This document shows, one piece after another, positions 1 through 64,000 of a stretch of 64,000 bases of DNA. The translations under genes and the position numbers were made by a program. The stretch is taken from the NCBI GenBank assembly GCA_035505375.1, contig DATJQV010000075.1, forward strand, positions 83,393-147,392, in the 5' to 3' direction. The notes beneath the pieces were generated by a model, which ran no database searches, had not been told where the DNA came from, and worked only from the letters and a program-made list of their open reading frames with translations. How positions within the stretch are numbered: position 1 is the first letter of the stretch; each line of letters opens with the position of its first letter. This DNA comes from a bacterium. Lineage in GTDB: Bacteria; Hydrothermota; Tepidihabitantia; Tepidihabitantales; Tepidihabitantaceae.

Positions 1-204
1 TACTTCGGGCAGCACCGCGACAACTTCACGTCGCCGGACACGCACCAGGTCGCGGGCACGATTCGCAACCGGTTGCTCAACGAGGGACGCGAGAAGCGAA
101 TGCGGGAATACCTTGCCGAGTTGAAGGCAAAGTCGAAGATAGCCGTTAACCAGGCGGCGCTTGCCGCCGTAAGCAATGATGCGAAGGGGAAACCCCAACC
201 GTAA
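1..204 (+). CDS. C-terminal fragment of a SurA-like periplasmic chaperone/PPIase paralog (5' end outside window)
   Basis: Frame-1 translation ends at TAA 202-204. The motif YFGQHRDNFT matches YFNQHKDEFT in the downstream gene, and the C-terminus resembles that of the 1114-2457 protein. Confidence 0.35.
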   Translation, partial: YFGQHRDNFTSPDTHQVAGTIRNRLLNEGREKRMREYLAELKAKSKIAVNQAALAAVSNDAKGKPQP

Positions 205-210
205 GGAGCG

Positions 211-1086
211 ATGATGACCAACCGACATCTGACCATCTCGGCCGCAGTTCTGGCGGCGGCATTCCTGGCCGGCTGCGGCAACAAGCAACAGCCGAAGAGC
301 AGCGCGCCGGCCGTCACGACCGGGCCGGTAATCGCCACCGTGAACGACGACAAACTGACGACCACCGAACTCGACTCGCTCTCACCGGAAGGGTTCCAGA
401 TTACCCGCGACAACCTGCCCAAGATACTCGACAAGTGGGTGTCGAACACGCTCATCTACCAGGAAGCGGTACGCCGCGGCATCGACAAAGAGGCGGCGGT
501 GCAGGCCCACATCGCCCGGCTCCAGCGCGACTACCTGGTCAACGAACTGCTCGACCGGTTGACGACCGGGATCAAAGTCGGCCAGGACCAGGAGATGCAG
601 TACTTCAACCAGCACAAAGACGAATTCACCTATGAAGTGAAAATCTCCCGCATCGTCTTGTCCGACAGCGAAGGGGCGGTGCAGACCCTCGCCGACCTCA
701 AATCCGGGGGCGATTTCACGAAGCTGGCCAAGGAGCGGTCGCAGGACGTGGCGCTCGAGGCCGGGCAGGAGTCGCGCTACTTCGCCCGGAGCATCGGCGA
801 CCCGCGCATGGGCGGCGACCCGTCGGTAGCCGAGGCCATCTTCGCGCTCGGGCCCGGGCAGATTTCCGGCGTGGTGCCGAGCCAGGAAGGCTATCAGATT
901 ATCAAGCTCACGGACAAGAAGAAGGTGAAGGCGAACGTCACCTTCCCCGAGGTCAAGGACCAGATCGATGCGATTCTCTCCTACCGCCGCAGCCAGACGG
1001 TGGTGGACAGCATCCTTACCTCGCTGCGGGGCAAGGCCAAGATCGAGTTGAAGCCGGACTCGTACTTCGGGCCCGCCGGAAAGTAG
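211..1086 (+). CDS. SurA/PpiC (parvulin)-type peptidyl-prolyl cis-trans isomerase lipoprotein
   Basis: AAGGAG RBS precedes ATG 211. The signal peptide carries an LAGC lipobox. A SurA-like N-domain is followed by a parvulin PPIase domain. Confidence 0.7.
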   Translation: MMTNRHLTISAAVLAAAFLAGCGNKQQPKSSAPAVTTGPVIATVNDDKLTTTELDSLSPEGFQITRDNLPKILDKWVSNTLIYQEAVRRGIDKEAAVQAHIARLQRDYLVNELLDRLTTGIKVGQDQEMQYFNQHKDEFTYEVKISRIVLSDSEGAVQTLADLKSGGDFTKLAKERSQDVALEAGQESRYFARSIGDPRMGGDPSVAEAIFALGPGQISGVVPSQEGYQIIKLTDKKKVKANVTFPEVKDQIDAILSYRRSQTVVDSILTSLRGKAKIELKPDSYFGPAGK

Positions 1087-1113
1087 CAAGTTCAAACGAC
1101 TAGGGACAAACCA

Positions 1114-2457
1114 ATGAGGAAGAGCGGAAAGGCAGACGGCGAAACCCGCACGTTTGGCTTGCCGCGCCTTGTCCTTTCCGGCCTGATTGGCCCTTTGTCC
1201 CTGGTCCTTGGTACCTTTCTGGCAACGGTGGCCGCGGCCGCGCCGGCGGACCGCGTCGTCGCCGTGGTTGGTGACCAGCCGATTCTTCTGAGCGAACTAT
1301 CCCAGGCCGCGACCTTCCTGCGGCTGTCACAGCCGGACAGCGCGCTGTCGGACTCGGCGCTGGAGGATGCGGCGTTGGGCCGCCTCATCGACGACCTCGT
1401 GCTCGAGGAACAGGCGCGGCGCGAGTCGGTCGAAGTCGCGCCCTCCGACGTGGCGGCCGACGTCGACGCGGACATGGCCGCCGTCAAGGGCCGGTTCGAG
1501 AACGACGACATGTTCAAGCAGGCCCTCGCCGGCGAAGGCTACACCGAACGGGCGCTGCGCCAGCGGTACGAGACGGACGCCCGGCGCAAGCTCCTCGCCC
1601 GCAAGCTGATGGACAAAGAGGGCCTCACCCAGATCTACGTCTCGCCGGCCGAGGCCGAGCGGTTCTACAACGAGAACCGGGACTCCATCGCCCGCGTGCC
1701 GGGGCGCGTGACGCTGGCCCATGTCCTCATCGCGTTCGCGCCGAGCCCCGCGGCGGATTCTGTCGGCCAGCGCCGGATGGTCGAAGTGCTGGACGTCCTC
1801 ACCCGGGGCGGCGACTTCGCCACCGTGGCCGCCTCATTCTCCGACGACCCGAAGACCGCGGCGCGCGGCGGTGACCGCGGCTGGGTGAATGTCGCGCAAC
1901 TGTCGCCCGGATTGTCGATGGTCCTGTCCCAGCTCAAGCCCGGGCAGACCTCGCCGCCGTTCCCCACGCCCGACGGCTACCTGGTGGTCCAGCTCGAGGC
2001 CAGGACCCCGGACAGCGTCCGCTACCGTCAGGTACTGGTCCGCGTGCCGCTGACGCCGGCCGATTCGGCCCGGGCGAAGAATCTCGCCGCGAGCATTCGA
2101 CGGAAGGCGCTGGCCGGCGTGCCGTTCGACTCGCTCGCCCGCCAGTACTCGCAGGACCCGACGACCGTCGACTCCGGCGGGCGGCTGGGCGAGTTCCTGA
2201 CTGCCGGGCTGGCTCCGCCGTTCAACCAGGTCGTCGCCGGCATGGACTCGGGAGCGGTCAGTGAACCGGTGCTGTCCGAGCACGGCTACCACGTCATCAA
2301 AGTGCTGGCCAAACAGCCCGACCGGACGCTCTCCTACCTCGAACTGCAGGACAATATCCGCAACTACCTGTATCAGAAGACGCTGAACGACCGGCTCACG
2401 AAGTACCTCGATCGCGTCCGGGGCAGCGTGTATGTCCAGCGACTCAGCACGACCTGA
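1114..2457 (+). CDS. SurA-like periplasmic chaperone with two parvulin PPIase domains
   Basis: N-terminal signal peptide/TM segment. Two parvulin-like domains (GDFATVAASFSDD...GWV and GEFLTAG...HVIKV). Same orientation and spacing as the upstream paralog. Confidence 0.7.
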   Translation: MRKSGKADGETRTFGLPRLVLSGLIGPLSLVLGTFLATVAAAAPADRVVAVVGDQPILLSELSQAATFLRLSQPDSALSDSALEDAALGRLIDDLVLEEQARRESVEVAPSDVAADVDADMAAVKGRFENDDMFKQALAGEGYTERALRQRYETDARRKLLARKLMDKEGLTQIYVSPAEAERFYNENRDSIARVPGRVTLAHVLIAFAPSPAADSVGQRRMVEVLDVLTRGGDFATVAASFSDDPKTAARGGDRGWVNVAQLSPGLSMVLSQLKPGQTSPPFPTPDGYLVVQLEARTPDSVRYRQVLVRVPLTPADSARAKNLAASIRRKALAGVPFDSLARQYSQDPTTVDSGGRLGEFLTAGLAPPFNQVVAGMDSGAVSEPVLSEHGYHVIKVLAKQPDRTLSYLELQDNIRNYLYQKTLNDRLTKYLDRVRGSVYVQRLSTT

Positions 2458-2466
2458 CGTCACTCC

Positions 2467-3837
2467 ATGAGCCACGCGAGCCAAAGACAAAGCAGTAAGG
2501 ACAAAGGATCAGGCAAGCCGGCAATGACAAAGGGCGAGAACTGGGTCTTTCTACTTCGGACTTGCTTTGTCCTTTGTACCTTGTCCTTTGGACTTTCACC
2601 GGCGGCGCAGCCGCGGCCGGCCGCGCCGGTGGACACGTTCCCGCGGGCCGACGTAGTGGCGGCGGCAAAGCAGGCGCTCGATGCCGCAAACCGCAGCTTC
2701 GGGCACTGGCTGACGATGATTATCATCGCCGTGCTGTTCGCGGCCGTGCTCGTCGCGTGGCGCATCTGGGCGCTGGGCCGGCGCCTGGCGCGAGTCGATG
2801 AACTGCGGGCGGCGTGGGATACGCGGTTTGCCGGGACGACCGACGAAGTGCTGCGGCTCAAGCGAAAACTGGCCGATGACGAAAGCAGGGCCGAGCGGCT
2901 CGAGATCGACATCGCCTCCCTGCGTCCGGACGGGCCCGACGCCGTGAAAGACCAGGTGGCGGCGGTCCAGTCCGAACTGGCGGCGCTGCGCGAGCGGCTC
3001 GACCGGGCCGAGGAAAAGCTCGATGCGTTCGCCGACCATACCGTGGTGACGCAGCAGGAACGGGCCGCGGTCGAGGAACTGGTCAGGACCGCAGGCCGGT
3101 CGCAAGACGCGGTCGAAGGATTGGTCAAGAGCGCGGGTCAGTCGCAGGCCGCGATTGAGAAGATGGTCCGTACCGCAGGCCAGTCGGAGGCCGCGGCTGA
3201 GAAGATGGCCCGGACCGCGGGCCAGTCGCAGACCGCGGTTGAAAAGATGGCCCGGGCTGCGGGCCAGGCACAAGCCGCGGCCGAGGCCGCAGCCGACCGT
3301 GCCGAGGCCATTGTAAAGCGGGCCGCGGCGAGGGACTCATTGCGCGCCGCCGACGAGAAACTCGCCAAACGGGAGTACCCGGCGGCGGTACGGGCCTACT
3401 CGCTGTGCCTCGAAGCGCTCGAAGGCAGCGGAGTCGAAGACGCGGGACTCCGGTTCCACGCATTCCACAACCGCGCGCTCGCCAACCTCCGGCAGCGTGA
3501 GTTTGATGCGGTGCTGACCGATGCCGCCACGATCGAGGCTTTCGCTTCGGCCGATGCGGGCGACGTCGACGCCGCACGGGCGCAGGGCGCGGCCAAACTC
3601 CTCGCCGGCGTCGCCCGGCTCTGGCAGGGCAAAGTGCCGCAGGCGCTGCAGGACCTTACCGCGGCGGTCGAGCGCGACGAAGGCGCGCGCGCGGCTCTGC
3701 AGCAGGACGAAGACATCGCGGCATGGATGGAGGTCAACACCAAAAAGGCCGCTCCGGTGAAACGGTTCATCCGCGCCGCGGCCAAAGGCCCCAAAGTCCC
3801 AAAGTCCAAGCCCTCCAGCCCCGACTCCGAGTCCTGA
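2467..3837 (+). CDS. membrane-anchored coiled-coil protein with tandem ~17-aa repeats (VRTAGQSQAAxEKMxRTAGQS...)
   Basis: One hydrophobic TM segment (IIIAVLFAAVLVAWRIW). Coiled-coil and Ala/Gln-rich repeats. Directly follows the SurA-like genes. No recognisable catalytic motif. Confidence 0.5.
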   Translation: MSHASQRQSSKDKGSGKPAMTKGENWVFLLRTCFVLCTLSFGLSPAAQPRPAAPVDTFPRADVVAAAKQALDAANRSFGHWLTMIIIAVLFAAVLVAWRIWALGRRLARVDELRAAWDTRFAGTTDEVLRLKRKLADDESRAERLEIDIASLRPDGPDAVKDQVAAVQSELAALRERLDRAEEKLDAFADHTVVTQQERAAVEELVRTAGRSQDAVEGLVKSAGQSQAAIEKMVRTAGQSEAAAEKMARTAGQSQTAVEKMARAAGQAQAAAEAAADRAEAIVKRAAARDSLRAADEKLAKREYPAAVRAYSLCLEALEGSGVEDAGLRFHAFHNRALANLRQREFDAVLTDAATIEAFASADAGDVDAARAQGAAKLLAGVARLWQGKVPQALQDLTAAVERDEGARAALQQDEDIAAWMEVNTKKAAPVKRFIRAAAKGPKVPKSKPSSPDSES

Positions 3838-3952
3838 CCCCCGATCTCTAGTCTCCAGTCCCTCGCCCCTCGTCCCTAATCCCCACCCCCAAGTCCTTCT
3901 TCCCCAACTTCTCGCTTCTCGCATCCAGCTTCTCGCTTCTGACTTCGTCTGC

Positions 3953-4140
3953 CTGCATTCTGGTCTCTGAATTCAGCTCTATCCGATGCCGTATCCGTGT
4001 TCATCAGTGTTCATCCGTGGTTCCCTATTCGAACTTCCCCGGCCGGGCATTCTGAATTCTGGACTCTGGACTCTGAATTCATCTCTATCCGGTGCCGTAT
4101 CCGTGTTCATCTGTGTTCATCTGTGGTTGATTCCCTCGGG
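3953..4140. repeat. MITE-like dispersed repeat, two tandem units; left inverted copy flanking the R-M island
   Basis: Units begin and end with CAGAGACCAGAATTCAGA-type inverted termini. The core ATCCGTGTTCATCNGTGTTCATCCGTGGTT recurs at 17641-17800 (inverted), 60465-60500 and elsewhere. Confidence 0.6.
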
Positions 4141-5181
4141 ACCTTGGTACTTTTGGCTGTCGGCTTTTGGCTTCTGACCTTTGACTTGCGTCCGCCTCCG
4201 CCGTCCGCACTTCTCGCCTCTAGCTTCTCTCTTCTGCTTCACCTGACTGCCGAGAACCATGAAATTCCTTCATTGACTGAGGGATTTTCATGGTGTCGGA
4301 TGTCCGTGGTCCAGCACAGAACCAACGTCCACGTCATCCCCCTGTCCCAACTGGTCGGCGCCAAGTAGTACAACTCCTCGCCGGCTGACCGTCCGCCCGC
4401 CCGATAGCCCCGCTTCTGCTAACCGCTCTCCGCCATCCTTCTCCCACCGTCCGTACTTCTAGCTTCTCGCATCTAGCTTCTGACTTCCGCTGACCGCTCG
4501 CTCGTAACCCGTTACCCGCTCTCCGCTAACCGCCACTCGGCCCCTCGAATCCTGCACTGTCAGACAGGGGTCGCTGCGGCCAATCCTGGGAGCCTCGTCC
4601 TATCAGCTAGCTACCGGTGTCAGGCAATTCGGCGGTCGTGGTTCGGCCTTTGGCGTTTCTATGGCGTCAGGAATGTCTTATCGCGTCCCCGGAATTACCC
4701 CGAAGGACGATACCCGAGGCGTTCTTCCATCTGTCGCGCCAGCCACTCGTAGGCCTGCCGATGTCTCCCTCGAACCCGCCGAGCATCTGCCCGCAATACA
4801 CCGTCCTTCTGCAGCTTGGACCATGCGCCGACCGTTTGAACCGTCCACAGCGTCACTTCTTTCGCGTGCCGCGCGTCTTCCTGACGACGCCGACAGTCAG
4901 CCATCCTCATCGCGGACATCGTAATGGCCGCGACAATGAAGTCAAGGCGGCGGGCGTGTTAAATAGGCGGATCGATCTCTAGTCGCCCTGCGACCAATCT
5001 GCAATCGACGATCTTGGACCCAGAATGAGAGGGTTCACTTAAATGAACCGCGTGGGGCGGGCAGCAGGGATTGGGACTCGGAACCGGAGTCTATGGACCA
5101 AGGACTGATTGACTTGCGCCAAGGGAGCGTGGCGTGTCAAATGGGCGGGCGGACAGGGAATCCTGCGGGCGATCGGCTGAG

Positions 5182-5706
5182 TTACTTGCCTCGCCTCTTC
5201 GTCTTTGGCTTCGCGGACGACGTGGACGCGGCAGGCTTCGTCGGTTGCTCGCACAGCCGTTCTGCCCAGAACCTCAGTGTTTCGTCATCCTGGTCTTCCC
5301 AAGGTTGCCATTGCGGCCAACAGAAGGCGATGAAGGCGTCGACAAACGCCTTCTCGGCGGCATCAGAGTCTGTCTCGATGGTGTAGTCGTCGGCCTCTGC
5401 CTTGTCGTAGTACGTGAAGTAGTATGCCTTTGTCTCGGGGCCGAGTCCCTTTGCCACAAATGCCTTGCGCAACTCGGGCTCGCAATCCTCGTCTATTTCG
5501 GAGAGCGACTTCGGTCCTACGACGCCACCGGTGCCAACGTCAGACTCGTTATCTGCAACGCCTTCCGCACTCGCGAATTGGAACGCTGCCCCGAACATGG
5601 AGACACCTCCACTCTCGTACCCGCTCTTCTCCGTGGACTTCAGGAGCTTGGTCAACTCCTCGCGCGGAATCGACTCGACCCAGCTCTTTTGATCGTTGTC
5701 TGCCAT
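5182..5706 (-). CDS. acidic hypothetical protein (Asp/Glu-rich) adjacent to hsdR
   Basis: Strong CAGGAGG RBS upstream of ATG 5706. 174 aa, highly acidic, no recognisable domain. Confidence 0.5.
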   Translation of the reverse strand: MADNDQKSWVESIPREELTKLLKSTEKSGYESGGVSMFGAAFQFASAEGVADNESDVGTGGVVGPKSLSEIDEDCEPELRKAFVAKGLGPETKAYYFTYYDKAEADDYTIETDSDAAEKAFVDAFIAFCWPQWQPWEDQDDETLRFWAERLCEQPTKPAASTSSAKPKTKRRGK

Positions 5707-5858
5707 CTAGGCCTCCTGTAGTGACCTCTCATCGATGCGGCCCTTCGGAAGAAACCGAGTCATGGGCGGATTCTAGAGAGGGCTGGCGGGCGAGTCAAAT
5801 TCGAGGCCGCGCGTCAGGAATCGCCGGTTGCGTCGCCGGGGACTTGTCCGATGCCCAG

Positions 5859-8800
5859 CTAGGCTGCGTCCTCTTTGTAGGTCAGGCCGAAAACGGTGTC
5901 GGCCAGCCACTTGCGGAAGTCGTCGTTGTCGCTGTACTGCTTGAACAGCTCGGTGTGGTCGGACAGAAGCTCAACCAGCACCCGCTTCAGGGCTTTGTCG
6001 TGCTCGATGCGGGCGTTCTGCTTATCCGAGTTCTTCATTGCATTCTGATACGCCTTATCCGCGCTGACTTTGGCCGGAATCTCCTGTGCTATGACGGCCC
6101 GAATCTTGTCGGCGTCCTTCCAGTCGATGTTGCCGAAGAGGTCGTTGAATGCCTTGAGGATGTTACTCAACTTGTCCATCTCCGGTTCAGGCTTGTGTCC
6201 GCCCTGTTCGACTGGAACCGGGCCGACTTCGCCATCTTGGTCAGGCAGTGCAATGGTCCGCGTCGACTGCATCTCCGCCCTGTAGCTGTCCATATCAACG
6301 GCATCGAGGATACCCTTGGCCAGGTCTTCTTCCTCGGGCGCCGGCAGCTTCGGTATCAGGAAGTTCAGGAATATCGACAGCTTCTCCCACGAAGCATTGG
6401 TATAGGGTAGCACGGTTGCCAGAAATGCGTAGGTGCGGACGAAGCTTTTAGCTCCGCCCTTGAAGCCAACCTGCCCGTCCTCATCCAGGTTCAGCTTGTA
6501 CACGGCGACGCAGGCATCGAGAATCGGGTCGAGCCGGTCGCGCTCAGCCCCGCCAAGGTACAGCTTCACCAAGTCTTCAACCTGGCTCCAATCATAGACC
6601 TGAGCTGCATCCAGCTTTGCCTTCAGATCGTGCAGCTTGTTGGGATCGGTTTCCTCGCTCAGAATCGTCGTCCGGTAGTAGGGCGCGAAGTCGCGCTGGA
6701 TTCCCTCGGTGGTGTTTGTGAAGTCGAGCACAAACGTGTCGTACTTGCCGGGCATCGCCCGGTTCAAACGCGAGAGGGTCTGAACCGACTTCACGCCCGA
6801 CAGAATCTTGTCCACGTACATCGTGTGCAGCAGCGGCTCGTCATAGCCGGTCTGGAACTTCTCGGCGCAGACCAGTAACCGGTACGGGTCTTCGCGGAAC
6901 CGCTCGGCAATCTGACTTCCGGGGGATCCGTTCATGGATGTCTCGCTCAACTTCGCACCCTTGAATTCGTGCTCTCCCGAGAATGCGACCAGAGCCTTGA
7001 ACGGCAGTTTCATCTCGCTGATGTAGCCGGCTATTGCCTGGTAGTACTCGATCGCCCGCACGATGCTGCCCGTGACAACCATCCCCCTTGCCTGCCCGCT
7101 TATCTTGTGCCGTGAGTATACCTGGTTCAGGAAGTGGTCGACGATGATCTCGGCCTTCTTCTCGATGGCATGCTCGTGGGTTTCGATGTAGCGCCTGAGC
7201 TTCTTTGCGGCCTTCCTCACGTCGTACTCGGGGTCGTCCGGCACGGTCTTCACCAAACGGTAGTAGTTGTTCACCGGCGTGTAGCCCTTGAGCACGTCGA
7301 GGATGAAGCCCTCCTGTATCGCCTGCTTCATTGTGTAGCTGTGGAACGGCCGGTGCTTGACCTCCTCGCCCTCGGCGTATGGCACGCCAAACATCTCAAG
7401 AGTCTTATTCTTGGGCGTGGCCGTGAAGGCGAAGTAGCTGGCATTGGAGAGCATCCGGCGCGATTCGATGATGCGGTTGATGGTATCTTCGTACGTCTCC
7501 TCTTCCGGTTCCTCGCCCTCGGGCGAGAGCGCGATGTTCATCTTGGCCGAGGTCCGACCGCCCTGGCTGGAGTGGGCTTCATCAATGATGATGGCGAACC
7601 GGCGGTTGCGATGCTCGCTGCCGATTTCCTCCAACACGAACGGAAACTTCTGCACCGTGGTGATGATTATCTTCTTGCCCGATTCGATGAACTGGCGCAA
7701 CTGCTGCGAACCTTCGGTCACAGCGCCTACGATCGCAGACACCTGCGCGAACTGCCTTATCGTGTCGCGTATCTGCTTGTCGAGCAGACGGCGGTCAGTG
7801 ACCACGATGGTGGAGTCGAAAGCCGGCTTCCCCTCCCGCTCCAGGCCGACAAGTTGGTGGGCCAGCCAGGCAATCGAGTTCGACTTGCCCGAGCCCGCCG
7901 AATGCTGAACCAAGTAGCGCTTGCCGACGCTGTCCGCCAGAGCGGCCGCCAGCAGCTTGCGCACCACATCCAACTGGTGGTATCGCGGGAAGATCTGCTT
8001 GCGCTTCTTCCGGCCAGTCCTTTCATCTTTCTCCTCGACTACCTGTGCGTAGTTCTCAATGATGTTGGTCAGGCCCTCGCGCGTCAGCGCCTCTTCCCAG
8101 AGATAGGCAGTCTTAAGCCCGTTCGGGTTGGGCGGGTTGCCGGCTCCGTCGTTCCAGCCCTTGTTGAACGGGAGGAACCACGAGGCCTCGCCCTTCAGGT
8201 GCGTACACATCATCACCTGCTGGTCGTCCACCGCGAAGTGCACCAGACACCGGCTGAACTCAAACAGCAATTCATGCGGGTTCCGGTCGCGCTGGTACTG
8301 CACGACGGCATCGTCCACGGTCTGTTTGGTCAGGCTGTTCTTCAGCTCGAATGTCGCTATCGGCAGGCCATTGATGAACAGACATAGGTCGAGCGCGCGC
8401 TGCGTCTCGTCGCGGCTGTAGCGCAACTGGCGCGTGACGCTGAAGACATTGGACTCAAACAGCCTCACTGCCTCTCTGTTGCCCAGTGACGGAGTGCCGT
8501 AGAACAGGTTCACCGAAGCAGGACCGTGCTGGATGCCCTTGCGCAAGACATCGATGACGCCGCGCCTGGCGACCTCCCCGCGCAGCCGGTCAAGGAACTT
8601 CAGCCGGTTCGGGCCATCCTCAGCCAGACCCAGCGTCTCAACCGCCTTGGGCTGGGTTGCGTTCAGGAACTCCAGCAAGCGAACAAGGTCAACCGCGTGC
8701 TCGCGGTCATAGTGCGCAGGGTCGCCCTGCACATACCCAGTCCCGCCGATGGTGCCGACCTCGGTAGCAACCAGTTCCCCGCCGGCGTTATCCATGCGCC

Positions 8801-8861
8801 GGCCAGTCATGGCCGCGACAATCAGGCTCTCGAGGCCCTTTTCGCTGGTATCGGTAGGCAT
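5859..8861 (-). CDS. hsdR: type I restriction enzyme R subunit (HsdR), 1000 aa
   Basis: SF2 helicase motifs: Walker A SAGSGKSN and DEAH box IIIDEAHSSQ. The N-terminal nuclease region and the length are typical of HsdR. Confidence 0.9.
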   Translation of the reverse strand: MPTDTSEKGLESLIVAAMTGRRMDNAGGELVATEVGTIGGTGYVQGDPAHYDREHAVDLVRLLEFLNATQPKAVETLGLAEDGPNRLKFLDRLRGEVARRGVIDVLRKGIQHGPASVNLFYGTPSLGNREAVRLFESNVFSVTRQLRYSRDETQRALDLCLFINGLPIATFELKNSLTKQTVDDAVVQYQRDRNPHELLFEFSRCLVHFAVDDQQVMMCTHLKGEASWFLPFNKGWNDGAGNPPNPNGLKTAYLWEEALTREGLTNIIENYAQVVEEKDERTGRKKRKQIFPRYHQLDVVRKLLAAALADSVGKRYLVQHSAGSGKSNSIAWLAHQLVGLEREGKPAFDSTIVVTDRRLLDKQIRDTIRQFAQVSAIVGAVTEGSQQLRQFIESGKKIIITTVQKFPFVLEEIGSEHRNRRFAIIIDEAHSSQGGRTSAKMNIALSPEGEEPEEETYEDTINRIIESRRMLSNASYFAFTATPKNKTLEMFGVPYAEGEEVKHRPFHSYTMKQAIQEGFILDVLKGYTPVNNYYRLVKTVPDDPEYDVRKAAKKLRRYIETHEHAIEKKAEIIVDHFLNQVYSRHKISGQARGMVVTGSIVRAIEYYQAIAGYISEMKLPFKALVAFSGEHEFKGAKLSETSMNGSPGSQIAERFREDPYRLLVCAEKFQTGYDEPLLHTMYVDKILSGVKSVQTLSRLNRAMPGKYDTFVLDFTNTTEGIQRDFAPYYRTTILSEETDPNKLHDLKAKLDAAQVYDWSQVEDLVKLYLGGAERDRLDPILDACVAVYKLNLDEDGQVGFKGGAKSFVRTYAFLATVLPYTNASWEKLSIFLNFLIPKLPAPEEEDLAKGILDAVDMDSYRAEMQSTRTIALPDQDGEVGPVPVEQGGHKPEPEMDKLSNILKAFNDLFGNIDWKDADKIRAVIAQEIPAKVSADKAYQNAMKNSDKQNARIEHDKALKRVLVELLSDHTELFKQYSDNDDFRKWLADTVFGLTYKEDAA

Positions 8862-9161
8862 TAGTACCTCACCATCAAGTGACCATCAAGTAGAGCTAGT
8901 TCAAACCAATGCGTTGACTCATAGACACTCATGGCCATAGACATGCTTCTACAGACTGCCGCCGTCAGGATGAGTATCAAGTTCTGCGTCTGGCTTCGAC
9001 TAGAGTCGCCATCCACTAATCCGGCCTCGCTCAGTCGGGATTGCGTTACCGAATTGCATCCGAATTGCATCCAGAGCACTCGCGCTCGTGGATTGGCTAT
9101 ATGCCGTAACATCCTAAAGCAAGATGACTTACCGAATCGCGGCTGGGCCGCCGTACATGGG

Positions 9162-10819
9162 TCATTGCCGTCCGGATTGCTGTTCGATTGCATCTGGGTC
9201 CGGACCAATGAACCACCGTCCGGATCTGGTCTTGCCCCGGCAATGAACGCGGTTCTCGGCCTTCAACTCGCGGAGCAATGTCTGCATTTGGGCGCGCGAC
9301 AGGCTCGGGTCATTCAGCGCGCCGAGCAACTCGCGGAGCGGGCTGCCCTGCCCCTTGAAGGCCTCCAGATGCTGTAGTACCAGCTCCTTCAACCGCGCCC
9401 GGTCCAGTCCCCGACGCCTTGTGTAGCCGGCCTTATCACCCATTGCCGCGTAGAGCTTCCTTGCCAACAGGTACTTCATGCCCCGGGCGCGTCCTGTAGT
9501 CTCAACCAACCCCATCTCCCTGAGTCCGGCCAGGCGCGGTGCCAGGTTTGCGGGAACCACCTCGCCGCGGCGCAGAAGGTCGAGCACCAACAGATCCTCC
9601 GTCTGGAACGAACGCACACGTTCAGCGCCTACACGTTCCAGAAACCGTAGGAATCCCTCGTCCTGCACTGCACCCTGAAGCGTAAGCATGACCTGGTGCT
9701 CGTCGGTGCCGTTGAAGTCGGGCAGAGGCTTACTCTCGCGGATGGCAGTCTCGTACATAACGTTGGCCCTTGCCCAGAACGTTCGACCAGGCCGCACTTC
9801 GCGAGCACCTCGGCAATGCGTCGGTTGCGTGGACTCTGCCTGTAGAGGATGTTGTCGCGGGTGATGCCGCTGGGAAACCCGCCCGGGCTGACTACTTCCA
9901 GTCGCCGTGGGTATTGTCGCACAAACACCGACTCGGCCATTCGGTAGTCGCGATGACTCACGGCGTTTAGCAGTGCCTCGCGTACCACGCGCTCGCTGAA
10001 CGTCGGAATGTCCCAGATGAACAGCCCGTCTTGGAAGTGCTGGCTGTCGTTACGCAGGTTGATGGTCTTCCACAACTCGTCATCGAACGAGAAGAACCCC
10101 TGTCTGTATTCCTTCCTGTCCTGCGCAGGCCCGGTCGCATCGCTGGAACGATACTCGAAGACAATCTCCGCTTGAGCAAGGTCCCGCCCGAGGGCCATGC
10201 GAGTACCCAGCAGGATCAACGCCGCGTAGGTCACGCGTCCGTCCACCAGAAGCTCCGCGTCCGACAGAAGCTGCCCAGTGGACATGCCAAGCAGGTCGGC
10301 GCGTCCCGACTTCCGGTTCCACCGCTCGCGCAGTCGCTCGATGGCAACCTGGTCGAGCGCGTCCAGCGTCGCCCCGGGGCATATCTCTGCCGAGAAATCC
10401 GGCCCGGTCTCATCGAAGATGCGCCGCAGCATGTCTTCCGTCATGGCGGTCAGGCTATCACCTGAGCGCATCCAGTAGACACCGTCGTACCGCAACGGTA
10501 CGCCGATCGGCCGGGACGGTACATCGAACACGACCACCCGTCCGTGTGGGTGCTGAACCTCGACGCCGTCAATCCGCAGGTGCAGTATCTGAGTCAGGTC
10601 GCACCTGCGGTGCTCCAAGTCGCGGAAAGCATCAGTACCGACCACGCGGCGCGGCTTGAGGTTCGTAACACCAAGGATGAGCTTGCCGCCACGCTCGTTG
10701 GCCAGGGCGCAGCAGTACTTCCGCAGTTTCTCGATGTTGAAGTCGTGCTCGGCCTTCTTGAACTCAAGATGCTCGTCTTCCTCCGTCAGAAGCAACTCGT
10801 TCAACTGCTCAGCGGTCAT
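9162..10819 (-). pseudogene. RecG-like/Schlafen AlbA_2 (divergent AAA) + HATPase-type putative transcriptional regulator, split by a frameshift near 9765-9778
   Basis: ORF 9629-10819 encodes the AlbA_2 N-domain and ATPase-like region and runs out of frame after ...CGLVERSGQG. ORF 9162-9797 (GTG start) continues the same protein family (ANVMYETAIRESKPLPDFNGTD...) in another frame. The junction lies in a GGG/CCC run. Confidence 0.65.
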
Positions 10820-10915
10820 CTACTTCATCTCCGCATACAGCCGCCCGTTCGCAGTTCTCCGGATTCACCAACGTCTCCGCATCCTCGTGGAGGATGTCCC
10901 CGCTAGTGAACTCCA

Positions 10916-12367
10916 TCACTCCTCGCCCTCCGCATCATGGCTTGCGAGAGCTTCCTCGTTCGCCTCCTCCAATTCCTCCGGCGCTTCCGCCTCCGGTTCC
11001 TCAACTTCCTCCGTCTCATCCGGCAGATTCGTGGCGGCTTCGCGCACGTCCAGTTTGCCTGTCACCACGTCCGCCACAAGCCGAGTCCGGTACTCGCGTA
11101 GAAGGAGCACCTCAGCCTCCACTCGGGCTATTGCGGCATCCAGCGCAGCGGTCTGTGCCGCTATGTGCTCAAGCAAGCTCTTCTGTTCCGCAATCCCCGG
11201 CAGCAGAATCGGAAACGCGCGCAAGGTTGTGCTGTTTGTAGAGGCGAGATTCGTGGTCTGCTTAGCTGTCAGTTGGAAGTAGGCACGCCCATGCATGGAC
11301 ACCATGAGGCCTTCAAGGAACTCGGGAATCATGATGTCCTGTCTGCAACGGACGGCGAAAATGTGATTCTGGTGCAGGCAGTTCGGAATCTCGTCATGCC
11401 ACACACAACCGCGGCCGAGCTCGTCGATGTCTCCTCCCTCGGTCATCAGAACGTCTCCAGCACGCAGCGTCGCGCCGGATGCCTCTTTCACAGGGACGCT
11501 GATGTGCTTGATATGTCCGAGGTCAAGGCGGCCGGCTTGAACGTTAGCCACGCGGAGGTAGGGTCGTGACTCAATGGTGACTCCTTCGTAGCGCTTCCCA
11601 AGTGTTAGTCCGGTCTGCACGGTCGCCGCGTCTTTGAGCCGAGCAATTCTCCAATGCTCAGGTATGCCTCCCAGCCAAGCGACCCCGGACGGTTTGTACT
11701 TTGGATACGGCTTCCCAGTGCGGACGTCAATCTGACCGGTCACGGCCTGGTGGATAATGGCTTGCTTCTGCTCGTTCAGCCGCGCAATCAGCCTCTGCTT
11801 CGCCCGGATGTACTTCCGAATCCGCCGGTCAACGTGGTCAAGGTAGCGCACGATGGCGGATTGCTCCGCCAGAGGCGGTTTGCACGATACGATCATCCTG
11901 AAGTGCTCGGGCCTGAGGCTCCACATATCTGACGTGATGCCGTAGGACCAACGTTCCGCCTCCTTGGCGAAAACCGGAGTTCGCATGAGGTAGTGGAAAT
12001 AGCGCGGACTCGATCCCTCGCGCGGGCGCTGCACGACGTATGCAGGGCTAACGATTCCACGTAGGTCGGACACTCCGACCGCACCTTGCCATGCCCGCAT
12101 CTTGTTGTAAGCGATGTCTCCGGGACGAACGAGCTTGTAGGCGGACTTGTCCAGATTCGAGCCGTCCTTCTTCGAGCTATCTGCCAGCAATGCTTGCTGA
12201 CGAATCACGCCCCTCGTGATAGTCACGGACAGCATCGGTTCGTCTGGATGGTCGCGCTCTTTGACTTCGGCGAAGAGGGCGCGGTTAGGCAACACATCCC
12301 AATGCTCCGGCACGTCTCCCAGCCACGGCACGCCGGAAGGCTTGTAGGATGGGTAGGGTGTTTTCAA
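10916..12367 (-). CDS. hsdS: type I restriction-modification specificity subunit (HsdS), two target-recognition domains
   Basis: Duplicated YPSYKPSGVPWLG / YPKYKPSGVAWLG motifs with conserved central and C-terminal coiled-coil spacers typical of HsdS. Confidence 0.85.
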   Translation of the reverse strand: MKTPYPSYKPSGVPWLGDVPEHWDVLPNRALFAEVKERDHPDEPMLSVTITRGVIRQQALLADSSKKDGSNLDKSAYKLVRPGDIAYNKMRAWQGAVGVSDLRGIVSPAYVVQRPREGSSPRYFHYLMRTPVFAKEAERWSYGITSDMWSLRPEHFRMIVSCKPPLAEQSAIVRYLDHVDRRIRKYIRAKQRLIARLNEQKQAIIHQAVTGQIDVRTGKPYPKYKPSGVAWLGGIPEHWRIARLKDAATVQTGLTLGKRYEGVTIESRPYLRVANVQAGRLDLGHIKHISVPVKEASGATLRAGDVLMTEGGDIDELGRGCVWHDEIPNCLHQNHIFAVRCRQDIMIPEFLEGLMVSMHGRAYFQLTAKQTTNLASTNSTTLRAFPILLPGIAEQKSLLEHIAAQTAALDAAIARVEAEVLLLREYRTRLVADVVTGKLDVREAATNLPDETEEVEEPEAEAPEELEEANEEALASHDAEGEE

Positions 12368-12373
12368 GCCTGT

Positions 12374-13312
12374 TTATTTCGCTATCGGAACGCCATACTG
12401 AAGAAGCAGGCTTTCAAGGTGCCGACCATCGATGAGCCTGACCATTTTCATCTCGGGGCGGTTGGCCTCCTTGATGGCCCCCGCGCTGAACTCCCCAGAC
12501 GTAACAACCATGCACTCGGCCGGGCCTGCGGCCCCTCTGATCTTCTGTATATCTGGAGCCTGCACTTTGGCCTTCCAGTGCTTCACCTGCACTTTGACGG
12601 CGACCGTGCCGCCCGAATCCAGCGGACGGTGTCCCTCGACATCTACTCCGCGGTCGTGCGTCGCTGGGGTCACGACGACGCGATCGTAGCCAACTGCCGA
12701 AAGGAGATCTCCCACCAGTTGTTCAAGTTGCGTTGGCGACAGGCTGCGCAATCCGGCCGGAGCCATTGGTGTGGCAGGAGCGCCTGCCTGTGAAGCTGGG
12801 CTGGGCGTGGACATGCCGACCAAACCCACTGCTCCCCCGGCAAGACGCACGAACCGGGGTTTCTCGCCGCGCGCGACGCGGTCTCGGGTGTCCTGATAGA
12901 CGCGCCCAAGAACCATGTTCTCAAACTTCCCGCTCCGCGAGGAGAACAGCTTCTGGCTGGTGATCTCTGCAGCCAACTCCTTCGCCGTCATAGGATGTCC
13001 AACGGACCGCAACACATGTTCTACGGCACCGAGTATCTTCATCGGCCCGCGTGGCACGGTCGTGACCGCCTCCCTGTCGGCAGGCTGCTCTGACGCCAGC
13101 CTGAACAAGCCGCCTCGTGAGCCGTGCCGAAAGCGCGAGGCGGAACCATTGCTCTTCGTGTCCGCGCATAGCCTCGACCCCACGACATGCCCGAAGTCCT
13201 TGGCGGTTGGCAGAAAGAGCTTCTGCGACACAATCCTCTTGGCGATCTCTCGGTAGTGCAGCTCGACTCGCGCTTGGGACAGCACTTCGTGGGCCGCGTC
13301 TAGAATCTCCAT
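12374..13312 (-). CDS. mrr: Mrr-like type IV restriction endonuclease with two N-terminal winged-helix (HARE-HTH / Mrr_N) domains and a C-terminal Mrr_cat PD-(D/E)xK domain
   Basis: Two repeats of a ~90-aa wHTH module. The C-terminal region has the D...(E/D)xK signature (DRGVDVEG...VKVQVKHW). Embedded between hsdS and hsdM, a known arrangement. Confidence 0.65.
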   Translation of the reverse strand: MEILDAAHEVLSQARVELHYREIAKRIVSQKLFLPTAKDFGHVVGSRLCADTKSNGSASRFRHGSRGGLFRLASEQPADREAVTTVPRGPMKILGAVEHVLRSVGHPMTAKELAAEITSQKLFSSRSGKFENMVLGRVYQDTRDRVARGEKPRFVRLAGGAVGLVGMSTPSPASQAGAPATPMAPAGLRSLSPTQLEQLVGDLLSAVGYDRVVVTPATHDRGVDVEGHRPLDSGGTVAVKVQVKHWKAKVQAPDIQKIRGAAGPAECMVVTSGEFSAGAIKEANRPEMKMVRLIDGRHLESLLLQYGVPIAK

Positions 13313-13429
13313 TGCGTTGCCTCCTTCGTCATCTCCGCAATCTCTTCCTCCGCTTTCGGGCTTCGTCTAGCTCATGGGGCGGCGGGCCAGCGTACATTGA
13401 GACCGTGCCTGCAAAGAACCGGCGCGGCG

Positions 13430-15556
13430 TCACTCCAACGCCTCCTTGAGCAATCCTTCGGTCTCCTTCTCCAGTGCCGCGATGTCGGCCTTGATCTCTT
13501 CAAGAGTCCGAAGCGGCTGGGGCTTGTAGAAGTAGCGGTTGAAGCTGATTTCGTAGCCAATCTTGGTCTTGGATTCGTCTATCCAGGCGTCCTTGGCATA
13601 AGGCAGGACCTGGCGTTGGATGAAGGCTTCGATGCCACCGTCTTCAAGCAAAGGCACTTGCTCGGTGTCGCGTAGCTCCGTATCCGGTTCGTACTCGACG
13701 GCATACTGCCTGCCGACAACCATGGCCTCGAACAGACCGCGCAGAGGATCCACCTTCGTCTTGAAGAGCGGGTACGCCTTCTTGACGACAGGCACCCCGT
13801 TCTCATCGCGCTCAGCCAGGTTGTTCTTGAGCAGGTTCTCTCGCTTCACGGGGAAGTAGAAATCTTCCTTCAGTGCTGCCTTGCGTGCTTCTGTCAGGAA
13901 GGCATTGAAGTCCATGTGCGGCCCTGAGCCGAGTGATTCGGCCAGCTTGTCGGCAAAGGCAGGCAGATCCTCGTCCTTGGCCTTGGCGCAGGCAAACTTG
14001 AGCCGCGCTCGGCTGGCGTGGTTGAACTCGACCTTGAGCCTCAGCGGACGCTCGACCGTGACCTTCCAGTAGCCGAAGGCCTCGTTCGGAAAGACCTTGG
14101 ACTGCTCGGTCTCTTTGAACTCAAGGAAGGTGTCGGCGATCCGCCTGATGTCAGCATCCGAGAGCCGGCAGTTCTTCTTGCCGAGGTTCTTTCGCAGAGG
14201 CTCGAACCACTGGGTCGCATCGATAAGCTGAACCTTGCCTTTGCGATGCTCGGGTTTGCGGTTGGAGAGGAGCCAGATGTAAGTGGCGATACCGGTGTTG
14301 TAGAAGATGTTGAGTGGGAGCGCGATTATCGCTTCCAGCCAGTCGTTCTCGATTATCCAACGCCGGATGTTACTCTCGCCCTGTCCCGCGTCGCCGGTGA
14401 AGAGCGACGAACCGTTATGGACCTCGGCGATGCGGCTGCCGAGCCTGGTGCCGACCTTCATCTTGCTGAGCATATTGGCAAGGAACATCATCTGGCCATC
14501 GCTGGAACGGGTCACGAGCGAATACTCCGGGTCGCCTGCGTGAGTGATGATGAATCGCGGGTCCTTGATGCTGTCCTTGCCGCCCATCTTCTCCATGTCG
14601 TTCTTCCAGCTCTTGCCGTAGGGCGGGTTGGAGAGCATGAAATCGAACTTCAGGCTGGCAAACCCGTCATGGGAAAGCGTGGACCCAAAGACGAAGTTGT
14701 CGGCCTCTTCACCCTCGCCCTTGAGCACCAGGTCTGCCTTGCTGATGGCATAGGTCTCGGGTTCGACTTCCTGACCGTAGAGGTGAATCGAGGGGTCCTT
14801 GCCGTGGTCCTTGGCCATATCGAGCAGACGTTGCTCGGACACGGTTAGCATCCCACCGGTCCCGCACGCGCCATCGTACACGAGGTACGCGCCGGACACG
14901 ACCTTGTCCGCCACCGGCTTAAGCACAAGGTCGGCCATGAGCGTTACAATGTCGCGGGGCGTGAAGTGCTCGCCTGCTTCTTCGTTGTTCTCTTCGTTGA
15001 ACCGGCGGATGAGTTCCTCGAAGATGGTGCCCATGCCGTGGTTGTCGAGTCCGGGCAGGCGCTCAGAGCCGTCACTGTTCAGCGCAGGCTTGGGGCTGAG
15101 GTTGATGGACGGGTCGAGGAACTTCTCAATCAGGCCGCCGAGGATGTCGGCTTCCACCAGAGTCGGCACCTGGTTGCGGAACTTGAACTTCTCGATTATC
15201 TCCTGGACGTTAGGCGAGAAGCCGTCGAGGTACGCCTCGAAGTCGGCCTTGAGTGTCTGCGCCCGGCCACGGGAGCGCAAGTCGCGAAGCATGAACGCAG
15301 AGGCGTTGTAGAACGACTGCCCGGCTGCCTGTCGCAGCGGCGCTTCCTGGCTGGAGATCTTCGACTTGTCGAGGCGATCCTTCATGTCGAGCACGGCCTT
15401 CTTGGTTGGCTCCAGCACGGCATCCAGCCGCCTGATGACCGTCATCGGCAGGATGACGTCGCGGTACTTGCCGCGTTTGTAATAGTCGCGGAGCACGTCA
15501 TCGGCGATGCCCCAGATGAAGTTGGCAATCCAGTCCAGTTGTGTCGGTTCCATCAC
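13430..15556 (-). CDS. hsdM: type I restriction-modification DNA methyltransferase subunit (HsdM, N6-adenine)
   Basis: HsdM N-terminal domain (MMEPTQLDWIANFIWGIADDVLRD...). SAM-binding region and catalytic NPPYG motif (LSNPPYGKSW). Confidence 0.9.
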   Translation of the reverse strand: MMEPTQLDWIANFIWGIADDVLRDYYKRGKYRDVILPMTVIRRLDAVLEPTKKAVLDMKDRLDKSKISSQEAPLRQAAGQSFYNASAFMLRDLRSRGRAQTLKADFEAYLDGFSPNVQEIIEKFKFRNQVPTLVEADILGGLIEKFLDPSINLSPKPALNSDGSERLPGLDNHGMGTIFEELIRRFNEENNEEAGEHFTPRDIVTLMADLVLKPVADKVVSGAYLVYDGACGTGGMLTVSEQRLLDMAKDHGKDPSIHLYGQEVEPETYAISKADLVLKGEGEEADNFVFGSTLSHDGFASLKFDFMLSNPPYGKSWKNDMEKMGGKDSIKDPRFIITHAGDPEYSLVTRSSDGQMMFLANMLSKMKVGTRLGSRIAEVHNGSSLFTGDAGQGESNIRRWIIENDWLEAIIALPLNIFYNTGIATYIWLLSNRKPEHRKGKVQLIDATQWFEPLRKNLGKKNCRLSDADIRRIADTFLEFKETEQSKVFPNEAFGYWKVTVERPLRLKVEFNHASRARLKFACAKAKDEDLPAFADKLAESLGSGPHMDFNAFLTEARKAALKEDFYFPVKRENLLKNNLAERDENGVPVVKKAYPLFKTKVDPLRGLFEAMVVGRQYAVEYEPDTELRDTEQVPLLEDGGIEAFIQRQVLPYAKDAWIDESKTKIGYEISFNRYFYKPQPLRTLEEIKADIAALEKETEGLLKEALE

Positions 15557-15715
15557 GAACCCTCTTTCTTACCGATAGGCCAGTCAATCACGCGGAGGTT
15601 ATAGCCGGAAAGCTCGCCGCAGTCAGGCGCGTGCCGTAGAACCTAGCAGTCGTCAGTGCCGCCGGGAGCGGCAGGGCTGTCGCTCTGTGGCAGATTCGTC
15701 GATTAGGCGTCCTCG

Positions 15716-16168
15716 CTAGCGACGTACCACCGGGAGGACAAGCGGCGGAAGGCCCATGCGCACGACAGTGCTTTGTACGTACTCGCGGAAGTATGGCCAA
15801 GTGTTCAGGGGGAGGTTGTTCGTGCAGAAGATCTGGAAGTAGTCCTTGGTCATCGGCTTTGCGACTCGGTATACGACCTCGAATGTGCAGCTGATTCGCA
15901 GTAGAGGTATCTTGGGTTCATCCTTGTACGCCGCCATGAAAACGCAGGTCTGAATAACCTTGCATGTTGCCTCGCCCTCCATCTGGAATGAGACTTTGTC
16001 TTCGATCCCCAGGTCCATCTCACGTTTGAAGTCGACTTTGTCTACGAGAAGCTCTGCGGATAGGGCCCGAGCCGCGATGTTCAGCAGATCGAGCCCCCGA
16101 ATGAACTCGGCATACTCCCTGGGGCTTACTTTCGGGCGTGCGGGCCGCTTGACCGCGGTTGCACTCAT
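15716..16168 (-). CDS. hypothetical protein, translationally coupled downstream of hicB
   Basis: Its start ATG overlaps the hicB stop by 4 nt (ATGA), with an AGGAAGG RBS. 150 aa with no recognisable family. Confidence 0.45.
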   Translation of the reverse strand: MSATAVKRPARPKVSPREYAEFIRGLDLLNIAARALSAELLVDKVDFKREMDLGIEDKVSFQMEGEATCKVIQTCVFMAAYKDEPKIPLLRISCTFEVVYRVAKPMTKDYFQIFCTNNLPLNTWPYFREYVQSTVVRMGLPPLVLPVVRR

Positions 16169-16725
16169 ATTGCCGCCTTCCTGTGGAAACTTATGTTGCC
16201 GGGGTCAGGGAGTGCGAACTCGCTGCCCCCGCATGATACACCGGCCAAACCCCTGAGCTGCTTGCGGGCGTTCCATGGATCACGAAGCACTATCTCTTCG
16301 AGGTCATCTCTCAAACGGTCAGCGGTGGACAGAGTTCTGGACAGACGAACGTCAAGCGCGTGCGTCACTACGCCCTGAGCGAGTACGACAGCCACAAACT
16401 GGTTTAGACTCGTTCCTTGCTCCTCTGCCTGTCTCGCAAGCTGGCGATGCAGAGCGGCCGGCAGGCGAACGACGAACTTGCCCGAGAATTCCCTTGCTTC
16501 CTCGGGCAGTGGTATCTCGATGTTTGACTGGTAGGCTTCCTCCAGCCAGAGTTCTCGCGCTTCCTTGATGTTGGCCATTGCCTCCTCTAGTGTTTCGCCT
16601 TGAGTCATACAGCCGGGCAGGTCCGGCACTGACACGAAGTACCCGCCTTCCTCCTGCTCATGCACCTGCACGGGATACTTCAGGTTCACGTAGTAGGCCA
16701 AGTCCTTCTCATTCCTGCGGTTCAT
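16165..16725 (-). CDS. hicB: HicB-family antitoxin with C-terminal extension
   Basis: N-terminal HicB/UPF0150 domain (YPVQVHEQEEGGYFVSVPDLPGCMTQGETLEEAMANIKEA). This is followed by an RHH-like DNA-binding segment (GKFVVRLPAALHRQLARQAEEQGTSLNQFV). Confidence 0.7.
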   Translation of the reverse strand: MNRRNEKDLAYYVNLKYPVQVHEQEEGGYFVSVPDLPGCMTQGETLEEAMANIKEARELWLEEAYQSNIEIPLPEEAREFSGKFVVRLPAALHRQLARQAEEQGTSLNQFVAVVLAQGVVTHALDVRLSRTLSTADRLRDDLEEIVLRDPWNARKQLRGLAGVSCGGSEFALPDPGNISFHRKAAI

Positions 16726-16957
16726 CTGTTGCCTCCAGGTCCAGCGTCGTGATAATGTCCTTTAAGTACGATTTCTTGTAGGATTTGCTGTGTGTGGCCA
16801 AGACGAGCCGGCGACCATTATCGCCCCAAATCTCGTGACTGCCTTTTGTTCTTCGCAGAGTCCATCCAAAGTGTTTGAGTATCGCTCGTACGTCTTGGCA
16901 TGCCATCTCGGCAGGCCTCGAAAGAAGTCGAGCGACGAGCTTCTTGACGCTGGACAA
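16709..16957 (-). CDS. hicA: HicA-family mRNA interferase toxin
   Basis: 82 aa with the conserved HicA core ...RTKGSHEIW... Overlaps hicB by 17 nt. Confidence 0.8.
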   Translation of the reverse strand: MSSVKKLVARLLSRPAEMACQDVRAILKHFGWTLRRTKGSHEIWGDNGRRLVLATHSKSYKKSYLKDIITTLDLEATDEPQE

Positions 16958-17289
16958 CGTCCCATGATACTACCCTTAGTATTAGATGTCAACATCGGAG
17001 TTGTGGATTCGTGTGGGCCCGCCATGAAATGGCCGGCTAGCCAGGTCCGCTGGTTTGGACACCTTCGCTGATCACGTGGAGTGTACCAGAGTGGTGTAGT
17101 GCCTTAGCCCGCAAGTTGAGCGGAAGCATTGGGCCTGGGGGCTAGCCTCTTCGGAACTCCAGGCAGGACATCTTGCCCAATGCTATGCGCCTCCGCCGGC
17201 CGCTGCGGAAGCACGATGGTCGACGTTGGCGGCTCTCGGTCACCCCCCCCTGCCCGAAGCCTGCAACCTGCGTTTGAGGTTTGCATTTC

Positions 17290-17530
17290 GCAGTTATCCA
17301 CGCGCTTCCGGTACAACAGCAATTATTAGCAAAAGAACCTGTTGCTGCTGTTGGGATGTGGATAATGTGGATAACTCACAATTTCTACCATTAGTAGTAT
17401 CAACCACTGTACACTACCACTAGTGGTTGATTATCCACATAGTTATCCACATCCTGTCCACATTCATCCACCATTTGGCCATTCCGGCCAGATACCACCT
17501 ATTGTATCCACCGAGTTATCCACACCACTA
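17290..17530. promoter_or_regulatory. cluster of DnaA boxes in a locally AT-rich segment (candidate replication origin or DnaA-titration/regulatory locus)
   Basis: Five perfect consensus boxes: TGTGGATAA x2 (17357-17365, 17366-17374) and TTATCCACA x3 (17431-17439, 17443-17451, 17516-17524). At least four 1-2-mismatch boxes (17294, 17454, 17464, 17504). The surrounding ~200 bp is markedly AT-rich relative to the window. A 9-bp inverted repeat TCAACCACT...AGTGGTTGA lies at 17399-17430. Confidence 0.6.
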
Positions 17531-17640
17531 CAGATAGGTGTTGACATTGGAGTCCTGTCCGGCATTGTTGGTTAATGACCGATGAGAAATCCGTTTCAGA
17601 CACCGGGCTATTCCCCGGGCAGTCCCGGGGCCTGCCCCCT

Positions 17641-17800
17641 AGCGAAGGCATGGGAGAAATCAGAATTCAGAGACCAGAAACCAGAATTCAGAATGCCCGG
17701 CCGGGGAAGTTCGAATAGGAAACCACGGATGGACACAGATGAACACGGATACGGCATCGGATAGAGCTGAATTCAGAGACCAGAAACCAGAATTCAGATA
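17641..17800. repeat. MITE-like dispersed repeat, inverted copy (right flank of island)
   Basis: The reverse complement matches 3953-4070 at ~95% over ~115 bp, including both CAGAGACCAGAATTCAGA termini. Confidence 0.6.
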
Positions 17801-17826
17801 CGCTGACGAAGAGCCAGGATGGCGGT

Positions 17827-18429
17827 TCAGCGCCTGCGTCGGCGCCGATCGCGAGCGACGAAGTCCGAGCCTGAGCCGGTGTGGCCGGGTTTGTCGTCGT
17901 CGGTGATGAATCCGATACGTTTCTTCCTTGGCGCAGGCGGCAGCATGAGCTGTTTGATAGTGGCAAAGACCACCTGGAAGTTCCGGTCGTGCGTGGCCAG
18001 CTTGCGTTCAAGTTCGGCGAGCTTGATGGCGAGCTGTCGCTGGTCGGCCAGCATGCGACGCATTCGTATGAACGCCCTCACCACAAAGACGCTGACATCG
18101 ACCGCCCGTTTGGATCGCAGGACGCTCGCGAGCATGACAGTTCCATGTTCCGTGAATGCGTAGGGGCGACTTGACGAGTGCCTGAGCGCCACCAACCGGT
18201 CGCATTTTGCGACCAGTTCATCCTTCTCATCGAGTGTCAACTCGAACATGAAACCTTCGGGGAATCGTTCCCGGTTGCGCCGGACTTGTTCCTTCAGTCG
18301 GCGGGTCGTGACGCCGTAGACTTCGGCCAGGTCGACGTCCAGCATGACACGTTCGCCACGTATCTCCAGAATGGCACTGTCTATTCGCTCGGCGGGGATG
18401 AGGTATCCGGAGTCTTTGGGCGCGGTCAC
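17827..18429 (-). CDS. ORF6N (KilA-N-like) DNA-binding domain protein
   Basis: The N-terminal ~110 aa matches the ORF6N/antirepressor-like fold (LEIRGERVMLDVDLAEVYGVTTRRLKEQVRRNRERFPEGFMFELT). Typical of phage/mobile-element cargo. Confidence 0.65.
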   Translation of the reverse strand: MTAPKDSGYLIPAERIDSAILEIRGERVMLDVDLAEVYGVTTRRLKEQVRRNRERFPEGFMFELTLDEKDELVAKCDRLVALRHSSSRPYAFTEHGTVMLASVLRSKRAVDVSVFVVRAFIRMRRMLADQRQLAIKLAELERKLATHDRNFQVVFATIKQLMLPPAPRKKRIGFITDDDKPGHTGSGSDFVARDRRRRRR

Positions 18430-18570
18430 GGGCCTAGGATACCGGCGAAGGGTGCTGAGTCAAGGCGCGGCGCGGGAATTCCCGGCGACGCAATAGGCGA
18501 TTCCCGCAGAAGGGGGTCCAGGATTCAAGGATCCGAGGAATCTAGTGGCGGGTGGCGGGCACCGGATGGT

Positions 18571-18636
18571 TCAGAAGTCAGAAACCAAAACGCGAGACGG
18601 GGAACAATCCAGAATCCAGAAACCAGAATTCAGAGT
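18571..18636. repeat. partial copy of MITE-like repeat family (terminal module)
   Basis: CAGAAGTCAGAAACC...CCAGAATCCAGAAACCAGAATTCAGAG, near-identical to segments at 20861-20935 and 21056-21100. Confidence 0.5.
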
Positions 18637-18717
18637 TGCCCAGGAAAGGAATCGAGAGATCGAGGGAGAGGGTGCGCGGCTTGCCATCGGAGAGAATCTG
18701 GCTATCATCTGGCCAGA

Positions 18718-19029
18718 ATGAAGTACCGGGTCGCATTCGCGCCCGAAGCCCTCGATGATTACCGCCGCCTCTCGGCCCGAACCAGGGCCGAAGTCAGGGA
18801 TGCCATCAACCGGCACCTGCTGCACCAGCCGACCCGGTTGAGCCGAAGCAGTATCAAGCGGCTGCGTGGGACCCGGAAGCCGCAATACCGCCTGCGCGTC
18901 GGGGACGTGCGCGTCTTCTACGACGTGCGAGAGGATGAGGTGGTGGTGCTGGCTGTTGTTGAGAAATCGCGCGCTGCGGAATGGCTTGAGAAGACTGGAG
19001 AATTCGATGAAGAGAGTAGCGCTGGCTGA
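18718..19029 (+). CDS. RelE/ParE-family type II toxin
   Basis: 103 aa: MKYRVAFAPEALDDYRRL...YRLRVGDVRVFYDVREDEVVVLAVVEKS. Typical RelE/ParE fold signature. Confidence 0.75.
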   Translation: MKYRVAFAPEALDDYRRLSARTRAEVRDAINRHLLHQPTRLSRSSIKRLRGTRKPQYRLRVGDVRVFYDVREDEVVVLAVVEKSRAAEWLEKTGEFDEESSAG

Positions 19030-19330
19030 GGTAAAGGACCACCTTTCCGAGTATCTGAACGAGGCGGCAGAGGAGGAAGTCGTCATCACCCGACATGGCC
19101 GTCCGGCCGGTGTGCTCATCGGCTTCGCCGGCGAGGACGACTGGTTCGACTACCGGCTGGAGAACGATCCGCGGTTTGTCGCACGGATCGCGAGGGCGCG
19201 GGGTAGTGCCCGGGCCGGGAAGGCCATTCCGTGGGAGGACGTGCAAGCGGGCGCGGAGTCGGCCTCGGGCGGGTTCAGCGTTTCAGACCGGCCGGCCACA
19301 CGTTCACCCAGGCGGCGAAGCCGCACTTAG
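19007..19330 (+). CDS. Phd/YefM-family antitoxin (toxin-first arrangement, overlaps toxin by 23 nt)
   Basis: MKRVALAEVKDHLSEYLNEAAEEEVVITRHGRPAGVLIGF... The internal ATG is in the same frame as the listed ORF 18866-19330. Confidence 0.6.
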   Translation: MKRVALAEVKDHLSEYLNEAAEEEVVITRHGRPAGVLIGFAGEDDWFDYRLENDPRFVARIARARGSARAGKAIPWEDVQAGAESASGGFSVSDRPATRSPRRRSRT

Positions 19331-19570
19331 CAGCCGGGCGCTGGCCGCGAGACACTGTCCTTCGTACGTCGTCCATCGTTCTTCGTCCTGAGTCTACTGT
19401 CCACAGTCCATAGTCCGTCCGTCTCCTCGTCCTTCGTCTGAGCTCTCTGCGTCATCTGCGCAATCTGCGGTTAGTCTTCTCCGGCCTGGCGGTTAATCCA
19501 TTTTCGATTGACGATTGCCGATTTCAGATTGCCGGACCGGTATCCGAAGCGGAGAGCGGTCGGCGGACTG

Positions 19571-19700
19571 CTTGACTGATAACTTGACTAATACACGCGG
19601 CTGCGCCGCGAGTTTCCAGTGACCAGTTTGCAGGTGGCGGCTGCGGACCGCGACTTGACCAATAACTTGACTAATACTTGACTGATTATTAGACTTGTCC
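19571..19700 (+). promoter_or_regulatory. iteron-like direct repeats (CTTGACTAATAC / CTTGACTGATAA) immediately upstream of fic
   Basis: Six or more copies of TTGACT(A/G)ATA(A/C) in two blocks (19571-19594, 19653-19700). A second copy of the block lies at 21186-21222. Confidence 0.4.
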
Positions 19701-19701
19701 G

Positions 19702-20709
19702 ATGACATTTGAGCCGAAGTTCACGGTTTCGGCCCGACTGCTGACGCTGGTCGAGGAGGTTGCGGCGCTACGCCAGCAGGTGGTCTCTTCGGCCGTGCAG
19801 GTGGCGTGGATTCCCCGGCTGCAGCAGGAGGCACGGGTGCGCAATACGCACAGCTCGACCGCCATCGAGGGCAATCCGTTGACCCAGGCCCAGGTCCGGG
19901 CGCTGGCTGAGGGCCGCGAGGTCCCGGCGATCGCGGACCGGTCCCGGCAGGAGGTGCTGAACTACTTCGCCGGGCTGCGGTTGATCGAGACGCACGCGAA
20001 GAAGAAGACGGTCACGCGCCGAGACGTGCTGCGGTTGCACGCGATTGCGGCGCACGGCGTGATGGACCAGGGACAATCGGGCGAGTTCCGCCGGATCCAG
20101 GTCTGGGTCGGCGGGCACGTGCCGCCTCCGCCGGAGCGGGTGGAGGAACTCATGGCCGCGCTCCTGGATTGGTGGAACGGGCCGGCGCGTAAGCTGTCTT
20201 CGGTCATTTCCTCCGCGGTCCTTCACTATCGGTTCGAGGAGATCCATCCGTTCGGCGACGGCAACGGCCGGGTCGGACGGCTGCTGGCTTTGTGGGAACT
20301 CTACCGGCGGGGTTTCGACACCCACCATATCTTCGCGGTTGACGAGTACTACTGGCATGACCGTCCGCGCTACTATCGGCAGTTGGCGGACGTGCGCAAG
20401 CACGGCGGCAATCTGACCGGCTGGCTTGAGTACACGGCCGAAGGTCTGCTTAAGGCGCTCGGCAATGCGCGGGACCGGATTCAGGCGATCTCGGCTGAGT
20501 CCGGGAGCGAGCCGATTCTGCTCCGTCCGAGGCAGGAGCAGTTGCTGCGCATGTTGCGCGACGAGGGACAGCTGGCCCCGCGCCGGATATGGGAAGGGCT
20601 GGGCGTCTCCCGGCAGGGCGCGATGGACCTGCTGCGACCGCTGCTTGCGGCCGGGCTGGTGAAGCGCATCGGCACGAGGAAGTCGGGCAAGTACACGCTG
20701 GCGCAGTAG
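19702..20709 (+). CDS. fic: Fic-family protein (AMPylation/adenylyltransferase domain) with C-terminal winged-helix
   Basis: Canonical Fic motif HPFGDGNGRVGR. C-terminal HTH-like region. Confidence 0.85.
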   Translation: MTFEPKFTVSARLLTLVEEVAALRQQVVSSAVQVAWIPRLQQEARVRNTHSSTAIEGNPLTQAQVRALAEGREVPAIADRSRQEVLNYFAGLRLIETHAKKKTVTRRDVLRLHAIAAHGVMDQGQSGEFRRIQVWVGGHVPPPPERVEELMAALLDWWNGPARKLSSVISSAVLHYRFEEIHPFGDGNGRVGRLLALWELYRRGFDTHHIFAVDEYYWHDRPRYYRQLADVRKHGGNLTGWLEYTAEGLLKALGNARDRIQAISAESGSEPILLRPRQEQLLRMLRDEGQLAPRRIWEGLGVSRQGAMDLLRPLLAAGLVKRIGTRKSGKYTLAQ

Positions 20710-20767
20710 GCGCGTCGCCGAAACGCGGGCACGGGACAGGTATTCACCACCAAGACGCGAAGGATCG

Positions 20768-21100
20768 GACAATTCAGAAACCAGAGACAAGAATGCGGGA
20801 GTGGTAGAAGAGGGGTCGAGGAGTCGAGGAGTCGAGGGATCCAGTGGCGGGCACCCGATAGTCCAGAAATCAGAAACCAAAACGCGAGACGGGGAACAAT
20901 CCAGAATTCAGAATCCAGAGACCAGAATTCAGAAGTGGTAGAAGAGGGGTCGGGGGTTCAAGTGGTCTAGTGGTCCAGTGGATGAGTTCGGATCAGGCAG
21001 GCGTCGGAAGCGGGAGAGAAGAAGGGATCGAGGGATAGAGTGGCGGCCACCGGACAACTCAGAAGTCAGAATTCAGAGACCAGAAACCAGAATTCAGAAT
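20768..21100. repeat. cluster of three MITE-like repeat fragments with associated CGAGGGAT..AGTGGCGG leader blocks
   Basis: Copies at 20768-20800, 20861-20935 and 21056-21100. Each is preceded by GTCGAGGGAT(C/A)(C/G)AGTGGCGG(G/C)CACC, as is 18541-18570. Confidence 0.5.
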
Positions 21101-21185
21101 TGCGGGCGGAACTGCAAGACATCCGAACGCAGTAGTCCACTGCCTTGGCGAGCTTGGAGGTTGTTCTGGCTGCGGACGGCGGCCT

Positions 21186-21222
21186 GCTTGACTGATAACT
21201 TGACTAATACTTGACTAATACA
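21186..21222 (+). promoter_or_regulatory. second copy of CTTGACTAATAC direct-repeat block
   Basis: CTTGACTGATAACTTGACTAATACTTGACTAATAC. Preceded by the GGCTGCGGAC motif also seen at 19639. Confidence 0.4.
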
Positions 21223-21670
21223 AACAGGGGTCCAGGATTCGAGGTTGGCCGCGGCGGCCCCTGTCGGACAGCGCTGCCCGGCAATCGGTGTAATCTGTGA
21301 AATCGGTGGATGTCCCTTCCTTGTCCGCCCGTCTCCTCGTCCCCCGTCCTTCGTCTGAGCTATCTGCGACATCTGCGTCATCTGCGGTTTACCCACTCTG
21401 TGCCCTTGTGTTGGACTCCCATGCCGGATTCCGGCGACTGTCTCCCCAGACCCGAGAGTGAAGGCACGAAAGAACGCATCAAACCCGAAGTCCGAAGCTC
21501 GAAGCCCGATTCAAGTGCGAAATCGGGCCTTTTGCACTTCGGGTTTCAATCGTCATTCTACCTTCGAGCTTCGAGCTTGGTACAAAAGTGTCTCCCCGGC
21601 CATCTATTTCGAATTCAGGGTGTCTGCGGCGGCTTGACTGAGGTGGAGAGGCCGGTAGGCTTTAAGGAGT

Positions 21671-23188
21671 ATGTTCGGAGCCCTGTGCGCGGTAGTGTTT
21701 GCCGTGGTGTTCTCCGCACCGCTGCCTGTCTCGGGCCAGGCGGAGAGCCTGCCCGCGCCGGTCCGGCACGGTTATTCGTTCGAGCAGCTCTCCAATAGCC
21801 GGTACTCGGTCCACGCCGGGTTCGACGATTCGCTGCCGGCTCAGGTGATGGCCAACGTCCTGTGGGCGATGAGCCGGGCGCCGCGCGCGGGCAGCGAGTA
21901 CCGTGAGTTCTACGTGGCCACGCCGGAGAATGTGTATCGGTACGACCCTTCGAATCTTCTCCTGACGCTGTACCGCGCCGGGGACCACCGCTACAATTCC
22001 GGCTCGGCGTTCGAGGTCGGTGTCGCCGCCGGCCGGCCGGAGGAGACCGGCATGGCGATTCAGGCCGGGCTGCTCGCCGGAACCGCGTTCCGGAGAATGA
22101 CGAATGACGAAGGTCGAACGTCGAATGGCGGACAATCAGCAATCAACGTGGTGAGCTGCCCGATGGAGTGGGCGGCAGACCACGCCGCGGCCGATTGGAA
22201 TCCCGCCCACCCGATTCGGATGGTGAACGTGTTCGGCAGCGCCCCGGCGGCACCGCTGGATACCGTCTGCGTGGCCCGGTCAACGGACTCGAGCCTGCCG
22301 CTGCCGCACGTGGTCGGGCCCGATACGTTCGAGGCAGTGGTCGCCGACCTGGGTCAGGATTCTTCGTTCAGCCCGGTTGAGCTTTCACAGGAGAACCTGT
22401 CGCAGCTCTGCTGGGCCGCCTACGGAGTGACCCCGCACGCCACCTACAATCGCCGGCAGGGGCTGACCGTGCCGAGCGCGATGGCCGACTATTATCTCAC
22501 GGACCGCATCTATGTGGTCGGGCAGGACGAGGTGGGCCGGTATCATAACCGGCTCGCCGACACCGAAGTGACGACGCGCGACCACCGGCTGGAGCCGGTG
22601 ACTATAGGCGACCGCCGGCCGCAGTTGCGGGCAGCCTCGACCCGGATTCCCGGAAGCGCGCCGACCTATTTCGTGGTCTGCGTGCCGGATACAACATCGG
22701 AATCGGCCTTGATGGAGGCGGGGTTTGCCGGGTTCCAGTTGCTCGCGCAGGCAAGGGCGCTCGGACTTGCCGGGTGTCTCGTGGTGCCGCTCAGCCGGGC
22801 CGAGCGGAGGGACATTGTCACGGCGCTCCAACTGCCCGACGGCCACGTTCCGGCGCTGGTCTTCGCGGTCGGCGAAGCCGGAGCCGGCGCAGCGCAGCGC
22901 GGTCCGGCGGCCGGGGTCGTCACCATCGTCCGGGCGCAGTCGGCGATGCGCCAAAGCAGCCTGCAGGTCGAGTACCGGCTGAGCCAGGCCGGGCAGGTAA
23001 GGGCCCAGGTCTACGACATGCTCGGTCGGCCGGTCAGGCTGCTCGTGAATGAGCAGCAGTCATCCGGCTATCACACGGTAGTCTGGGACGGGACCGGCGA
23101 AGACGGCGCGCGGCAGAAGCGCGGCACGTATCTGCTCGTCATCATCTCCGGCGGAACCGTCGCGCAGCACAAAGTCAACATCGGCTAG
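21671..23188 (+). CDS. secreted SagB-type dehydrogenase/nitroreductase-fold-like protein with C-terminal T9SS/FlgD-Ig-like sorting domain
   Basis: Signal peptide. A central region has weak SagB-like signatures (RRQGLTVPSAMADYYL...GRYHN). The C-terminal ~75 aa match the tail shared by the other T9SS-type proteins here (YRLSQAGQVRAQVYDMLGRPVRLL...GTYLLVI). Confidence 0.4.
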   Translation: MFGALCAVVFAVVFSAPLPVSGQAESLPAPVRHGYSFEQLSNSRYSVHAGFDDSLPAQVMANVLWAMSRAPRAGSEYREFYVATPENVYRYDPSNLLLTLYRAGDHRYNSGSAFEVGVAAGRPEETGMAIQAGLLAGTAFRRMTNDEGRTSNGGQSAINVVSCPMEWAADHAAADWNPAHPIRMVNVFGSAPAAPLDTVCVARSTDSSLPLPHVVGPDTFEAVVADLGQDSSFSPVELSQENLSQLCWAAYGVTPHATYNRRQGLTVPSAMADYYLTDRIYVVGQDEVGRYHNRLADTEVTTRDHRLEPVTIGDRRPQLRAASTRIPGSAPTYFVVCVPDTTSESALMEAGFAGFQLLAQARALGLAGCLVVPLSRAERRDIVTALQLPDGHVPALVFAVGEAGAGAAQRGPAAGVVTIVRAQSAMRQSSLQVEYRLSQAGQVRAQVYDMLGRPVRLLVNEQQSSGYHTVVWDGTGEDGARQKRGTYLLVIISGGTVAQHKVNIG

Positions 23189-23278
23189 CGGCAAGACCCG
23201 CCGCGCCGGAAGAGTGAATAGTGAAGTCAGAACAGTGAAACCCGGATCCGTCTTTCACCCTTCACCCTCTTCTGTTTA

Positions 23279-25042
23279 CTATTCCCGGCCGTAGGCCGGG
23301 GTCGGTCGGCTGACCTGCGTCCCCTGCACGACACTGAGGACGTAGAACTTGGGCGGCGACGTGGTGAAGAGCAGCGACCACAGACCTGGGTTGTCATGGA
23401 GCACGGGCATGAGCAACATGGGAGTGGTTCGGGTCCACTGGAAGTTGTCGGCCAAGACGTACTGGCACCGCCGGAGGGATAACTTGATCTTTGCGCTGTC
23501 CGTCGTGATGGGGTAGCAGTAGGATTGCCGGCCGGAGAGGAGATAGACGAATTCGGGCTTGCGGGCCATCACCACCGCGTCTGCGGGCGTTTGCGCCTTG
23601 ATCCAGTCAATAGCCTCAAAGTAGCGGCGCCAGTCCACTTCGTAGCCGGAGCAGCGATCACCCCGCAGGTATCCGAGGTTGTCGCTCACCGCCTTGCCGG
23701 CCAGCGAGGCCATGTGAACCGTATTGGCAAGCACAAGCGCCCCGATGAATGCGGGCGCGAACCGTCTCCAGCCCAGCTTCGCCCCGAGCCAATCCAACCC
23801 GTAGAACAGGAAAACGATGACCAGCGGCAGGAAGGGCAAGAGAAGCCGTTCACTCACCCAGATATTGGGCCAGCAGAGGAGCAGCGGCGCGGCGAAGACC
23901 GCACAGGACTGGAGTGCGCCGACCCGTCCGACAGGGGCCTTTGAGGCCAACTGTCCGACAGGGGTCTGCGAGGCCGGCTTTCTGAAGCTGCGGAGGAACC
24001 CGATTGCCGCCAGCAGGGACAGGATAATGCCGGAGATGATCTCGTACCAGGAGTCGTCGCGGGTAGGAAAGAGCATTCGGGGGATGACTGTTGCCGCATA
24101 GTCGCGCAGGTTCTGCCACACCCGCAGCGCCCAGTCGGAGATGCCGGCACGTCCCTGTTCAAGCGAATAGGGCTGCCTGGCCAGCAACTGTTCAAGGTAG
24201 GGCTGCGTGTGGCCGGCCCCGGTGTTGTGGAGCTGCCAGGGAAGGGTCGCGGCGGCAAAGAGCAGCACGAGCAGGACAAGCTCGCGGTATCGGCGGCGCA
24301 CGAGAAAAAAGAGGAGCACGCCGAGAACTACCGCCACACCCGCCGTCCGTATGAAGCTGGCTGCGACCGCCAGCCCGCAGGCTCCCACCCGCAGGCGGAC
24401 CGCCGTTGCCCTTGACCGCTGGTCCGCAAGCACGAGGCAGTACAGGGCCGCCACCGTAGCGAGGAGGAATGGCATCTCGGACAGGACCCAGTGGTTGTTC
24501 TCGACCAGTGCGGGCACTGAGGCAAACAACGCCATTATCGGCCAGGCCCTTTTCGGGAAGGTGAGCTCGCAAAGGCGATAGATGAAGAACATCGCCCCGA
24601 TACCGGTGAGGACGACGAAGAGCTTCGCGGCCAGAACGTTGACGCCGCCGCAAAGTAGTGTGATGCCCGCGAGTATGACCGGGAATCCGGGTGGGTACTG
24701 GGTGTGCACGGGCGCGCCCGGCAGGTACAAGTCCCGATAGCCGTTGCCCCCGGCCAGCGACTTGCCGAGTATCAGGTAGATAGCGTTGTCGCCGAACGTC
24801 CCAAGCTTGGGGTCAAACAGCAGGATCGACAACACCACGTAGAGGCCGAGCAGTGCGGGCAGGAGGAAGCGGCCAGGGTCGGCGGTCCGACGTCGCCCGG
24901 CGAGTGAGGCTCCGGACTGCCCGCTGTCGGCTGTCCGGGCGTGACGTCCGTGCTTCGTATCGCCAGGCTTTCTGGTCCCCGAAGCTCTGCCTGAGGAGTA
25001 TCCGGGTCCGGGCAGCCTGCTGGTCGGCGTTGCGGCAGTCAT
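23279..25042 (-). CDS. glycosyltransferase family 39 (ArnT/PMT-like) polytopic membrane protein, paralog 1
   Basis: At least 10 predicted TM helices. N-terminal loop FDPKLGTFGDNAIYLILGKSL..GNGYRDL....HTQYPPGFP resembles the GT39 signature. 60% identical to the upstream paralog. Confidence 0.55.
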   Translation of the reverse strand: MTAATPTSRLPGPGYSSGRASGTRKPGDTKHGRHARTADSGQSGASLAGRRRTADPGRFLLPALLGLYVVLSILLFDPKLGTFGDNAIYLILGKSLAGGNGYRDLYLPGAPVHTQYPPGFPVILAGITLLCGGVNVLAAKLFVVLTGIGAMFFIYRLCELTFPKRAWPIMALFASVPALVENNHWVLSEMPFLLATVAALYCLVLADQRSRATAVRLRVGACGLAVAASFIRTAGVAVVLGVLLFFLVRRRYRELVLLVLLFAAATLPWQLHNTGAGHTQPYLEQLLARQPYSLEQGRAGISDWALRVWQNLRDYAATVIPRMLFPTRDDSWYEIISGIILSLLAAIGFLRSFRKPASQTPVGQLASKAPVGRVGALQSCAVFAAPLLLCWPNIWVSERLLLPFLPLVIVFLFYGLDWLGAKLGWRRFAPAFIGALVLANTVHMASLAGKAVSDNLGYLRGDRCSGYEVDWRRYFEAIDWIKAQTPADAVVMARKPEFVYLLSGRQSYCYPITTDSAKIKLSLRRCQYVLADNFQWTRTTPMLLMPVLHDNPGLWSLLFTTSPPKFYVLSVVQGTQVSRPTPAYGRE

Positions 25043-25060
25043 GGCCGGTTTCTTCGGGGG

Positions 25061-26710
25061 TCAGCGGCCCGCTGACGTCGGTTGGCTTACGGCCGGCGCG
25101 CCAGGTTTGACACTGAGGACGTAGAATTCGGGCGGCGGAGTGGAGAAGATCAGCGACCAGAGGCCCTGGTTTTCCTGGAGCACGGGGCTGAGCAGCATGG
25201 GAGTGGTCTCGGTCCACCGGAAGTTGTCGGCGAGGACGTACTGGGACCGCTCGATGGCGGACTTGACCTTCGCGTGGTCGGGCGTGATGGGGTAGCAGAA
25301 GGAGCGCCGGCCGGAGAGGAGATAGACGAATTCGGGCTTGCGCGCCATCACGACCGCGTCCGGAGGCGTCTGTAACTTGATCCACTCAATGGCTTCGAAG
25401 TAGCGGCGCCAGTCTTCCGGATAGCCGGAGTACCGGTCGCCGCGCAGGTAGCCGAGGTTGTCCCTGACGGCTTTGTGCGCGAGCGAGGTCATCTGGACCG
25501 TGTTGGCGAAGACGAGCACGCCGACGACCGTGGCGCCGAGCCAGCGCCACCGGAGTCTGGCCCCGAACCATTCCACACCCTGGAAAAAGAAGATGACGAT
25601 CAGCGGCAGGAAAGGTAGCAGAAAACGTTCGGACGCCCAGGTGTTGGGCCAGCCGAGCAGCAGCGGTATGGCGCAGAGTGCGCAGGCCGTGAGCGGTCCA
25701 AGCTGTCCGGGCCCCCTCGCCGCCATCCGCCGGACCGCGCGCCCGAACCCGACCGCGGACACGAGCGATACGATGATGCCGCAGACGACCTCGTAGTTGC
25801 TCCCCTCGTAAGTCGGGCAGAGCAGGCGCGGCACGGCCCGGCTCGAGTAGTCTCGCAGGTTCAGCCAGATGCGCGACGCCCAGTCACCGAAACCGGCGCG
25901 GCCCAGTTCCAGAAAGTAGGGGTGCTTGGCCAGCAGCTGCTCAAGGTAGGGCTGGCCGCGCCCGGCCCGCGCGTTGAGGACCTGCCAGGGAACGACCGTG
26001 GCGGCGAACAGGAGCAGCAGGATGACGAGGTCGCGGTACTGGCGGCGTACCAGGAACAGAAGCAGCAGGCTGAGCACCACCGCCAGTCCCGCCGTCCGGA
26101 TGTAGCACGCTGCCACTGCCAGTCCTCCGGCCAGAATCCGCAGCCGGGCCGCGGTCGCTTTCGGCCGTACCTCGGCCAGCACCAGGCAGTACAGGGCCGC
26201 AAAAGTAGCGAGCATGAACGGAAGCTCGGAGAGTACCCAGTGGTTGTTCACGACGAACGCGGGCATCGAGGCGAAAACGGCCATGATCGGCCAGGCTTTC
26301 TCCTGGAAGGTGAGCCGGCAGAGGCGGTAGATGAAGAACATCGCCCCCACGCCGGTGAGGAGGACGAAGAGCTTCGCGAACAGCACGGTGGTCGGGGTGG
26401 CCCCGGTCGGGCTGTGCCTACCCCCGGTGAGGAGCGTGATGCCGGCCAGCATCAGCGGGAATCCGGGCGGGTACTGGGTGTGTACCGGCGCGTCCGGCAG
26501 GTAAAGGTCCCGGTAGCCCTTGCCCGCGGCCAGCGACTTGCCGAGCGTCAGGTAGATGGCGTTATCGCCGAAGGTCGCCGGCTTGGGGTCGAACAAGAGG
26601 AGCGAGAACACCACGTAGATTCCCAGCAGCAACGGCAGGAAAAGGCGATGGTGGCCGGCGACGGCGGTCTGAGTGCGCCGCCCGGTCCCGTCAGGTCGTT
26701 TGCTGCCCAA
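25061..26710 (-). CDS. glycosyltransferase family 39 (ArnT/PMT-like) polytopic membrane protein, paralog 2
   Basis: Same architecture as 23279-25042. Tandem duplicate. Confidence 0.55.
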   Translation of the reverse strand: MGSKRPDGTGRRTQTAVAGHHRLFLPLLLGIYVVFSLLLFDPKPATFGDNAIYLTLGKSLAAGKGYRDLYLPDAPVHTQYPPGFPLMLAGITLLTGGRHSPTGATPTTVLFAKLFVLLTGVGAMFFIYRLCRLTFQEKAWPIMAVFASMPAFVVNNHWVLSELPFMLATFAALYCLVLAEVRPKATAARLRILAGGLAVAACYIRTAGLAVVLSLLLLFLVRRQYRDLVILLLLFAATVVPWQVLNARAGRGQPYLEQLLAKHPYFLELGRAGFGDWASRIWLNLRDYSSRAVPRLLCPTYEGSNYEVVCGIIVSLVSAVGFGRAVRRMAARGPGQLGPLTACALCAIPLLLGWPNTWASERFLLPFLPLIVIFFFQGVEWFGARLRWRWLGATVVGVLVFANTVQMTSLAHKAVRDNLGYLRGDRYSGYPEDWRRYFEAIEWIKLQTPPDAVVMARKPEFVYLLSGRRSFCYPITPDHAKVKSAIERSQYVLADNFRWTETTPMLLSPVLQENQGLWSLIFSTPPPEFYVLSVKPGAPAVSQPTSAGR

Positions 26711-27233
26711 GACTCTGTCTTAGATAGAACTGAGCTCGGGCCGCGTAGTCGGTCGCGTTGCGGCGGATGCGTTCGGTCTCGTCGGGAGTAAGCGGCCGCT
26801 TGACCACGGCCGGCACCCCGGCCACGAGCGAGCCGTCCGGCACCTCGAAGTCCTCGCGAACAACGGCGCCGGCGGCGACGATGCAGTTCCGGCCGACCTT
26901 GGAACGGTTCAGCAGTATTGCGCCCATCCCGATAATGCAGTCGTCGCCGACGGTCGCGCCGTGGATGATGGCGCGATGGCCCACCACGACCCGCTTGCCG
27001 ATGACGGTGGGCGTGTTGTAGTCAACGTGGACCATCGAGAGGTCCTGCACGTTCGTCTCTTCGCCCACGGTTATCGGGGCCATGTCGCCGCGCAGGACGG
27101 TGTTGAACCAGACGCTTGCGCCGCGGCCGAGCGAAACCTGGCCGATAATCGTCGCGCTGGGAGCCACGAAGCAGGTCGGGTCGACCTGCGGAGTCCAGTC
27201 CTGAAGCTTGATGATCATCTGCCCGGAGGCCAT
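26691..27233 (-). CDS. gamma-class carbonic anhydrase / hexapeptide-repeat (YrdA/PaaY-like) protein
   Basis: Left-handed beta-helix hexapeptide repeats and conserved His ligands (VWFNTVLRGD..., VGHRAIIHG). Confidence 0.8.
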   Translation of the reverse strand: MASGQMIIKLQDWTPQVDPTCFVAPSATIIGQVSLGRGASVWFNTVLRGDMAPITVGEETNVQDLSMVHVDYNTPTVIGKRVVVGHRAIIHGATVGDDCIIGMGAILLNRSKVGRNCIVAAGAVVREDFEVPDGSLVAGVPAVVKRPLTPDETERIRRNATDYAARAQFYLRQSLGQQTT

Positions 27234-28384
27234 GATGCCGCGGCCGGACGGGCAATGCGGCAGACCAGGACGTCGTTCGTCTTGTTCTTGACGTTGGCGA
27301 CTACGTATGCGTCGCCGTTGACGACCAGGTCGACGCCTTCCGCATCCGAGCCGGCAGCGTACTGCCGTTCCCAGACCGACAACGCCGTGGGTTTGTACTG
27401 GAACACGAGCAGCTTGCCCGGCTCCTGCTTGCCGGCTACCGGCCTGCCGGCGTAGAGCTTGCCGCAGACGAAGACGTCTGCGTCCCTGGTGACGAAGATG
27501 CCTTTGCCGGTCGCCTGCGCCTGAGCGCCGTAGGCGGCCTTTCTTATCGCGCCGCCGGCAGCGTCATACTCGAGTATCACGCAGCGTACCGAGTCGCCGA
27601 CGGCCGCGGTCGCGGTCGCGAGGATGTTCCCGAACGGGTCGAAGACAATGTCCCCGGGCTCGTCGTCGCCGCCCGAGTCGTAGCGCCTGGACCAGAGCGT
27701 GTCACCATCCGGTTTCAACATCATGAGGGTGACGTCCGCGCCGGCCGCGTTGTCGCTGCGCAGCCCGACCAGCGCGAGGTTGCCCTTCGGGTCGCAGTCA
27801 ATGCGAGCGGCGACGTCGTTGTGGCTCTGGTCGTAGTTCCTGACCCAGTCGGTCCGGCCGTCGCTCCTTTCGAGTTCGGCGACCATGTAGTCGGTGTTCG
27901 TGTCGGAGCCGGCCGCGCCGCAGACTGCAATCTTGTCCCCGGGGACCGGGCAGATGCCCATACCCCAGGTTCTGTCGCCGACGCTCAGCGCCTTCTGCCA
28001 GGCGATATTGCCGTCCGGGGCGTAGCGGCAGACCAGGCAGAGCTGCTTGCCATCCACGCGTGTGCGTCCCACGGCGTATAGGTGTCCGAGGCTGTCGCAC
28101 CAGAGGTCCTGGCATTCCGCCCACGCCGAGCCCTTGTAGTTCTGCGTCCAGACTTCCTGGCCGTTCTTGTCCAGCTTGGTAACATACCAGCCGGCGTGGT
28201 CCGAGCCACCCGGCTTGGTGGCGATGAAGCTGACGTAGTAATTGGAGCCATCACTGGCGATGGCGGTGGCGGTTTCATCTCCGCCGAGGTCGATCAGTTT
28301 CTGCCAGACCACGACGTTCTGACCGCAGCCCAAGAGCACGAGCGCAAGCAGGGCTGCCGTCACGACGCGCACTGCCGTCTTCAT
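27215..28384 (-). CDS. beta-propeller (SBBP-like repeat) lipoprotein
   Basis: Start placed at internal ATG 28384 with an AGGAGG RBS. Signal peptide with LLGC lipobox. About seven ~45-aa repeats with the G.D..W..Y pattern. Confidence 0.5.
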   Translation of the reverse strand: MKTAVRVVTAALLALVLLGCGQNVVVWQKLIDLGGDETATAIASDGSNYYVSFIATKPGGSDHAGWYVTKLDKNGQEVWTQNYKGSAWAECQDLWCDSLGHLYAVGRTRVDGKQLCLVCRYAPDGNIAWQKALSVGDRTWGMGICPVPGDKIAVCGAAGSDTNTDYMVAELERSDGRTDWVRNYDQSHNDVAARIDCDPKGNLALVGLRSDNAAGADVTLMMLKPDGDTLWSRRYDSGGDDEPGDIVFDPFGNILATATAAVGDSVRCVILEYDAAGGAIRKAAYGAQAQATGKGIFVTRDADVFVCGKLYAGRPVAGKQEPGKLLVFQYKPTALSVWERQYAAGSDAEGVDLVVNGDAYVVANVKNKTNDVLVCRIARPAAASWPPGR

Positions 28385-28657
28385 GGGATTCCTCCTGGTA
28401 AGCATGCCTGCCGGTCTATCATCACACTCTGATATTGCCAAATAACCGGAGGGATTCAAGGACATGCGCGCGCAGGAAAAGGCCGAAGCTTGAATACCGA
28501 GGCTCGATTGAAGCTAGAATGGAGGCAAATGACGAAGTCGGATCCCAGTCTTCGAGCTTCGGGTTTTGCCCTCACTCAATCGTCATTCGAACTTCGCACT
28601 TCGAGCTTTGCCCTGCCTTTGCCTTCCGGCTTCACCTGAGGTATTATCCGACTCCAC

Positions 28658-29734
28658 ATGGCCACGGACTTCCTGGGTCGATTCGATAGCCAGGTCGCGC
28701 GGGTATTCAAGTACGCGGCGCGCGCGGCGTGGAATAACCCGAAGCAGGCGCTTTTCTTCGCCCGCACCCAGGCCGCCCAGGCGCGCTCGGCCCGGCGGCG
28801 CGACAAGCAGCGCGAGCGCGGCATTCAGGTGCCGCCGCTCGTCATCGCCAGCATCACCAGCCGCTGCAACCTCCACTGCCGCGGGTGCTATGCTCGAGCC
28901 CGGCACGGCTCGCGCCGGCCCGAGCTCACCGACCAGCAGTGGGCCGACCTTTTCTCGCAGGCGCAGAAGCTGGGTGTCTCGGTCATAATGCTCGCGGGCG
29001 GCGAACCGCTCCTGAAGCCGCAAATCCTCGATGTCACGCGCCAGTTCCCGGACATCACATTCCCGCTCTTCACCAACGGGCTGCTGCAGGACGATGCGAT
29101 TGTCGCCCGGTTCCGAGGCCAGCCGCAGGTCATCCCGGTGTTGAGCATTGAGGGCTGGGAACCGGAAACCGACACGCGGCGGGGCAGCGGCGTGTTTGAG
29201 TCCGTGGCTGCTGCCGCCGGGAAGCTGCGGGCCGCCGGGCTCTTCTTCGGGGTGTCGCTCACGGTCACGCGCCGGAATTTCGAGGCTGTGACGGCCGAAG
29301 GACTGGTCCAAGCGCTCATCGGGAACGGGTGCAGCCTGTTCATCTTCGTCGAGTACACGCCGGCCGAGCCAGGCACTGAAGACCTGACGCTCCTGCCCGC
29401 ACAGCGGCAGCAACTGGTCGAGTTCTCCGAAGGGATGCAGGTGCGGTCGCGTCCGGTATTCATCGTGTTCCCGGGAGACGAAGAGCAGTTCGGCGGCTGC
29501 CTGGCCGCGGGGCGTGGCTTCGTCCACGTCGGGCCGGACGGCAGTCTTGAGCCTTGCCCGTTCGCGCCCTATTCGGACACGAACGTGACCGACATGCCGC
29601 TCGAACAGGCGCTCGCGTCCGGCCTGCTCAAAGCGATTCGCGACAACCACGACGAACTGAAGGAAACCCGCGGCGGCTGCGCCCTGTGGCGCAGGCGGGA
29701 GTGGGTACAGAGCCTTGCACAGACCAGAAAGTAG
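28658..29734 (+). CDS. radical SAM enzyme with C-terminal Cys-rich (twitch/SPASM-like) region
   Basis: CxxxCxxC motif CNLHCRGC near the N-terminus. SAM-binding GGEPLL. C-terminal GGC...PCPF cysteines. Confidence 0.75.
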   Translation: MATDFLGRFDSQVARVFKYAARAAWNNPKQALFFARTQAAQARSARRRDKQRERGIQVPPLVIASITSRCNLHCRGCYARARHGSRRPELTDQQWADLFSQAQKLGVSVIMLAGGEPLLKPQILDVTRQFPDITFPLFTNGLLQDDAIVARFRGQPQVIPVLSIEGWEPETDTRRGSGVFESVAAAAGKLRAAGLFFGVSLTVTRRNFEAVTAEGLVQALIGNGCSLFIFVEYTPAEPGTEDLTLLPAQRQQLVEFSEGMQVRSRPVFIVFPGDEEQFGGCLAAGRGFVHVGPDGSLEPCPFAPYSDTNVTDMPLEQALASGLLKAIRDNHDELKETRGGCALWRRREWVQSLAQTRK

Positions 29735-29913
29735 AGTTGCAGAGGCCGGAACATTGCCGCAAAGGCACAAAGACACGAAGTCAAGAGGAGCGGCGAAGGC
29801 GGAAGCTGGAAGGCAGAGAAGAGGAAAAGGGGAGTGGATTGGGACATGAGGGAGCGGGTGAGCGTGACGGGCTTCGGCCTGTGTCCCGAGAGTGAAGAAG
29901 TACCGGGACCGGG

Positions 29914-30243
29914 CTAGAGGTTTCTGCAGACCTGCCGGAGGGTCAGGACAACAAGCGACCAGTCGCTGGGAGTGAGTCGCCCCAGCTTCCGATCAACGAT
30001 TTTCCGCGGCAGCGTGGCGACCGTGTGAAGACGGACGACCGACGGGACGAGTAATCCGGCCACGTGCCATTCTTCCAGCGTGACGTCCTGCGGGGTGTTC
30101 GAGAGCTGTCCGGTGACTCGCGCGACCACGATGTCGTCGCCGCCGGTGTCCAGTATCACCATCGCCGGCCGCCGTTTGGGATTGGGTGTGTCGAAGAAGG
30201 GAACCCGCAGGAGGACGATGTCGCCCGCCGCGTATTGTGCCAT
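29914..30243 (-). CDS. PemK/MazF-family type II toxin (endoribonuclease)
   Basis: 109 aa: GDIVLLRVPF...RRPAMVIL...DIVVARVTGQ. Typical MazF/PemK SH3-barrel signature. Confidence 0.7.
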   Translation of the reverse strand: MAQYAAGDIVLLRVPFFDTPNPKRRPAMVILDTGGDDIVVARVTGQLSNTPQDVTLEEWHVAGLLVPSVVRLHTVATLPRKIVDRKLGRLTPSDWSLVVLTLRQVCRNL

Positions 30244-30246
30244 GGC

Positions 30247-30465
30247 TTAGTGTTGGTCGTACACCGCATCCGCCGCGGCGTAGCCGGCAAGGAACTGTTC
30301 GGAGGTCAGTTCGTCCCACGCGGCCAGTTCGTCCGCGTCAGGGGTTTCGGGCATCAGGACCAGCAGTCTTGCCGTCTTGTCCGCGGCCAGCAGCCGGCGC
30401 AGCCGCTCGGGCAGTTCGACCTGGCCCTCGGGTGTAACCTTGGCTGAGAATGCGTAGGCCTTCAT
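30247..30465 (-). CDS. MazE/AbrB-like antitoxin (start at internal ATG 30465)
   Basis: 72 aa. N-terminal swapped-hairpin-like MKAYAFSAKVTPEGQVELPERLRRLL. GAGGA RBS. 3-nt gap to the mazF-like gene. Confidence 0.5.
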   Translation of the reverse strand: MKAYAFSAKVTPEGQVELPERLRRLLAADKTARLLVLMPETPDADELAAWDELTSEQFLAGYAAADAVYDQH

Positions 30466-30683
30466 GTATCCTCGTAATAGTATGCTGCTGATGGAGGCAG
30501 GAGTCAACCTCAGCACGGTCAGACTCTGTAGTCCCGGTCGCCGGACTCGGGCTCGGAGGGGAGGCGGGCGGCAGTGACTTGAGATTCCAGGCGCCGGATT
30601 GCGGATTGGCGCGGCGGAACCGGGAGTCCACGCACAGAAACGGCCGGCAGGGAAGCTGCCGGCCGCGTGTAGTCATGGGACTG

Positions 30684-32684
30684 CTACTTGATCGGTTTCC
30701 CCTGGGTGCCCGCTTGTTCCGGCTTAGAGGTCGGTGTGGCGGGCTTAGAATGCTGTAACGTTGGTTCGGGGCGTGTCCGTTCGCTGGTGCGCAGGAAGTA
30801 CACCTCGCGGAGTTGCGGGCGGTTGAGGGCGTCGGCTGCGGACTTGAGTTGCTTGAACTCGGAGAGCGAGTAGTCCGGTTTCATCAGATGCACCGTGTAG
30901 TAGAAGCTCACGCCGTCCGCTGTTTTCGCCCAGCCGCCTTGCGCCGAGATACCGGCCCCAACCGTGGCGACGGTGTCCGGCAGGATATCCACTTTCACGC
31001 CGGGCGGCAGCTTGATGGTGCACGTGTACTCGTAGCCGCGCGCCGGCTTGGTCTCTACCGGGTTCGTGCGCCGTGAGTTCGACGCGATCCCGAACAGCTC
31101 TTCGGTGACCACGGCCGGGGTGGGCGCTCGCATCGAGAGTTCGCCTTTCTGGGTCACGGCGTAGCGCGGTGCCGTGAAGTGGAAGCCCGCGGTCGCCGGT
31201 TCAGTCAGGTCCTCCAGGTTCGAGAACCAGAAGGAGTCGATTCTTGCGCCGGTCTTGATGGACGAGGCGATCCCGGCCATGTCCCGCTTGCGGTCGGTCG
31301 GAGTCAGGTCGCGCCACTCGTCGCGCAGGGAGTTGTCGTAGCAGCCGCCGGTCACTGTCGTCACGGTTCCGCTGAGGTCGCCGTTCAGCTCAAGCGACAT
31401 CTCGGCGGTCGTGACCGCCAGGTCGCTCGGGTTCGGGCCTGCGCCCGGGCATTTGCCAAGCTGCGTGCTGGTTGAGTCGAGGAGCAGCGCGTCATCTCCG
31501 GCGTCGTCGTCCGGGACGCTGCCGTAGATACGGTACTCGGCGAAGGGGTCGAGCAGCATCGGCTTGCCATCAACGGTGGCCAACGTGGCGAGCCCGTCAA
31601 AGGCGTCTGGCGAGGGCACGCCGACGGGCACATCAGTTTTCGTGTTCATGGCGATGGGCGTCGCCGGGATGCCCTGCGCGTCGAGCAGGCTGATGAGGAG
31701 CCGGTTCTTGTCCCGGCAGTCGCCGTATTTCCAGGTGAGAACATCGGCCGCTTTGTGGGTCTCGTAACCGGCGTCGCCGTAGCCGAGATCGACGCCGCGC
31801 ACCTTCTGGGTGACGTAGAGGAAGATGGCCTTGGCCGCTTCGGCCTTTGTCTTGCCCGCGCTCAAGCTGTCCGAGAACTGTTTCACCGCCGGCGAGGCGA
31901 CGCGGCCTTTGTCGAAGTCTTTGCGCAGTTTGGTCGCTACCTGCTTCCAGTCCTTGTACGACGAGTAGCTCAGCATGGGGACGAGCCGCCGGATGTCGGG
32001 CATCGCCCGCTCGTGGAATATCTGCGGGGTGTTGGTCACGGTCCAGGTGAAGCTGTAGCCGGCGGGCAGGGCTTCGACGACCGGCTTGACGCCGTTCTTG
32101 GACCATGCCTGCGAGAACTGGACCCCTTTGGGCACGACCAGCGTGAATGCGCGCTTCAGGATCGGGTTGGACGCGCCGAACATGACGGTTCCGGAAAAGC
32201 CGTCTTCTTTCGTGCTCTTCTTCGGCTTGACCCGCACGTGGTACTCGATGACCGCGCCCGGCTCCAGGGCCGGGAATGATATCACCTTGAGCATCGCGTT
32301 GGTGTAGGCCATCGCGTCGGCCACCTCGGGCGCCGACACGTCGGATATCGCTCTTGCCTCGGGCTTGACGATGGAGCCGTCGGGCCGGTGGGTGCAGGCC
32401 TCCAGCACTTCCACTGTCTGGCCGTCCTTGTTGAACTTCTGGGTGATTTCGCCAAACTCGTCTCTACCCCGGTCCTCGAATATCTTGACGACGAGATAAC
32501 GGTCCAGCGTGGTCGAGTTGTTCTTGTCCACTGTTACGGTCGTGCGGGAAAGCAGGATGAGCGCGCCGGCCTCGGGATAGGCATCATGGCCCGGCGCCGC
32601 CTTGATGATACTGTCAATCTCGCTGCCGAAGGACAAAGTGATAAGGACTAAGGACAAAACGGCAAGCCATTTTGCACCTTGCAT
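30684..32684 (-). CDS. DUF3857 + transglutaminase-like cysteine-protease domain protein (secreted), paralog 1
   Basis: Transglutaminase-core motif KYGDCRDKN with downstream His/Asp. The start is placed at ATG 32684, because the ORF-track N-terminus MQARIIQNSETRIQSAECK is encoded by a MITE fragment. Confidence 0.65.
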   Translation of the reverse strand: MQGAKWLAVLSLVLITLSFGSEIDSIIKAAPGHDAYPEAGALILLSRTTVTVDKNNSTTLDRYLVVKIFEDRGRDEFGEITQKFNKDGQTVEVLEACTHRPDGSIVKPEARAISDVSAPEVADAMAYTNAMLKVISFPALEPGAVIEYHVRVKPKKSTKEDGFSGTVMFGASNPILKRAFTLVVPKGVQFSQAWSKNGVKPVVEALPAGYSFTWTVTNTPQIFHERAMPDIRRLVPMLSYSSYKDWKQVATKLRKDFDKGRVASPAVKQFSDSLSAGKTKAEAAKAIFLYVTQKVRGVDLGYGDAGYETHKAADVLTWKYGDCRDKNRLLISLLDAQGIPATPIAMNTKTDVPVGVPSPDAFDGLATLATVDGKPMLLDPFAEYRIYGSVPDDDAGDDALLLDSTSTQLGKCPGAGPNPSDLAVTTAEMSLELNGDLSGTVTTVTGGCYDNSLRDEWRDLTPTDRKRDMAGIASSIKTGARIDSFWFSNLEDLTEPATAGFHFTAPRYAVTQKGELSMRAPTPAVVTEELFGIASNSRRTNPVETKPARGYEYTCTIKLPPGVKVDILPDTVATVGAGISAQGGWAKTADGVSFYYTVHLMKPDYSLSEFKQLKSAADALNRPQLREVYFLRTSERTRPEPTLQHSKPATPTSKPEQAGTQGKPIK

Positions 32685-32689
32685 CTTGC

Positions 32690-32735
32690 ATTCGGCACTC
32701 TGGATTCTGGTCTCTGAATTCTGGATTATCCGGGC
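32690..32735. repeat. MITE-like repeat fragment in the 60-bp spacer between the two DUF3857 paralogs
   Basis: CTGGATTCTGGTCTCTGAATTCTGGATTATCC is the reverse complement of the CAGAATTCAGAGACCAGAATCCAG module. Confidence 0.5.
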
Positions 32736-32744
32736 TTGCATTGC

Positions 32745-34685
32745 CTACTCCTCTACCGGCTTCAGCATCACGTGCTGCCGCTCAATCTCCTCGGTCGCGG
32801 CCAGGAGACTGCGCAGGCTCTGGTATTCGGCCACCCGCACCAGCGGGTCTTTGAGCCGGAACCAGGCTTCGTTGGTAAGCTGGTTGCCTTTGACCTTGGT
32901 CTCGGACTTCGCCTCGAACTTGTCGGACGCCTGCTCCAACGAGTCGGGCACGAGCACGGTCTTGAAGCTCTTGGGCAGGGTCAGCTGGTGAACCATGTGC
33001 CAGGTATAGGTGGAGTGGAAATCGATGTCGTACTTCCGTGCCGGCATCGACGAGGCCCAGGCGAAGGCGTTCGAGGTGAACATGCCGTTGCCCGCCTTGG
33101 GCAGGGTGAAGCGGATCGTAGATTTGCGATTGCCGGTTTTCGATTTGAGAACGGTGGCGAAGTCAGGCACCGAGAAGTGGAGCTTCACGACGAGCGGCTG
33201 GTTCAGGTCGCGCGGGTCGGTCATCGCCAGCGTGTCGAGATGTGCGTCGGGCCCGAGCACGTGGAGATAGTTTTCGTAGCGCTGCTTTTGCTGCTGCGGC
33301 GGCAGATACTGGGCGAGCGAGCGCAGGCCGAATTCCTGCTCACCGATCGGGACAAGAACGGCGACGCCGGAGAGCGAACCGTCAGGCGCGAGCGTGTCGT
33401 CGATGCGCACGTCGAGCCGGTTCGAGTCCGCCGGGATGAACGGCGTGTAGCGCAGGCCGTCACCCGCTTTGGTCGCGACCAGCACCCCGCGGTTCATCTC
33501 CGAGGCTGCGTAATACTGGCGCGAATTCTCGGCCGTCGGGTCGAGGTAGTAGATGCTCCCGTCAGCCCGCTTCACCGCCACGGTCGAGTGGTTGAACTGG
33601 TCCACCGGCAGTTCGGAGTCGGTCTGGGTCTCGCCGTTGGTCAGGGTGATGTAGGCGTCGACGCCGGCGTGGCGCAGCATGCCGGTGAGCAGCGCGGCCT
33701 TGTCGCGGCACACGCCGTAGCGCTTCTGATACGTCAGGCTTATCTTCTCCGGCTGATACCCGGCCTTCTTACCCGAGTAGGATGTTTCCACGTAACGGAT
33801 GCGCTGGTTCACGAAGTTGTAGAGCGCGCGGACTTTCGCATCCTCGGTCTTCGCGCCGGCAGTGAGCGAGTCTATGGCGCGGCCTAAGGCCGAATCCACA
33901 TCGTACTGGGTGGAGGAGAGGTTGTAGAACCAGCGGGACCAGGTCTGCCAGTCCGGCTGGGTGCAGATGAACAGCCGCGTCATCGACTCGCCGTACGGCA
34001 TCATCGGCTCGTAGACCAATTTGGGAACGTCGTGCGCCGACCACGTCAGGCGCTGGCGCTTGCCATTCACCGTGAAGTTCGTGTCCACGCTGCCGGCCTT
34101 GACCAGCCAACGCAGCTTCAAAGTGGTCGGAGCGTCGAGGGTATACGCCACGGACAGCAACGGGTCGCCCCCGCTGAAATACTCCTCGTTGTCGTACTGG
34201 CCGTCCATTACCGGGTTGAACGTGACGTCCTCGGTTATCCACTCGACCGACGAGCCGAGCGCGAGTCCGGGGAACTGGATGGACTTCACCCGCACGTTGG
34301 GCAGCACGAATTTCGACCCTTCCTCCAGCGGCATCGGCACGTCCACGATGTCGGACTTCGCGACATTCGTGACCTTGCCGTCGGGCGCTATCACCCGGGC
34401 CAGCTTTACGTCGGCCGTCGAATAGGTCAGGCAGTACCCATCCTCGGGCGTGGCGTATTCCTGCTTGCCCTGCTCGGTCAATATCTTCACCAGCCGGTGC
34501 TCGCGGGTCACGTTCCGGCCGTCGGCCTGGAGCGTGACGAGCGTGGAATCGAACACGATGACCGCGTTCGCGTCCGGGTATTTCGCAAGCGTGATGCCTT
34601 TCAGCAGCGCCACCGGCGGCGCGGCTGCGGCCGCGATGCTTGCGAGGAGCGCAAGAGCCGATACGAGCTTGTTGATTCGAGTCAT
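32745..34685 (-). CDS. DUF3857 + transglutaminase-like cysteine-protease domain protein (secreted), paralog 2
   Basis: Signal peptide MTRINKLVSALALLASIAAAAA. Transglutaminase-core motif RYGVCRDKAALL. Confidence 0.65.
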   Translation of the reverse strand: MTRINKLVSALALLASIAAAAAPPVALLKGITLAKYPDANAVIVFDSTLVTLQADGRNVTREHRLVKILTEQGKQEYATPEDGYCLTYSTADVKLARVIAPDGKVTNVAKSDIVDVPMPLEEGSKFVLPNVRVKSIQFPGLALGSSVEWITEDVTFNPVMDGQYDNEEYFSGGDPLLSVAYTLDAPTTLKLRWLVKAGSVDTNFTVNGKRQRLTWSAHDVPKLVYEPMMPYGESMTRLFICTQPDWQTWSRWFYNLSSTQYDVDSALGRAIDSLTAGAKTEDAKVRALYNFVNQRIRYVETSYSGKKAGYQPEKISLTYQKRYGVCRDKAALLTGMLRHAGVDAYITLTNGETQTDSELPVDQFNHSTVAVKRADGSIYYLDPTAENSRQYYAASEMNRGVLVATKAGDGLRYTPFIPADSNRLDVRIDDTLAPDGSLSGVAVLVPIGEQEFGLRSLAQYLPPQQQKQRYENYLHVLGPDAHLDTLAMTDPRDLNQPLVVKLHFSVPDFATVLKSKTGNRKSTIRFTLPKAGNGMFTSNAFAWASSMPARKYDIDFHSTYTWHMVHQLTLPKSFKTVLVPDSLEQASDKFEAKSETKVKGNQLTNEAWFRLKDPLVRVAEYQSLRSLLAATEEIERQHVMLKPVEE

Positions 34686-35153
34686 GATTTTCTCCGTTTA
34701 ACCTAGGGTGAATATACGGAATTTCCCGACAAGGTCAAAAGCGTGCTGCACAGCGAAGATGGGCCGCGCCGGTAGCGACCCTGATTTTCCCGCAGGGCCG
34801 GGGACGCAGGACGGGAGAGTCGAAGGCGGCAGTTCACCGCTTCCCGCCCTTCCATCTCCGGCTCCGACCCTTTTGACTTCCGGCTTCTCGCCTCTAAGTC
34901 TGCCAGTTGCCGGCTGGTTTGCGGGCCTTCCGGCTTCTTCGTGCGCCAGCCCGCCGGAACACCGGCAAATCAGACCGCTCTACTAAGCTTGACAGACACG
35001 ACCTTTCCCGCTATAACGTCCGCGTGCGAGACTGCATAATGGACGAGCAAACCACCGGCCGACCGCGTCCACTGACCGGAATGGAATACGGCTGTCCCGA
35101 CCGCATGGCATCCAGATGAAGCAGGCGGGAACCCGCCACGGGGGATTCAGAAC

Positions 35154-37976
35154 ATGACAGAATATCTTGACGGATTGATGAACTCCCTGCCGACGGTCAG
35201 GTCCCCGTTCGAGCTGGGCCGGGCCGCGATGAAGGCTTACAAGTGGGACAATGCCATTTTGCTCTTCAGGGTGGCGGCGAAGCAAGGGGCCGGCACCGAA
35301 CTTGTGGCGCTCGCAAACCTGGTCGGGTTGTGCCACGAGCCGCCCGGCAGGTGGCAGGATGCCAAGGAGAGTCACGAGGAATCGGCCAAGCTGGCGGAGC
35401 AGTTTGCCGACCGGTCGGGGAAGGCCGCGGCCTTCACCAATCTCGGGCGGCTGTGCTACGCCAAAGGCGAGCCCGACAAGGCCCTGAAGTACCACGAAGA
35501 GGCCCTGGTCTTGGCGAGCACGCCTCCGAATCCGCAACTGCAGGCCGACAACCTTTGCTGCATCGGCCGCATTGCCCTGTCCAAGGGCGAGCCCGACAAG
35601 GCCCTGAAGAACTTCGAGCAGGCGCTGACGGCGTACCGTGCGGCGAAGTACTGGCACGGCGAAGCAGCCGCCCTCAACGACATCGGGCTGGTTTGCCGCG
35701 CCACCGGCGAGCCCGACAAGGCCCTGAAGCTGCACGAGCAAGCCCTGGCGATTTACCGCGAGATTCACTACCAGCCGGGTGTGGCCGTAACCCTCGGCAA
35801 CATCGGCAATGCGTGCCAGGAGACGGGCAAGGCCGACCGTGCGCTGGAGTCCTTCGAGAAATCGTTGACGATGTCGCGCGATATCGCAAATCTGCAGATT
35901 CAGGCCGACAGCCTCAGCAATCTCGGCCGGGCTTACCTGATCCGACTCGACAACGCCAAGGCACAGGCCAACTTCGAGCAGGCGCTGAAACTGCAGCGCG
36001 GCATGGGCTACCAGACGGGCGTGGCGGCAAGCCTGAACGATTTCGGGCAGCTCTATTTGGCCCTGCGTCAACTCGACAAGGCACTGACGAATTTCGAGCA
36101 GGGGCTGGCGATTGGACGCACGCTGGCAAACCCGCAGTTGCTGGCAGCCAGTCTCACCGGCATCGGCACGGTCTCCCAGGACCGGGGCGAAAACGCCAAG
36201 GCGCTCAAGCACTTTGTACAAGCCCTGCAATTGTTCACTAACATCGGCGCCCGGTCGGGTGTGGAGCAGACTATCAAGCGGCTCAGGCCGCTGACAGCAC
36301 AGATGGGCGTCGACCGATTCCTGGCCGGGTGCGTCGAGGCCGGCATGCCGAAGCCGGAAGCCGAGAAGCTGCTCAGGCAATTGTCGCCAAGGGCCCCGGA
36401 GAAGCCGGCGGCCGCACCCGAGACGCCGGCGCGGCCCGCCAGGGAGGAAGCCGAGGCCAAGGCCCGCGCCGAGGCCGAGCGGGCCAGGCAGGAGGCCGAA
36501 GCCAAGGCGCGCGCCGAAGCCGAGCGCAGGCGGAAAGAAGAAGAACAGCGAATGGCCGCGCAGCGCGCCAAGGAAGAGGCCGAGGCCAGAACGCTGAGCG
36601 ATGCCGAGCGCAAGCGGCGGGAGGAAGAGGAGCGCAAGCGGAGAGAGGAAGAAGCGCGAGCTGCCGCGCAGCGCTCCAAGGAAGAAGCCGAAGCCAGAGC
36701 CCGGGCGGAAGTCGAGCGGAAGAAGAGAGAAGAAGAAGCGCGGATTGCAGCCCAGCGTGCCAGGGAAGAGGCCGAGGCCAAAGCCAAGGCCGAAGCCGAG
36801 CGCCGGCGGAAAGAGGAAGAGCGGAGACTCGCCGAGCAGCGTGCCAGGGAAGAGGCCGAGACCAGGCTCCGCGCCGAAGCCGAGCGCAAGCGGAAAGAGG
36901 ATGAAGCCCGCCGGGTCGCCGAGCAGCGCGCACGCGATGAGGCCGAGGCCAGACTGCGCGCCGAGACGGAGATCAAGCGACTGGCGGAACAGGAACAGCG
37001 GCTCGCCCAGCAACGCATCAAGGAAGAAACCAAGGTCAAGACTCGCCTCGATGGTGAACGCCGGAAAGTCGAGGAAGAAGAACGCCGGCTGGTTGAGGCG
37101 GAACGCAAACTCGTGGAGCGGCGGGGGCAATTGGAGGCCGAGGCCAAGGCCTACGCCGACGCGGAACCCAAGCGTAAGGAAGAGGAGCGCAGGCTCGCGG
37201 AGAGGCGGGCTCAGCTTGAGGCCGAGGTCAAAGCCTACGTCGAAGCCGAGCGTAAGCGGAAAGAGGAAGAAGCGCGGATTGCCGCGCAGCGCGCCAAGGA
37301 AGAAGCCGAGGCCCGAGCCCGTGCCGAGGCCGAACGCAAGCGGCGAGAGGAAGAGGAACGTAGGAAGCGCGAAGAGGAACAGCGCGCGCGGGAAGAGGCC
37401 GAAGCCAGAGCACGGGTCGAGGCCGAACGCAAACGACTCGAGGAAGAGGAACGCAACCTGAAGGAGAAGCGAGCCCGGCGGCAGGCCGAGGCCAAGGCCC
37501 GCGCCGAAGAGGAACGCAAGCTCGCGGAGCAACTCGCCAAAGAGGAAGCCGACGCCAAAGCCCGCGCCGAAGAAGAGCGCAAGAAGCTCGAGGAAACGGA
37601 GCGGAGGTTCGCCGAGCGCCGCGCCAAGGAAGAGGCGGAGGCCAAGGCCCGAGCCGAGGCCGAACGCAGGCTGGCCGAACTTCGCGCCAAAGAGGAAGCC
37701 GAGGCCAAAGCCCGCGCCGAGGCCGAACGCAAGCTGAGCGAACTGCGTGCCGAAGAGGAACGCAAGATCGCCGAGCACCGTGCCCAGTTGCAGGCCCAGT
37801 CCCAGGCCCGTGCCGACAAGGAACGCAGGCGTGCCCAGTTGGAGGCGGAGGCCAAGGCCCGAGCTGAGGCCGAGCGTAAGGAAGAAGAGGAAGAGGAGCG
37901 CCGCCTCGCCGAACGGCGCGCAAAGCTGGAGGCGGAGGCCAAGGCCCGCGCTGAACGCAAGACGACGCGCGGATAA
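35154..37976 (+). CDS. TPR-repeat protein with ~520-aa C-terminal E/R/K/A-rich single-alpha-helix-like domain
   Basis: Eight or more TPR units in the N-terminal 400 aa (GEPDKALKxxEQAL periodicity). From ~36400 there are quasi-periodic EAEAKARAEAERKRKEEE repeats. The antiparallel 1026-aa ORF is a shadow. Confidence 0.75.
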   Translation: MTEYLDGLMNSLPTVRSPFELGRAAMKAYKWDNAILLFRVAAKQGAGTELVALANLVGLCHEPPGRWQDAKESHEESAKLAEQFADRSGKAAAFTNLGRLCYAKGEPDKALKYHEEALVLASTPPNPQLQADNLCCIGRIALSKGEPDKALKNFEQALTAYRAAKYWHGEAAALNDIGLVCRATGEPDKALKLHEQALAIYREIHYQPGVAVTLGNIGNACQETGKADRALESFEKSLTMSRDIANLQIQADSLSNLGRAYLIRLDNAKAQANFEQALKLQRGMGYQTGVAASLNDFGQLYLALRQLDKALTNFEQGLAIGRTLANPQLLAASLTGIGTVSQDRGENAKALKHFVQALQLFTNIGARSGVEQTIKRLRPLTAQMGVDRFLAGCVEAGMPKPEAEKLLRQLSPRAPEKPAAAPETPARPAREEAEAKARAEAERARQEAEAKARAEAERRRKEEEQRMAAQRAKEEAEARTLSDAERKRREEEERKRREEEARAAAQRSKEEAEARARAEVERKKREEEARIAAQRAREEAEAKAKAEAERRRKEEERRLAEQRAREEAETRLRAEAERKRKEDEARRVAEQRARDEAEARLRAETEIKRLAEQEQRLAQQRIKEETKVKTRLDGERRKVEEEERRLVEAERKLVERRGQLEAEAKAYADAEPKRKEEERRLAERRAQLEAEVKAYVEAERKRKEEEARIAAQRAKEEAEARARAEAERKRREEEERRKREEEQRAREEAEARARVEAERKRLEEEERNLKEKRARRQAEAKARAEEERKLAEQLAKEEADAKARAEEERKKLEETERRFAERRAKEEAEAKARAEAERRLAELRAKEEAEAKARAEAERKLSELRAEEERKIAEHRAQLQAQSQARADKERRRAQLEAEAKARAEAERKEEEEEERRLAERRAKLEAEAKARAERKTTRG

Positions 37977-38078
37977 GAGCGCCCGGAGCGCAATCTCCGG
38001 TCCATAGTCGAGACATTTGTCCTGCGGCCGCTGGCCGCGGAAAACGGGCAGTGTCCACATCATAAAAGGTGGCTGAGC

Positions 38079-38240
38079 TTGACACGTGAGGGAGAATCGT
38101 GTCTAATCAGAAGGTCGGACACGAGCCCGGTGGTTGAGATGGCCGTGCGAGCTCGAAGCCGACGTCCGGCTGCAAGGGGAGGCCGGTCGGACGCCACATA
38201 AGCGATGAAGCCTCCAACTGGTTCTCTATGAGGAGGAAAG
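38079..38240 (+). promoter_or_regulatory. promoter (TTGACA-17-TCTAAT) plus conserved ~125-nt leader of paralog A
   Basis: The leader shares the core GCCGAC(A/G)TCCGGC(T/C)GCAA(G/C)(A/G)GGAGGCCG...CGCCTCC with the four downstream paralog leaders. Confidence 0.55.
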
Positions 38241-41078
38241 ATGCGCAAGACTGTGATGGCTATCATGCTCTCAATGGCGATGCTGGCAACAGCAGGCCTC
38301 GCGAACACCGCGACCGGCACAGCCGGAATGCCCAATCGGAGCCCGGTCATTCGGCCGATCCCGAAGCCGATCCCGGTGGTGCAGGCGCACGCTCCGGCCC
38401 TTTCCATCGCCAACACCACACTCATCCACTGGGACAAGTTCTATGACCGGCACGGCAACCCACTGCCGGCGGGCGCGCCGGAGGACGTCAGCCCAGACTC
38501 GCTCTACTGGAAGGACCTTAACAGCTCCATCTATCTGAAGTCGTCGGCGAAGGTCGCTAGTCCTTCCCCGGCCAACCGTTCAGCCATGTCGTTCCCGGAC
38601 GGTCAGTCCACGGTGTGCATGGACCCGGTCGGCAACTATGTCTACGAGGCAGATGGGGACACACTGTATCGGTTCAGCACGGTTGACGGTTCGATGACGA
38701 CATACACCCTGGCAGATAGCGGTGGATCCGGATGCGCGACCGACGGCCAGTACATTTACTGTCCGAACGGCACGACCATGTACAAGTACACGATGAACGG
38801 GAACTACGTCAGCTCAACCACCACGGACTACACCTGCGATGCTTACTCGATATCCTGCTGCCGGGATACGGTCTGGTTCACCAACGACCGGTACAACGGA
38901 GTGACCCTCTACGGCTATGCCTGCTCGAAGTTCACCGGCGGCAGCATCACGCACGACGCCACCTGGAACGTCGGCACCGGCACCGACGGAGTGGGCAATG
39001 TCGCCTGGGACGGCGTCTACTACTACCTCCCCTGGATTGGCACGAGGCCCATCACGTTCAAGAGATTCTATGCGGACCGGACACTCTACTCGAGCGGCAC
39101 CGTGAGCATCGACTCGCGCGGGGTGATGTGCTCGGTGCAGGGAGCGCGGTCGACGGCGCAGGATTCGCTCTACTGGAAGCTGAATTCCAGCACGACTAAC
39201 CTCTACTCGTCGCCCAAGGCGCAGGAAGTAACCGCGGCCCAGGCCTCGCCGTTTGCCTGGCAGAACAGCCAGACGATATCCTGCATGACCCCGGACGGGC
39301 TGTACATGTTCGAGGTCTACGCCAACAACATGCGCCGGACCAATCTCGCTACCGGCGAGGTAATCAATTACGCCCTTGCCGACTCCAGCGGCGGCGCGTG
39401 CGGAACCGACGGCCAGTATGTCTACGTCCCGAAGGGCACGATGACACGCAAGTACAATTTGACCGGCTCGCTCATCAGCACGACCACTACTGATTACGCA
39501 CCGGTGTTACTTGCCAGCACCTTCGGCTTTGGCGTAGCCAACGACACGGTGTGGCTGACACCAGTGGATACGGGCAAGACCTGGTACGGCTATGCGTGCT
39601 CGAAGTTCACTGGCGGCAGCATTACCCACGATGCGATGTGGTCCACTGTTGGCGGCGCTGTGACTGCGATGACCGTGACTTGGGACGGACAATACTACTA
39701 CATGTGCTGGGGCGGCCACCCCGCTGATACGCTCCTGCGCTTCTACCGCGACCGCACGCTCTACTCGACCGGTACGGTAACCGGCGACGCTCGCAGCGTC
39801 ATGTGCAAGGCGGGGAGCTACCCAGTGATGCTCTGCGAGGCCACCTCCTATCCGGATCACGTCGCGAGTTTCAGCCTGATGCTCGTGGACTCCTCCGGTG
39901 GCAAGTTCGCGGCGGCTGACACGTACCACATCGGCACCAGCGGGCATGACGCGTTCCCGGCTACTGATTGGTACAACCACGGCTACCGCGCGATAATGAC
40001 TTTCACCGACCAGACCCCTACGGATCCGTCCGGTCTGGGCGACAGCATGGCACGGTTCATCCAACTGGGCGGTGGCGTTGTTGAGGCCACATTCTCGGAC
40101 TGCACGAACTGGCAGATAACCGGTAACTGGCGCTTGATGTACGCCCCATTCACAGTGCAGAGCGCGTCCTTCTCTTCGGGCACCATGGGAACGGTGCACC
40201 AGCCGCTCCATCCGGTCATGCTCGGCGTGTCCGCGCTCAGTGTAGGCGACTACCGCAGCGGCAACACCGACAGCACTCTGCGCGGCCAGCATTCAGTCTG
40301 TCTCTCCGAGTATACTGACGGCAACATATGCCTTGCCGCGTGCTTCGATAGCGCGGGTCAGCGTGCGCTCTCGATCGGCATGGACCCCATGGATTACTGG
40401 ATCACGCCCACCACCGGCCAGTGGTGCAGGCTGATGGTGAACGCACTTGACTGGGTTGCGGTCGGGCCCAGCGTGGGCGTGACCGCGCCGAATGGCGGCG
40501 AGACCTGGGATGTCGGCTCGGTCCACAATATCACCTGGACCCAGACCGCCAACGGCGTCAGTGATTCTATCTACTACTCGACCGACGGCGGTGCGAGCTG
40601 GACCGGCGTGACCTGGTTCGCCGCTCCGCCGAGTCCGCTCCAATACGCCTGGACCGTTCCCAACGATACCACCAAGCAGGCCCAGGTGAAGCTTGTGACC
40701 TGGAATTCGGACGGCGGCAGGGTCGAGGACGCAAGCGACGCCGACTTCACGATCGCGCCGCCGATGGCAGTCGAACAGCCTCGGAACAGCGCCTTGCCGC
40801 TGGTGTTCGCGCTGCATCAGCCCCAGCCGAACCCGGCAACGTCAGGCGCAACAGTCCGCTACGACCTGCCGCGACCGGCGCAGGTCGAGCTGAGCATCTA
40901 CGATGTGTCCGGCGCGCTGGTGCGGCGGCTCGTGCGCGGAGCGCAGACCGCCGGTTACCGGAGCGCGTACTGGAACGGGACCGACAGTCGCGGCCGTGCC
41001 ATCGCGCCCGGCGTGTACTACTGCCGGTTCACGGCCGGCGACTCTCATGCGACACAGAAGCTGGTCGTGCGGAGATAG
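38241..41078 (+). CDS. large secreted T9SS-sorted surface protein, paralog A (internally duplicated N-module)
   Basis: Signal peptide. Two copies of the WDKFYDRHGNPLP...CSKFTGGSITHDA module. A GPI-anchor-like/Ig module (TAPNGGETWD...SIYYSTDGGASWTG). C-terminal sorting domain (RYDLPRPAQVELSIYDVSGALVRRL...GVYYCRF). Confidence 0.7.
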   Translation: MRKTVMAIMLSMAMLATAGLANTATGTAGMPNRSPVIRPIPKPIPVVQAHAPALSIANTTLIHWDKFYDRHGNPLPAGAPEDVSPDSLYWKDLNSSIYLKSSAKVASPSPANRSAMSFPDGQSTVCMDPVGNYVYEADGDTLYRFSTVDGSMTTYTLADSGGSGCATDGQYIYCPNGTTMYKYTMNGNYVSSTTTDYTCDAYSISCCRDTVWFTNDRYNGVTLYGYACSKFTGGSITHDATWNVGTGTDGVGNVAWDGVYYYLPWIGTRPITFKRFYADRTLYSSGTVSIDSRGVMCSVQGARSTAQDSLYWKLNSSTTNLYSSPKAQEVTAAQASPFAWQNSQTISCMTPDGLYMFEVYANNMRRTNLATGEVINYALADSSGGACGTDGQYVYVPKGTMTRKYNLTGSLISTTTTDYAPVLLASTFGFGVANDTVWLTPVDTGKTWYGYACSKFTGGSITHDAMWSTVGGAVTAMTVTWDGQYYYMCWGGHPADTLLRFYRDRTLYSTGTVTGDARSVMCKAGSYPVMLCEATSYPDHVASFSLMLVDSSGGKFAAADTYHIGTSGHDAFPATDWYNHGYRAIMTFTDQTPTDPSGLGDSMARFIQLGGGVVEATFSDCTNWQITGNWRLMYAPFTVQSASFSSGTMGTVHQPLHPVMLGVSALSVGDYRSGNTDSTLRGQHSVCLSEYTDGNICLAACFDSAGQRALSIGMDPMDYWITPTTGQWCRLMVNALDWVAVGPSVGVTAPNGGETWDVGSVHNITWTQTANGVSDSIYYSTDGGASWTGVTWFAAPPSPLQYAWTVPNDTTKQAQVKLVTWNSDGGRVEDASDADFTIAPPMAVEQPRNSALPLVFALHQPQPNPATSGATVRYDLPRPAQVELSIYDVSGALVRRLVRGAQTAGYRSAYWNGTDSRGRAIAPGVYYCRFTAGDSHATQKLVVRR

Positions 41079-41124
41079 CGGGCGTGTAGACAGCAGACAG
41101 TAGACAGGATACAGCACAACGGTC

Positions 41125-41153
41125 GGGGCGAGCTTCGGCTCGCCCCTTGGTTT
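41125..41153 (+). terminator. GC hairpin + T-tract terminator after paralog A
   Basis: GGGGCGAGC-TTCG-GCTCGCCCC followed by TTGGTTT. Confidence 0.55.
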
Positions 41154-41203
41154 GACACCGGCCGCGCGAGGCGTGCAGAGCCCGAATCACCGACTGGTCT
41201 GGC

Positions 41204-41366
41204 TTGACAGCATAGGGACGCGAGTGTTTAATGAGACACGCTCGCACGAGCTCGGTGGTCGAGATTGGCCACCGCTGGTCTGCAGCCGGCGTCCGGCTGC
41301 AAGAGGAGGCCGACCGGACGTCGCACAGGCGTTGTCGCCTCCAGTTCGGTTCGCCAAGGAGGAAGA
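41204..41366 (+). promoter_or_regulatory. promoter (TTGACA-17/18-TTTAAT) plus conserved leader of paralog B
   Basis: Near-identical to the other four leaders. Confidence 0.55.
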
Positions 41367-43517
41367 ATGCCCAAGACGGTGATAGCTCTGATGCTACTAG
41401 TCGTGACGCTCGCCCCGACCGGGTTGGCGGCTACGACCGGACTGACCGCGAACCCGGTTTCGGAAGCTTCAGTTCAGTCTACCACTGGCCCGACCTGCCA
41501 GGCCGCAAGGCAGGCATTGGCCTCAGCACCCGCGCGCGCAGTTGTTCACTGGGAAAGGTCCTACGACCGACACGGCAACCCGCTGCCGGGTGGGCCGCAG
41601 GAGAACGTCGGCACCGACTCGCTCTACTTCAAGAACTACTACTCGCTGACGGCCCTGTTGGGTAGCCCTAAGTCGGAGGTCCCGAATCCAACCCCGGAGA
41701 GCTGCGGGCCGGCGTTCGCATGGCAGCTCAACCAGACCTCGGTCGGGATGGACCCGTTCGGCAACTACTGCTACGAGGTGTACAGCACCACGCTGCGCCG
41801 GACCAGCACGGCTGACGGCAGCCACACGGACTATACTATCGGACACGGTTACTGGGCGTGCGGCACTGATGGCAGCTACGTCTATGCACCGGTCGGCGAT
41901 ACAGTCTTCAAGTACACGCTGACCGGCACGTTGGTGAGCTCGACACTGCTCGACGTTACTCCGACATGGTACGAGTTCTCGGTGGCGAACGACACCGTCT
42001 GGTGCGCCCCCGGAGACAGCATACTGCATGGCTACGCCTGCTCGAAGTTCAGCGGCGGTTCGATAACGACCGACGCGACCTGGAACGTCGGTGCCGGCAC
42101 CAATACTCCGGCGCTGGTGGGGTGGGATGGCCGCTACTACTACGTATCCTGGGACGGGCAGACGTCAAATACCTTCAAGCGGTTCAACGCCGACCGGACC
42201 CTCTCGGCCAGCGGGATGATCAGCATCGACACGCGGGGCGTGATGTGCAAGCGGGGTAGCTACGGGGTGAAGGTCTGCCATGGCTCGTGGCATCCTTCCT
42301 ATCTGGCGAGTCTGCGTCAGATGCTCCTCGACTCCTGCGGCGGGAAGTTCGCAGCGGTCGACACGTACGACATTAGCTTAGGAGCCCACGCCACGTTCCC
42401 GGCGACCGAGTGGTATGACGGTGGCTATCGGGCGATACTGGTGTTCACCGACGACAATCCCCAGGATTCCATCGCGCTGGGCGATTCCCTCGCGCGGTTC
42501 ATACAGCTCGGCGGCGGCGTGGTTGAGGCCGTATTTGCGGACCAGCCCAAAAACGACGTCCGGGGTGAGTGGCGTTCCGTGTATGCTCCATTCAGCATCG
42601 AGAGCACGTCCTACTCTGCCGGGTCCATGGGCACGGTACATCAACCGCTACACCCGATAATGACGGGAGTCTCCGCACTGACGGTCGGCAGCTTCCGCAC
42701 TGGCAACAAGCCCGGCACGCTGCGTAGCGCCAACTGCGTGAGCCTGGCGGAGTACACGGACAACAACTGTGTCGCCACCTGCTTTGACAGCGCGGGCCAG
42801 CGGGCCGTCTCCCTTGGCACAAACCCGGAGGTGTACTGGCTCTCGTCGGCTTCCGGCCAGTGGTGTCGGCTGATGGTGAACGCGCTCAACTGGACTGCGG
42901 TCGGGCCCAGCGTGGGCGTGACGGCGCCGAACGGCGGCGAGACCTGGGATGCCGGCACGGTCCACAACATCACCTGGACCCAGACCGCCAACGGCGTCAG
43001 CGACTCGATTTACTACTCGACCGATGGCGGTTCATCCTGGATTGGTGTGACTTGGTTCGCCGCACCGCCGAGCCCGCTCCAGTATGCCTGGACAGTCCCG
43101 AATACACCGAGCACACAGGCTCGGGTCAAGGTTGTGACTCGGGACGCGGACGGCGGCAGGGTCGAGGACGCAAGCGACGCCGACTTCACGATCGCGCCGC
43201 CGATGGCACTCGAACAGCCTCGGAACAGCGCCTTGCCGCTGGTGTTCGCGCTGCATCAGCCGCACCCCAACCCGCTGGCGTCGGGTGCACAAATCCGTTA
43301 TGACCTGCCGCGCCCAACGCAGGTCGAGCTGAGGATCTACGACGTGTCGGGTACGCTCGTGCGGCGGCTGGCGGGCGGAGCGCAGACCGCCGGTTACCGG
43401 AGCGCGTACTGGAACGGGACCGACAGCCGCGGCCGGACGGTCGCGCCTGGTGTGTACTACTGCCGGTTCACGGCCGGCGACTTCCGCGCGACACAGAAGC
43501 TGGCCGTGCGGCGGTAA
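41367..43517 (+). CDS. large secreted T9SS-sorted surface protein, paralog B
   Basis: Start at ATG 41367 after an AAGGAGG RBS, where the signal peptide MPKTVIALMLLVVTLAP begins. Same domain order as A, D and E. Confidence 0.7.
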   Translation: MPKTVIALMLLVVTLAPTGLAATTGLTANPVSEASVQSTTGPTCQAARQALASAPARAVVHWERSYDRHGNPLPGGPQENVGTDSLYFKNYYSLTALLGSPKSEVPNPTPESCGPAFAWQLNQTSVGMDPFGNYCYEVYSTTLRRTSTADGSHTDYTIGHGYWACGTDGSYVYAPVGDTVFKYTLTGTLVSSTLLDVTPTWYEFSVANDTVWCAPGDSILHGYACSKFSGGSITTDATWNVGAGTNTPALVGWDGRYYYVSWDGQTSNTFKRFNADRTLSASGMISIDTRGVMCKRGSYGVKVCHGSWHPSYLASLRQMLLDSCGGKFAAVDTYDISLGAHATFPATEWYDGGYRAILVFTDDNPQDSIALGDSLARFIQLGGGVVEAVFADQPKNDVRGEWRSVYAPFSIESTSYSAGSMGTVHQPLHPIMTGVSALTVGSFRTGNKPGTLRSANCVSLAEYTDNNCVATCFDSAGQRAVSLGTNPEVYWLSSASGQWCRLMVNALNWTAVGPSVGVTAPNGGETWDAGTVHNITWTQTANGVSDSIYYSTDGGSSWIGVTWFAAPPSPLQYAWTVPNTPSTQARVKVVTRDADGGRVEDASDADFTIAPPMALEQPRNSALPLVFALHQPHPNPLASGAQIRYDLPRPTQVELRIYDVSGTLVRRLAGGAQTAGYRSAYWNGTDSRGRTVAPGVYYCRFTAGDFRATQKLAVRR

Positions 43518-43556
43518 GCAGACAGCATTCAGTAGGCAGTAGACAGGATACAGGTC

Positions 43557-43579
43557 GGGGCGGCCTGCGGGCCGCCCCT
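43557..43579 (+). terminator. GC hairpin terminator after paralog B
   Basis: GGGGCGGCC-TGCG-GGCCGCCCC, preceded by a TAGACAG repeat array. Confidence 0.5.
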
Positions 43580-43707
43580 GACCGTCATGGCGGCGTTGAT
43601 AAGAAGGGAGCGGTGCACGGTCCACGGTGTACGGTTCACGGATAGCGGCCTGAGGCTTGAGCTTGTGCTTGAGCTGCGACGCAGTCGCCATGGCGGGGCT
43701 GGCTTTG

Positions 43708-43865
43708 CTTGACAGCTTGTCGTGCTGGGTGTTTAATGAGGCGGCTTTGCACGAGCGCAGCGGTAGGAATCGTCTGCTACCGGCTCGCAGCCGACATCCG
43801 GCCGCAACAGGAGGCCGGCCGGACGCCGCAAGAGGAGTTCCGCCTCCGGTCATCGGGGAGGATAT
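43708..43865 (+). promoter_or_regulatory. promoter (TTGACAGC...TGTTTAATGAG) plus conserved leader of paralog C
   Basis: Shares the SD-like GGAGGC, the anti-SD-like GCCTCC and the true SD GGGGAGG triad. Confidence 0.55.
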
Positions 43866-46322
43866 ATGCTCAGAGTGAGGATGTTCCTTGTGGCAGTGCT
43901 CGCTGCCGTCGGGTTCGCGGCAACGACCGGGTTGACCGCAAGGCCGGTTTCAAGCACGGCCATTCAGCCTAATCCGACGTCCGTGATGCACGGCGTGGTC
44001 GCGGGAGGTGAGCGTCCGGTTGTTCACTGGGACAGGTTCTACGACCGGCCCGGCGGCCCGCTGCCCGCCGGCCTGCCGAGGAACGTCAGCACGGACTCGC
44101 TCTACTGGAAGCTGTACAGCAGCACCACATACCTCTATTCATCACCCAAGGCGGATAGCGTGACCCCGGGCGACTCAACGGCGTTAGCCTGGCAGAACGA
44201 GCAGACCATACCGTGCATGACCCCGGACGGCCACTACGTCTTTGAGGTGTACGCCTTGACCATGCTGCGCACCAATCTGACTACCGGCGCGGTGGATACC
44301 TTTGCCCTCGCCGATGCAAGCGGCGGCGCGTGCGGCACCGACGGTCACTACGTTTACGTCCCGAAGGGTACCACGACGCGCAAGTACACACTTGACGGAG
44401 CCCTGGTGAGCGCTACCACGACCGACGACTCGTGCTGGGTCGCCGCCAGCACCTTCGGCTTTGGTGTGGCCAACGACACGGTGTGGCTTACCCCGTCCAG
44501 CGCGGGCACGACCTGGTACGGCTATGCCTGCGCCAAGTTCGTCGGCGGCAGTATCACCCACGACGCGACGTGGCCCACGATTGGCGGCTCGGGTGATGCG
44601 ATGTCCTTGACCTTCGACGGCCAGTATTACTTCATGACCTGGGGCGGCTACGCCAAGGATACGCTCCTGTGCTTCTACAAAGACCGTACACTCCACTCGA
44701 CCGGCACGGTGCACGCCGACGCCCGGAGTGTGATGTGCAAGACGGTTGGCTACGGAGTCATGATCTGCCACGGCTCGGGAAACCCCTCATACGTCGGCGG
44801 ACTGGGTCAGATGCTTGAGGATTCATCCGGCGGGAGGTTCGCGGCGGTCGACACCTACTTCATCGGCACCGGTGGACACGCCACGTTTCCGGCCACGGAC
44901 TGGTATGACCTCGGCTATCGGGCGATACTGACGTTCACAGACTACTCTCCCGAAGATGCGGCCACGCTGGGCGACAGCCTCGCCCGATTCATTCAACTGG
45001 GCGGCGGCGTTGTGGAGGCCACATTCGCGGATGCCTCCGGCTATCAAATCGCCGGGAATTGGCGCTCCACGTATGCGCCTTTCACCGTCCAGAGCGCCTC
45101 CCTCACTCCCGGCACGATGGGCACGATCCACCAACCGCTCCACCCGGTGATATCGGGTGTGTCGGCAATCACCATGGACAACTTCCGCACCGGCAATACA
45201 CCCGGCACCCTGCGCAGCACCAGCTGCGTCGGCCTGGCTGAGTACACGGATAGCCACTGCCTCGTGGCATATTTCGACAGCGCCGGCCAGCGTGCCGCCT
45301 CCCTGGGCATGTTCCCGCTGACGTACTGGCAGGATACGGCCGCCGGTCAGTGGTGCCGGCTGATGGTGAACGCGCTCAACTGGGCTGCAGTCGGGCCCAG
45401 CGTGGGCGTAACCGCGCCGAACGGCGGCGAGAGCCTGTATGCCGGCACGGTCCACAACATTACCTGGACCCAGACCGCCAACGGAGCCAGTGATTCAATC
45501 TACTACTCGACCGATGGCGGTGCGAGCTGGACCGGCGTAGCCTGGTGCGCCACTCCGCCGACGCCGCTCCAGTACGCCTGGACCGTTCCGTTCGCGCCGA
45601 CCACGCAGGCCCGGGTCAAGGTTGTGACCTGGGATGGCGACGGCGGCAGAGTCGAGGACAAGAGCGACGCCGACTTCACCATCGTGGTGCCGTCCCACGA
45701 CGTCGGCGTGACCCAGATAATCCAGCCGGTAGACACGGTTGACTCGGGCATGGTCGTCGTGCCGACTGCGGTGGTGAAGAACTTCGGCGGCGTACAAGAG
45801 ACTTTCCCGGTGCGATTCAGCATCGGTGGCAGCTACACGCACGACACGACGGTGACAGTCGGCTCGGGCGTGACCGACACCGTCGCCTTCCCCCAGTGGG
45901 TGGCCGGTCCGGTCGGCACGTTCGAGGTCCGCTGTTCGACCCGGCTGGGGTCGGACGTAAACAATGCCAACGACCGGGCCACGGACACGGTTGTGGTGAA
46001 GCCGTCAGGCGGCATTGAGCAGTCGAAGAACAACGCTTTGCCTCGGGCGTTCGCCCTGCACCAGCCGTACCCTAACCCGCTGGCGTCGAGTGCGCTAATT
46101 CGATACGACCTGCCGTGCCCAACGCAGGTCGAGCTCAGGATCTACGACGTGTCGGGTACGCTCGTGCGGCGGCTGGTCGGCGGAGCGCAGACGGCCGGTT
46201 ACCGGAGCACGTACTGGAACGGGTGCGATGACCGTGGCCGGATGGTCGCGCCCGGCGTTTACTACTGCCGGTTTGCAGTAAGCGACTTCCGCGCGACACA
46301 GAAGCTCGTCGTGCGGAGATAG
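43866..46322 (+). CDS. large secreted T9SS-sorted surface protein, paralog C (with CARDB-like domain)
   Basis: Signal peptide. Conserved family modules. A CARDB-like domain (HDVGVTQIIQPVDTVDSG...NNANDRATDTVVV). C-terminal sorting domain. Confidence 0.7.
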   Translation: MLRVRMFLVAVLAAVGFAATTGLTARPVSSTAIQPNPTSVMHGVVAGGERPVVHWDRFYDRPGGPLPAGLPRNVSTDSLYWKLYSSTTYLYSSPKADSVTPGDSTALAWQNEQTIPCMTPDGHYVFEVYALTMLRTNLTTGAVDTFALADASGGACGTDGHYVYVPKGTTTRKYTLDGALVSATTTDDSCWVAASTFGFGVANDTVWLTPSSAGTTWYGYACAKFVGGSITHDATWPTIGGSGDAMSLTFDGQYYFMTWGGYAKDTLLCFYKDRTLHSTGTVHADARSVMCKTVGYGVMICHGSGNPSYVGGLGQMLEDSSGGRFAAVDTYFIGTGGHATFPATDWYDLGYRAILTFTDYSPEDAATLGDSLARFIQLGGGVVEATFADASGYQIAGNWRSTYAPFTVQSASLTPGTMGTIHQPLHPVISGVSAITMDNFRTGNTPGTLRSTSCVGLAEYTDSHCLVAYFDSAGQRAASLGMFPLTYWQDTAAGQWCRLMVNALNWAAVGPSVGVTAPNGGESLYAGTVHNITWTQTANGASDSIYYSTDGGASWTGVAWCATPPTPLQYAWTVPFAPTTQARVKVVTWDGDGGRVEDKSDADFTIVVPSHDVGVTQIIQPVDTVDSGMVVVPTAVVKNFGGVQETFPVRFSIGGSYTHDTTVTVGSGVTDTVAFPQWVAGPVGTFEVRCSTRLGSDVNNANDRATDTVVVKPSGGIEQSKNNALPRAFALHQPYPNPLASSALIRYDLPCPTQVELRIYDVSGTLVRRLVGGAQTAGYRSTYWNGCDDRGRMVAPGVYYCRFAVSDFRATQKLVVRR

Positions 46323-46366
46323 TAGGGAGTAGACAGCAGACCGTAGACAGTAGACAGGATACAGGT

Positions 46367-46389
46367 CGGGGCGGGCTTCGGGCCGCCCC
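46367..46389 (+). terminator. GC hairpin terminator after paralog C
   Basis: GGGGCGGGC-TTCG-GGCCGCCCC. Confidence 0.5.
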
Positions 46390-46505
46390 TGACCGTCATG
46401 GCGGCGTTGATAAGAAGGGAGCGGTGTACGGTTCACGGATGAAGGCCTGAGGCTTGAGCTTGTGCTTGAGATGCGACGCGGTCGCTATGGCGGGGCTGGC
46501 TTTGC

Positions 46506-46663
46506 TTGACAGCGTATGGACGCGGGTGTTTAATGAGGCGGCCTTGGACGAACGCGGTGATCGGAATTGTCTGCCACCGGTTCGCAGCCGACATCCGGCC
46601 GCAACAGGAGGCCGACCGGGCGTCGCGCAAAGAATCCCGCCTCCGGCTAATCAGAGAGGGAAG
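46506..46663 (+). promoter_or_regulatory. promoter plus conserved leader of paralog D
   Basis: TTGACAGCGTATGGACGCGGGTGTTTAATGAG, then the same leader core. Confidence 0.55.
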
Positions 46664-49162
46664 ATGCCCAGAGTTGTGATAGTTCTGGTATTCAGTGCCG
46701 CGATGTTGGCCACGGCCGGATTCGCCAGCAACAATAGTCTCACCGCGGCGGGCGCCAGCCCGCTTGCTCGGTCGACCCCCGCGCCAAACCCGGCGTCTGC
46801 GGCGTGGGCCGCGCTTCCCGGGAACGCGGGTCCGACGACCATTCACTGGGACAAGTTCTACGACCGGTCCGGGAAAATGCTGTCCGGCGGCCGGGGAGAG
46901 GCGGTTGGCGCCGAATCGCTCTACTGGAAAGACTACAACGACTCTGCCCACCTGAAGTCGTCGCCGAAGGTCCAGAATCCGTCTCCGACCAATCGGACGG
47001 CGATGGCGTTCCACGACCAGCAGTCCACCACGTGCATGGACCCGACCGGCGACTATGTCTATGAGGTAGGCGGCACCAGCCTGTACCGGTACAGCACGGT
47101 TGACGGTTCAATGATGACCTACACCCTTGCATACACGGGCGGGATTGGCTGCGCGACCGACGGCCAGTACATTTACCGGCCGCGCGGCGCCAGCAGCAAG
47201 ACCATCGACAAGTACACGATGACCGGGACCTTCGTCGACTCGACCACAACTGACGTGAGCTGTGACGCATACTCGATATCCTGCTGCCGGGACACGGTCT
47301 GGTTCACCAACAATCGGTCCAGTCCCGTGACTCTTTACGGCTACGCCTGCTCCCGGTTTGCCGGCGACAGCATCAACTACGATGCCACGTGGGACGTCGG
47401 CTCCGGTAACTCCAGCGTCGGCCCGGTTACGTGGGACGGTTACTACTTCTATCTGACCTGGATCGGCACGACCAACGCTACGTTGAAGCGGTTCTACGCC
47501 GACCGGACGCTCTATTCGACCGGCACGGTAAGCATCGACCCGCGCGCCGTGATGTGCAGGAAGAGCGCGTCGTTCAAGGTGCTGTTCGCCGGGACCGAGG
47601 GCGACAATCCTACCCTTCAGGCCCAAATCGTGAGCGCTTCGGGCGGCCAGATAACCTCGGTCGACTACTTCGCCGCGCGCAACGGGCCCCTGCCGGCGTA
47701 TGCTCTCTACCAGCAGGGCTACCGGGTGATAATAACCTTTGGCGGCAACTACCTCTGGGGCAGCGGCGACATATTCGGCGACAGCCTGGCGGCGTTCGTT
47801 GACCTGGGTGGTGGGGCGCTGAATATGACCTATACGACATGCGCCGGTGGCGACTGGTGTATCGGCGGCCGGTACAAGGACCAGTACATGCCGGTGCCGA
47901 CCGTGACCTATGACAACGTCCACTGTCCTTCAATTACCATCCTTGATTCGCTACACCCGATAATGAACGGGGTCACGGCAATCGGCAACTTCACGTGCGA
48001 GCCCTACACGATGGACGTTCGCTCTCCGACATACTCCGTGCGGCTTGCGAACTGGGACGTCACCAATTCCTACATCGAGTGTGCTGCGTTCGATTCCGGC
48101 GGCAGGCGCACCGTGTTCCTCGGCTACCACCCGAACTACAACCCGGGCGGGACCGGCCAGTGGCTCACCCAGCTCGTCAACGCCCTGATTTGGATGGGCA
48201 ATCCGGTTCTCGACGCGAATGTGACCGTGCCGAATGGCGGCGAGAACTGGGTGACCGGTTCGGTCCACAACATCGCGTGGAGCCAGACCAGCAATGGCAT
48301 CAAGGACTCGATCTACTACTCGACCGACGCCGGCGCGAGCTGGACCGGCGTGGCCTACTATGACCCGCCGCCGGCACCACTCCAGCATGTCTGGACCGTT
48401 CCGTCCACGCTGACCTCGCAGGCGCGGGTGAAGGTAGTGACCTGGGACACCGCCGGCGTCAGAGTCGAGGACGCGAGCGACTCCGACTTCACTATCGCGG
48501 CGCTGGTCCACGATGTCAGTGTCCTGCAGGTTATCCAGCCGGTGGACACGGTGGACTCCGGTACGACCGTGGTGCCGACTGCGGCGGTGAAGAACTTCGG
48601 CCAAGTGCAGGAGACCTTCCCGCTCCGGTTCAGCATCGGCGGTTTCTACACAGCCGACACATCGGTTACAATCGACCCCGGCATGACCGACACCGTCGCC
48701 TTCCTCCAGTGGGTGGCCGGTCCGGTCGGCGCGCACGCGGTCCGTTGCTCAACACGCCTGGATTCAGACCAGAACAGTGACAACGACTATACAGCGGGCA
48801 TGGTCGTTGTCGTGCCGCCGCCGCCCGGCATCGAGCAGTCCAAGAGCAGTGCATTGCCGCGAGTGTTCGCGCTGCATCAGCCCCGGCCGAACCCGTCAAC
48901 GTCGGGGGCGCAAATCCGCTACGACCTGCCGCGGTCGGCGCACGTCGAGCTGAACATCTACGGCGTGTCGGGTACGCTCGTGCGGCGGCTGGTCGGCGGA
49001 GCGCAGACGGCCGGTTACCGGAGCGCCAACTGGAACGGGTGCGATGACCGTGGCCGGATGGTCGCGCCCGGCGTGTACTACTGCCGGTTCACGACCGGCG
49101 ACTTCCGGGCCGGGCAGAAACTGGTCGTGGGAGATAGTAGGGAAGTAGACAGCAGACGGTAG
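46664..49162 (+). CDS. large secreted T9SS-sorted surface protein, paralog D (with CARDB-like domain)
   Basis: Start at ATG 46664, where the signal peptide MPRVVIVLVFSAAMLATAG begins. The N-module is closest to paralog A. Confidence 0.7.
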   Translation: MPRVVIVLVFSAAMLATAGFASNNSLTAAGASPLARSTPAPNPASAAWAALPGNAGPTTIHWDKFYDRSGKMLSGGRGEAVGAESLYWKDYNDSAHLKSSPKVQNPSPTNRTAMAFHDQQSTTCMDPTGDYVYEVGGTSLYRYSTVDGSMMTYTLAYTGGIGCATDGQYIYRPRGASSKTIDKYTMTGTFVDSTTTDVSCDAYSISCCRDTVWFTNNRSSPVTLYGYACSRFAGDSINYDATWDVGSGNSSVGPVTWDGYYFYLTWIGTTNATLKRFYADRTLYSTGTVSIDPRAVMCRKSASFKVLFAGTEGDNPTLQAQIVSASGGQITSVDYFAARNGPLPAYALYQQGYRVIITFGGNYLWGSGDIFGDSLAAFVDLGGGALNMTYTTCAGGDWCIGGRYKDQYMPVPTVTYDNVHCPSITILDSLHPIMNGVTAIGNFTCEPYTMDVRSPTYSVRLANWDVTNSYIECAAFDSGGRRTVFLGYHPNYNPGGTGQWLTQLVNALIWMGNPVLDANVTVPNGGENWVTGSVHNIAWSQTSNGIKDSIYYSTDAGASWTGVAYYDPPPAPLQHVWTVPSTLTSQARVKVVTWDTAGVRVEDASDSDFTIAALVHDVSVLQVIQPVDTVDSGTTVVPTAAVKNFGQVQETFPLRFSIGGFYTADTSVTIDPGMTDTVAFLQWVAGPVGAHAVRCSTRLDSDQNSDNDYTAGMVVVVPPPPGIEQSKSSALPRVFALHQPRPNPSTSGAQIRYDLPRSAHVELNIYGVSGTLVRRLVGGAQTAGYRSANWNGCDDRGRMVAPGVYYCRFTTGDFRAGQKLVVGDSREVDSRR

Positions 49163-49183
49163 ACAGTAGACAGGATACAGGTC

Positions 49184-49205
49184 GGGGCGGCCTCCGGGCC
49201 GCCCC
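49184..49205 (+). terminator. GC hairpin terminator after paralog D
   Basis: GGGGCGGCC-TCCG-GGCCGCCCC. Confidence 0.5.
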
Positions 49206-49327
49206 TGACCGTCATGGCGGCGTTGATAAGAAGGGAGCGGTACTCGGTCCACGGTGTACGGTTCACGGACAGCGGCTTGAGCTTGTGCTTGAGCTGCGAC
49301 GCAGTCGCTATGGCGGGGCTGGCTTTG

Positions 49328-49486
49328 CTTGACAGCGTATGGAGGCGCGTGTTTAATGAGGCGGTCTCGCGCGAGCGCGGTGGTCGGAATTGTCTGTCAC
49401 CGGCCCGCAGCCGACATCCGGCCGCAACGGGAGGCCGACCGGACGCCGCGAGATGAGTTCCGCCCCCAGTCCAGCAGGGAGGATGT
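49328..49486 (+). promoter_or_regulatory. promoter plus conserved leader of paralog E
   Basis: TTGACAGCGTATGGAGGCGCGTGTTTAATGAG, then the same leader core. Confidence 0.55.
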
Positions 49487-51922
49487 ATGCGCAGAATGCC
49501 CGTGTTTCTTGTCTCGGTGCTCGCCTTGACTCCGCTCGCGACCGGCCTGATCGCAAAGCCGGTTTTAAGCACAGCCATTCAGTCTGCTCCGAGGCCCGCA
49601 GGGCAGGCGGTGGTCGTAGAACCAGCGCGTACTGTTGTTCAATGGGACAGGTTCTACGACCGACATGGGAACCCGCTGCCGGAAGGGTCACAGGAAGACG
49701 TCGGCACCGACTCGCTCTACTTCAAGCAGTACAACGTGACCGATATCCTCTACGGGTGCCCCAAGTCACAGGCCCCGAATCCGACTCCGGCCGACTGCCG
49801 GCCGGCGTTTGCGTGGCAGAATAGCCAAACGGTGGCCTGTATGGACACGGCGGGCGTCTATGCCTACGAGGTCTACAACACCAACCTGCGGCGGACCAAA
49901 ACGGATGACGGGACGTACACCGATTACACAATCGCCAACGGATACTGGAACTGCGCGACCGACGGTGACAACCTTTACGTCCCGGTCAGCAACGTCGTGT
50001 ATAAGTACACGTTCACCGGGACCCTGGTTGATTCCACGGCCCTCGACATTACTCCGGCGTACTACGAATTCTCGGTAGCAAACGACACTGTCTGGTGCGG
50101 GACCGGTTCCGACACGATCCTCAAAGGTTACGCCTGCTCGAAGTTCACCGGCGGTTCGCTAACGCCGGACGCCACGTGGGACGTGGGCGCCGGCACCGCA
50201 TCCCCGGCCCAAGTCGCCTGGGACGGCCAGTACTACTACGTTTCCTGGGCGGGGTACGCCTCCAACACCTTCAAGCGGTTCAACCCTGACCGAACCCTCT
50301 CGGCCAGCGGGACGATAAGCATCGACACGCGCGGCGTGATGTGCAGGAAGAGCGGTTACACGGTCATGATTTGCTTCGCCGACCCGTACTTCTACGATGT
50401 TGACAGTCTGGGGCAGATGCTGGCGGACTCATCCGGCGGGAAGTTCACAGCGGTTGACACATACAACATCGCCACGCATGCCACTTTCCCGGCCACGGAC
50501 TGGTACAACAGCGGCTGTCGGGCGATACTGGCGTTCACAAACTACTCTCCCGCGGATTCGGCCGCGTTCGGCGACAGCCTCGCCCGGTTCATTCAACTGG
50601 GCGGCGGCGTTGTGGAAGCACCGTTCGCATCCGACCATGGATCTGAGATCACGGGAGCATGGCGCTCGACGTATGCGCCCTTCACTCTTCAGAACGACGT
50701 CCTGGCTCCCGGCACGATGGGCACCATCCACCAGCCGCTCCACCCGATAATGTCGGACGTGACGGCCCTCTATTTGAGCGACTGGCGCGCGGGCAACACT
50801 CCCGGTACGCTGCGCAGCGCTAACTGCGTGAGCCTGGCCGAATACACCGATAGTTTCTGCGTCGCCGCTTGCTTCGACAGCGCGGGCCAGCGTGCCGCCT
50901 CCCTGGGTTTCTATCCACTGGACTACTGGCGTTCAACTGCCACCGGGCAGTGGTGCCGGCTATTGGTGAACGCGCTCAACTGGACCGCGGTCGGGCCCAG
51001 CGTGGGTGTGACCGCACCGAATGGCGGCGAGAGTTGGGATGCCGGCACGATCCACAACATCACCTGGACCCAGACGGCCAATGGGGTCAGCGATTCAATC
51101 TACTACTCGACCGACGGCGGTGCGAGCTGGACCGGCGTGACCTGGTTCGCCACTCCTCCGGCCCCGCTCCAATACGCCTGGACCGTTCCGTTCACGCCGA
51201 CCACGCAGGCCCGGGTCAAGGTCGTTACCTGGGATGGCGACGGCGGCAGAGTCGAGGACAAGAGCGACGCCAACTTCACCATCGTGGCGCAGGCCCACGA
51301 CGTCGGACTACTGAGTATTATCCAGCCGGTAGACACGGTCGACTCGGGCACGGCCGTCGTGCCGACCGCGGTGGTGAAGAACTTCGGCGGTGTCCAGGAG
51401 ACCTTCCCGGTGCGGTTCAGCATCGGCATGCTCTACACGCATGACACCACGGTGACAATCGCTTCGGGCGTGACCGACACCGTCGCCTTCACGCAGTGGA
51501 TAGCCGGTCCGGTCGGAGTGTTCGTTGTTCGGTGCTCGACCCGGCTGGACGCCGACACCAGCCATGCCAACGACCGCGCCATGGACACGGTCGTGGTGAA
51601 ATCGTCCTCCGGCATTGCTCAGGCCGGGAACGGTGCCCTGCCGCTCGTGTTCGCTCTGCACCAGCCGCACCCGAACCCGCTGGCCACGGGCGCTCATATC
51701 CGCTACGACTTACCGCGGCCGACACAGGTTGAGCTGCGAATCTACGGCGTGTCGGGTACGCTCGTGCGGCGGCTGGTCGGCGGAGCGCAGACGGCCGGTT
51801 ACCGGAGCGCGTACTGGAATGGGTGCGATGACCGTGGCCGGATGGTCGCGCCCGGTGTGTACTACTGCCGGTTTGCAGCTAGCGACTTCCGCGCGACACA
51901 GAAGCTCGTCGTGCGGAGATAA
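49487..51922 (+). CDS. large secreted T9SS-sorted surface protein, paralog E (with CARDB-like domain)
   Basis: AGGGAGG RBS. Signal peptide. The N-module is closest to paralog B. Confidence 0.7.
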   Translation: MRRMPVFLVSVLALTPLATGLIAKPVLSTAIQSAPRPAGQAVVVEPARTVVQWDRFYDRHGNPLPEGSQEDVGTDSLYFKQYNVTDILYGCPKSQAPNPTPADCRPAFAWQNSQTVACMDTAGVYAYEVYNTNLRRTKTDDGTYTDYTIANGYWNCATDGDNLYVPVSNVVYKYTFTGTLVDSTALDITPAYYEFSVANDTVWCGTGSDTILKGYACSKFTGGSLTPDATWDVGAGTASPAQVAWDGQYYYVSWAGYASNTFKRFNPDRTLSASGTISIDTRGVMCRKSGYTVMICFADPYFYDVDSLGQMLADSSGGKFTAVDTYNIATHATFPATDWYNSGCRAILAFTNYSPADSAAFGDSLARFIQLGGGVVEAPFASDHGSEITGAWRSTYAPFTLQNDVLAPGTMGTIHQPLHPIMSDVTALYLSDWRAGNTPGTLRSANCVSLAEYTDSFCVAACFDSAGQRAASLGFYPLDYWRSTATGQWCRLLVNALNWTAVGPSVGVTAPNGGESWDAGTIHNITWTQTANGVSDSIYYSTDGGASWTGVTWFATPPAPLQYAWTVPFTPTTQARVKVVTWDGDGGRVEDKSDANFTIVAQAHDVGLLSIIQPVDTVDSGTAVVPTAVVKNFGGVQETFPVRFSIGMLYTHDTTVTIASGVTDTVAFTQWIAGPVGVFVVRCSTRLDADTSHANDRAMDTVVVKSSSGIAQAGNGALPLVFALHQPHPNPLATGAHIRYDLPRPTQVELRIYGVSGTLVRRLVGGAQTAGYRSAYWNGCDDRGRMVAPGVYYCRFAASDFRATQKLVVRR

Positions 51923-51942
51923 TCAGCAGCCCGTAGTTTGAG

Positions 51943-51978
51943 GGGCGGGACGTCGGCGTCCCGCCCCTTCTTGGTTCG
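51943..51978 (+). terminator. GC hairpin + T-tract terminator after paralog E
   Basis: GGGGCGGGACG-TCGG-CGTCCCGCCCC followed by TTCTTGGTT. Confidence 0.6.
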
Positions 51979-52017
51979 CGTTGGCGTCAGGTCAGTCGGC
52001 CGGACAAACGCACGGCG

Positions 52018-52953
52018 TCACTCGTCTGCCGGTGTGGAGTCGGTCGGGGTTCTTACGATGTACGGTATTCCCCATGCGGCTGCGACATACGGCTTCGTGG
52101 AGTCGCCCCAGAGCGTGCCCCAACCGATGGCGTCGTGGATGCTCGGTCGCACAACCGGTTGGTTGTAAGTCTCGTCGCTCACAAGCCAGGTTCGCTCGAA
52201 TGTCCATGTGCCGGTTTTCCACATCGGCCGGCGCCAGATATGCGGCACGCCGAGTCGGCCGTGATGGAGGAACACCCAGCTCGAATCACCGTCGCTCTGC
52301 ACTGTGACGTCGACCGTGACGGTGTCGTGGGGCGCAAACCACGGCAACTGGGACTTGGTGAGCATGGTGTCGGTTGTGGAAAGGTCAAACGTGTCGTGGG
52401 AGATGCGGCTGACAGCGTGGATGTTCGTGATGTTCAGGTGATAGGCCGGATTCTGAGTGGCGGTTGCGAGCGGCGACAGCTTCACGATGTGCCACTTGCC
52501 GTCGTACTTCTCAAGGTAGACCTTTCGGGTTGCCACGTCGGTAAACGGCTTACGCCAGACATAGATGGGATGGGTGGTCGTGTCGAAACACGTGCGGAGT
52601 TCGCCGGTGATGGTCCAGGTAATGGTAGCCAGCGCGGTGCTGTCCGGACCACCGGAGTCGGCGGGTATTTGGACCACCACCTTGCGCTGCACGCCGCTGG
52701 CCGGGATGTAACGGCGGAACCGGACAAAGGGTGGTATGAACTGGATGGACGCGGCGGTGCCCGTCATCGAATCGGGCCGCTCGAGCGTCGTGTCATTGGC
52801 GCCGTAGTTGACGGCGTGGGGGTCGTCGGTGTAGCCGGACGCGGCAAGCAGGCTGGTTATCGTCGCGCTCTCGTCGCCATTCGACTTGGCGCAGCCGACA
52901 AGGACGACCGCCGCAAGCGCGACCGCGACTGCGTACAGAGCTGCTCTCTTCAC
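52018..52953 (-). CDS. hypothetical lipoprotein
   Basis: Signal peptide with LVGC lipobox. No recognisable domain. Confidence 0.5.
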   Translation of the reverse strand: MKRAALYAVAVALAAVVLVGCAKSNGDESATITSLLAASGYTDDPHAVNYGANDTTLERPDSMTGTAASIQFIPPFVRFRRYIPASGVQRKVVVQIPADSGGPDSTALATITWTITGELRTCFDTTTHPIYVWRKPFTDVATRKVYLEKYDGKWHIVKLSPLATATQNPAYHLNITNIHAVSRISHDTFDLSTTDTMLTKSQLPWFAPHDTVTVDVTVQSDGDSSWVFLHHGRLGVPHIWRRPMWKTGTWTFERTWLVSDETYNQPVVRPSIHDAIGWGTLWGDSTKPYVAAAWGIPYIVRTPTDSTPADE

Positions 52954-53320
52954 GTATACCTCCCTGTGTTGTTATGGGCCAATCCGCCTTTTGCGGAAGG
53001 CTGAAGACATACGACGGACTTCATTTGAAGACCTTAGACACAGTATTCCCCAGTATCCCTTCGCCTGTCTCTCCCGGGCGACAAGCTCTGCGACGTCGCG
53101 CGGCTCCGGGCCCTGTCCGAAATCCTCATGAGCGACACCTTGCCTGCTCGGTCAAGCCCACCGTCCTGCCTTCCCGCGTCGCGGCTGTAAGACATGGGCC
53201 GCAAGCCGTCGGCTGTCAGCATCGGCTCGACCAGACCTACCATCTTCTCATGCCGCGCCGGATTCCCCGTCCTTTGTCTCCGGGGCCGCGCGATCGGCGG
53301 CAGCCTCGATGATGCGTTCT

Positions 53321-54724
53321 CTATCTCGCCTTCACAACGCGCAGGGAACCACCACGTTCATCGCCCGACCTGATGAAGTACACCGCCGGCAAAAGTCCTT
53401 CGCCGATTCGATTGCCCCGGTACGCTCCAACCATCTTTCCGGAAGCGTCGTAGACCTCGAACCGGTCGCCGTCGTGTCCGGGAATTCTGGTAGAAGAGAC
53501 GAACGGGTTTGGCACGGCCACGATTCTGGTCGCGCCTCTCATCTCTCGGCTCACGGCTGGCTCAGCCACGCCCGCATGTCCGTTCGCATCCGTCTTGATG
53601 AGCCAGACATCACACCAGTCGGTCTCAGATGACGTGGTCCCTGCGACGATGTAGCCGCCGTCCGAGGTTTGCCGGACAGAGGTGCTCCAATCGTCGCCCG
53701 TCGTACCCCAGGTTCTGGTCCAGAGGGTGTCCCCGAGGCTATCCGTTTTGACGAGGTAGACATCCTCGACGCCCGCCCCGAAGGAGCTTGTGTACCCTGT
53801 GACGATGTAGCCGCGGTCCGAGGTCTGCTGGACACAGTAACCCCCATCCGAGGAACTCCCTCCATAGGTCCTGGTCCAGGCGGTATCCCCCGAAGCTCTG
53901 GTCTTGACGAGATAGACGTCATCTCTGCCTGCTCCATAGGAGTTAGTGGATCCCGCGACGACATAGCCTCCGTCCGAAGTCTGCTGGACTGAGTAGACAT
54001 ACTCAACGCTGCTTCCTCCATAAGTCCTGGTCCAGACGGTATCCCCCGAGGCATTCGTCTTGACAAGGTAAGCATCATCCTCACCTGCTCCGAAGGAGGA
54101 CGTGGACCCCGCGACGATATAGCCTCCGTCCGAGGTCTGCTGGACGGAGTAACCGTAATCATCGCCATTCCCTCCGTATGTCCTGGTCCAGAGAGTATCT
54201 CCGAAGCTATCCGTCTTGACAAGGTAGAAGTCATATTCGCGTAGCCCGGCGGCCCAGGTGTATCCCGCGATGATGTAGCCGCGGTCCGACGTCTGCTGGA
54301 CGGAGTAGCCCTCGTCGTCGCCCGTCCCGCCATAGGTTCTGGTCCAAAGGGTATCCCCGGAGGCATTTGTCTTGATCAGGTAGACATCATTGCTGTCTGC
54401 GCCAAAGGAGTTGGTGTATCCCGCGACGATGAAGCCCCCATCCGAGGTCTGCTGAACAGAGTAGCCGAAATCACCGCCCGACCCTCCGTAGGTCCTGGTC
54501 CAGAGGGTATCCCCGGTGTCTTTGGTCTTGATCAGGTACACAGCAGTATCGTGTCCACCGGATGAAGTCGTCCATCCCGTTGCGATGTAGCCCCCGTCCG
54601 ATGTTTGCCGGACGGCCTCGCCGATGTTCGCTTCCGGCCCTCCGTAGGTCTTGGTCCAATTCTGCTGGGCCTGGCCGAACGACGCAAGGAGCAAGACAAG
54701 AAGGACAGCACTTACGGTTCTCAT
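53321..54724 (-). CDS. SBBP beta-propeller repeat protein with C-terminal T9SS sorting domain
   Basis: Signal peptide. Eight tandem ~48-aa repeats (TYGGxxxDxGYSVQQTSDGGYIVAGYTxSFGAGxxDVYLIKTxxxGDTLWTR). C-terminal tail RFEVYDASGKMV...AVYFIRSG. Confidence 0.7.
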   Translation of the reverse strand: MRTVSAVLLVLLLASFGQAQQNWTKTYGGPEANIGEAVRQTSDGGYIATGWTTSSGGHDTAVYLIKTKDTGDTLWTRTYGGSGGDFGYSVQQTSDGGFIVAGYTNSFGADSNDVYLIKTNASGDTLWTRTYGGTGDDEGYSVQQTSDRGYIIAGYTWAAGLREYDFYLVKTDSFGDTLWTRTYGGNGDDYGYSVQQTSDGGYIVAGSTSSFGAGEDDAYLVKTNASGDTVWTRTYGGSSVEYVYSVQQTSDGGYVVAGSTNSYGAGRDDVYLVKTRASGDTAWTRTYGGSSSDGGYCVQQTSDRGYIVTGYTSSFGAGVEDVYLVKTDSLGDTLWTRTWGTTGDDWSTSVRQTSDGGYIVAGTTSSETDWCDVWLIKTDANGHAGVAEPAVSREMRGATRIVAVPNPFVSSTRIPGHDGDRFEVYDASGKMVGAYRGNRIGEGLLPAVYFIRSGDERGGSLRVVKAR

Positions 54725-55318
54725 CTGAAAACCTTCCTTTCATTTGCGGACGGTTGTGAAGATGCCTTACTCGACACTCTACATGGCCACCACGCGGACT
54801 TTAGAATCTTGCCCGGAAACGCAGGCTGTGTCAATTCCTTTCCCGGGATTGTCGCTGCGGAGCGGGGATTTCCTGGCTTGGTGCAGAAAGGAGGGAAGGC
54901 ACCTTGGCCGGACTGCGGGCTCTCCTGGCTCACCTCGTTCCTTCCACAACTCGGACTTCGTCACCCGAGGTCCGTACAGTCCATGCACCGGTATGTCCAA
55001 GGCGCCGTCGGCGGTCATCATCGTCTCGACCTGCCACGTTGGCCCGGATGATTGTACAACGTTGACCTCTGAGGTCCCTGTCGGACGGCGCATCGCCTGC
55101 CGGCGCTGGACTCTTTCCTTCCGGGGAACGAATAACGATGTACGATGCAACGATGAACGATACACGCCGCGCCGCGCTCTTGCCAGCAGGCCACGCGCCC
55201 GCCCACGTTCCTGTTAGTGCAACACGGGTTTGATGCGTGCTTTCGTGGTTTCAATATCGGTTCTGGGGATGCGATGGAGGGCTTGCCTTGCGCTGCGGCG
55301 TGCATACACTCACACACG

Positions 55319-56122
55319 ATGCCGGTGGCCCATGGACTCGCACGCCTGAGCGCGACCATCGCTCTGGCGGCATCGCTCGCGCTCGCCTACTCGGACTACG
55401 AAGGCTACTCGGGAGCACCCGGGACGCTCGGGGCGTGCGCGGGCTCCTGCCACGGCACCCTCGACGGCAGCATGACTGTCACCGGATTCCCCGTGCAGTA
55501 CGTGCCCGGACAAGCCTATACAATCCGGCTGGGACACGACAGTGGCCCGGCGATCTGGAACTTCAATGCCTCGGCCCGAATTGGGACCGGCTCGCAGACC
55601 GCGGGCGTGATTTCGGCCGGCCTTTACACCGAAACCTACTCAGTCCCGACCGAATCGAACGGCGTGCACATGCCGACCTACGGCTACGACACGTGCAGCT
55701 TCGTCTGGACCGCGCCGTCTCCGGGCGTCGGCGACGTCCGGCTATATGTCGCCGGACATCAGGACCACACCACCGGCCCGAACACCACGCTCGTCCTCTT
55801 ATCGAACGAGGCTGCCGGGGTCAGGAGTCGGGCCGAGCCGCTACCGGTCGTGCGTTTCCGGGTGGAACCGACCGTCACGTCCGGGCCGGTCTCCTTCCAT
55901 TTCAGCAGCCCGAAGCCGGGTCCGGTTGTCATCCACGTCACCGATGCAACGGGTCGCATCCTGGCCTCATTCTCGACGGACCGGTGCGCCGCGGGCGAGC
56001 AGCTCCTGGTCTGGCCTGCCCTGGACTCAAGGGGAAGGCGGCTGCCGGCAGGATCCTACCTGGTCCGCGCGAGATTCGGCGGCCAATTGCTTGTCAGAAA
56101 TATCGTGCTCAAAGGTCGCTGA
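55319..56122 (+). CDS. secreted hypothetical protein with C-terminal T9SS sorting domain
   Basis: Start at ATG 55319 with a signal peptide. C-terminal tail PVVIHVTDATGRILASF...GSYLVRARFG. A CX3CH motif (CAGSCHG) of unknown significance. Confidence 0.5.
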   Translation: MPVAHGLARLSATIALAASLALAYSDYEGYSGAPGTLGACAGSCHGTLDGSMTVTGFPVQYVPGQAYTIRLGHDSGPAIWNFNASARIGTGSQTAGVISAGLYTETYSVPTESNGVHMPTYGYDTCSFVWTAPSPGVGDVRLYVAGHQDHTTGPNTTLVLLSNEAAGVRSRAEPLPVVRFRVEPTVTSGPVSFHFSSPKPGPVVIHVTDATGRILASFSTDRCAAGEQLLVWPALDSRGRRLPAGSYLVRARFGGQLLVRNIVLKGR

Positions 56123-56296
56123 ACGCCCTTCGCGGCAGCACCGTCGCCGCACCACAAGCGACAGCTTTAGCGGAATGCCCTCAGCGAGAAGGCGCAGCCG
56201 CGTCAATCGCGGACCTTGGGTTCTGGCTGCCTGCACTGCGACGTATCGCTCAACTGGCCGGGCGGAATTGAGTTCTGCCTTGCCGGAACCCGTTCG

Positions 56297-58816
56297 TTAC
56301 TGCCCTGACACCACCAGTTTCTTGTGGATGCGGTCGGACTTGTCACCGTGCACATAGTCGAGCACGTACTCGTACGTGCCGGGCGCTACGTGCCGGCCAT
56401 TGTCATTGGTTCCGTCCCACGGCACGATATGAACTCCGGCTGCCATGTCCTTTGTCGCCTGCACCCGACACACTCGCTCACCTGCTCGCGTGTAAACAGT
56501 CAGACTCACTTTGCCATCGTCCGGCAGGCCGATGACAAACGAGGTGCTGGTGCTGAATGGATTCGGGAAGTTGTGGACGGAGAAGCCCGGCACGAGGGTC
56601 AGGTTCAAGACGGCTGTGTCAGCTACAAGCGTGTCATTGCCCAGGTGCCCGGCTATCAGGAATGTCCTTTGAGCAAGCGAGGCCGTGTCGCCAATCAAAC
56701 CAGAGGGCGCCGTCACGTCGAGCGAGAACCAGCATGACTCGCCCGGCGCTACGTAGCCAAGGTCAGGTATTCCGTCACCATCCGTATCGGTCAGGTCGTT
56801 CGCACCGGTCGCGTTGCAGAGCCGAACGTCCCAGCCCGCCGGCGCAGATGGCCGTGCCAGCTCCACGATGCCTCCGGCATCCCCCTCCCTTCTGTTCCCT
56901 CCCCCTACAAGGGGGAGGGAGAGGGTGAGGGTGTCGCCTTGAACCAGAGCATAGAACCTATACGTCTTCTCTTGTCCGGCCTTGAGCTGGTCAGACTGGT
57001 CCGGCCCAACCTGTAACGACTGCGGGAACGTCCGCACCGAGGAGATGACCTTGTCGTTGGCACGATTCATGTCATTCGCCAGCATCGTCGAGCAACTGAC
57101 CGCCCATTGGCCCGGCGGCGCTATCCATTCTGAGAATGTCAGGTCCATGGTGGAGTCAGGCGAGAGCGCCTGCGTTACAGTCACCGTCTTGCTGTAGCTC
57201 GTACCGATGCGAAACTGTACGCCGAAGAGTCGCTCGGCGGTGTTTCCGAAGTTCTTGATTCTCACCTTCGGCATCACGGTGTCGCCGGCTCGCAGTATGC
57301 CGGGTGGTGCAAGAATCGCGACCGCCCCGACATCATGCCTCGGCGGGCCTTTCACCTGAATCGAGGTCCTGATGGTATCGTTGGCCGGTATTTGGTCACC
57401 CGCCAGCGATGTGAAACACGTCACTGGAAGGGAACCTACAGTACCTGCAGTCCACGCCGGAAACGTTAACGTGTCCTGCGGTACGGAGTTCAGTGTTTCC
57501 TGCACTGTCTGGGAGTAGTCCGAGCCAATCGTCATGGTCACCTGCAATACCGACCCCGAAGTCAGGCCGTAGTTGCGGACTACCACGCGCGGTGAATACG
57601 AGTTGCCGGAGTCCGCGACTGCGGGCGGGGACAGAAGCGCGGCCGGGCCAACGTCAAGCTCGCCATTGGTCTTGATGAGGTAGAATTCAGCGCCCGCATC
57701 GAAAGGCTTGGTATAGCCTGTGACCACGAAGCCGCCGTCAGAAGTCAGCTGGATGGAGTAGCCCTTTTCGTTGCTTCTTCCCCCGCCGTAAGTTCTGGTC
57801 CAGAGCGTATCGCCTTGAGCGTCAGTCTTGATGAGATAGACATCAATAGTCCTGGCAGCATAGAAGGTCTGGGTGAAGCCGGCGACGATGTAGCCGCCGT
57901 CAGCGGTCTGTCGGGCCGAGTAGCCCATTGCCTGGCCCGAGTCGGCATAGACCCTGGTCCAAAGCGTGTCGCCAAGGGCGTTGGTCTTGATGAGATAGAC
58001 AGCAGCTGCGCCAAACGAACTCGTCCTCCCGCCTACGATGTAGCCACCATCCGACGTTTGCTGGACCGAGTGGCCCTGTTCGACGCTCCCCCCGCCGTAG
58101 GTTCTGGTCCAAAGCGTATCACCTTGAGCGTCAGTTTTGATGAGCCAGACATCATCAGCGCCTGCACCAAACGAATAGGTTCGCGCACAGACGACATAGC
58201 CACCGTCGGTAGTCTGCTGGACAGCGTAACCCTCGTCCGCATTCGATCCTCCATAGGTTCTGGTCCAGAGCGTATCGCCTCGAGCATTCGTTTTGATGAG
58301 ATAGACATCATTATCTCCCGCACCGAACGACTGGGTGACGCCTGCGAGGACATAGCCCCCATCAGTGGTCTGTTGGACCGAGAGGCCCATTTCAGGCCAT
58401 GGCCCGCCGTAGGTTCTGGTCCAGAGCGTATCGCCCTGAGCGTCGGTCTTCACGAGATAGCAGTCACCACGACCTGCACCGAAGGATTCGGTAAAGCCCG
58501 TGATGATGTAGCCGCCGTCATTGGTCTGCTCGACTGAGTAGCCTTCTTCTCTGCCTGTCCCACCGTAGGTTCTGGTCCAAAGTGTATCGCCCTGAGCGTT
58601 GGTCTTGATGAGGTAGAAATCCTCATCCCCAGCGCCGAAGGAATTAGTGGTCCCAGCTATGATATACCCGCCCTCCGAAGTCTGTTGGACCGAACTGACA
58701 AAGTCAACAATAGCCCCGCCGTAGGTTCTTGCCCAGTTCGTCTGGGCAGAGGCAATTGAAGCGAGGCAGCCAGCGGACAGCAGGACGCTGACCACCAGCA
58801 AGACGCCGGTCCTCAT
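56297..58816 (-). CDS. SBBP beta-propeller repeats + CARDB-like domains + C-terminal T9SS sorting domain protein
   Basis: Start placed at ATG 58816, where the signal peptide MRTGVLLVVSVLLSAG begins. Seven SBBP repeats, then two CARDB-like modules, then a sorting tail. Confidence 0.65.
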   Translation of the reverse strand: MRTGVLLVVSVLLSAGCLASIASAQTNWARTYGGAIVDFVSSVQQTSEGGYIIAGTTNSFGAGDEDFYLIKTNAQGDTLWTRTYGGTGREEGYSVEQTNDGGYIITGFTESFGAGRGDCYLVKTDAQGDTLWTRTYGGPWPEMGLSVQQTTDGGYVLAGVTQSFGAGDNDVYLIKTNARGDTLWTRTYGGSNADEGYAVQQTTDGGYVVCARTYSFGAGADDVWLIKTDAQGDTLWTRTYGGGSVEQGHSVQQTSDGGYIVGGRTSSFGAAAVYLIKTNALGDTLWTRVYADSGQAMGYSARQTADGGYIVAGFTQTFYAARTIDVYLIKTDAQGDTLWTRTYGGGRSNEKGYSIQLTSDGGFVVTGYTKPFDAGAEFYLIKTNGELDVGPAALLSPPAVADSGNSYSPRVVVRNYGLTSGSVLQVTMTIGSDYSQTVQETLNSVPQDTLTFPAWTAGTVGSLPVTCFTSLAGDQIPANDTIRTSIQVKGPPRHDVGAVAILAPPGILRAGDTVMPKVRIKNFGNTAERLFGVQFRIGTSYSKTVTVTQALSPDSTMDLTFSEWIAPPGQWAVSCSTMLANDMNRANDKVISSVRTFPQSLQVGPDQSDQLKAGQEKTYRFYALVQGDTLTLSLPLVGGGNRREGDAGGIVELARPSAPAGWDVRLCNATGANDLTDTDGDGIPDLGYVAPGESCWFSLDVTAPSGLIGDTASLAQRTFLIAGHLGNDTLVADTAVLNLTLVPGFSVHNFPNPFSTSTSFVIGLPDDGKVSLTVYTRAGERVCRVQATKDMAAGVHIVPWDGTNDNGRHVAPGTYEYVLDYVHGDKSDRIHKKLVVSGQ

Positions 58817-59289
58817 AGCGTGATTGTAAGATTCATGGGCGGCCATGTCAAATCGGCGGGTCGGACGGCCAACAGCTAACGGCTCACGTCCGGAGGCTTC
58901 GGCGGCAGTTACATCTGATGCAAGTAAAAGGCCAGAAACCAAGAGCCGGCAATAATAGGGACGCTACCCATTTTCGGGACGTCCCGGCGACGTGGCAGGT
59001 GATTCCTGACGCGCGGGCGCGCGAATCGCCGATAGTGGCCAACAGGTTACAGCCGACGAGAGGCAGCCATCGGCGGGCGTGAACTCACGTCCGTGCGGAT
59101 GAGACGAATTCGTATCATTCATCAGGAGCGGGTCCTTGAGGTTATCTGCTTGCGGTCTCAGGCGTTAGGCTTGTAGCTCACGAATCGATTCCCCCGCCCG
59201 GGGGATAGTAGACAGGATTCAGTAGACAGTAGACAGGGAGGTTACCTCCACCGCAATTCTGGGATGAACCTCCACCGGAATTCGACGGG

Positions 59290-59470
59290 TTGGTCTACCG
59301 GTTGCTCTCCGGTTAGCTTCCCCGGTTAGTCTACCCGTTGCTCCACCGGTTCCTCTCCGGGTTGGTCGGAGCGTTGCGGCCCGAGTAGCTCCGCGGGTTG
59401 CTCTCCGCGTTGGTCCCGGAGTAGCTCAGGCCGTTGCTCGCCGAATTGCTCGGAGAATTGCCTCCGGAGT
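59290..59470. repeat. imperfect tandem repeat, ~12-nt unit (CCGGTTGCTCTC-like), ~15 copies
   Basis: Periodic (c)cggttgctc(t/c)cc variants. No spacer-like unique inserts, so not CRISPR. Confidence 0.5.
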
Positions 59471-59620
59471 TCCTCTGTCCGCCGACGCATCGTGAGGCCC
59501 GAGAGTCGGGGTCGAACCATCAGGGAGCGCGCCGGACGCATTCAGAATGCAGAATTGCCAACAACTGTGAACGAGCGTGGCGGCTGAAGCCAGGTTCGCG
59601 ACACACCGTCTGGGCGCGGC

Positions 59621-60391
59621 TTGACGCAGAGCGGAGAAATCTCTAGTCTTAGCGCCATGAATCGCCGCCAGCGGGTCCGCAGCGGGCTCTTAATCGTCTC
59701 TTTCTTTCTGTTCCCGGTGACGTTCTATTATCTGTCGCCGGCTATCTCGACTTTCGGGGCGTTTCAGGGCGTCGTTACGGGCGCGCTCTTGCTCTTCGGC
59801 CTGCAGTTCGTCTCCGCGTTCGTGCTGGGCCGGGCGTGGTGCGGCTGGGCATGCCCGAGCGGCGGCATGCAGGAGGCTTGTTTCCGCGCACGCGACCGGC
59901 GTGTTGCCGGTGGGCGCTGGAACTGGATGAAGTTCTTCATCTGGGTGCCCTGGCTCGGCAACCTCGTCTTCACCTTTGCCCGCTTCGGCTTGAAGCGCGT
60001 GGACCCGTTCTTCATGACCACGCACGGGTTCTCGCTGGGCAGCCTGCCGGGGATTGTCACTTATGTTCCCACCCTGGGCTTTCTGGTCCTGCTGCCTGCA
60101 CTGGTCATCGGCCGGCGCGCGTTCTGCCACTACGAATGCTGGATGGCGCCGTTCATGATCATCGGTCGCAGTCTCGGTCGTGTCCTTCGCATTCCGACGC
60201 TGCACATGAAGGCCGACTCCGCGAAGTGCGCCGGTTGCGGGACGTGCACGCGCGTATGCCCGATGAGCCTCGAAGTCCAGCCGATGGTGGCGCGCGGCAA
60301 GATTATCTCGAGCGAGTGCATCAATTGCGGCGTTTGCGCGGACAACTGTCCGAACAAGGCAATCGCCTTCACGTTCGGGCGAGAGAAGTAA
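59621..60391 (+). CDS. NapH/MauN-family membrane-bound 4Fe-4S ferredoxin (polyferredoxin)
   Basis: Four TM helices. Conserved CGWACP motif. Two C-terminal CxxCxxCxxxCP clusters (CAGCGTCTRVCP, CINCGVCADNCP). Confidence 0.8.
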   Translation: MTQSGEISSLSAMNRRQRVRSGLLIVSFFLFPVTFYYLSPAISTFGAFQGVVTGALLLFGLQFVSAFVLGRAWCGWACPSGGMQEACFRARDRRVAGGRWNWMKFFIWVPWLGNLVFTFARFGLKRVDPFFMTTHGFSLGSLPGIVTYVPTLGFLVLLPALVIGRRAFCHYECWMAPFMIIGRSLGRVLRIPTLHMKADSAKCAGCGTCTRVCPMSLEVQPMVARGKIISSECINCGVCADNCPNKAIAFTFGREK

Positions 60392-60396
60392 CAACC

Positions 60397-60500
60397 GGGG
60401 CCCGGACAATTCAGAGTCCAGAGACCAGAATCCAGAATGCAGAATTGGGATGGCGAAGCCGGAGCATCTGTGTTTATCCGTGTTCATCTGTGGTCAATCC
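60397..60500. repeat. MITE-like repeat copy between the napH-like gene and the downstream gene
   Basis: CAATTCAGAGTCCAGAGACCAGAATCCAGAATGCAGAATTGG ... ATCCGTGTTCATCTGTGGTCAATCC. The same modules occur at 3953-4140. Confidence 0.55.
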
Positions 60501-60635
60501 TGGTTGTGCTGCCTCGGGTTGACGACCGGAAACGGCCATCTACAATTATCCATGGCTGAGGCGCCGACGCCGAATTCTCCGGCGCAGCCGGCGCGCCATC
60601 AGCGACGTTGGTCTTACCGAAACAGAGGAGGCAGA

Positions 60636-62417
60636 GTGAAGAGTCTGTGTTTGCTTGCGCTGCTGGTCCCGGCGATGGTGCTCGGCACCCAGCGCGTGAT
60701 GGTGGTCGAGGAGCTGACCCGGGCCGGGGGCTGACCGTACTGTCCAGGCGCGGCCCGTGGGGTCTGCGAACTCGCGTCAGCGGCGTTCGATTCGGTAGTG
60801 TGCATCGCCTATCACTCCGGTGATGCGTATGCGAATACGGCGGCGGCGGCCCGGTACTCCTACTATGGCGAAAGCGGCACGCCGTACGTTCACCTGGACG
60901 GCGACTCCGAGGTCGTCGGCGGCATTACCAACGGCACGATGTACCCGGTGTACCGGGCGTACTTCGATACGCGCAAGAGCGTACCCAGTCCGCTCGAAAT
61001 CGACCTGACCTGCACTTACGATTCTGCTTCGCGGCAGGGGAACCTCGGGATAAAGCTGAAGAACACGACCGGCACAGCGGTGACCGGGCAGTTGCAGGTC
61101 GCGCTCTGCGAGAGCCACATCCACTACGTCTGGTACGGGCTCGACAGCCTGTACCACGTAGAGCGCAACATGCTTCCCGATGCCAACGGCGAGGCGGTGA
61201 CAATCCCGGCCAACGACTCGATAACGAAGGCCAGGAATTTCACCATCGACGCGGCGTGGGTGGCGCGGAACTGCAACCTCGTCGTCTTCGTGCAGGACAA
61301 TTCGACCAAGGCGATGTACCAGGGCGCGAGCATCGGCGTCTACCAGGTGCCGGCGCTGGACTATCGCGGGTATCAGGCCGCGTACGCCGAGCCGGGAGCG
61401 AACGTCAACCTCACGGTCGGGCTCGTGAACCGTGGCACGGGACTGGCGGACTCGGTGAGCGCGGTGCTCTCGACAACCGACCCGGATATCAACGTGACCG
61501 CGCCGAACGCGCTGTTCGGCTCGATTACGCTCGGAAAGGACGGCTATTCGCTGACGCCGTTCATCATCCATGTCGACAGCTCGCATGCGGACAACAGCCT
61601 GGTGACGATGAATCTCGCGGTCTCCGGTGCGAACGGCTACGCGGGCAGCGTGAGTTTCCCGCTGCTGGTCACGACCAACCGCGGGTTCTCGGACGACATG
61701 GAGCGTGGAACGAACGGCTGGACCCACTCGGGAACAAGTGACAACTGGCATCAAACCACACATCGGAGCCAGTCGCCGTCGTCGAGCTGGTACTGCGGTG
61801 CGGAGGGTTCGTGGCAGTACACCATCGAGAACGACGCGCGGCTGGTGACTCCGTACTTCGTGTCGGGCGATTCGGCCCGGCTTTCGTTCGACCACTGGTA
61901 TGACGTCGAGCAGGACTACGATTTCTGCATGCCGGAAATCAACAACGGCTCGCAGTTCTGGGTCCCGCTGGCGAGCTACACCGGAACGAGTACGAACTGG
62001 CAACACGTGCAGATCCCGCTCGCTGCCTGGTCGGGCCAGACCGTCAGGGTCGGGTTCAGATTCCTGTCCGACGGCGGCGTGAACGGAGAGGGTTGGTACC
62101 TCGACAACCTGCTGTTCGAGCCCTACCACGCGGGCGTGACCGAACCGGCACCGGGCGAGCCGGTCCGTAGCGCGAAGCTCGAAGTCCGAAGCCCGGCCCA
62201 ACGAACGGCGACGGTCAGCTATGCGATTCCGCCCGGAGCTTACGCGCGGCTTGCCGTCTACGACGTGAACGGCAGGCTGCTGTCGGTGATAGCCAACCGG
62301 CTCACCGGCTCGGGACGGGCGAATTGGAGTCTGGCCGGAGTTGAAGCCGGTGCGTACTTCATCCGTCTGACAGATGGCAAGTCGAGCAAGGTCGCCAAGG
62401 TCGTAGTGGCGAGATAG
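60636..62417 (+). CDS. candidate selenoprotein: signal peptide - thioredoxin-fold-like U-P-Y-C motif (in-frame UGA at 60732-60734) - CARDB/MAM-like domains - C-terminal T9SS sorting domain
   Basis: GAGGAG RBS, 5-nt spacer, then GTG 60636. The N-terminus MKSLCLLALLVPAMVLG is a signal peptide. The in-frame TGA is followed by P-Y-C, giving a CPYC-type redox motif with Sec in place of the first Cys. The reading frame then continues unbroken into the 539-aa ORF 60798-62417. That ORF lacks any signal peptide of its own but ends in a Sec-dependent T9SS sorting domain. A hairpin at 60749-60768 lies 15 nt downstream of the UGA. Confidence 0.45.
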
Positions 62418-62441
62418 CGAGCAGAGGTTCTAGACAGTGCA

Positions 62442-62470
62442 GGGGCGCGATTCCGCGCCCCTGTCGCTTT
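62442..62470 (+). terminator. GC hairpin + T-rich terminator
   Basis: GGGGCGCG-ATTC-CGCGCCCC followed by TGTCGCTTT. Confidence 0.55.
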
Positions 62471-62485
62471 ATGGCCCGGCCGTGG

Positions 62486-63058
62486 TCAGTCCGTCGTCTC
62501 CGCAGGCAGTGCGTTGAGCGAGTCGATGTAAGCCTGAGTCAGGCCGGTCGAGTCGGTGACCATGTACACCGCCCGCTGGACAATCCACATGTTGCTTCCG
62601 CTTGAGATGTCTTTGTGCTGGACCAGGCCGACGATTTGCAGCAGGTCGGAGTTGTCGGTCACCGGGCCGATGTCGAAGGTGTCGCCGGCGTCGGGCGACG
62701 GCCGGTTCTTGTTACAGCAGAAGACGCCGAGCAGCACGGTGCTCCCGGCAGTGTCGGCGGCGACCGACTGCGGTTTCAGCAGCAGCATATGCTGGGTGTT
62801 GTTGACCCGGCGCTTGAGCAGGAGCCCGGCCGGCAGCACATCGGTCGCGGTGCCCGAAGACCGCGACGCGATGGTCATGCCCATCGTGAACGGCCCGTAT
62901 GGGCTCAGGTCCGGGCTGCCGGTAATCGAGATGACGTTGATATTCGAATTGATGTTGAACTGGGTGCCGGACGGCTGGAACTCGTTCGTCAGCAGTTGGT
63001 CACAGGCAAGAAACAGCAGAGCCAGCGCAATCGCGCTGCGGAAAACAAGGTTCTTCAT
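62486..63058 (-). CDS. hypothetical lipoprotein
   Basis: Start at internal ATG 63058. Signal peptide MKNLVFRSAIALALLFLAC with lipobox. Confidence 0.45.
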   Translation of the reverse strand: MKNLVFRSAIALALLFLACDQLLTNEFQPSGTQFNINSNINVISITGSPDLSPYGPFTMGMTIASRSSGTATDVLPAGLLLKRRVNNTQHMLLLKPQSVAADTAGSTVLLGVFCCNKNRPSPDAGDTFDIGPVTDNSDLLQIVGLVQHKDISSGSNMWIVQRAVYMVTDSTGLTQAYIDSLNALPAETTD

Positions 63059-63128
63059 AGCGTCCTTTCGACGGGAGGAATGGGACGAACCGGACATATA
63101 GGACTTATAGGACATACAGGGCGGATTG

Positions 63129-64000
63129 TCAAGCGGAGACGCGGCCCGGGCTTCCCGGACGCAGCAGTGGCTTCAGGGCCTGAAGTCGTCGGAGAAGGTC
63201 GTGTCGGCCGAGCTTCTGGAGCGCGCGTTGCGCGTAGATGTAGTTCCCGGGTTCGTGGAGCTGGAGCAGCGCACGCTGGAGCTTCATCTCTTTCGGGTCG
63301 CGGGGAACGTACAGCGGCTGGTCGGTGAACGGGTCTTTGCCGGTGTGCCAGGCGGCAGCGGCCGCGGTCATCGGCAGCGGCGTGAACTGCTGGACCTGGC
63401 GGATGAAAAGCCGCTCGGTGCGCACGAGGTACTCGGCAAGCTCGATCGCGTCGTCAACCGTCGAGCCCGGGTGGCCGGAGATGAGATAAGGAATCAGGTA
63501 CTGCTTCTTGCCGAGGCGCCGGTTCGTCTCGGCAAAGCGGCGGCGGAAGGCCAGGTAGGAGGCGTGGGATGGCTTGTGCATGGCGGCAAGCACGCGCGGT
63601 GAGACATGCTCGGGCGCGACCCGGAGCTGGCCCGACACGTAGCGGCGGCAGAGCTGTTCGAGATAGCCCAGACCCGGTTGGTCGTCGATGAGGTCGAACC
63701 GGAACCCGGTGCCGACCGATGCCTTCTTCACGCCGGGTAGAGTGCGGACGGCTTCGAGCACCGCCAGTTCCTCTTTCGGCGCGAGACGCAGGCGCGGGCA
63801 ACGCTGGGGCCACGTACACTCGCGGTCCGGGCAGACACGGCCCGACGACATCTTCGCGCAGGTAGCCGCGTACATGTTGGCGGTCGGACCGCCGATGTCG
63901 GTGATGTGCCCCTTGAAGCCTTCGAGCCGCGTAATCCGCGCCGCCTCCCTCAGAATGGATTGCCGGCTCCGCCACTGGATGATGCGGCCCTGGTGCGCGG
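63129..64000 (-). CDS. YgiQ-family (UPF0313) radical SAM protein, C-terminal part (5' end beyond window)
   Basis: Collinear similarity to the YgiQ C-terminal region (GGPTANMY..., QYLIPYLISGHPG..., FIRQVQQFTPLP). The reading frame remains open upstream to the window edge (HQGRIIQWRSRQSILREA...). Confidence 0.7.
   Translation of the reverse strand, partial: AHQGRIIQWRSRQSILREAARITRLEGFKGHITDIGGPTANMYAATCAKMSSGRVCPDRECTWPQRCPRLRLAPKEELAVLEAVRTLPGVKKASVGTGFRFDLIDDQPGLGYLEQLCRRYVSGQLRVAPEHVSPRVLAAMHKPSHASYLAFRRRFAETNRRLGKKQYLIPYLISGHPGSTVDDAIELAEYLVRTERLFIRQVQQFTPLPMTAAAAAWHTGKDPFTDQPLYVPRDPKEMKLQRALLQLHEPGNYIYAQRALQKLGRHDLLRRLQALKPLLRPGSPGRVSA

What the first reader, a model, noticed from the sequence alone, without database searches (positions are those of the whole stretch)
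15716..16957. hicA-hicB operon extended by a translationally coupled 150-aa ORF and an unusually long HicB
hicA (82 aa) overlaps hicB by 17 nt. hicB is 186 aa, about 50 aa longer than typical, and its stop overlaps the ATG of a 150-aa ORF by 4 nt (ATGA), with an RBS in place. The third protein (MSATAVKRPARPKVSPREYAEFIRGLDLLNIAARAL...) matches no family I recognise. Three-gene TA-like operons, in which a third component is a chaperone, a regulator or a second effector, are an under-described class. The location inside a defence island raises the possibility of an abortive-infection module built on HicAB.
Basis: partly seen in the sequence, partly recalled or inferred. Interest (0 to 1): 0.5.

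Follow-up and report, generated by a model that had tools for sequence, protein, structure and literature searches.

The report
HicAB toxin–antitoxin with SecB-like chaperone
The three overlapping genes are a toxin–antitoxin–chaperone (TAC) module, a kind of system known since 2011: a HicA RNase toxin, a HicB antitoxin whose extra tail makes it depend on a chaperone, and a dedicated SecB-like chaperone. This is a new example of a known system, not a new kind.

Summary
On the minus strand, hicA (16709-16957), hicB (16165-16725, 186 aa) and a 150-aa ORF (15716-16168) overlap by 17 nt and 4 nt.

The "unknown" third protein is a SecB-like chaperone. Its AlphaFold model (pLDDT 87.6) best matches the M. 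tuberculosis TAC chaperone Rv1957 bound to its antitoxin peptide (PDB 5mtw, TM 0.72-0.77). It also hits the PADLOC model for CmdC (PD-T4-9_C, E 6e-7).

Of 34 related loci (35 sequences scanned, window included), about 20 have a HicB gene immediately upstream of the chaperone gene. The others have MqsA or HTH antitoxins.

The long HicB tail goes with the chaperone gene. Sampled short HicBs (134-135 aa) have no chaperone. An 89%-identical relative loses homology exactly at HicB residue 150. It lacks both the distal tail and the chaperone gene.

This is therefore a HicAB-class TAC, a class described by Sala 2013 and shown to be chaperone-dependent by Bordes 2016 (Methylomonas Mmet-TAC). A role in phage defence is plausible: the module sits in a defence island, and other TACs defend against phage. 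That role is untested for HicA-type TACs.

Verdict: new member of a known kind, modest interest.

The parts
16964..16992 (-). Sigma-70-like promoter candidate: TTGACA (16992-16987), 17-nt spacer, TATCAT (16969-16964). The -10 element ends 6 nt before the hicA TTG start, so the transcript would be leaderless or nearly so.
   Evidence: 11 of 12 consensus matches, and 3 sites in the region against 0.7 expected from shuffles; both hexamers are identical in the 89%-identical relative L047. Function as a promoter is inferred, not shown.
16967..16982 (.). Palindrome ATACTA-N4-TAGTAT between the -35 and -10 elements, overlapping the -10. Candidate operator for the HicB ribbon-helix-helix domain (autoregulation).
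   Evidence: Read directly from the sequence. In L047 both arms are conserved while 2 of the 4 central bases differ. The arms are only 6 nt, so a chance match is possible. The operator role is an inference from how type II TA operons are usually autoregulated.
16709..16957 (-). hicA: 82-aa HicA toxin with a TTG start. The conserved G39-S40-H41 motif is present.
   Evidence: Pfam HicA_toxin 7.4e-10. The His aligns with the KGGH motif of 1whz (weak, E 0.1). N-terminal residues 1-17 align with the HicAs of L006/L023. The 4 substitutions in codons 10-15 relative to L047 are all synonymous.
16165..16725 (-). hicB: 186-aa antitoxin. It has an N-terminal HicA-binding domain (aa ~9-77), a ribbon-helix-helix domain (aa ~81-120) and a C-terminal extension.
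   Evidence: Pfam. PDB HicB hits 6u0i, 6hpb and 6g1n cover the N-domain only. AF2 model, pLDDT 84.5. Alignment A4.
16168..16278 (-). Distal HicB tail, aa 150-186: predicted chaperone-addiction (ChAD) element. It contains P150-W151-N-A-R-K-Q-L157-R-G159, F170 and F180, and ends -KAAI.
   Evidence: pLDDT falls from 73 (aa 151-160) to 51-60 for aa 161-186. A W-containing motif recurs in chaperone-linked HicBs. The motif resembles the Mtb ChAD core EVPTW108HRLSSY114RG116 (PMC6377645). This segment and the chaperone gene are both missing from the 89%-identical relative L047/L048, where homology ends at window 16272.
15716..16168 (-). SecB-like TAC chaperone (SecB^TA), 150 aa, translationally coupled to hicB through the ATGA overlap.
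   Evidence: PADLOC PD-T4-9_C (CmdC) 6.2e-7. Profile against PDB sequences: 5mtw_C Rv1957, E 0.0017. AF2 pLDDT 87.6. Foldseek top hit 5mtw (E 1.6e-8, TM 0.72-0.77), followed by SecB structures 1ozb, 1fx3 and 1qyn. L140-P-P-L143 aligns with Rv1957 L154-P-P-L157, which contact ChAD Y114. The family has 3662 cluster representatives.

Best explanation
The locus is a tripartite toxin-antitoxin-chaperone (TAC) module of the HicAB class.

What the sequence and comparisons show:
- The gene order is toxin, antitoxin, chaperone, with translational coupling.
- HicA carries its conserved G-S-H motif.
- HicB is a normal N-domain plus ribbon-helix-helix antitoxin with a C-terminal extension.
- ORF3 has the SecB fold and is closest to dedicated TAC chaperones.
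- The HicB extension and the chaperone gene occur together across genomes.

What is inferred from characterised TACs (M. tuberculosis HigBA1-SecB^TA, Methylomonas HicAB-TAC, E. coli HigBAC and CmdTAC):
1. The distal HicB tail (about aa 150-186, with W151, L157, F170 and F180) is a chaperone-addiction element. It makes free HicB prone to aggregation or proteolysis.
2. The SecB-like tetramer binds this tail as HicB is made. HicB can then neutralise the HicA RNase and repress the operon promoter through its RHH domain.
3. When the chaperone is titrated away, HicB is lost. In known antiphage TACs, a nascent phage structural protein competes for the same groove.
4. Freed HicA then cleaves mRNA and growth stops, which gives abortive infection or stress-induced stasis.
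For: Anatomy.

Chaperone identity:
- PADLOC CmdC model, E 6e-7.
- Best PDB sequence hit is the Rv1957 SecB-like chaperone.
- Confident AF2 model. Its best structural matches are Rv1957 with the ChAD peptide, then canonical SecBs.
- The LPPL groove motif that contacts the ChAD in Rv1957 is conserved.

Conserved synteny:
- The chaperone's homologs at 51%, 38% and 36% identity all follow a hicB gene.
- Pfam was run on 35 antitoxin-position sequences (the window plus 34 non-redundant related loci). 20-21 are HicB, 3 are MqsA and about 9 are HTH antitoxins. The gene gaps run from an overlap to +19 nt, mostly -4 to +19.
- HicA is detected in 10 of the toxin-position ORFs.

Tail and chaperone go together:
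- HicB lengths are bimodal.
- The long HicBs P0171 and P0204 are followed by SecB-like genes (hmmsearch 4e-55 and 1e-31). The short HicBs P0169, P0173 and P0184 are not.
- RHH-containing HicBs next to a chaperone gene have a median of 72 aa after the SLNQ motif.
- In L047/L048, an 89%-identical hicAB loses homology between D149 and P150. That HicB ends at 154 aa and no chaperone gene follows.

Literature:
- HicAB is a canonical TAC class (PMC3581621).
- Mmet-HicAB needs its SecB^TA through the HicB ChAD, aa 119-159 (PMC5105189).
- ChAD recognition uses aromatic residues (PMC6377645; bioRxiv 2024.02.24.581848).
- The TACs CmdTAC, MqsRAC and HigBAC defend against phage (PMC9519451).

Defence-island context.
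Against: - Nothing functional was tested here. Toxicity, chaperone dependence and phage defence are all inferred.
- ORF3 falls below the Pfam and NCBIfam SecB thresholds. Its assignment rests on fold, a profile hit and genomic context.
- AF2 predicts tail residues 107-161 as helix (pLDDT 73-95), so only about aa 162-186 looks disordered. The ChAD is usually described as intrinsically disordered.
- The tail ends -AAI, not the terminal Ala-Ala or Val-Ala ClpX degron of CmdA and Mtb HigA1. The protease route is therefore uncertain.
- One intermediate-length HicB (P0163, 159 aa) has no chaperone gene, so tail length alone is not diagnostic.
- No HicA-type TAC has been shown to defend against phage. 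A 2023 survey of HicA genetic contexts does not mention chaperones at all.
Confidence: 0.88

Rival explanations
1. The module is a TAC, but its biological role here is not phage defence. It could instead be a stress-responsive growth switch (as proposed for M. tuberculosis TAC), or an addiction cassette that stabilises the adjacent type I R-M / defence island against loss.
For: The TAC class was first characterised as a stress-responsive system (PMC3581621, PMC5105189). The module lies directly upstream of hsdM on the same strand, with a 159-nt gap, and no terminator-like site was found on that strand. No phage trigger can be identified computationally.
Against: The three TACs tested for it (CmdTAC, MqsRAC and an E. 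coli HigBAC) do defend against phage. The neighbourhood is dense in defence genes. Related chaperone loci occur in prophage contexts. The two roles are not mutually exclusive.
Confidence: 0.35
2. ORF3 is the organism's general protein-export chaperone SecB, which merely lies next to an ordinary hicAB pair. The long HicB tail is unrelated to it.
For: ORF3 has the SecB fold. It gives weak hits to Pfam and NCBIfam SecB models. TAC chaperones tested so far can substitute for E. coli SecB (PMC6377645).
Against: ORF3 is translationally coupled to hicB by an ATGA overlap. It scores far below the SecB equivalog cut-offs: 13-15 bits against 103-181. Its best sequence and structure matches are dedicated TAC chaperones. 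In nearly all of the 40 fetched homologous loci (L001-L040) a TA antitoxin gene lies immediately upstream. An 89%-identical relative lacks the gene together with the distal HicB tail, which would be unexpected for a housekeeping gene.
Confidence: 0.03
3. The third gene is a second effector or a transcriptional regulator of the TA pair rather than a chaperone. These were the first reader's other options.
For: None beyond its position in the operon.
Against: The confident model shows a SecB fold with no nuclease, enzyme or DNA-binding domain. There are no hits to effector or regulator families in Pfam, NCBIfam or PADLOC.
Confidence: 0.02

Closest known systems
Mmet-TAC of Methylomonas methanica MC09 (HicA Metme_2813, HicB Metme_2812, SecB^TA); Bordes et al. 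2016, PMC5105189
   Same: It has the same architecture and the same TA family: hicA, then a hicB with an RHH domain plus a C-terminal ChAD extension, then a SecB-like chaperone. It was shown experimentally that the chaperone is required for HicB to neutralise HicA, and that the HicB tail (aa 119-159) transfers chaperone dependence.
   Different: The window's HicB tail is longer: about 65-75 aa after the RHH domain, against 41 aa. ChAD sequences are not conserved between TACs. I could not retrieve the Mmet sequences, so the degree of homology between the two chaperones was not measured. The window comes from an uncultured bacterium (MAG) and sits in a defence island next to a type I R-M system.
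M. tuberculosis TAC: HigB1-HigA1-SecB^TA (Rv1955-Rv1956-Rv1957), structure 5mtw
   Same: It is the best structural and PDB-sequence match for ORF3. The LPPL groove motif is conserved. The window's tail motif P-W-N-A-R-K-Q-L-R-G parallels the ChAD core P-T-W108-H-R-L-S-S-Y114-R-G116: a Trp, a hydrophobic residue at +6, Arg at +7 and Gly at +8.
   Different: The toxin and antitoxin families differ: HigB (RelE-like, ribosome-dependent) with an HTH HigA, against HicA (ribosome-independent RNase) with HicB. The chaperones are only 16-18% identical. HigA1 ends in the ClpX degron Val-Ala, whereas the window's HicB ends -AAI.
CmdTAC (PD-T4-9), MqsRAC and HigBAC antiphage TAC systems of E. coli (PMC9519451; PMC11618068; bioRxiv 10.1101/2024.02.24.581848)
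   Same: ORF3 hits the PADLOC CmdC model (E 6e-7). The three-gene logic is the same. These systems show that a TAC chaperone can act as the phage sensor: HigC binds lambda gpV in the ChAD groove, and over-supplying the chaperone abolishes defence.
   Different: The toxins differ: an ADP-ribosyltransferase, MqsR and HigB, against HicA. No HicA-based TAC has been tested against phage, and the trigger here is unknown.
Classical two-gene HicAB (E. coli, Burkholderia pseudomallei, Yersinia pestis; PDB 6hpb, 6g1n, 6u0i)
   Same: The HicA dsRBD-type toxin and the HicB N-domain are homologous. An RHH DNA-binding domain is present, as in the RHH subclass.
   Different: Classical HicBs are 138-148 aa, have no C-terminal extension and have no chaperone gene. 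The window's close relative L047/L048 is such a two-gene form.

Membership tests
TAC (toxin-antitoxin-chaperone) systems | Three genes in one operon, in the order toxin, antitoxin, SecB-like chaperone | tested here: met
   The genes are on the same strand with overlaps of 17 nt and 4 nt. The same order is seen in related loci.
TAC (toxin-antitoxin-chaperone) systems | The third protein has the SecB fold and is related to dedicated SecB^TA chaperones | tested here: met
   AF2 pLDDT 87.6. Foldseek top hit 5mtw Rv1957, E 1.6e-8, TM 0.72-0.77, followed by SecB structures. PADLOC CmdC 6e-7. PDB profile hit to Rv1957. Caveat: below the Pfam SecB gathering score (16.7 against 26 bits).
TAC (toxin-antitoxin-chaperone) systems | The TA pair belongs to a type II family known to partner with SecB^TA (HigBA, MqsRA, HicAB) | tested here: met
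   HicA_toxin 7e-10; HicB_lk_antitox 1.7e-16 and HicB 1.7e-14. HicAB is listed as a TAC partner in PMC3581621 and PMC5105189.
TAC (toxin-antitoxin-chaperone) systems | The antitoxin carries a C-terminal extension (ChAD) that chaperone-less homologs lack | tested here: met
   Alignment A4. Bimodal lengths. A median of 72 aa after the RHH motif in chaperone-linked HicBs. Short HicBs have no chaperone gene. The 89%-identical relative lacks both the distal tail and the chaperone gene.
TAC (toxin-antitoxin-chaperone) systems | The ChAD contains aromatic or hydrophobic short motifs that are recognised in the chaperone's client groove | tested here: inconclusive
   W151, L157, F170 and F180 are present. 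The W motif recurs in relatives and resembles the Mtb ChAD core. The LPPL groove motif is conserved in ORF3. No complex model or binding data could be obtained.
TAC (toxin-antitoxin-chaperone) systems | The antitoxin neutralises the toxin only when the chaperone is present (chaperone addiction) | not testable with these tools
   This needs toxicity and rescue assays.
Antiphage TAC / abortive infection (CmdTAC-like) | The system confers phage resistance, and activation comes from loss or titration of the chaperone during infection | not testable with these tools
   Only context supports it: type I R-M, Mrr-like nuclease, PDC-S05 and SoFic neighbours.
Housekeeping SecB (NCBIfam TIGR00809 / PRK05751 equivalogs) | Scores above the equivalog cut-off and is a stand-alone export chaperone gene | tested here: not met
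   13-15 bits against cut-offs of 103-181. The gene is always embedded downstream of an antitoxin gene.
HicA toxin | Conserved catalytic His in a G-x-H / GSH motif within the dsRBD-like fold | tested here: met
   G39-S40-H41 lie within the Pfam match and align with KGGH of 1whz. The catalytic role of this His comes from prior knowledge of HicA and was not tested here.

The most novel reading that the evidence does not exclude
The comparison with L047/L048 may capture a two-gene hicAB being converted into a TAC, or the reverse. Homology at 89% nucleotide identity runs from just upstream of the promoter to HicB codon 149 and stops exactly before the P-W motif. The 37-residue distal tail and the chaperone gene are then present or absent together. 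If the module was gained as a cassette, this would be a natural instance of the 'transferable ChAD/SecB^TA module' so far shown only by engineering.

If the module is also a phage sensor, it would be the first HicA-armed antiphage TAC, placed directly upstream of a type I R-M operon and possibly co-transcribed with it.
Probability: 0.35. Interest if true: 0.45.

Novelty: new member of a known kind. Interest (0 to 1): 0.27.

Why it matters
The result turns a 'hypothetical protein' and an oddly long HicB into a fully interpretable TAC system in an uncultured lineage. It shows that the public annotation under-calls the system: the chaperone is unnamed, and hicA is truncated or missed.

The SecB-like subfamily is large (more than 3600 cluster representatives at 50% identity) and falls below the curated SecB thresholds. 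HicAB-type TACs are therefore probably far more common than the literature's 'to a lesser extent' suggests.

The near-identical chaperone-less relative maps the boundary of the chaperone-addiction element to about residue 150. That gives a ready-made natural control for experiments.

HicA-type TACs have not been tested for phage defence. This locus, embedded in a defence island, is a reasonable candidate for such a test.

Tried and rejected
- Curated libraries alone do not name ORF3. Pfam and NCBIfam SecB hits are sub-threshold, so I relied on PADLOC, a PDB profile search, AF2 with Foldseek, and synteny.
- The word-indexed homolog search for ORF3 gave only 11 hits. The exhaustive profile search was needed to see the family's size.
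- The PDB sequence search for HicA gave only a weak hit to 1whz, E 0.1.
- Rfam found nothing in 15000-22000. No RNA element, such as a type III antitoxin or a riboswitch, is involved.
- No terminator-like site was found on the minus strand between ORF3 and hsdM. Whether the TAC genes are co-transcribed with the R-M genes stays open.
- I wanted a complex model of the HicB tail with the chaperone tetramer.
- I could not obtain the Methylomonas Mmet-TAC sequences for a direct comparison.
- The 2023 survey of HicA genetic contexts contains no mention of SecB or chaperones, so it gave no classification for this arrangement.
- I considered and rejected three readings: ORF3 as housekeeping SecB, ORF3 as a second effector or regulator, and the ATG at codon 18 as the hicA start. 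The last is contradicted by the conserved N-terminus and the synonymous-only changes.
Full report
**Observation.** The minus strand carries three tightly packed ORFs.
- hicA is 16709-16957 (82 aa, TTG start).
- hicB is 16165-16725 (186 aa).
- ORF3 is 15716-16168 (150 aa).
- hicA and hicB overlap by 17 nt. hicB and ORF3 overlap by 4 nt (ATGA).
- Shine-Dalgarno sequences precede hicB (GGAGG, 6 nt) and ORF3 (AGGAAGG, 7 nt).

Pfam confirms HicA_toxin (7e-10). For HicB it finds an N-terminal HicB_lk_antitox domain (aa 17-77) and a HicB/ribbon-helix-helix segment (aa 70-112), leaving about 70 C-terminal residues unassigned. Solved HicBs are 138-148 aa, so "about 50 aa longer than typical" is right.

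**The third protein.** At curated thresholds ORF3 is unnamed, with Pfam SecB at E 0.007 and NCBIfam SecB at 13-15 bits. Other evidence identifies it as a SecB-like chaperone.
- It matches the PADLOC model for the chaperone of PD-T4-9/CmdTAC at 6e-7.
- A profile of ORF3 and its first 10 homologs has as its best PDB sequence hit the SecB-like chaperone Rv1957 of the M. tuberculosis TAC system (5mtw, E 0.0017). The hit covers the C-terminal helix motif WPYFREYV...GLPPLVL.
- The AlphaFold2 model is confident (pLDDT 87.6, pTM 0.78). It shows a four-stranded sheet followed by two helices.
- Foldseek against the PDB ranks 5mtw first (Rv1957 bound to the antitoxin ChAD peptide, E 1.6e-8, TM 0.72-0.77). 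Canonical SecB structures from Haemophilus influenzae and E. coli (1ozb, 1fx3, 1qyn) come next.
- ORF3 residues L140-P-P-L143 align with Rv1957 L154-P155-P156-L157. Those residues contact ChAD Tyr114, and mutating them impairs TA control.
- An exhaustive profile search finds 3662 cluster representatives at E<=1e-3 and 1237 at E<=1e-10. ORF3 is therefore a real, widely conserved protein.

**Conservation of the three genes together.**
- Homologs of ORF3 at 51% identity (L001-L003) and at 38% by BLASTP / 36% in the alignment (L006-L008) are each preceded by a long HicB (181 and 173-177 aa) and a HicA-like ORF.
- A scan of one genome per species returned 32 further loci.
- In nearly all of them, an 80-110-aa ORF and a 150-250-aa ORF lie immediately upstream of the SecB-like gene, usually with a gap of -4 to +19 nt.
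- Pfam on the 35 antitoxin-position proteins (the window plus 34 other loci) gives HicB in 20-21, MqsA in 3 and HTH (HigA-like) domains in about 9.
- HicA_toxin is detected in 10 toxin-position ORFs, Gp49/HigB-like in 3 and MqsR in 1.

These are the three TA partner families reported for TAC systems (PMC3581621; PMC5105189).

**The HicB tail.**
- HicB homologs are bimodal in length. Of the 120 listed, 64 fall at 120-149 aa and 42 at 160-199 aa.
- The long HicBs P0171 (178 aa) and P0204 (182 aa) are followed by SecB-like genes (hmmsearch 4e-55 and 1e-31). The short HicBs P0169, P0173 and P0184 (134-135 aa) are not. One intermediate HicB (P0163, 159 aa) is not either.
- RHH-containing HicBs next to a chaperone gene have 56-77 residues (median 72) after the conserved SLNQ motif.
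- AF2 models the window's tail as a continuation of the second RHH helix to about residue 148, a short helix at 150-161, and a low-confidence C-terminus from 162 to 186.
- The alignment shows a recurrent Trp motif about 40 residues after the SLNQ motif of the RHH (PWN, TWN, MWSF, PWD) and a second hydrophobic or aromatic patch near the C-terminus.
- The window's P150-W-N-A-R-K-Q-L-R-G159 parallels the M. tuberculosis ChAD core P-T-W108-H-R-L-S-S-Y114-R-G116. This is a resemblance, not a test.

**A natural control.** Two metagenome contigs (L047, L048) are 89% identical at the DNA level to window 17010-16272. That span runs from just upstream of the promoter, through hicA, to HicB codon 149. 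Homology then stops abruptly between D149 and P150. Their HicB ends five residues later (154 aa, P0160), no SecB-like gene follows, and the downstream gene is unrelated. So the distal tail (aa 150-186) and the chaperone gene are present or absent together in near-identical backgrounds. This is what a ChAD/SecB^TA unit would predict, and it matches the engineered transferability of that unit (PMC5105189).

**Expression signals.**
- The best promoter-like site is TTGACA-17-TATCAT at 16992-16964 (11 of 12 matches).
- A palindrome ATACTA-N4-TAGTAT (16967-16982) lies between and over the hexamers. It is a candidate HicB operator, which is an inference.
- The -10 element ends 6 nt before the TTG start, so hicA mRNA would be leaderless or nearly so.
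- The TTG start is supported in two ways. Residues 1-17 align with HicAs of other TACs. In L047 the promoter, the palindrome arms and the TTG are conserved, and the four substitutions in codons 10-15 are all synonymous.
- Public gene calls give a 65-aa HicA starting at Met18, or none at all.
- No terminator-like site was found between ORF3 and hsdM on the minus strand.

**Context.** Downstream on the same strand lie:
- hsdM (13430-15556);
- an Mrr-like/PDC-S02 nuclease (12374-13312);
- hsdS (10916-12367);
- an AlbA_2/Schlafen protein (9629-10819);
- hsdR (5859-8861).

Upstream lie:
- an ORF6N/PDC-S05 gene (17827-18429);
- ParE-Phd;
- SoFic (19702-20709).

The defence-island setting is real.

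**Interpretation.** The defining genomic and structural features of a TAC system are met. Chaperone dependence and biological role cannot be tested here.

The mechanism is inferred from characterised TACs. The SecB-like tetramer binds the ChAD tail of HicB, which keeps HicB soluble and protected so that it can neutralise the HicA RNase. Loss or titration of the chaperone frees HicA.

In E. coli HigBAC the titrating agent is a nascent phage tail protein that competes for the ChAD groove. In CmdTAC and MqsRAC, extra chaperone abolishes defence. Whether this HicA-type TAC defends against phage is unknown. The tail ends -AAI rather than the terminal Ala-Ala or Val-Ala ClpX degron, although 13 of 35 chaperone-linked antitoxins surveyed end in -AA.

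**Comparison and novelty.** HicAB-type TACs were catalogued in 2013 (PMC3581621). One of them, Methylomonas Mmet-TAC, was shown to be chaperone-addicted through the HicB tail in 2016 (PMC5105189). The window's locus is therefore a new member of a known kind.

The modest points of interest are:
- the natural tail-plus-chaperone presence/absence polymorphism;
- the apparent abundance of this sub-threshold SecB-like family;
- the absence of any phage-defence test for HicA-type TACs, together with the silence of a recent HicA context survey on chaperones.

Noticed in passing
L004:3351-4453, L005:3351-4453, L013:2097-3189, L014:2304-3402: In TA06, WOR-3 and Stahlbacteria MAGs, the SecB-like gene follows a short HicB (101-119 aa). 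This HicB has the N-domain plus a tail of about 35 aa ending -AA, with no ribbon-helix-helix domain. A HicA-like ORF lies upstream. L005 lies in a Mu-like prophage (Mu Gam, CI-type repressor, Mu portal). Sala 2013 stated that all TAC HicBs have an RHH domain, so this may be an undescribed TAC variant without a DNA-binding domain.
   Followed up: partly
window 16955-16992 (minus strand): The hicA TTG start lies only 6 nt after the -10 hexamer of an 11/12 promoter match, which implies a leaderless or near-leaderless UUG-initiated mRNA. Public gene calls for identical contigs give a 65-aa HicA starting at Met18, or omit hicA altogether.
   Followed up: partly
window 3912-4497, 17647-17798, 20762-21106: Dispersed intergenic repeats built from units such as CAGAATTCAGAGACCAGAAACCAGAATTCAGA recur in several intergenic regions around the island. 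Their nature is unknown: possibly REP/MITE-like elements, or binding-site arrays.
   Followed up: no
window 5859-15556 (minus strand): The type I R-M genes are split up. hsdM (13430-15556) and hsdS (10916-12367) are separated by an Mrr-like/HARE-HTH nuclease (PADLOC PDC-S02, 12374-13312). hsdS and hsdR (5859-8861) are separated by an AlbA_2/Schlafen-HATPase protein (9629-10819) and small unassigned ORFs.
   Followed up: partly
window 17827-18429 and L001:4945-5283: An ORF6N-domain gene (PADLOC PDC-S05, E 1e-54 in the window) lies next to the HicAB-type TAC both in the window and in the 51%-identity relative L001. This could be a recurrent association or a coincidence.
   Followed up: no
window 18715-19330 (plus strand): A ParE-family toxin (18715-19029) is followed by, and overlaps, a Phd/YefM antitoxin ORF (ending at 19330). 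This is toxin-first order, which is unusual for ParDE and Phd-Doc type pairs. SoFic follows at 19702-20709.
   Followed up: no
alignment A2 (antitoxins upstream of SecB-like genes in the window, L001-L040): 13 of the 35 chaperone-linked antitoxins end in Ala-Ala, and 21 of 35 have Ala at the penultimate position, whatever their family (HicB, MqsA or HTH). This is consistent with a widespread ssrA-like ClpX degron at the end of ChAD tails. The window's HicB ends -KAAI.
   Followed up: partly
phage records KY271395.1:7129-7335, PV340577.1:5272-5478, NC_007917.1:26989-27384: tblastn with ORF3 finds SecB-like C-terminal halves in Klebsiella phage 2b LV-2017 (no annotated feature) and Escherichia phage PhiR70_1 (hypothetical protein). 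It also finds a full-length weak match in Clostridium phage phiCD119, annotated as SecB. These are likely phage-borne TAC chaperones.
   Followed up: no

Follow-up and report, generated by a model that had tools for sequence, protein, structure and literature searches.

A dense array of DnaA boxes, about 240 bp in length, is present in non-coding DNA of the 64,000-nucleotide stretch analyzed here (the window), where it consists of helically phased boxes, lies inside an accessory island, is not accompanied by replicon genes, and is independent of the neighbouring cassettes. The array is tentatively interpreted as an acquired stand-alone DnaA-binding element, which would serve as a DnaA sink or an architectural site or persist as a relic of a mobile element, and on this interpretation it is more likely something other than the ancestral chromosomal origin of the lineage.

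Five perfect TTATCCACA boxes lie within 168 bp, against 0.15 expected from dinucleotide-preserving shuffles of the whole 64-kb window, and at least five were reached in 0 of 100 such shuffles. With up to two mismatches allowed the cluster contains nine boxes across 231 bp, the perfect boxes being joined by four weaker ones with 1-2 mismatches each, and the 1-kb bin of the cluster has 10 boxes at this threshold, compared to no more than 3 in every other bin of the window. An earlier note on this DNA had reported five perfect boxes, one pair of them abutting at 17357-17374, together with at least four degenerate ones; the positions of the former proved exact, and the latter were found at 17294, 17454, 17464, and 17504, with two additional 3-mismatch sites. 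The elements of the array are the following:

17294-17302, + strand: DnaA box with 1 mismatch (TTATCCACG), the leftmost box, its CCAC end toward the left spacer
17303-17356: left spacer, 54 bp, GC 0.46, 96.7th percentile of instability, on the canonical side of the box pair
17325-17342, + strand: candidate DnaA-trio run of six NAN triplets (AAT TAT TAG CAA AAG AAC)
17357-17365 and 17366-17374, - strand: two perfect DnaA boxes, abutting (TGTGGATAATGTGGATAA on the + strand)
17375-17430: central AT-rich spacer between the converging arrays, 56 bp, GC 0.39
17399-17408 and 17422-17431: inverted repeat with the two 3-mismatch TCAACCACT sites
17431-17472, + strand: four-box head-to-tail phased array, two perfect boxes and then two with 2 mismatches
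17431-17439 and 17443-17451, + strand: perfect boxes of the four-box array
17454-17462 and 17464-17472, + strand: 2-mismatch boxes of the four-box array
31 bp: spacer between the four-box array and the rightmost pair
17504-17524, + strand: rightmost box pair with a 3 bp gap, GTATCCACC (2 mismatches, 17504-17512) and perfect TTATCCACA (17516-17524)

The overall layout is that of two opposed, helically phased arrays around the 56-bp AT-rich spacer, the start-to-start spacing within the four-box array being 12, 11, and 10 bp. The central spacer reaches the 99.9th percentile of the window in duplex instability, and the 40-mer at 17362-17401 ranks second in instability among the 40-mers of the window, practically level with the first and about 4 SD from the mean. 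The inverted repeat, earlier described as 9 bp long, is a perfect repeat of 10 bp with a 13-nt loop that lies mostly inside the central spacer, and as single-stranded DNA it gives a hairpin of -9.4 kcal/mol (z = -3.2). Judged from its sequence, the central spacer is a candidate site of unwinding or bending. The GC content at the cluster is 0.38-0.44 against about 0.62 for the window, and the lowest 100-bp GC among the intergenic regions of the window belongs to this stretch, which was rightly singled out as AT-rich in the earlier note, but in relative terms only; the boxes, with a GC content of 33%, contribute to this AT-richness. Direct repeats in 16700-17900 comprise nothing beyond the DnaA boxes and the MITE arms, and no iterons were found there.

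The surroundings of the cluster are composed of accessory genes and repeats, as follows:

3838 to about 21630: accessory island, a mosaic about 17.8 kb long that separates unk456 from the nitroreductase gene
3953-4096, - strand: left arm of a 144-nt inverted repeat, the arms 90% complementary
5859-15556, - strand: horizontally mobile type I R-M operon with Mrr and an AlbA_2/Schlafen gene (HsdR 5859-8861, AlbA_2 9629-10819, HsdS 10916-12367, Mrr 12374-13312, HsdM 13430-15556, all on the - strand)
15716-16957, - strand: hicA-hicB-unk150 operon, coding for the toxin HicA, the antitoxin HicB, and a conserved protein of 150 aa; closest genes on the left side
16964-16992, - strand: sigma-70-like promoter of hicAB (TTGACA, 17 nt, TATCAT; 11/12), about 300 bp from the nearest good box
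17647-17790, + strand: MITE-like element that forms the right arm of the 144-nt repeat and starts 117 bp past the cluster
17827-18429, - strand: ORF6N anti-repressor-like gene, matching phage anti-repressors
about 18718-19330, + strand: ParE/Phd pair
19702-20709, + strand: Fic gene

The 144-nt arms bracket a 13.55-kb cassette that includes the R-M operon, hicAB, and the box cluster, while the ORF6N, ParE/Phd, and Fic genes (17827-20709) are separated by MITE-like repeats; the island is distinct in composition, with a GC content of 0.55-0.61 against 0.62-0.68. The description of the surroundings as R-M, toxin-antitoxin (TA), and MITE genes was borne out (type I R-M, Mrr, HicAB, ParE/Phd, Fic, and MITE-like repeats), and so was the absence of dnaA nearby, as neither dnaA nor dnaN, fragments included, is present in the window and tblastn for remnants gave noise only. 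Origin-associated genes are absent from the 17 kb left and the 46 kb right of the cluster, tRNA and Rfam scans of the window returned nothing, and no Rep, primase, replicative helicase, Par, integrase, or relaxase was detected among the island ORFs scanned against Pfam, PHROGs, and NCBIfam. The window contains no phage structural or packaging genes, only the ORF6N anti-repressor-like gene, and viral contigs yielded no relatives of unk150 or ORF6N. The 1.1-kb intergenic region had no match to 72,556 plasmids and 50,697 phages in blastn (distant mode), and the GC-rich 300 bp that separate hicA from the cluster showed no excess of structure when folded as RNA (z = -0.6 and -0.2). The boxes were also considered as part of a repeated element present at many loci, a possibility which the earlier note had itself raised against its proposal; this was rejected, the cluster being single-copy in the window and merely abutting the MITE-like repeats.

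The position of the island is best seen in comparison with relatives. In the WOR-3 MAGs L008 (UBA2258) and L010 (Zod_Metabat.816) the PPIase, SurA, unk456, and nitroreductase genes are contiguous, with about 70% protein identity, and the gap between unk456 and the nitroreductase gene amounts to 107 and 213 bp, respectively, without DnaA boxes, versus about 17.8 kb in the window; homology to the relatives ends at 3837 and resumes near 21630 at the nitroreductase promoter. Since the two genes are adjacent and box-free in both relatives, the segment from 3838 to about 21630 appears to be an insertion carrying the array, for which these alignments are strong evidence and not proof, as two relatives do not strictly fix the direction of change between insertion and loss. 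In the relative L007 an IS fragment and small TA-like ORFs occupy the junction of unk456 and the nitroreductase gene, and this, together with the array-bearing insertion, indicates a site that collects mobile DNA. No box cluster was found near the orthologue in L005-L012, and the boxes seen at L008 position 774, L016 position 13243, and L007 position 1663 were dismissed as chance or MITE-borne singles.

The neighbouring modules have histories of their own. HsdM homologues of more than 70% identity occur in Deltaproteobacteria, Acidobacteria, Chloroflexi, Patescibacteria, and methanogenic archaea, and in the WOR-3 relative L180 HsdR is 93.7% identical, against about 78% for core (transglutaminase) proteins, with the R-M operon at a different locus, having neither hicAB nor boxes. 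Boxes are likewise missing from a homologous hicA-hicB-unk150 module (51% identity), which also has an ORF6N gene close by and belongs to a TA-rich island. As the R-M and HicAB modules exist elsewhere without boxes, these modules and the array did not arrive as one replicon. In two independent assemblies (L173, L002) unk456 is joined to the cluster side of the 13.55-kb cassette, so that the cassette appears inverted, and in a third (L170/L172) the arrangement matches the window exactly; the L173/L002 arrangement would imply that the cassette exists as inversion isomers or that the repeats gave rise to chimeras. Contigs of the same species from three other samples are 100% identical and for this reason provide no presence/absence or selection signal.

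The architecture of the array recurs in unrelated DNA. The pattern TGTGGATAATGTGGATAA, 41-71 nt, TTATCCACA gave at least 120 matches in metagenome contigs, and the matches listed (121 loci, one viral contig included) fall into 38 sequence groups, none of which is related to the window; within the stretches of DNA compared, dnaA or dnaN lies alongside in only 25 of these 121 loci, or about 12 of the 38 groups (about a third). Also among the matches listed, the cluster is located 280-400 bp upstream of hpf in two groups (51 contigs) and about 125 bp upstream of DnaD/DnaB_2-type genes in two others, one of which continues with a DnaI-like loader gene, and one 18-box array adjoins dnaG. A further locus, L052, resembles the dnaD-like cases by eye only. 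Perfect boxes number 3-5 at hpf and dnaD, as in the array of the window, and mostly more, up to 17, in the dnaA-linked clusters, which come from low-GC genomes.

The viral match (L168) is a fragment of a tailed phage that encodes a large terminase, a portal protein, and a head protease; its nine perfect boxes precede terL by about 2 kb. In IMG/VR the abutting pair and the 3-bp-spaced pair gave at least 120 matches each, and among the 237 viral loci listed a dnaA or dnaN homologue lies close by in only two, and 20 have at least five perfect boxes per 300 bp; these 20 include two high-GC phages with a box phasing of 11-12 bp, and in one of them (L378) the array is placed between the small and large terminase genes. 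An exact 24-mer common to the cluster and the viral locus L394 was considered coincidental (GC 0.38, unrelated flanks). In published studies T5-like phages were described to carry eight boxes, set on inverted repeats as pairs with a 3-bp gap, which are "reminiscent of oriC" and were argued to be non-replicative (bioRxiv 10.1101/866236), and non-origin clusters are known from bacteria, namely, datA, with five high-affinity boxes in E. coli, and DARS (PMC5742627), as well as six intergenic DnaA-box clusters (DBCs) of B. subtilis that regulate neighbouring genes and restrain initiation (PMC3245932). Because such architecture recurs at non-origin and phage loci, the oriC-like signature is not diagnostic of an origin; what had been called a textbook signature is a genuine box cluster with an AT-rich core, of a kind found outside origins as well. 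The frequency of dense DnaA-box arrays in phage genomes merits a study of its own.

The resemblance to a chromosomal origin was estimated by several sequence tests. The BUS criterion consists of a DnaA box, a spacer of at most 16 bp, and at least three NAN trios in the correct orientation (PMC8287927). The box-to-trio orientation rule was checked on E. coli oriC, where the trios TAT TAG GAT lie 10 bp from R1 (TGTGGATAA), and R1 was recognized by the same script that was used for the cluster; in its strict form the criterion selected 0 of the 9 boxes of the cluster. The nearest case is formed by six correctly oriented trios 18 bp from the abutting pair, 2 bp past the limit of 16, a six-triplet NAN run having a frequency of about 0.35% in random 40-mers from the window. 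The array thus combines an oriC-like topology with a near miss on the BUS test, the only formal sequence criterion available for it. The most AT-rich segment, the central spacer, is situated on the TTAT, non-canonical side of both arrays. The raw cumulative GC skew has its minimum at 13.5-18 kb of the window, which is confounded by the location of the R-M operon on the - strand. In per-gene GC3 skew the coding-strand term is strong (-0.09 to -0.12), and the side of the cluster on which a gene lies has no significant effect (+0.034 +/- 0.021 with all genes, -0.026 +/- 0.030 with core genes only, in a 64-kb window that is too short for a decision); core + strand genes left of the cluster have a skew of -0.034, no more negative than that of right-side + strand genes (-0.066). 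KOPS-like octamers and skewed 7-mers in the window were too few or dominated by coding-strand bias, and the IHF consensus WATCAANNNNTTR has no site in the window.

According to these data it is unlikely that the array represents the chromosome's own oriC, unlinked to dnaA, in which DnaA would fill both arrays and unwind 17303-17356 or the central spacer and beside which defence cassettes have accumulated. Such an origin would explain the nine boxes in two opposed phased arrays with a topology like that of E. coli oriC (PMC5742627), the NAN run 18 bp from the box pair, the coincidence of the cluster with the least stable intergenic DNA of the window, and the nearby raw skew minimum; its distance from dnaA is well precedented, for example, in E. 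coli, where it is 42 kb (PMC3245932), and in the L173/L002 isomer the cluster would be only a few hundred bp from the core gene unk456, with island DNA all on one side. However, the flanking core genes are adjacent and box-free in two relatives, from which it follows that the origin would have moved in by insertion together with accessory genes only, inside a cassette that appears to invert. Origins normally relocate by inversions and translocations. Besides the failure of the strict BUS test and the lack of origin-associated genes on either side, the SurA operon would be head-on to the leftward fork and the strand-corrected skew has no significant switch, the left core genes sharing their skew sign with same-strand right genes. 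The displaced chromosomal origin, which was one of the options in the earlier note, is thus weakened by the insertion of about 17.8 kb that splits a conserved gene block and by the lack of a significant switch in the corrected skew. It is rather improbable, too, that an acquired element (a phage, plasmid, or remnant of an island) supplied the array as its functional or recently functional DnaA-dependent origin, now either an ectopic second origin capable of local over-replication of the island or a relic of the ori. The acquired nature of the DNA, the adjoining phage-type ORF6N anti-repressor, several addiction modules, the AT-rich hairpin-forming core, and phage contigs with equally dense and similarly phased clusters are in accordance with such an origin, but the rep, primase, helicase, par, integrase, and relaxase genes as well as iterons other than the DnaA boxes are missing, blastn found no similarity to the 72,556 plasmids or 50,697 phages, and the boxes do not accompany the neighbouring cassettes elsewhere. 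To our knowledge, no natural replicon relies on DnaA boxes alone. Moreover, the phage clusters are located near terminase and not replication genes, and the T5 array was argued to be non-replicative. The option of an integrated replicon that brought the R-M/TA cargo with it therefore holds for the acquisition of the DNA and not for the replicon, as rep, par, and integrase are absent and R-M and HicAB occur elsewhere without boxes. More doubtful still is a DnaA-only working origin on acquired, repeat-bounded, invertible defence DNA, either an ectopic second origin over-replicating the R-M/TA cargo or a relocated sole origin; if the array fires, it would be a rare natural case of bacterial origin capture or relocation.

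Very unlikely is a role of the array as a DnaA-dependent control region that couples hicAB or an unannotated transcript to replication or DnaA status, as at hpf, dnaD/dnaI, sda, ywlC, and yydA. Pointing in this direction, hpf and dnaD-like genes are preceded at 125-400 bp by clusters that are identical in architecture and similar in the number of boxes, the B. subtilis DBCs regulate neighbouring genes (PMC3245932), and no operon other than hicAB reads away from the cluster. However, hicAB has a near-consensus promoter of its own at 16964-16992, about 300 bp off with a GC-rich spacer between, no promoter-like site exists inside or just right of the cluster, where the MITE and the 3' end of ORF6N follow, and homologous hicAB-unk150 modules are box-free; a hicAB operator was rejected as the main reading for the same distance of the promoter and the same box-free modules.

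For the acquired stand-alone DnaA-binding element favoured here the following sequence of events may be proposed. The array would have come as one piece of a horizontally acquired mosaic, that is, an island of R-M, TA, Fic, and anti-repressor genes. Its five perfect boxes would bind DnaA tightly, and the weaker boxes of the same orientation, 1-3 bp apart, would extend head-to-tail oligomers of ATP-DnaA, as in the DnaA-oligomerization region (DOR) of oriC and in datA, where closely spaced same-orientation boxes (2-4 bp) support such oligomers (PMC5742627); cooperative binding of DnaA by the array is expected on these grounds. DnaA would then form two sub-complexes, with roughly nine to ten protomers, that face each other across the flexible, hairpin-prone AT-rich spacer. 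The present net effect would probably be the holding of DnaA, similar to datA, the B. subtilis clusters, or the injection-stop-signal (iss) array of phage T5, with occupancy by DnaA and without origin firing, and possibly the array is a relic of a phage or another mobile element, although the preservation of five perfect boxes argues against a long-decayed fossil. Any benefit of the sink to the island or the host would be hypothetical. Also to be weighed against this reading is the apparent compact-origin anatomy, with a trio-like run, left array, spacer, and opposed right array in about 230 bp, together with the instability of the AT-rich core and the raw skew minimum nearby. If the array is a sink or a relic, horizontally transferred islands can bring high-affinity initiator-binding sites into the chromosome, and box counting in AT-rich patches can mis-assign origins in MAGs of poorly known phyla.

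The comparison with known systems reveals several partial likenesses. Like oriC of the E. coli type in the BUS model of Richardson, Pelliciari and Murray, the cluster has consensus boxes in two opposed arrays, with gaps of 1-3 bp within arrays versus 2-4 bp in E. coli oriC and a size of about 230 bp versus 245 bp for minimal E. coli oriC, and it has AT-rich DNA beside the boxes and a NAN run on the correct strand and side of the box pair. Unlike oriC, it is situated in an insertion missing from relatives, at a position that is not conserved, is not linked to dnaA, dnaN, or other origin-neighbour genes, and shows neither an IHF-type site nor a significant strand-asymmetry switch. In DnaA-assisted origins of the P1 oriR, pSC101, and RK2 oriV type, which belong to mobile elements, several tandem DnaA boxes likewise lie on either side of an AT-rich segment, but always with iterons and an adjacent rep gene, both of which the cluster lacks. 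Like DARS1 and DARS2 it is probably a non-origin cluster and has boxes in opposite orientations; however, the DARS core consists of three close boxes with box I reversed, at fixed spacing and in head-to-head contact (PMC5742627), whereas the opposed arrays of the cluster are 56 bp apart, with 2-4 boxes per side and many more boxes in total.

The T5 iss is similar in being a non-coding array of about eight boxes with 3-bp pairs, a spacer of about 40-60 bp, and inverted repeats, borne by a mobile element; the 3-bp pairs start at 17431/17443 and 17504/17516 in the cluster, 61 bp from one start to the other, and at 9437/9449 and 9498/9510 in T5. Unlike the cluster, T5 has its pairs in a single orientation, there is no sequence similarity beyond the boxes, and the T5 iss belongs to the terminal repeat and first-step-transfer DNA, while the cluster has no structural genes, terminal repeat, or terminase nearby. 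Like datA and the B. subtilis DBCs, the cluster is non-coding and has about five high-affinity boxes away from dnaA. The essential boxes of datA have one orientation and are combined with an IHF site (PMC5742627), while those of the cluster are of mixed orientation with no IHF consensus, and datA and the DBCs belong to the conserved core genome in the vicinity of oriC, in contrast to accessory, apparently invertible DNA. The datA/DARS-like locus suggested in the earlier note remains the best functional fit, although the defining features of datA and DARS are not present. In summary, the array joins the known class of DnaA-box clusters outside a dnaA-linked origin, its unusual property being the residence in accessory DNA.

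The DnaA boxes of the window lie, together with the restriction-modification (R-M) operon and hicAB, in a 13.55-kb cassette between the arms of a MITE-like inverted repeat. The features of the window that are considered here are the following (positions of the window).

3953-4096 and 17647-17790: arms of the 144-nt MITE-like inverted repeat, 90% complementary
5859-15556: type I R-M system (counterparts in locus L180, 10001-19114, and in L181)
15716-16957: hicA-hicB-unk150 three-gene operon (counterpart in loci L176-L179, about 5257-7283)
19556-19594, 19639-19677 and 21172-21210: AT-rich repeat of the TTGACTGATAACTTGACTAATAC type, on both sides of the Fic gene
19413-19472 and 21323-21389: second repeat family, on both sides of the Fic gene
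38241-51922, + strand: five large paralogues in a row, 750-945 aa
21671, 55217, 56297 and 60798: further genes with FlgD_ig/T9SS-type tails

In two other assemblies (L173 and L002) the conserved core gene unk456 is directly joined to the cassette at its other end; a third assembly (L170/L172) agrees exactly with the window. The comparison of these junctions suggests either that the population holds inversion isomers of the cassette or that the repeat gave rise to chimeric assemblies. The mobility of the type I R-M system is striking: its HsdR shares 93.7% identity with that of the WOR-3 relative L180, versus about 78% for core proteins, the system of this relative occupies a different locus, and HsdM homologues of >70% identity are found across bacterial phyla and methanogenic archaea.

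The hicA-hicB-unk150 operon is kept in another organism (51% identity), where it also adjoins an ORF6N gene in a toxin-antitoxin-rich island with AbiEii, PIN, MazF, and RelB. Because the sole matches of unk150 are PHROGs of unknown function, this HicAB system may include its product as a third component. In a second strain (L001) the region 17815-18471 is 98.6% identical at the nucleotide level, and the nine substitutions across the ORF6N region leave the protein identical over all 200 aa, which is consistent with purifying selection on this anti-repressor-like gene.

The least stable 40-mer of the window (19660-19699) sits in the TTGACTGATAACTTGACTAATAC-type repeats, and the repeats around the Fic gene may mark the limits of cassettes or serve as operators. 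Both island edges (3838-4560 and 20760-21110) are long non-coding runs of short dispersed repeats of the CTTCTCGC... and GAATTCAGAGACCAGAAACCAGAATTCAGA families, the latter with more copies at about 18600, 32700, and 60400; in the WOR-3 relative L008 comparable MITE-like repeats carry single TTATCCACA sites within them. Each of the five paralogues ends in a FlgD_ig/T9SS-type sorting domain, and the cumulative skew is flat right of 38 kb because genes with such tails have strongly negative GC3 skew.

Box clusters were also found in metagenome and viral contigs.

L149, 6474-6554: cluster upstream of hpf (6962-7495)
L062, 3863-3951: cluster upstream of hpf (4230-4766)
L118, L113 and, judged by eye, L052: further hpf/DnaD-linked clusters
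L378, 3205-3460: phage cluster between terS (2695-3189) and terL (3539-4945)
L168, about 2367-2458: phage cluster, terL at 4446-6059
L332, L187, L254, L404, L360, L367: further phage contigs with dense clusters

Among the matches listed, 3-5 perfect boxes lie a short distance upstream of hpf, a gene for ribosome hibernation, in at least 51 metagenome contigs and likewise of DnaD/DnaB_2-type genes, followed in one group by a DnaI-like loader gene. These contigs come from gut and other metagenomes and are low-GC, apparently Firmicutes; the position of the clusters before such genes suggests that a DnaA regulon or DnaA titration sites are widespread in those genomes.

Unusually regular arrays occur in L114 and L160, with 26 perfect boxes in 600 bp, and in L078 (18 in the region of 5877-5967, adjoining dnaG at 7033-9102), from genomes of about 0.46-0.49 GC. 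Their repeat unit of four boxes (an abutting pair, an opposite box, and a fourth box) is present in 4-6 tandem copies with a period of roughly 60-70 bp.

Many IMG/VR phage contigs among the matches listed carry dense clusters (5-9 perfect boxes per 300 bp), often with 11-12 bp phasing and with dnaA and dnaN absent nearby; two adjoin terminase genes, not replication genes. The one phage DnaA-box cluster that a literature search returned for comparison is the iss array of T5.

Follow-up and report, generated by a model that had tools for sequence, protein, structure and literature searches.

Five paralogous genes of an uncultivated bacterium of candidate division WOR-3 lie one behind another in positions 38079-51978 of the window (the whole stretch of DNA that was analyzed, 64 kb of a 212-kb contig). 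We asked whether such an array is a locus for rapid variation of the cell surface, a set of secreted enzymes or an old family of modular exported proteins, and what the sequence block repeated upstream of each gene might do.

Gene plan and export signals

The sequence-only reading had described five same-strand genes that share a signal peptide and a C-terminal sorting domain, and this description was borne out in full. All five ORFs (A to E) are intact and on the forward strand, with the lengths given in Table 1, and each encodes an N-terminal Sec signal peptide, read from the sequence as a basic n-region and then a stretch of 15-20 hydrophobic residues. Longer ORFs with TTG starts in B (750 aa) and D (902 aa) were dismissed because GGAGG precedes the ATG and a canonical signal peptide follows it; the region upstream of the ATG in both genes is the conserved non-coding leader discussed below, which also argues against the TTG starts. 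From the signal peptide (SP) onward the proteins follow one plan, with a disordered linker, a short cap motif, one or two propellers, a ThuA-like middle module, an Ig-like module, in some a CARDB domain, and the C-terminal domain (CTD).

The last ~95 residues of each protein match TIGR04183, the NCBIfam T9SS (type IX secretion) type A sorting domain, with 37.0, 28.7, 26.6, 24.5 and 24.1 bits at a curated cut-off of 23 bits, and Pfam FlgD_ig is matched by all five (E = 4e-13 to 2e-9). A 1-nt change adjoining the heptamer repeats has modified the C terminus of D, which runs into these repeats for 8 codons beyond the usual end. Three further genes in the window encode T9SS-CTD cargo, which suggests that the system is in use; the window ORFs that were scanned include none of SprA/Sov, PorV, PorU or GldK-N. 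The module proposed to be GPI-anchor-like/Ig is indeed Ig-like, and carries an Asp-box, but the GPI-anchor-like label (Kre9_KNH) was lost, with a sub-threshold match of E = 0.11 over 22 residues. An added CARDB domain had correctly been assigned to C, D and E, the only paralogs with this insert. The three inserts themselves fall short of the Pfam model when set beside known CARDB domains (PF07705; PDB 3idu), without a match even at E ≤ 10; they have a beta-sandwich fold and are homologous to recognized CARDB domains, with E = 1e-21 and 6e-24 for the insert profile against a Pfam-positive CARDB protein of the window.

Table 1. Features of the array, in window positions
Feature	Position	Strand	Remarks
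Promoter-like motif of A	38079..38107	+	TTGACA-N17-TCTAAT
5' leader of A	38108..38240	+	SD mimic GGAGGCC, anti-SD GCCTCC, SD GGAGG
Gene A	38241..41078	+	945 aa; SP, cap motif, two propellers, middle, Ig-like, CTD
A, cap motif	38427..38495	+	
A, alpha propeller	38496..39131	+	
A, beta propeller	39162..39806	+	
A, middle module	39807..40478	+	ThuA-like
A, Ig-like module	40479..40754	+	
A, T9SS CTD	40791..41075	+	
Heptamer array after A	41087..41114	+	TAGACAG-like, 4 copies
GC hairpin after A	41125..41146	+	then T-rich tail; terminator-like
Promoter-like motif of B	41204..41232	+	TTGACA-N17-TTTAAT
5' leader of B	41233..41366	+	
Gene B	41367..43517	+	716 aa; SP, cap motif
B, gamma propeller	41616..42248	+	
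B, middle module	42249..42917	+	ThuA-like
B, Ig-like module	42918..43193	+	
B, CTD	43230..43514	+	
Heptamer array after B	43533..43553	+	
GC hairpin after B	43557..43578	+	no T tail
Promoter-like motif of C	43709..43737	+	
5' leader of C	43738..43865	+	
Gene C	43866..46322	+	818 aa; SP, cap motif
C, beta propeller	44094..44738	+	
C, middle module	44739..45407	+	
C, Ig-like module	45408..45683	+	
C, CARDB	45684..46013	+	
C, CTD	46035..46319	+	
Heptamer array after C	46330..46364	+	5 copies
GC hairpin after C	46368..46389	+	no T tail
Promoter-like motif of D	46506..46534	+	
5' leader of D	46535..46663	+	
Gene D	46664..49162	+	832 aa; SP, cap motif
D, alpha propeller	46913..47557	+	
D, middle module	47558..48220	+	divergent ThuA-like
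D, Ig-like module	48221..48496	+	
D, CARDB	48497..48829	+	
D, CTD	48851..49159	+	
Heptamer array at D	49146..49180	+	overlaps and follows stop codon
GC hairpin after D	49184..49205	+	no T tail
Promoter-like motif of E	49329..49357	+	
5' leader of E	49358..49486	+	
Gene E	49487..51922	+	811 aa; SP, cap motif
E, gamma propeller	49709..50344	+	
E, middle module	50345..51007	+	
E, Ig-like module	51008..51283	+	
E, CARDB	51284..51613	+	
E, CTD	51635..51919	+	
GC hairpin after E	51942..51967	+	T-rich tail; no heptamer array

Propellers, middle modules and their exchange

The N-terminal module is a 5-bladed beta-propeller, present once or twice per protein, which belongs to no Pfam or NCBIfam family and has no Pfam match even at E ≤ 10, while a broad propeller profile matches designed and WD40 propellers (E = 1e-8). 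The absence of a Pfam match also applies to membership of the plant/bacterial-type glutaminyl cyclases, whose propellers (PDB 3mbr, 3nok) share 10-11% identity with the family module, a likeness at the level of the fold only. Three classes can be distinguished, alpha (the first propeller of A, A1, and that of D), beta (A2 and C) and gamma (B and E), with identities of 71, 71 and 70%, respectively, within the classes and 44-53% for all other pairs, and the claim that the N-terminal modules are shuffled between genes was thereby upheld. Invariant charged residues run through all classes (E137, R144/R145, D168, K182, D209, D236, D254, R272, D276/R277 and R290 in the numbering of B). The internal duplication reported for A did not survive as a recent event: A1 and A2 are only 47% identical and belong to different old classes, and because the alpha + beta pairing is kept in orthologs, we do not regard the two propellers as products of a recent duplication.

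The middle module is a divergent ThuA-like/class I glutamine-amidotransferase-like alpha/beta domain, with a three-layer fold that can be superposed on ThuA-like structures. The window copies fall in no Pfam or NCBIfam family and do not match PF06283 (ThuA) at E ≤ 10; among distant relatives 10 of 30 match Pfam ThuA (E ≤ 0.1, best E = 2.9e-6), and the broad middle-module profile is marginal against the ThuA-like PDB 4jqs (E = 0.016), so that ThuA membership of the window modules would be only transitive by sequence, via these relatives. In comparison with ThuA-like/GATase1-like proteins (PF06283; PDB 1t0b, 4jqs, 4e5v; STM3548, 2gk3; 3rht), the family module is extracellular and set within mosaic proteins, and lacks the ThuA-type His after the GGG strand as well as, it seems, a Cys nucleophile. 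No Cys follows the central LGGGVVEA strand, the place of the nucleophile in class I amidotransferases, and the conserved H429, C457 and E462 stand in an order that differs from the Cys-His-Glu triad of class I glutamine amidotransferases. The invariant residues are H429, S374, D392, E462, D474 and R479. The middle module of D is an outlier, 31-35% identical to the other four, and the motifs listed as common to all five hold with this exception: RFIQLGGGVVEA, HQPLHP and GQWCRLMVNALNW are absent from D as written, with AFVDLGGGALNM, LDSLHPIM and GQWLTQLVNALIW as their counterparts.

The breakpoints of the mosaic are sharp and lie exactly on domain borders. Divergence along the A-D pair is uneven (dS of 0.66 in the propeller, 1.63 in the middle module, 0.46 in the Ig-like module and 0.40 in the CTD), and the D-type middle module is paired with an alpha propeller in D and with a gamma one in another family protein, P0027. 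Some 55 homologs, all from WOR-3 or metagenome bins, carry the same propeller classes in other combinations, and the three classes stay discrete across many metagenomes. When propeller (N), middle (M) and CARDB (C) modules are read in order along each protein, 61 family members fall into nine architectures: N-M (16), N-N-M (12), M only (10), N-N-M-C (8), N-M-C (7), N-N (5), and M-C, N and N-C with one each. WOR-3 UBA2258 has a three-gene array and loci L015 and L136 have two-gene arrays, while at one syntenic site a single 709-aa gene in one genome corresponds to a pair of 945 and 496 aa in another; homologs elsewhere are uncharacterized T9SS proteins in 1-3 copies. The locus search with the five-paralog alignment drew patterns from the Ig module, and most of the loci it returned were unrelated, with only that domain in common. 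The flanks of the array show no synteny with other loci apart from a nitroreductase-CTD gene that L137 also has. Sharp borders, uneven dS and the recombination of the same modules across genomes support the earlier proposal of duplication with segmental recombination; the paralogs are not uniformly divergent, and their homologs are not housekeeping enzymes.

With dN/dS of 0.11-0.64 in every module and dS of 0.3-1.7 between paralogs, the paralogs are old and all of their modules are under purifying selection. At module level these values give no sign of diversifying selection on exposed parts, and together with the stable propeller classes they lend no support to the picture of a rapidly or adaptively variable family with a diversified exposed surface. 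Beyond the family, the middle module occurs beside Peptidase_S8, Kelch, CARDB and dockerin domains and in up to 9 copies in one protein of 4295 aa, and the propeller is present in other T9SS mosaic proteins, which points to a role of both as accessory modules. With a profile of both modules, 1,610 representative sequences of 50%-identity clusters are detected.

Upstream blocks and gene junctions

A TTGACA/TTTAAT promoter had been assigned to each gene, and a promoter-like motif does stand upstream of each, except that A has TCTAAT as its second hexamer, the usual form in other species. The motif, TTGACA-N17-TYTAAT, lies at the same position in 15 of 15 family genes examined (7 loci), and within the window neither it nor the leader occurs anywhere other than upstream of family genes. 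A sigma-70 scan did not call the motif of gene A because position 2 of its second, -10-like hexamer is not the canonical adenine, a departure that counts against its being a promoter. The leader is ~130 nt long, and its core, TCCGGCYGCAA-NN-GGAGGCCGNCCGG, is found five times in 64 kb (0 expected), only upstream of the five genes, and is invariant across species; a 16-base pattern of this core was unspecific in metagenomes, where 120 of 120 stretches returned had no promoter and the two that did have an SD-like context proved to be coding sequence of unrelated genes. In each of the 15 leaders, which come from several species, there is a perfect mimic of the Shine-Dalgarno sequence (SD) and a perfect anti-SD 17-25 nt before the real SD, with anti-SD:SD pairing possible in 95% of cells and mimic:anti-SD pairing in 98%.

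The leader had been described as conserved and structured, of which the first is clear and the second unproven. RNAalifold predicted one structure from 5 leaders and another from 15, in neither case with covariation or compensatory pairs, two alternative pairings drawn by hand were compatible but invariant, and single-sequence folds differ from one another. Compared with shuffled sequence, folding z-scores are -0.3 to -1.2 in 5 of 7 leaders, with B as the sole notable case (-2.6). A search of Rfam was negative both for the whole window, at gathering thresholds, and for 43500-43880, at E ≤ 1. The leader may gate translation, with CCUCC as the partner of the SD or, alternatively, of the upstream GGAGGC mimic; given the lack of compensatory changes and folding mostly no better than that of shuffled sequence, we see such a translational switch as no more than possible. 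The arrangement recalls leaders that sequester the SD, such as the RNA thermometers ROSE and fourU and the expression platforms of translational riboswitches, in its conserved CCUCC 17-25 nt upstream of GGAGG and an upstream GGAGGC that could compete, and differs from them in lacking covariation, significant stability, an Rfam family and a known link to a ligand or temperature.

The missing covariation and the mostly insignificant folding would fit a block that is conserved as DNA only, as a promoter with operators for a shared factor, or that is kept alike by gene conversion, with regulation purely transcriptional. We regard this as possible but doubtful. The block's conserved columns hardly vary, as would be the case in DNA bound by protein, there are micro-repeats (GCTTGA hexamers and CACGGTN heptamers) directly upstream of the -35 element, and the spacers B-C, C-D and D-E, at 86-90% identity, resemble one another more than do synonymous sites in the coding sequences beside them. 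However, being downstream of the -10-like hexamer, the invariant core would be transcribed, the mimic and anti-SD before every SD are hard to explain by DNA binding alone, and conservation across species is beyond the reach of gene conversion within one array. The bolder proposal, that the leader is a new family-specific cis-regulatory RNA and the propeller/ThuA-like proteins a new class of surface ligand-capture proteins of an uncultivated phylum, seems to us quite unlikely as a whole; it would have mimic, anti-SD and SD form a three-way switch under the control of an RNA-binding protein, a ligand or temperature, which with the (TAGACAG)n arrays at the junctions could coordinate which surface protein is made.

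At the 3' ends, an array of TAGACAG heptamers had been reported after each gene and was found after A, B, C and D, with none at E. Paired heptamers number 12 where 0.05 are expected, and by regular expression the arrays of the window, of L015 and of L136 have 3-6 contiguous units each, while a count by eye gives ~11 for L136. A GGGGCG...CGCCCC hairpin follows all five genes; its designation as a terminator fits less uniformly, as only A and E have a T-rich tail and a terminator scan called the hairpin of A alone. With motif, leader and hairpin at all five genes, each does form the autonomous unit that had been proposed.

A probable old modular family and its alternatives

Taken together, we think it probable, if not strongly so, that the array belongs to an old tandem multigene family specific to WOR-3 and close relatives, encoding modular proteins exported by Sec and T9SS, which are probably attached to the cell surface. 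The family has diversified by tandem duplication and by swapping, gaining and losing entire domains precisely at their borders, so that combinations and copy numbers differ among genomes, with promoter-like motif and leader inherited with the gene across species. Judged from the architecture, the N-terminal propellers would be distal ligand-binding heads with class-specific specificities, plausibly for glycans or other extracellular polymers, and the ThuA-like, Ig-like and CARDB modules a binding or spacer stalk beside an anchor that would remain after the T9SS sortase has removed the CTD.

The proteins might instead be secreted or surface enzymes, with a catalytic propeller (glutaminyl-cyclase- or lactonase-like), ThuA-like domain or both, and the paralogs isozymes for different substrates, for example in the degradation of extracellular polymers by fermentative WOR-3. 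Many Asp, Glu, Arg, Lys and His residues that are invariant throughout the propeller classes as well as in the middle module, a dN/dS of ~0.25, best structural matches of the propeller that are enzymes, a distant propeller relative that matches the Pfam families Lactonase and SGL, and the part that ThuA proteins take in sugar metabolism all speak for this. We nevertheless hold it to be unlikely, since identity to any enzyme is just 9-16%, neither module matches Pfam, the Cys expected after the GGGVVEA strand is missing, each module is dispensable (10 members have only the middle module and 5 only propellers) and the middle module is repeated or stands as an accessory beside real catalytic domains such as Peptidase_S8. 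Contingency or antigenic variation, in which copies are alternately expressed or rapidly recombined to change the exposed surface, for example in evasion of phage or predators, with the heptamers as sites of slippage or recombination, appears very unlikely. Tandem paralogs with shuffled modules, differences in copy number and architecture at a single syntenic site of related genomes, heptamer arrays at the gene junctions that vary in length, the 1-nt change beside the repeats in D, and exact tracts of 47-71 nt that the copies share within the CTD and within intergenic sequence, which like the near-identical spacers are compatible with gene conversion, would be in keeping with it. But each of the five copies is intact and comes with a promoter-like motif and an SD, neither silent cassettes nor an invertase or recombinase gene next to the array were found among the window ORFs, the repeats follow the stop codon and lie outside coding sequence and promoter spacer (save for the read-through in D), 4 of 7 loci have no heptamer arrays, and dS, purifying selection and stable propeller classes indicate age. 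Variable surface-protein loci such as Mycoplasma vlp/vsa and Borrelia vls likewise combine tandem paralogs, shuffled segments and short tandem repeats at gene borders, but the array differs from them in its lack of silent cassettes, in repeats that lie outside coding sequence and promoter, and in its old divergence under purifying selection. The locus is thus a modular multigene family and not one of fast antigenic variation.

The old modular family resembles known T9SS type A cargo (TIGR04183/PF18962/PF13860-like CTD), among which are the gingipains of Porphyromonas gingivalis and the SprB/RemA adhesin paralogs of Flavobacterium johnsoniae, in its signal peptide, functional domains, Ig-like module and ~80-aa terminal CTD; several cargo genes per neighborhood are found here too, and such cargo is known to include adhesin families of several paralogs. 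It differs in a propeller family and ThuA-like branch that lie outside Pfam and NCBIfam, and in its host, WOR-3, where export is predicted: our literature search found no paper on any family member or on WOR-3 with T9SS/type IX secretion, and what it gave on WOR-3 surface proteins and on ThuA was uninformative. We know of no cultured, genetically tractable member of WOR-3, so that its surface biology can be approached through sequence only; we infer the family to be ligand-binding surface proteins. Nothing is overturned, as tandem mosaic families of T9SS cargo are expected in the FCB superphylum, and the domain shuffling, tidy and real, is of an ordinary kind. The analysis defines two unannotated, widespread families of extracellular domains and assigns their folds, provides in the promoter-leader unit a concrete candidate regulatory element, and identifies the modules as freely exchangeable cassettes in T9SS cargo, which aids the annotation of "hypothetical" proteins in FCB-group metagenomes.

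Module content and mosaic structure of the array

All five genes of the tandem array at 38079-51978 (A to E, listed in the table) have a G+C content (0.61-0.65) close to that of the remainder of the window, and no further family member was found in its 64 kb. B, C and E are 100% matches to public proteins annotated 'FlgD immunoglobulin-like domain containing protein', and the closest named homologs are in every case from 'candidate division WOR-3 bacterium'. Pfam and NCBIfam annotate just the C-terminus, where FlgD_ig is found in each protein (E = 4e-13 to 2e-9) and all five pass the cut-off of 23 for TIGR04183, the T9SS type A sorting domain (CTD), with 24-37 bits. The remaining modules gave no Pfam match at E <= 0.01, and even a threshold relaxed to E <= 10 yielded nothing meaningful for the propeller and middle modules. 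At the N-terminus, a typical Sec signal peptide leads into a disordered linker (pLDDT < 50) and the cap motif W-D-K/R-F-Y-D-R.

Features of the array and its surroundings (window positions)
Feature	Position	Strand	Remarks
HsdR	5859-8861	-	defence island
Schlafen/AlbA_2 ATPase	9629-10819	-	defence island
Mrr-like endonuclease with HARE-HTH	12374-13312	-	defence island
HsdM	13430-15556	-	defence island
ParE-like toxin domain	18178-19029		near defence island
Fic protein	19702-20709		near defence island
Nitroreductase domain + FlgD_ig, T9SS-CTD cargo gene	21671-23188	+	83% identical to gene in homologous locus L137
940-aa TPR protein	35154-37976	+	C-terminal half of long Glu/Lys/Ala/Arg-rich tandem repeats
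Gene A	38241-41078	+	complete ORF, 945 aa
Gene B	41367-43517	+	complete ORF, 716 aa
Gene C	43866-46322	+	complete ORF, 818 aa
Gene D	46664-49162	+	complete ORF, 832 aa
Gene E	49487-51922	+	complete ORF, 811 aa
881-aa T9SS-CTD cargo gene	56297-58942	-	two CARDB domains, close to C, D, E inserts
Omp28/choice-of-anchor-J T9SS-CTD cargo gene	60798-62417	+	

The predicted folds, a 5-bladed beta-propeller, a ThuA-like middle module and CARDB-like inserts, agree with checks made at the sequence level. A broad propeller profile matched designed and WD40 propellers at E = 1e-8; 10 of 30 distant middle-module relatives match Pfam ThuA (best E = 2.9e-6), and the ThuA-like structure 4jqs is a marginal match (E = 0.016) to a broad middle-module profile, through the motifs 'GD.LA.Y..GGGVV' and 'NAL.W'. 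An HMM built from 17 inserts matches both tandem domains of the 881-aa cargo protein (E = 1e-21 and 6e-24), one of which is a Pfam CARDB match, and among the paralogs the insert is limited to C, D and E, as the sequence-only reading had it.

The propellers form three classes: alpha, comprising the first propeller of A and that of D (71% identity), beta, the second of A and that of C (71%), and gamma, those of B and E (70%), with 44-53% identity between classes, which confirms the shuffled N-terminal pairing proposed earlier. The outlier among the middle modules is that of D, which shares just 31-35% identity with those of A, B, C and E, against 61-70% among these four. In the Ig and CTD modules every pair shares 67-90%. 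In sliding windows the breakpoints are sharp and lie at domain borders; D resembles A in the propeller (60-80%) and Ig module (60-70%) and not in the middle module (20-37%), whereas against the metagenomic homolog P0027 the trend is opposite (propeller 27-50%, middle module 73-97%). The A-D dS is likewise uneven along this one gene pair (propeller 0.66, middle 1.63, Ig 0.46, CTD 0.40), and hence the module pattern reflects history and not protein constraint alone. Uniform divergence without segment sharing was not seen, with both identity and dS switching between modules.

Distribution, age and selection

A word-indexed search returned ∼59 close homologs, and 61 family members were classified with HMMs for the propeller (N), middle (M) and CARDB (C) modules. 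They show nine architectures: N-M (16), N-N-M (12), M-only (10), N-N-M-C (8), N-M-C (7), N-N (5), and M-C, N and N-C with one member each. Nearly all propellers are clearly alpha, beta or gamma (58-95% identity to their own window class versus 44-54% to the others), the single module not assignable being N2 of P0057. In double-propeller proteins the second propeller is beta, except in two N-N proteins (P0053 and P0057), and both alpha+beta and gamma+beta doubles occur. Because alpha+beta doubles recur in the family, the two propellers of A (47% identity) represent an old, conserved pairing of different classes, and not the internal duplication that had been proposed.

WOR-3 UBA2258 carries a three-gene array of an alpha+beta double, a middle-only protein and a gamma+beta double; two homologous loci (L015 and L136) have two family genes apiece, and P0004, P0024 and P0032 each stand alone, at genomic sites that differ. 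Two genomes differ at a syntenic site that follows EamA-PCMT-PRT-adenine deaminase-LDcluster4-Aldedh, with a lone 709-aa gene in one and a 945 + 496-aa pair in the other. Copy number in related genomes ranges from 1 to 3 and architectures differ between them. A profile of propeller plus middle module, searched exhaustively, retrieved 1,610 cluster representatives (threshold E <= 1e-3), of which 74 pass E <= 1e-30. Each of the two modules also occurs without the other, in other mosaic proteins with Por_Secre_tail, CARDB, Kelch, DUF4082, dockerin or Peptidase_S8, and a 4,295-aa protein carries the middle module up to nine times; such separate and repeated use is the behaviour that accessory, binding or structural modules would show.

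By the Nei-Gojobori method, dN/dS is 0.11-0.64 for all modules and pairs, with dS of 0.3-1.7, and numerous polar residues are kept throughout the family. The paralogs are old and constrained. The suggestion of a variable family with a diversified exposed surface is not supported where it implies fast or adaptive change, as dN/dS at the module level indicates purifying selection in every module and reveals neither rapid nor diversifying evolution.

Flanking sequences and neighbourhood

Each gene is preceded by GCTTGACA-N17-(GTG)TYTAAT, and the same promoter-leader unit lies upstream of 10/10 further readable family genes (WOR-3 UBA2258 and five metagenome contigs), in which the usual hexamer is TCTAAT. 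The TTGACA/TTTAAT promoter ascribed to every gene stands as a conserved motif, but the hexamer is TTTAAT only in B to E and TCTAAT in A, and a sigma-70 scan made no call at the five motifs, since the second hexamer has a base other than A at position 2; location and conservation suggest a promoter. The leader that follows (128-134 nt) ends in GGAGG, 6-8 nt from the ATG, and its 3' half is near-invariant between species (TCCGGCYGCAA-N1-3-GGAGGCC-N-RCYGG ... GCCTCC ... GGAGG-ATG). Its core occurs five times in the window, only upstream of A to E, against 0 expected, and has no match in Rfam. CCUCC could pair with the Shine-Dalgarno sequence (SD) in 95% of cells and with an upstream mimic, GGAGGC, in 98%, and a CCGG-rich hairpin could hold the mimic in its loop (93%). 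No convincing compensatory changes were found in these nearly invariant columns, shuffle controls were not exceeded, and z-scores for seven leaders folded singly were -0.3 to -1.2 in five, +0.3 in one and -2.6 in B. Of the conserved structured leader, the conservation therefore holds across species, but the structure is unproven, with no covariation and z-scores mostly near those of shuffled sequence.

The 3' elements were also ascribed to every gene. Behind A, B, C and D there are 3-5 copies of a TAGACAG-like heptamer, and behind E none; a GGGGCG...CGCCCC hairpin follows all five, though with a T-rich tail only after A and E. Paired heptamers number 12 in the window versus 0.05 expected. Heptamers recur 3' of the family genes at L015 and L136, where a regular expression finds 3-6 contiguous units (∼11 by eye in L136), and are absent from this position in L001, L012, L137 and L139 and from 789 kb of unrelated metagenome loci. 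A further cluster (TAGACAGGATTCAGTAGACAGTAGACAG) at 59209-59236, followed by CCGGTTGCTC-like short repeats (within 59200-59480), lies between the divergent 881-aa cargo gene (-) and a NapH-like ferredoxin gene (+), so the heptamer is not restricted to family 3' ends. In D (49130-49162), a 1-nt difference removes the usual ...VVRR-stop ending, and 8 extra codons (GDSREVDSRR) run across the heptamers to the next in-frame TAG.

Identity between the spacers B-C, C-D and D-E is 86-90%, exceeding the synonymous-site likeness of the adjoining coding sequence. Their stretches between hairpin and promoter (43583-43708, 46394-46505 and 49210-49328), which A-B lacks, carry two micro-repeats, CACGGTN heptamers (e.g. 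43611-43641) and GCTTGA hexamers directly upstream of the -35 element (43655-43675, 46452-46470 and 49275-49295), which could be operator sites or slippage products.

CARDB domains seem to be swapped among unrelated cargo genes. Tandem duplication is common in the neighbourhood, and two tandem paralog pairs lie upstream of the array (23279-26710 and 30684-34685, both -), encoding two PMT-family glycosyltransferases and two DUF3857 + transglutaminase-core proteins. The TPR-protein repeats (periods 42, 63, 84 and 108 nt, ∼36438-37760) account for an AT skew of 0.57; a spurious 1026-aa ORF lies on the other strand. A defence island (5859-15556, -) includes type I restriction-modification genes.

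Origin and possible function

We are confident that the array represents an old multigene family of T9SS cargo proteins, modular and specific to its lineage, that was built through tandem duplication and whole-domain shuffling; each gene forms a unit of its own and is inherited together with its promoter-leader. The propellers would act as distal heads that bind ligands with three specificities. Close to the anchor, a stalk would consist of the ThuA-like, Ig and CARDB modules, and the leader may gate translation through SD sequestration.

The main rival to a binding role is an enzymatic one, for which the conserved charged residues and the enzyme-like matches of the propeller speak; against this, no single module is indispensable, and the middle module serves as a repeated accessory domain beside real proteases. 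A contingency or antigenic-variation locus is unlikely, given that all copies are intact with a promoter each, the repeats are located outside the coding and promoter sequences, the copies diverged long ago and are under purifying selection, and no recombinase is nearby.

Mosaic T9SS cargo proteins in tandem families are an already known kind, and the array belongs with these. What is new is the pair of unannotated domain families, to which folds are now assigned, the way they are combined in WOR-3, and a leader that is conserved but not represented in Rfam.

Follow-up and report, generated by a model that had tools for sequence, protein, structure and literature searches.

A conserved leader with Shine-Dalgarno, anti-Shine-Dalgarno and decoy sequences upstream of type IX-secreted surface protein genes is a candidate translational control module in WOR-3-type bacteria

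Five paralogous genes lie in tandem on one strand of the window, by which we mean the whole 64-kb stretch of DNA analyzed here, and each of them begins behind a leader of about 130 nt that carries the same set of sequence elements. The locus raises the question of why these leaders are so alike: are they a by-product of gene duplication, or does the leader have a function of its own and, if so, at which level? A preliminary description of the locus had proposed that a Shine-Dalgarno sequence (SD), an anti-SD and an upstream SD-like sequence, or anti-anti-SD, form an ON/OFF triad of the kind found in RNA thermometers and riboswitch expression platforms. The contig belongs to an uncultured bacterium near candidate division WOR-3. 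The five genes, which have matches to Pfam FlgD_ig and NCBIfam TIGR04183, are arranged as follows.

38241-51922, + strand: five same-strand tandem paralogs, A-E
38241-41078, + strand: coding sequence of paralog A
41367-43517, + strand: coding sequence of paralog B
43866-46322, + strand: coding sequence of paralog C
46664-49162, + strand: coding sequence of paralog D
49487-51922, + strand: coding sequence of paralog E

The products are multi-domain proteins of 716-945 aa that start with a signal peptide and end in a FlgD_ig / type IX secretion (T9SS) sorting domain. The structure model of protein C (mean pLDDT 82.6) is composed of β-rich, α/β and Ig-like domains. Because its best matches in the PDB are PorU, PorZ, adhesins and S-layer proteins, the product of paralog C is predicted to be a surface protein without assigned function.

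About 133 nt upstream of each of the five start codons we found the conserved sequence CTTGACA-N17-(G)TGT(C/T)TAAT. Similarly, TTGACA-N17-T(C/T/G)TAAT precedes all 24 leader copies analyzed from this and other genomes, with TTGACT as the -35 hexamer in the divergent copy L203. A consensus promoter scan called none of the five window sites, since their -10 hexamers have C or T at position 2 instead of the usual A that the scan demands. At the other end of each gene A-E lies a GC-rich hairpin. With a promoter-like motif and a 3′ hairpin of its own, each paralog appears to be transcribed separately, from a sigma-70-like promoter and with a long 5′ UTR (about 100-130 nt), and we infer that transcription starts close to the promoter-like site. 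The leaders as treated here span from the -10-like hexamer (starting at 38102, 41227, 43732, 46529 and 49352) to the base before ATG (38241, 41367, 43866, 46664 and 49487). The range singled out in the preliminary description, 43708-43865, corresponds to paralog C from the -35 box through the final leader base. Leader C and its counterparts contain the following features, among them a hairpin, S1, that is analyzed further below.

43709-43737, + strand: promoter-like site of paralog C (TTGACA 43709-43714, 17-nt spacer, TTTAAT 43732-43737)
43738-43794, + strand: variable 5′ part of leader C, with a semi-conserved block (CGAGCGCAGCGGUAG) and local hairpins
43787-43805, + strand: previously described hairpin in C, GCAGCCG-ACATC-CGGCCGC
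43795-43802, + strand: 5′ arm of hairpin S1 in C (CATCCGGC)
43803-43815, + strand: S1 loop in C, made up of CGCAACA and then the SD-like decoy GGAGGC at 43810-43815 (the "anti-anti-SD")
43818-43825, + strand: 3′ arm of hairpin S1 in C (GCCGGACG)
43826-43841, + strand: 16-nt spacer between S1 and the anti-SD in C, fixed in length and variable in sequence
43842-43847, + strand: anti-SD GCCTCC of C, near-invariant
43857-43868, + strand: SD GGAGG (43857-43861) and ATG (43866-43868) of paralog C
38079-38243, + strand: promoter, leader and start of paralog A (-35 at 38079-38084, -10 at 38102-38107, ATG at 38241)
Leader A elements: S1 38163-38170 / 38186-38193, GGAGGC 38178-38183, GCCTCC 38210-38215, SD 38232-38236
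41204-41369, + strand: promoter, leader and start of paralog B (-35 at 41204-41209, -10 at 41227-41232, ATG at 41367)
Leader B elements: S1 41290-41297 / 41313-41320, GGAGGC 41305-41310, GCCTCC 41337-41342, SD 41358-41362
46506-46666, + strand: promoter, leader and start of paralog D (-35 at 46506-46511, -10 at 46529-46534, ATG at 46664)
Leader D elements: S1 46592-46599 / 46615-46622, GGAGGC 46607-46612, GCCTCC 46639-46644, SD AGAGG 46655-46659
49329-49489, + strand: promoter, leader and start of paralog E (-35 at 49329-49334, -10 at 49352-49357, ATG at 49487)
Leader E elements: S1 49415-49422 / 49438-49445, GGAGGC 49430-49435, anti-SD GCCCCC 49462-49467, SD 49478-49482

The elements that the preliminary description had listed are present in all five leaders where it had placed them. 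GGAGGCCG is invariant among the five, and the 26-nt pattern TCCGGCNGCAANNGGAGGCCGNNCGG occurs five times in the 64-kb window compared with 0.00 occurrences expected (100 shuffles). The hairpin GCAGCCG-ACATC-CGGC(C/T)GC, to which attention had been drawn, occurs in all five window copies, and in B its stem is perfect over 8 bp (GCAGCCGG-CGT-CCGGCTGC). The anti-SD had been given as CGCCTCC throughout; GCCTCC is indeed found in A-D, but the leading C is present only in B, C and D, and E has GCCCCC. In A-D the GCCTCC lies 26 nt 3′ of GGAGGC, and in all five copies the SD (GGAGG; AGAGG in D) ends 4 nt 5′ of ATG.

The coding sequences had been said to have diverged far more than the leaders. This is true of their N-terminal and central parts, which are mostly 42-80% identical against 56-87% for the leaders, but not of the last ~900 nt (63-100%). 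Identity among the five coding sequences forms a mosaic typical of gene conversion, and the DNA 5′ of the promoters in C, D and E is 82-95% identical, more alike than the leaders. Recent duplication or conversion could therefore explain the leader similarity within the window. On these data, and with the C-terminal coding sequence matching the conservation of the leader, one might suppose that the leader has no function at all and that its similarity stems from recent paralog duplication and gene conversion. The earlier argument from conservation to a function in the RNA is insufficient on the window alone; it holds once other genomes are added.

Homologous proteins with 44-70% identity are encoded in WOR-3-type MAGs and metagenome contigs, and their upstream regions share the promoter and the core. 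A covariance model (R1), which the preliminary description had suggested as a means of finding more instances, was made from the core plus SD and used to score the window, the other loci and metagenome stretches. In the 64 kb it found exactly five sites, which are leaders A-E; the matches of A, B, D and E were these.

38153-38243: match of paralog A to the covariance model, 81 bits
41280-41369: match of paralog B, 80.7 bits
46582-46666: match of paralog D, 88.8 bits
49405-49489: match of paralog E, 89.4 bits

Overall, R1 recovers at least 24 distinct copies, scoring 60-100 bits, from at least 8 WOR-3-related genomes or contigs, often with several copies per genome. The best non-member match reaches 22 bits, leaving a clean gap below the true copies, and every true copy (all 24) lies directly 5′ of a member of the same secreted-protein family. 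In a metagenome pattern scan, the matches listed (119 stretches) were mostly chance matches in GC-rich DNA, and pattern-scan matches were retained only if promoter, SD and family gene were all present. The element is absent upstream of five distant homologs (L134, L135, L136, L199 and L202; 31-46% identity), where it is missing outright with no decayed versions to be seen, and from two other T9SS cargo genes in the 64-kb window. A mobile or viral origin was considered and rejected, as the core pattern had no match in viral contigs. Searching the whole window against Rfam 15 at gathering thresholds gave 0 matches, and at E up to 10 (11.7 kb, and leader C alone) only chance-level miRNA and sRNA models appeared, with 8-24 bits, far below gathering. 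As far as these sequences extend, the element occurs only within one narrow clade of uncultured bacteria, where it accompanies a single protein family.

These more distant copies allow selection on the leader to be assessed. We compared gene pairs whose first 190 residues are <50% identical, taking as the core columns 65-117 of A7, an alignment of 23 distinct full leaders, with the variable spacer included. In such pairs the core is 79% identical. The values are lower at four-fold synonymous sites (49-55%), in the linker between anti-SD and SD (45-47%) and in the 5′ portion of the leader (41-48%). Because the core stays at 79% while synonymous sites and flanking leader are near-saturated, duplication alone, which the preliminary description had named as the explanation that would undo its reading, is ruled out as the source of the leader similarity. 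Judged by this comparison the core is under purifying selection. A leader without function is further contradicted by the fixed spacing of its elements and by the distant homologs, which have no element altogether instead of decayed versions, and we consider it highly improbable.

The selected core comprises ~32 near-invariant nucleotides, loop bases such as UGCAA included, and the GCA and GGAGGCC of the loop region are invariant in 23 copies. Distances are conserved as well. Of the 22 copies measured, 18 have a spacer of 16 nt from S1 to the anti-SD and 3 have one of 15 nt; the sequence of this spacer is poorly conserved. The loop segment from S1 to GGAGGC is 6-7 nt. The gap from anti-SD to SD is 9-11 nt in 20/22 copies measured and that from GGAG to the start codon 5 nt in 21/22; the distance from the -10 hexamer to the conserved hairpin is variable (30-63 nt). 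Constant spacer lengths combined with varying sequence favor a constraint at the RNA level. So does a coordinated change in L203, the most divergent copy with 59.9 bits, though as a single natural example it carries no statistics: its decoy reads CCGGGG and its anti-SD CCCCGG, six bases that are still complementary. L203 also keeps S1 and a GGGAGG SD, and its UCCC is still able to pair with the GGGA of the SD.

In order to see which helices the copies have in common, pairs were counted in A7 for four candidates, with shuffled controls.

A7 columns 57-63 / 69-75: previously described hairpin, 72.8% of cells paired, outer pairs kept in 5-15 of 23 copies
A7 columns 65-72 / 88-95: S1, CAUCCGGC / GCCGGAYG, enclosing UGCAA-NN-GGAGGC-CG, 89.7% paired
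A7 columns 80-85 / 112-117: GGAGGC:GCCUCC, 98.6% paired, almost invariant
A7 columns 113-117 / 134-138: anti-SD:SD, 92.2% paired

As had been claimed, GCCUCC can pair either way, with GGAGGC or with the SD, although five copies have a GGAGA-type SD that forms only 4 bp with the anti-SD. The GCAGCCG...CGGCYGC hairpin did not hold up as a conserved helix, its outer four pairs being lost outside the window lineage. In this alignment it is S1, and not that hairpin, that is conserved beyond the window lineage, and the S1 loop carries GGAGGC. The two hairpins compete for CCGGC.

Covariation, to which the preliminary description had looked for support, did not provide it. In S1 a single pair, 66/94, shows compensation, with G-C replacing A-U in 2 copies, and this pair is an A.C mismatch in 10/23 copies; the pair 72/88 is C.A in 6. 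None of S1, the decoy helix and anti-SD:SD shows significant covariation, as 308-464 of 500 shuffles do equally well, and the previously described hairpin does not surpass its shuffled controls either; the test is low-powered because the sequences are too alike. The RNAalifold consensus consists of S1 and an anti-SD:SD hairpin, with a covariation term of 0.04 and no compensated pairs. The minimum free energies, with z-scores of -0.36 and -0.58, are unremarkable for this base composition, and unusual thermodynamic stability was rejected on that basis. With null covariation and ordinary energies, the leader shows none of the usual computational hallmarks of a structured RNA. Scanning all column pairs picked out, post hoc, a helix that would join GGUGG of the 5′ block to GCCGC immediately 3′ of S1, with 3 double-sided changes, a number reached in 1/500 shuffles. 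This long-range helix costs ~9 kcal/mol more than S1 alone (mean of constrained folds), competes with local hairpins and is predicted to be thermodynamically disfavored.

The pattern of changes bears on whether the conserved unit is RNA or DNA. The leader contains the inverted repeat TCCGGC-N15-GCCGGA, a conserved near-perfect palindrome that might be an operator at which a dimeric transcription factor blocks or activates transcription 3′ of the promoter, the SD-like sequences then being incidental. One-sided changes of the A.C type (19 cells) outnumber G.U-type wobbles (7 cells), unlike the expectation for an RNA helix. An operator would leave unexplained GCCTCC and its fixed distances to the repeat and to the SD. 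Moreover, the "spacer" of the palindrome is conserved as much as its arms, the conserved features are strand-specific, and the site lies ~60-100 bp 3′ of the predicted start, adjoining the ribosome-binding site. We therefore regard a DNA operator as improbable.

Conservation that resides in primary sequence and not in compensating pairs would also suit a binding platform for a trans-acting regulator, such as a CsrA-like protein or an sRNA, that represses or activates translation while the anti-SD pairing is secondary. Known CsrA targets have one GGA in a hairpin loop and a second GGA at the SD. The leader has two GGA motifs arranged in the same way, one within the loop of S1 (AAC(N)GGAGG) and one at the SD (CAGGGAGG), and thereby resembles CsrA/RsmA leaders such as that of B. 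subtilis hag with their loop GGA and SD-overlapping GGA. The limitation of the element to one gene family would also fit. However, CsrA sites normally keep little besides GGA, whereas the leader conserves far more and has an internal anti-SD, and there is no conserved neighboring regulator gene across the loci compared. Two CsrA sequences had no tblastn match in the window and all fetched loci, which says little, this DNA being a tiny part of each genome. Taken together, we think a platform of this kind unlikely.

Structure prediction points to the SD as the target of the anti-SD. Ensemble mean probabilities are 0.61 for S1, 0.55 for anti-SD:SD, 0.19 for the previously described hairpin and 0.06 for the nested GGAGGC:GCCUCC helix, and the SD is unpaired with a mean probability of 0.16. 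The SD was unpaired at 0.17 in real leaders vs 0.37 in controls whose upstream sequence had been dinucleotide-shuffled, and in-silico replacement of GCCUCC by A5 lifted the SD-unpaired probability to 0.47. GCCUCC is thus predicted to mask the SD by default. Forcing the decoy helix costs a mean of ~4 kcal/mol relative to the minimum, and nothing in B and L127. For the pseudoknot, in which S1 is retained while the GGAGGC of its loop pairs with GCCUCC, a crude estimate puts the stability ~3.6 kcal/mol below that of the masked state. Given these small energy gaps, both the masked and the decoy-paired state appear energetically reachable.

RNA thermometers are defined by weak or non-canonical pairs in the SD hairpin. 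The leader resembles the ROSE and fourU thermometers in that the SD would be covered by an upstream complementary hairpin segment, but its masking helix consists of 5 perfect, mostly G-C pairs and it has no match to them in Rfam. The predicted SD-unpaired probability rises gradually, from 0.14 at 20 °C to 0.17, 0.22, 0.33 and 0.44 at 37, 50, 65 and 80 °C. With a perfect, G-C-rich anti-SD:SD helix and this gradual opening (0.14 to 0.44 between 20 and 80 °C), a thermometer is not favored. Of the earlier proposal, the triad of SD, anti-SD and decoy remains, in a probable 5′ UTR; the thermometer is not supported, and for a riboswitch platform no aptamer or ligand can be named.

We consider the chances even that the leader is what it plausibly appears to be, an SD-sequestering, cis-acting translational control module absent from Rfam. 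To the conservation, purifying selection, complementarity, constant spacing and predicted SD masking that we observe, this reading adds a transcription start, an action at the RNA level and a switching that we infer. The final ~75 nt of the 5′ UTR would be a cis-acting RNA element that sets ribosome access to the start site. In a resting, low-translation state, GCCUCC would pair with the SD, which follows ~10 nt downstream. S1 (CAUCCGGC ... GCCGGAYG), located 16 nt 5′ of GCCUCC, would display the SD look-alike GGAGGC in its loop. This decoy could capture GCCUCC through 6 base pairs, in a pseudoknot if S1 stays closed or in a nested helix if S1 opens, and such pairing would release the true SD. 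The trigger may be a partner acting in trans, be it a protein, an sRNA or the 30S subunit, or the order of co-transcriptional folding, which we propose because invariant bases surround the decoy and only one gene family carries the element. The data do not point to temperature or a metabolite as the input.

The logic of the element is that of SD-sequestering leaders, while the leader itself is outside every described Rfam family. In the expression platform of the thiM TPP riboswitch, an anti-SD pairs with the SD (off) or with an upstream anti-anti-SD (on) (PMC2018614). Likewise, GCCUCC here is able to pair with the SD or with GGAGGC, and the leader has both an anti-SD within hairpin range of the SD (9-11 nt in 20/22 copies) and a competing anti-anti-SD; its helices, by contrast, are without support from compensatory changes. 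The leader further differs in having no TPP or other known aptamer (Rfam negative), in carrying the anti-anti-SD in a hairpin loop instead of an aptamer stem, and in preceding genes for secreted surface proteins instead of metabolic ones. A metabolite riboswitch in particular is not indicated, there being no covariation and all 24 copies preceding one secreted, T9SS-sorted family. The small riboswitches preQ1-II, SAM-II/V and guanidine-III come closer in architecture, as they share with the leader a size of ~55 nt, a possible H-type pseudoknot at the ribosome-binding region and highly conserved loop nucleotides. Their covariance models gave no match to the leader even at E up to 10, the gene link here is non-metabolic, and the candidate pseudoknot would release the SD, not bury it. 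A related reading takes the 55-nt core (S1 with its GGAGGC loop, the 16-nt spacer and GCCUCC) as a pseudoknotted sensor RNA, either riboswitch or protein-responsive, that switches on the T9SS surface-protein family in WOR-3-type bacteria. The near-invariant loop and junction nucleotides would then make the binding pocket and the signal would be new to RNA sensing; we find this doubtful.

The SD-like sequence could also act on the ribosome directly. In Bacillus thuringiensis cry3A, a STAB-SD, an SD-like sequence complementary to the 16S 3′ end, lies in the UTR of a very highly expressed gene far 5′ of the start (PMC4113751). On this precedent, the upstream GGAGG of the leader might be an mRNA stabilizer or standby site that docks the 30S subunit via the 16S 3′ end, protecting the mRNA from 5′-to-3′ decay or holding the ribosome for the masked SD. 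All 23 canonical copies have a perfect SD-like GGAGG ~55 nt 5′ of the real SD (GGGG in L203), and its position in a predicted hairpin loop would make it accessible. The promoter and SD are of strong consensus and the surface proteins are likely abundant, which would suit this reading. A STAB-SD, however, is found beside the mature 5′ end and works without an anti-SD to pair with, whereas the decoy lies ~60-75 nt into the predicted UTR, unlike in cry3A unless the transcript is processed, and the leader adds a hairpin and a complementary GCCUCC. The invariance of GCCUCC, the fixed 16-nt spacer and the conserved S1 stem are left unexplained by stabilization. In L203 the decoy GGGG is a poorer match to the 16S rRNA, yet it is complementary to the altered anti-SD. 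A stabilizer or standby site is in our estimation somewhat unlikely.

A further difference from STAB-SD is that in about half of the copies the leader GGAGG is followed 8 nt on by AUG or GUG. A conserved uORF starting from GGAGG-N8-AUG was considered and rejected: the triplet is AUG in 11, GUG in 1, ACG in 9 and GCG in 1 of 22 copies, and the ORFs differ in length and frame. Just inside the coding sequence, a hairpin at +5 to +23 (CAGAACUG-UGA-UAGUUCUG) was predicted inconsistently and is probably a by-product of conserved signal-peptide codons.

If the leader is indeed a translational control module, it would be a new cis-regulatory RNA motif from a candidate phylum without a cultured model and a first handle on post-transcriptional control in WOR-3. 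It would suggest copy-by-copy control of a multigene family of type IX-secreted surface proteins, and it would offer a compact SD / anti-SD / decoy module of ~75 nt, perhaps reusable in heterologous or cell-free systems. Caution is warranted, as the element is clearly selected and yet neither covariation nor the folding-energy z-score gives a positive sign of RNA structure; sequence-level conservation by binding of a partner, the ribosome included, is a live alternative. Among all copies, only B has a minimum-energy fold that combines the previously described hairpin with the nested GGAGGC:GCCUCC helix.

Comparing the coding sequences of the five tandem paralogs A to E (window 38241-51922, + strand) pairwise along their length yielded a mosaic of identities. 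Over alignment columns 1200-1700, for instance, A is similar to C and B to E, and C is similar to E over columns 1900-2200; conservation is high at both ends of all five genes. Judged from the sequences, this is the pattern expected if the variable central domains of a family of surface proteins had been shuffled by recombination or gene conversion.

The leader, the ~130-nt 5' element containing the conserved hairpin S1, the anti-SD and the SD, was also found upstream of a shorter protein of 460 aa (L004, 8359-9741, and L131), which has a different N-terminal region and a C-terminal part as in the family. What the leader accompanies is therefore the promoter together with the signal peptide and the C-terminal module, not one particular domain architecture. 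On two metagenome contigs (L197, 9389-12193; L203, 5516-8277) a stop or frameshift breaks the family gene into two ORFs, a short N-terminal one and a long one, and the leader is placed before the first fragment. These split genes may be pseudogenes or assembly errors.

Two candidate helices lie in or next to the leader, the first being a possible long-range helix between a semi-conserved 5' block and the sequence immediately 3' of S1.

Columns 29-33 with 95-99 of A7 (alignment of 23 distinct full leaders); about window 43760-43765 with 43825-43829 in C: GG(U/C)GG / GCCGC helix
Coding positions +5 to +23, directly 3' of the start codon; e.g. window 46668-46686 (paralog D), also L198, L200 and L127: inverted repeat CAGAACUG-UGA-UAGUUCUG

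Three pairs of the long-range helix, which was identified post hoc, show two-sided changes, as many as were reached in 1 of 500 shuffles. In constrained folds it was ~9 kcal/mol costlier than enforcing the conserved hairpin alone, and local hairpins compete with it. The inverted repeat occupies the signal-peptide codons R-T-V-I-V-L and is kept in locus L039 with three pair-preserving changes; as a hairpin it was predicted inconsistently among the copies.

The promoter region contains two further sequence features.

Window 43655-43675, 46452-46470 and 49275-49295, upstream of C, D and E: GCTTGA repeats, about 3.5 copies, ~35 nt 5' of the -35 box
Window 43715-43731 and equivalents; L001, L004, L024, L065, L079 and other loci: G/purine-rich 17-nt spacer between -35 and -10

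The GCTTGA repeats, which fall inside a block with 82-95% identity among the C, D and E copies, could act as an upstream promoter element or be the binding site of a factor. The spacer is semi-conserved between genomes (GGGAAGACGG, GGGGAGGGG); such a sequence is atypical for sigma-70 and may overlap a regulator site. Position 2 of the -10 hexamer is C, T or G, not A.

At or just past the stop codons of paralogs A to D we observed 4-6 tandem copies of the heptad AGACAG(T/C).

Window 41088-41116: heptad array, paralog A
Window ~43520-43555: heptad array, paralog B
Window 46317-46357: heptad array, paralog C
Window 49144-49173: heptad array, paralog D

Each array is followed 3' by a GC-rich hairpin (GGGGCGG-CTTCGG-CCGCCCC), and in paralog D the array overlaps the 3' end of the coding sequence, altering the C-terminus. 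No such array was found 3' of paralog E.

Other secreted proteins nearby (window 56297-58942, - strand; 60798-62417, + strand; 30684-34685, - strand) have no leader. The leaderless neighbours comprise a CARDB and FlgD_ig protein, an Omp28 / InhA-MAM / T9SS-tail protein and two DUF3857 and transglutaminase-like proteins. Immediately 5' of the paralogs (window 35154-37976, + strand) lies a gene for a 940-aa TPR-repeat protein, the C-terminal third of which is a Glu/Ala/Lys/Arg repeat (..EAEAKARAEAERKEEEEEE..), extremely A-rich with an AT skew of 0.57.
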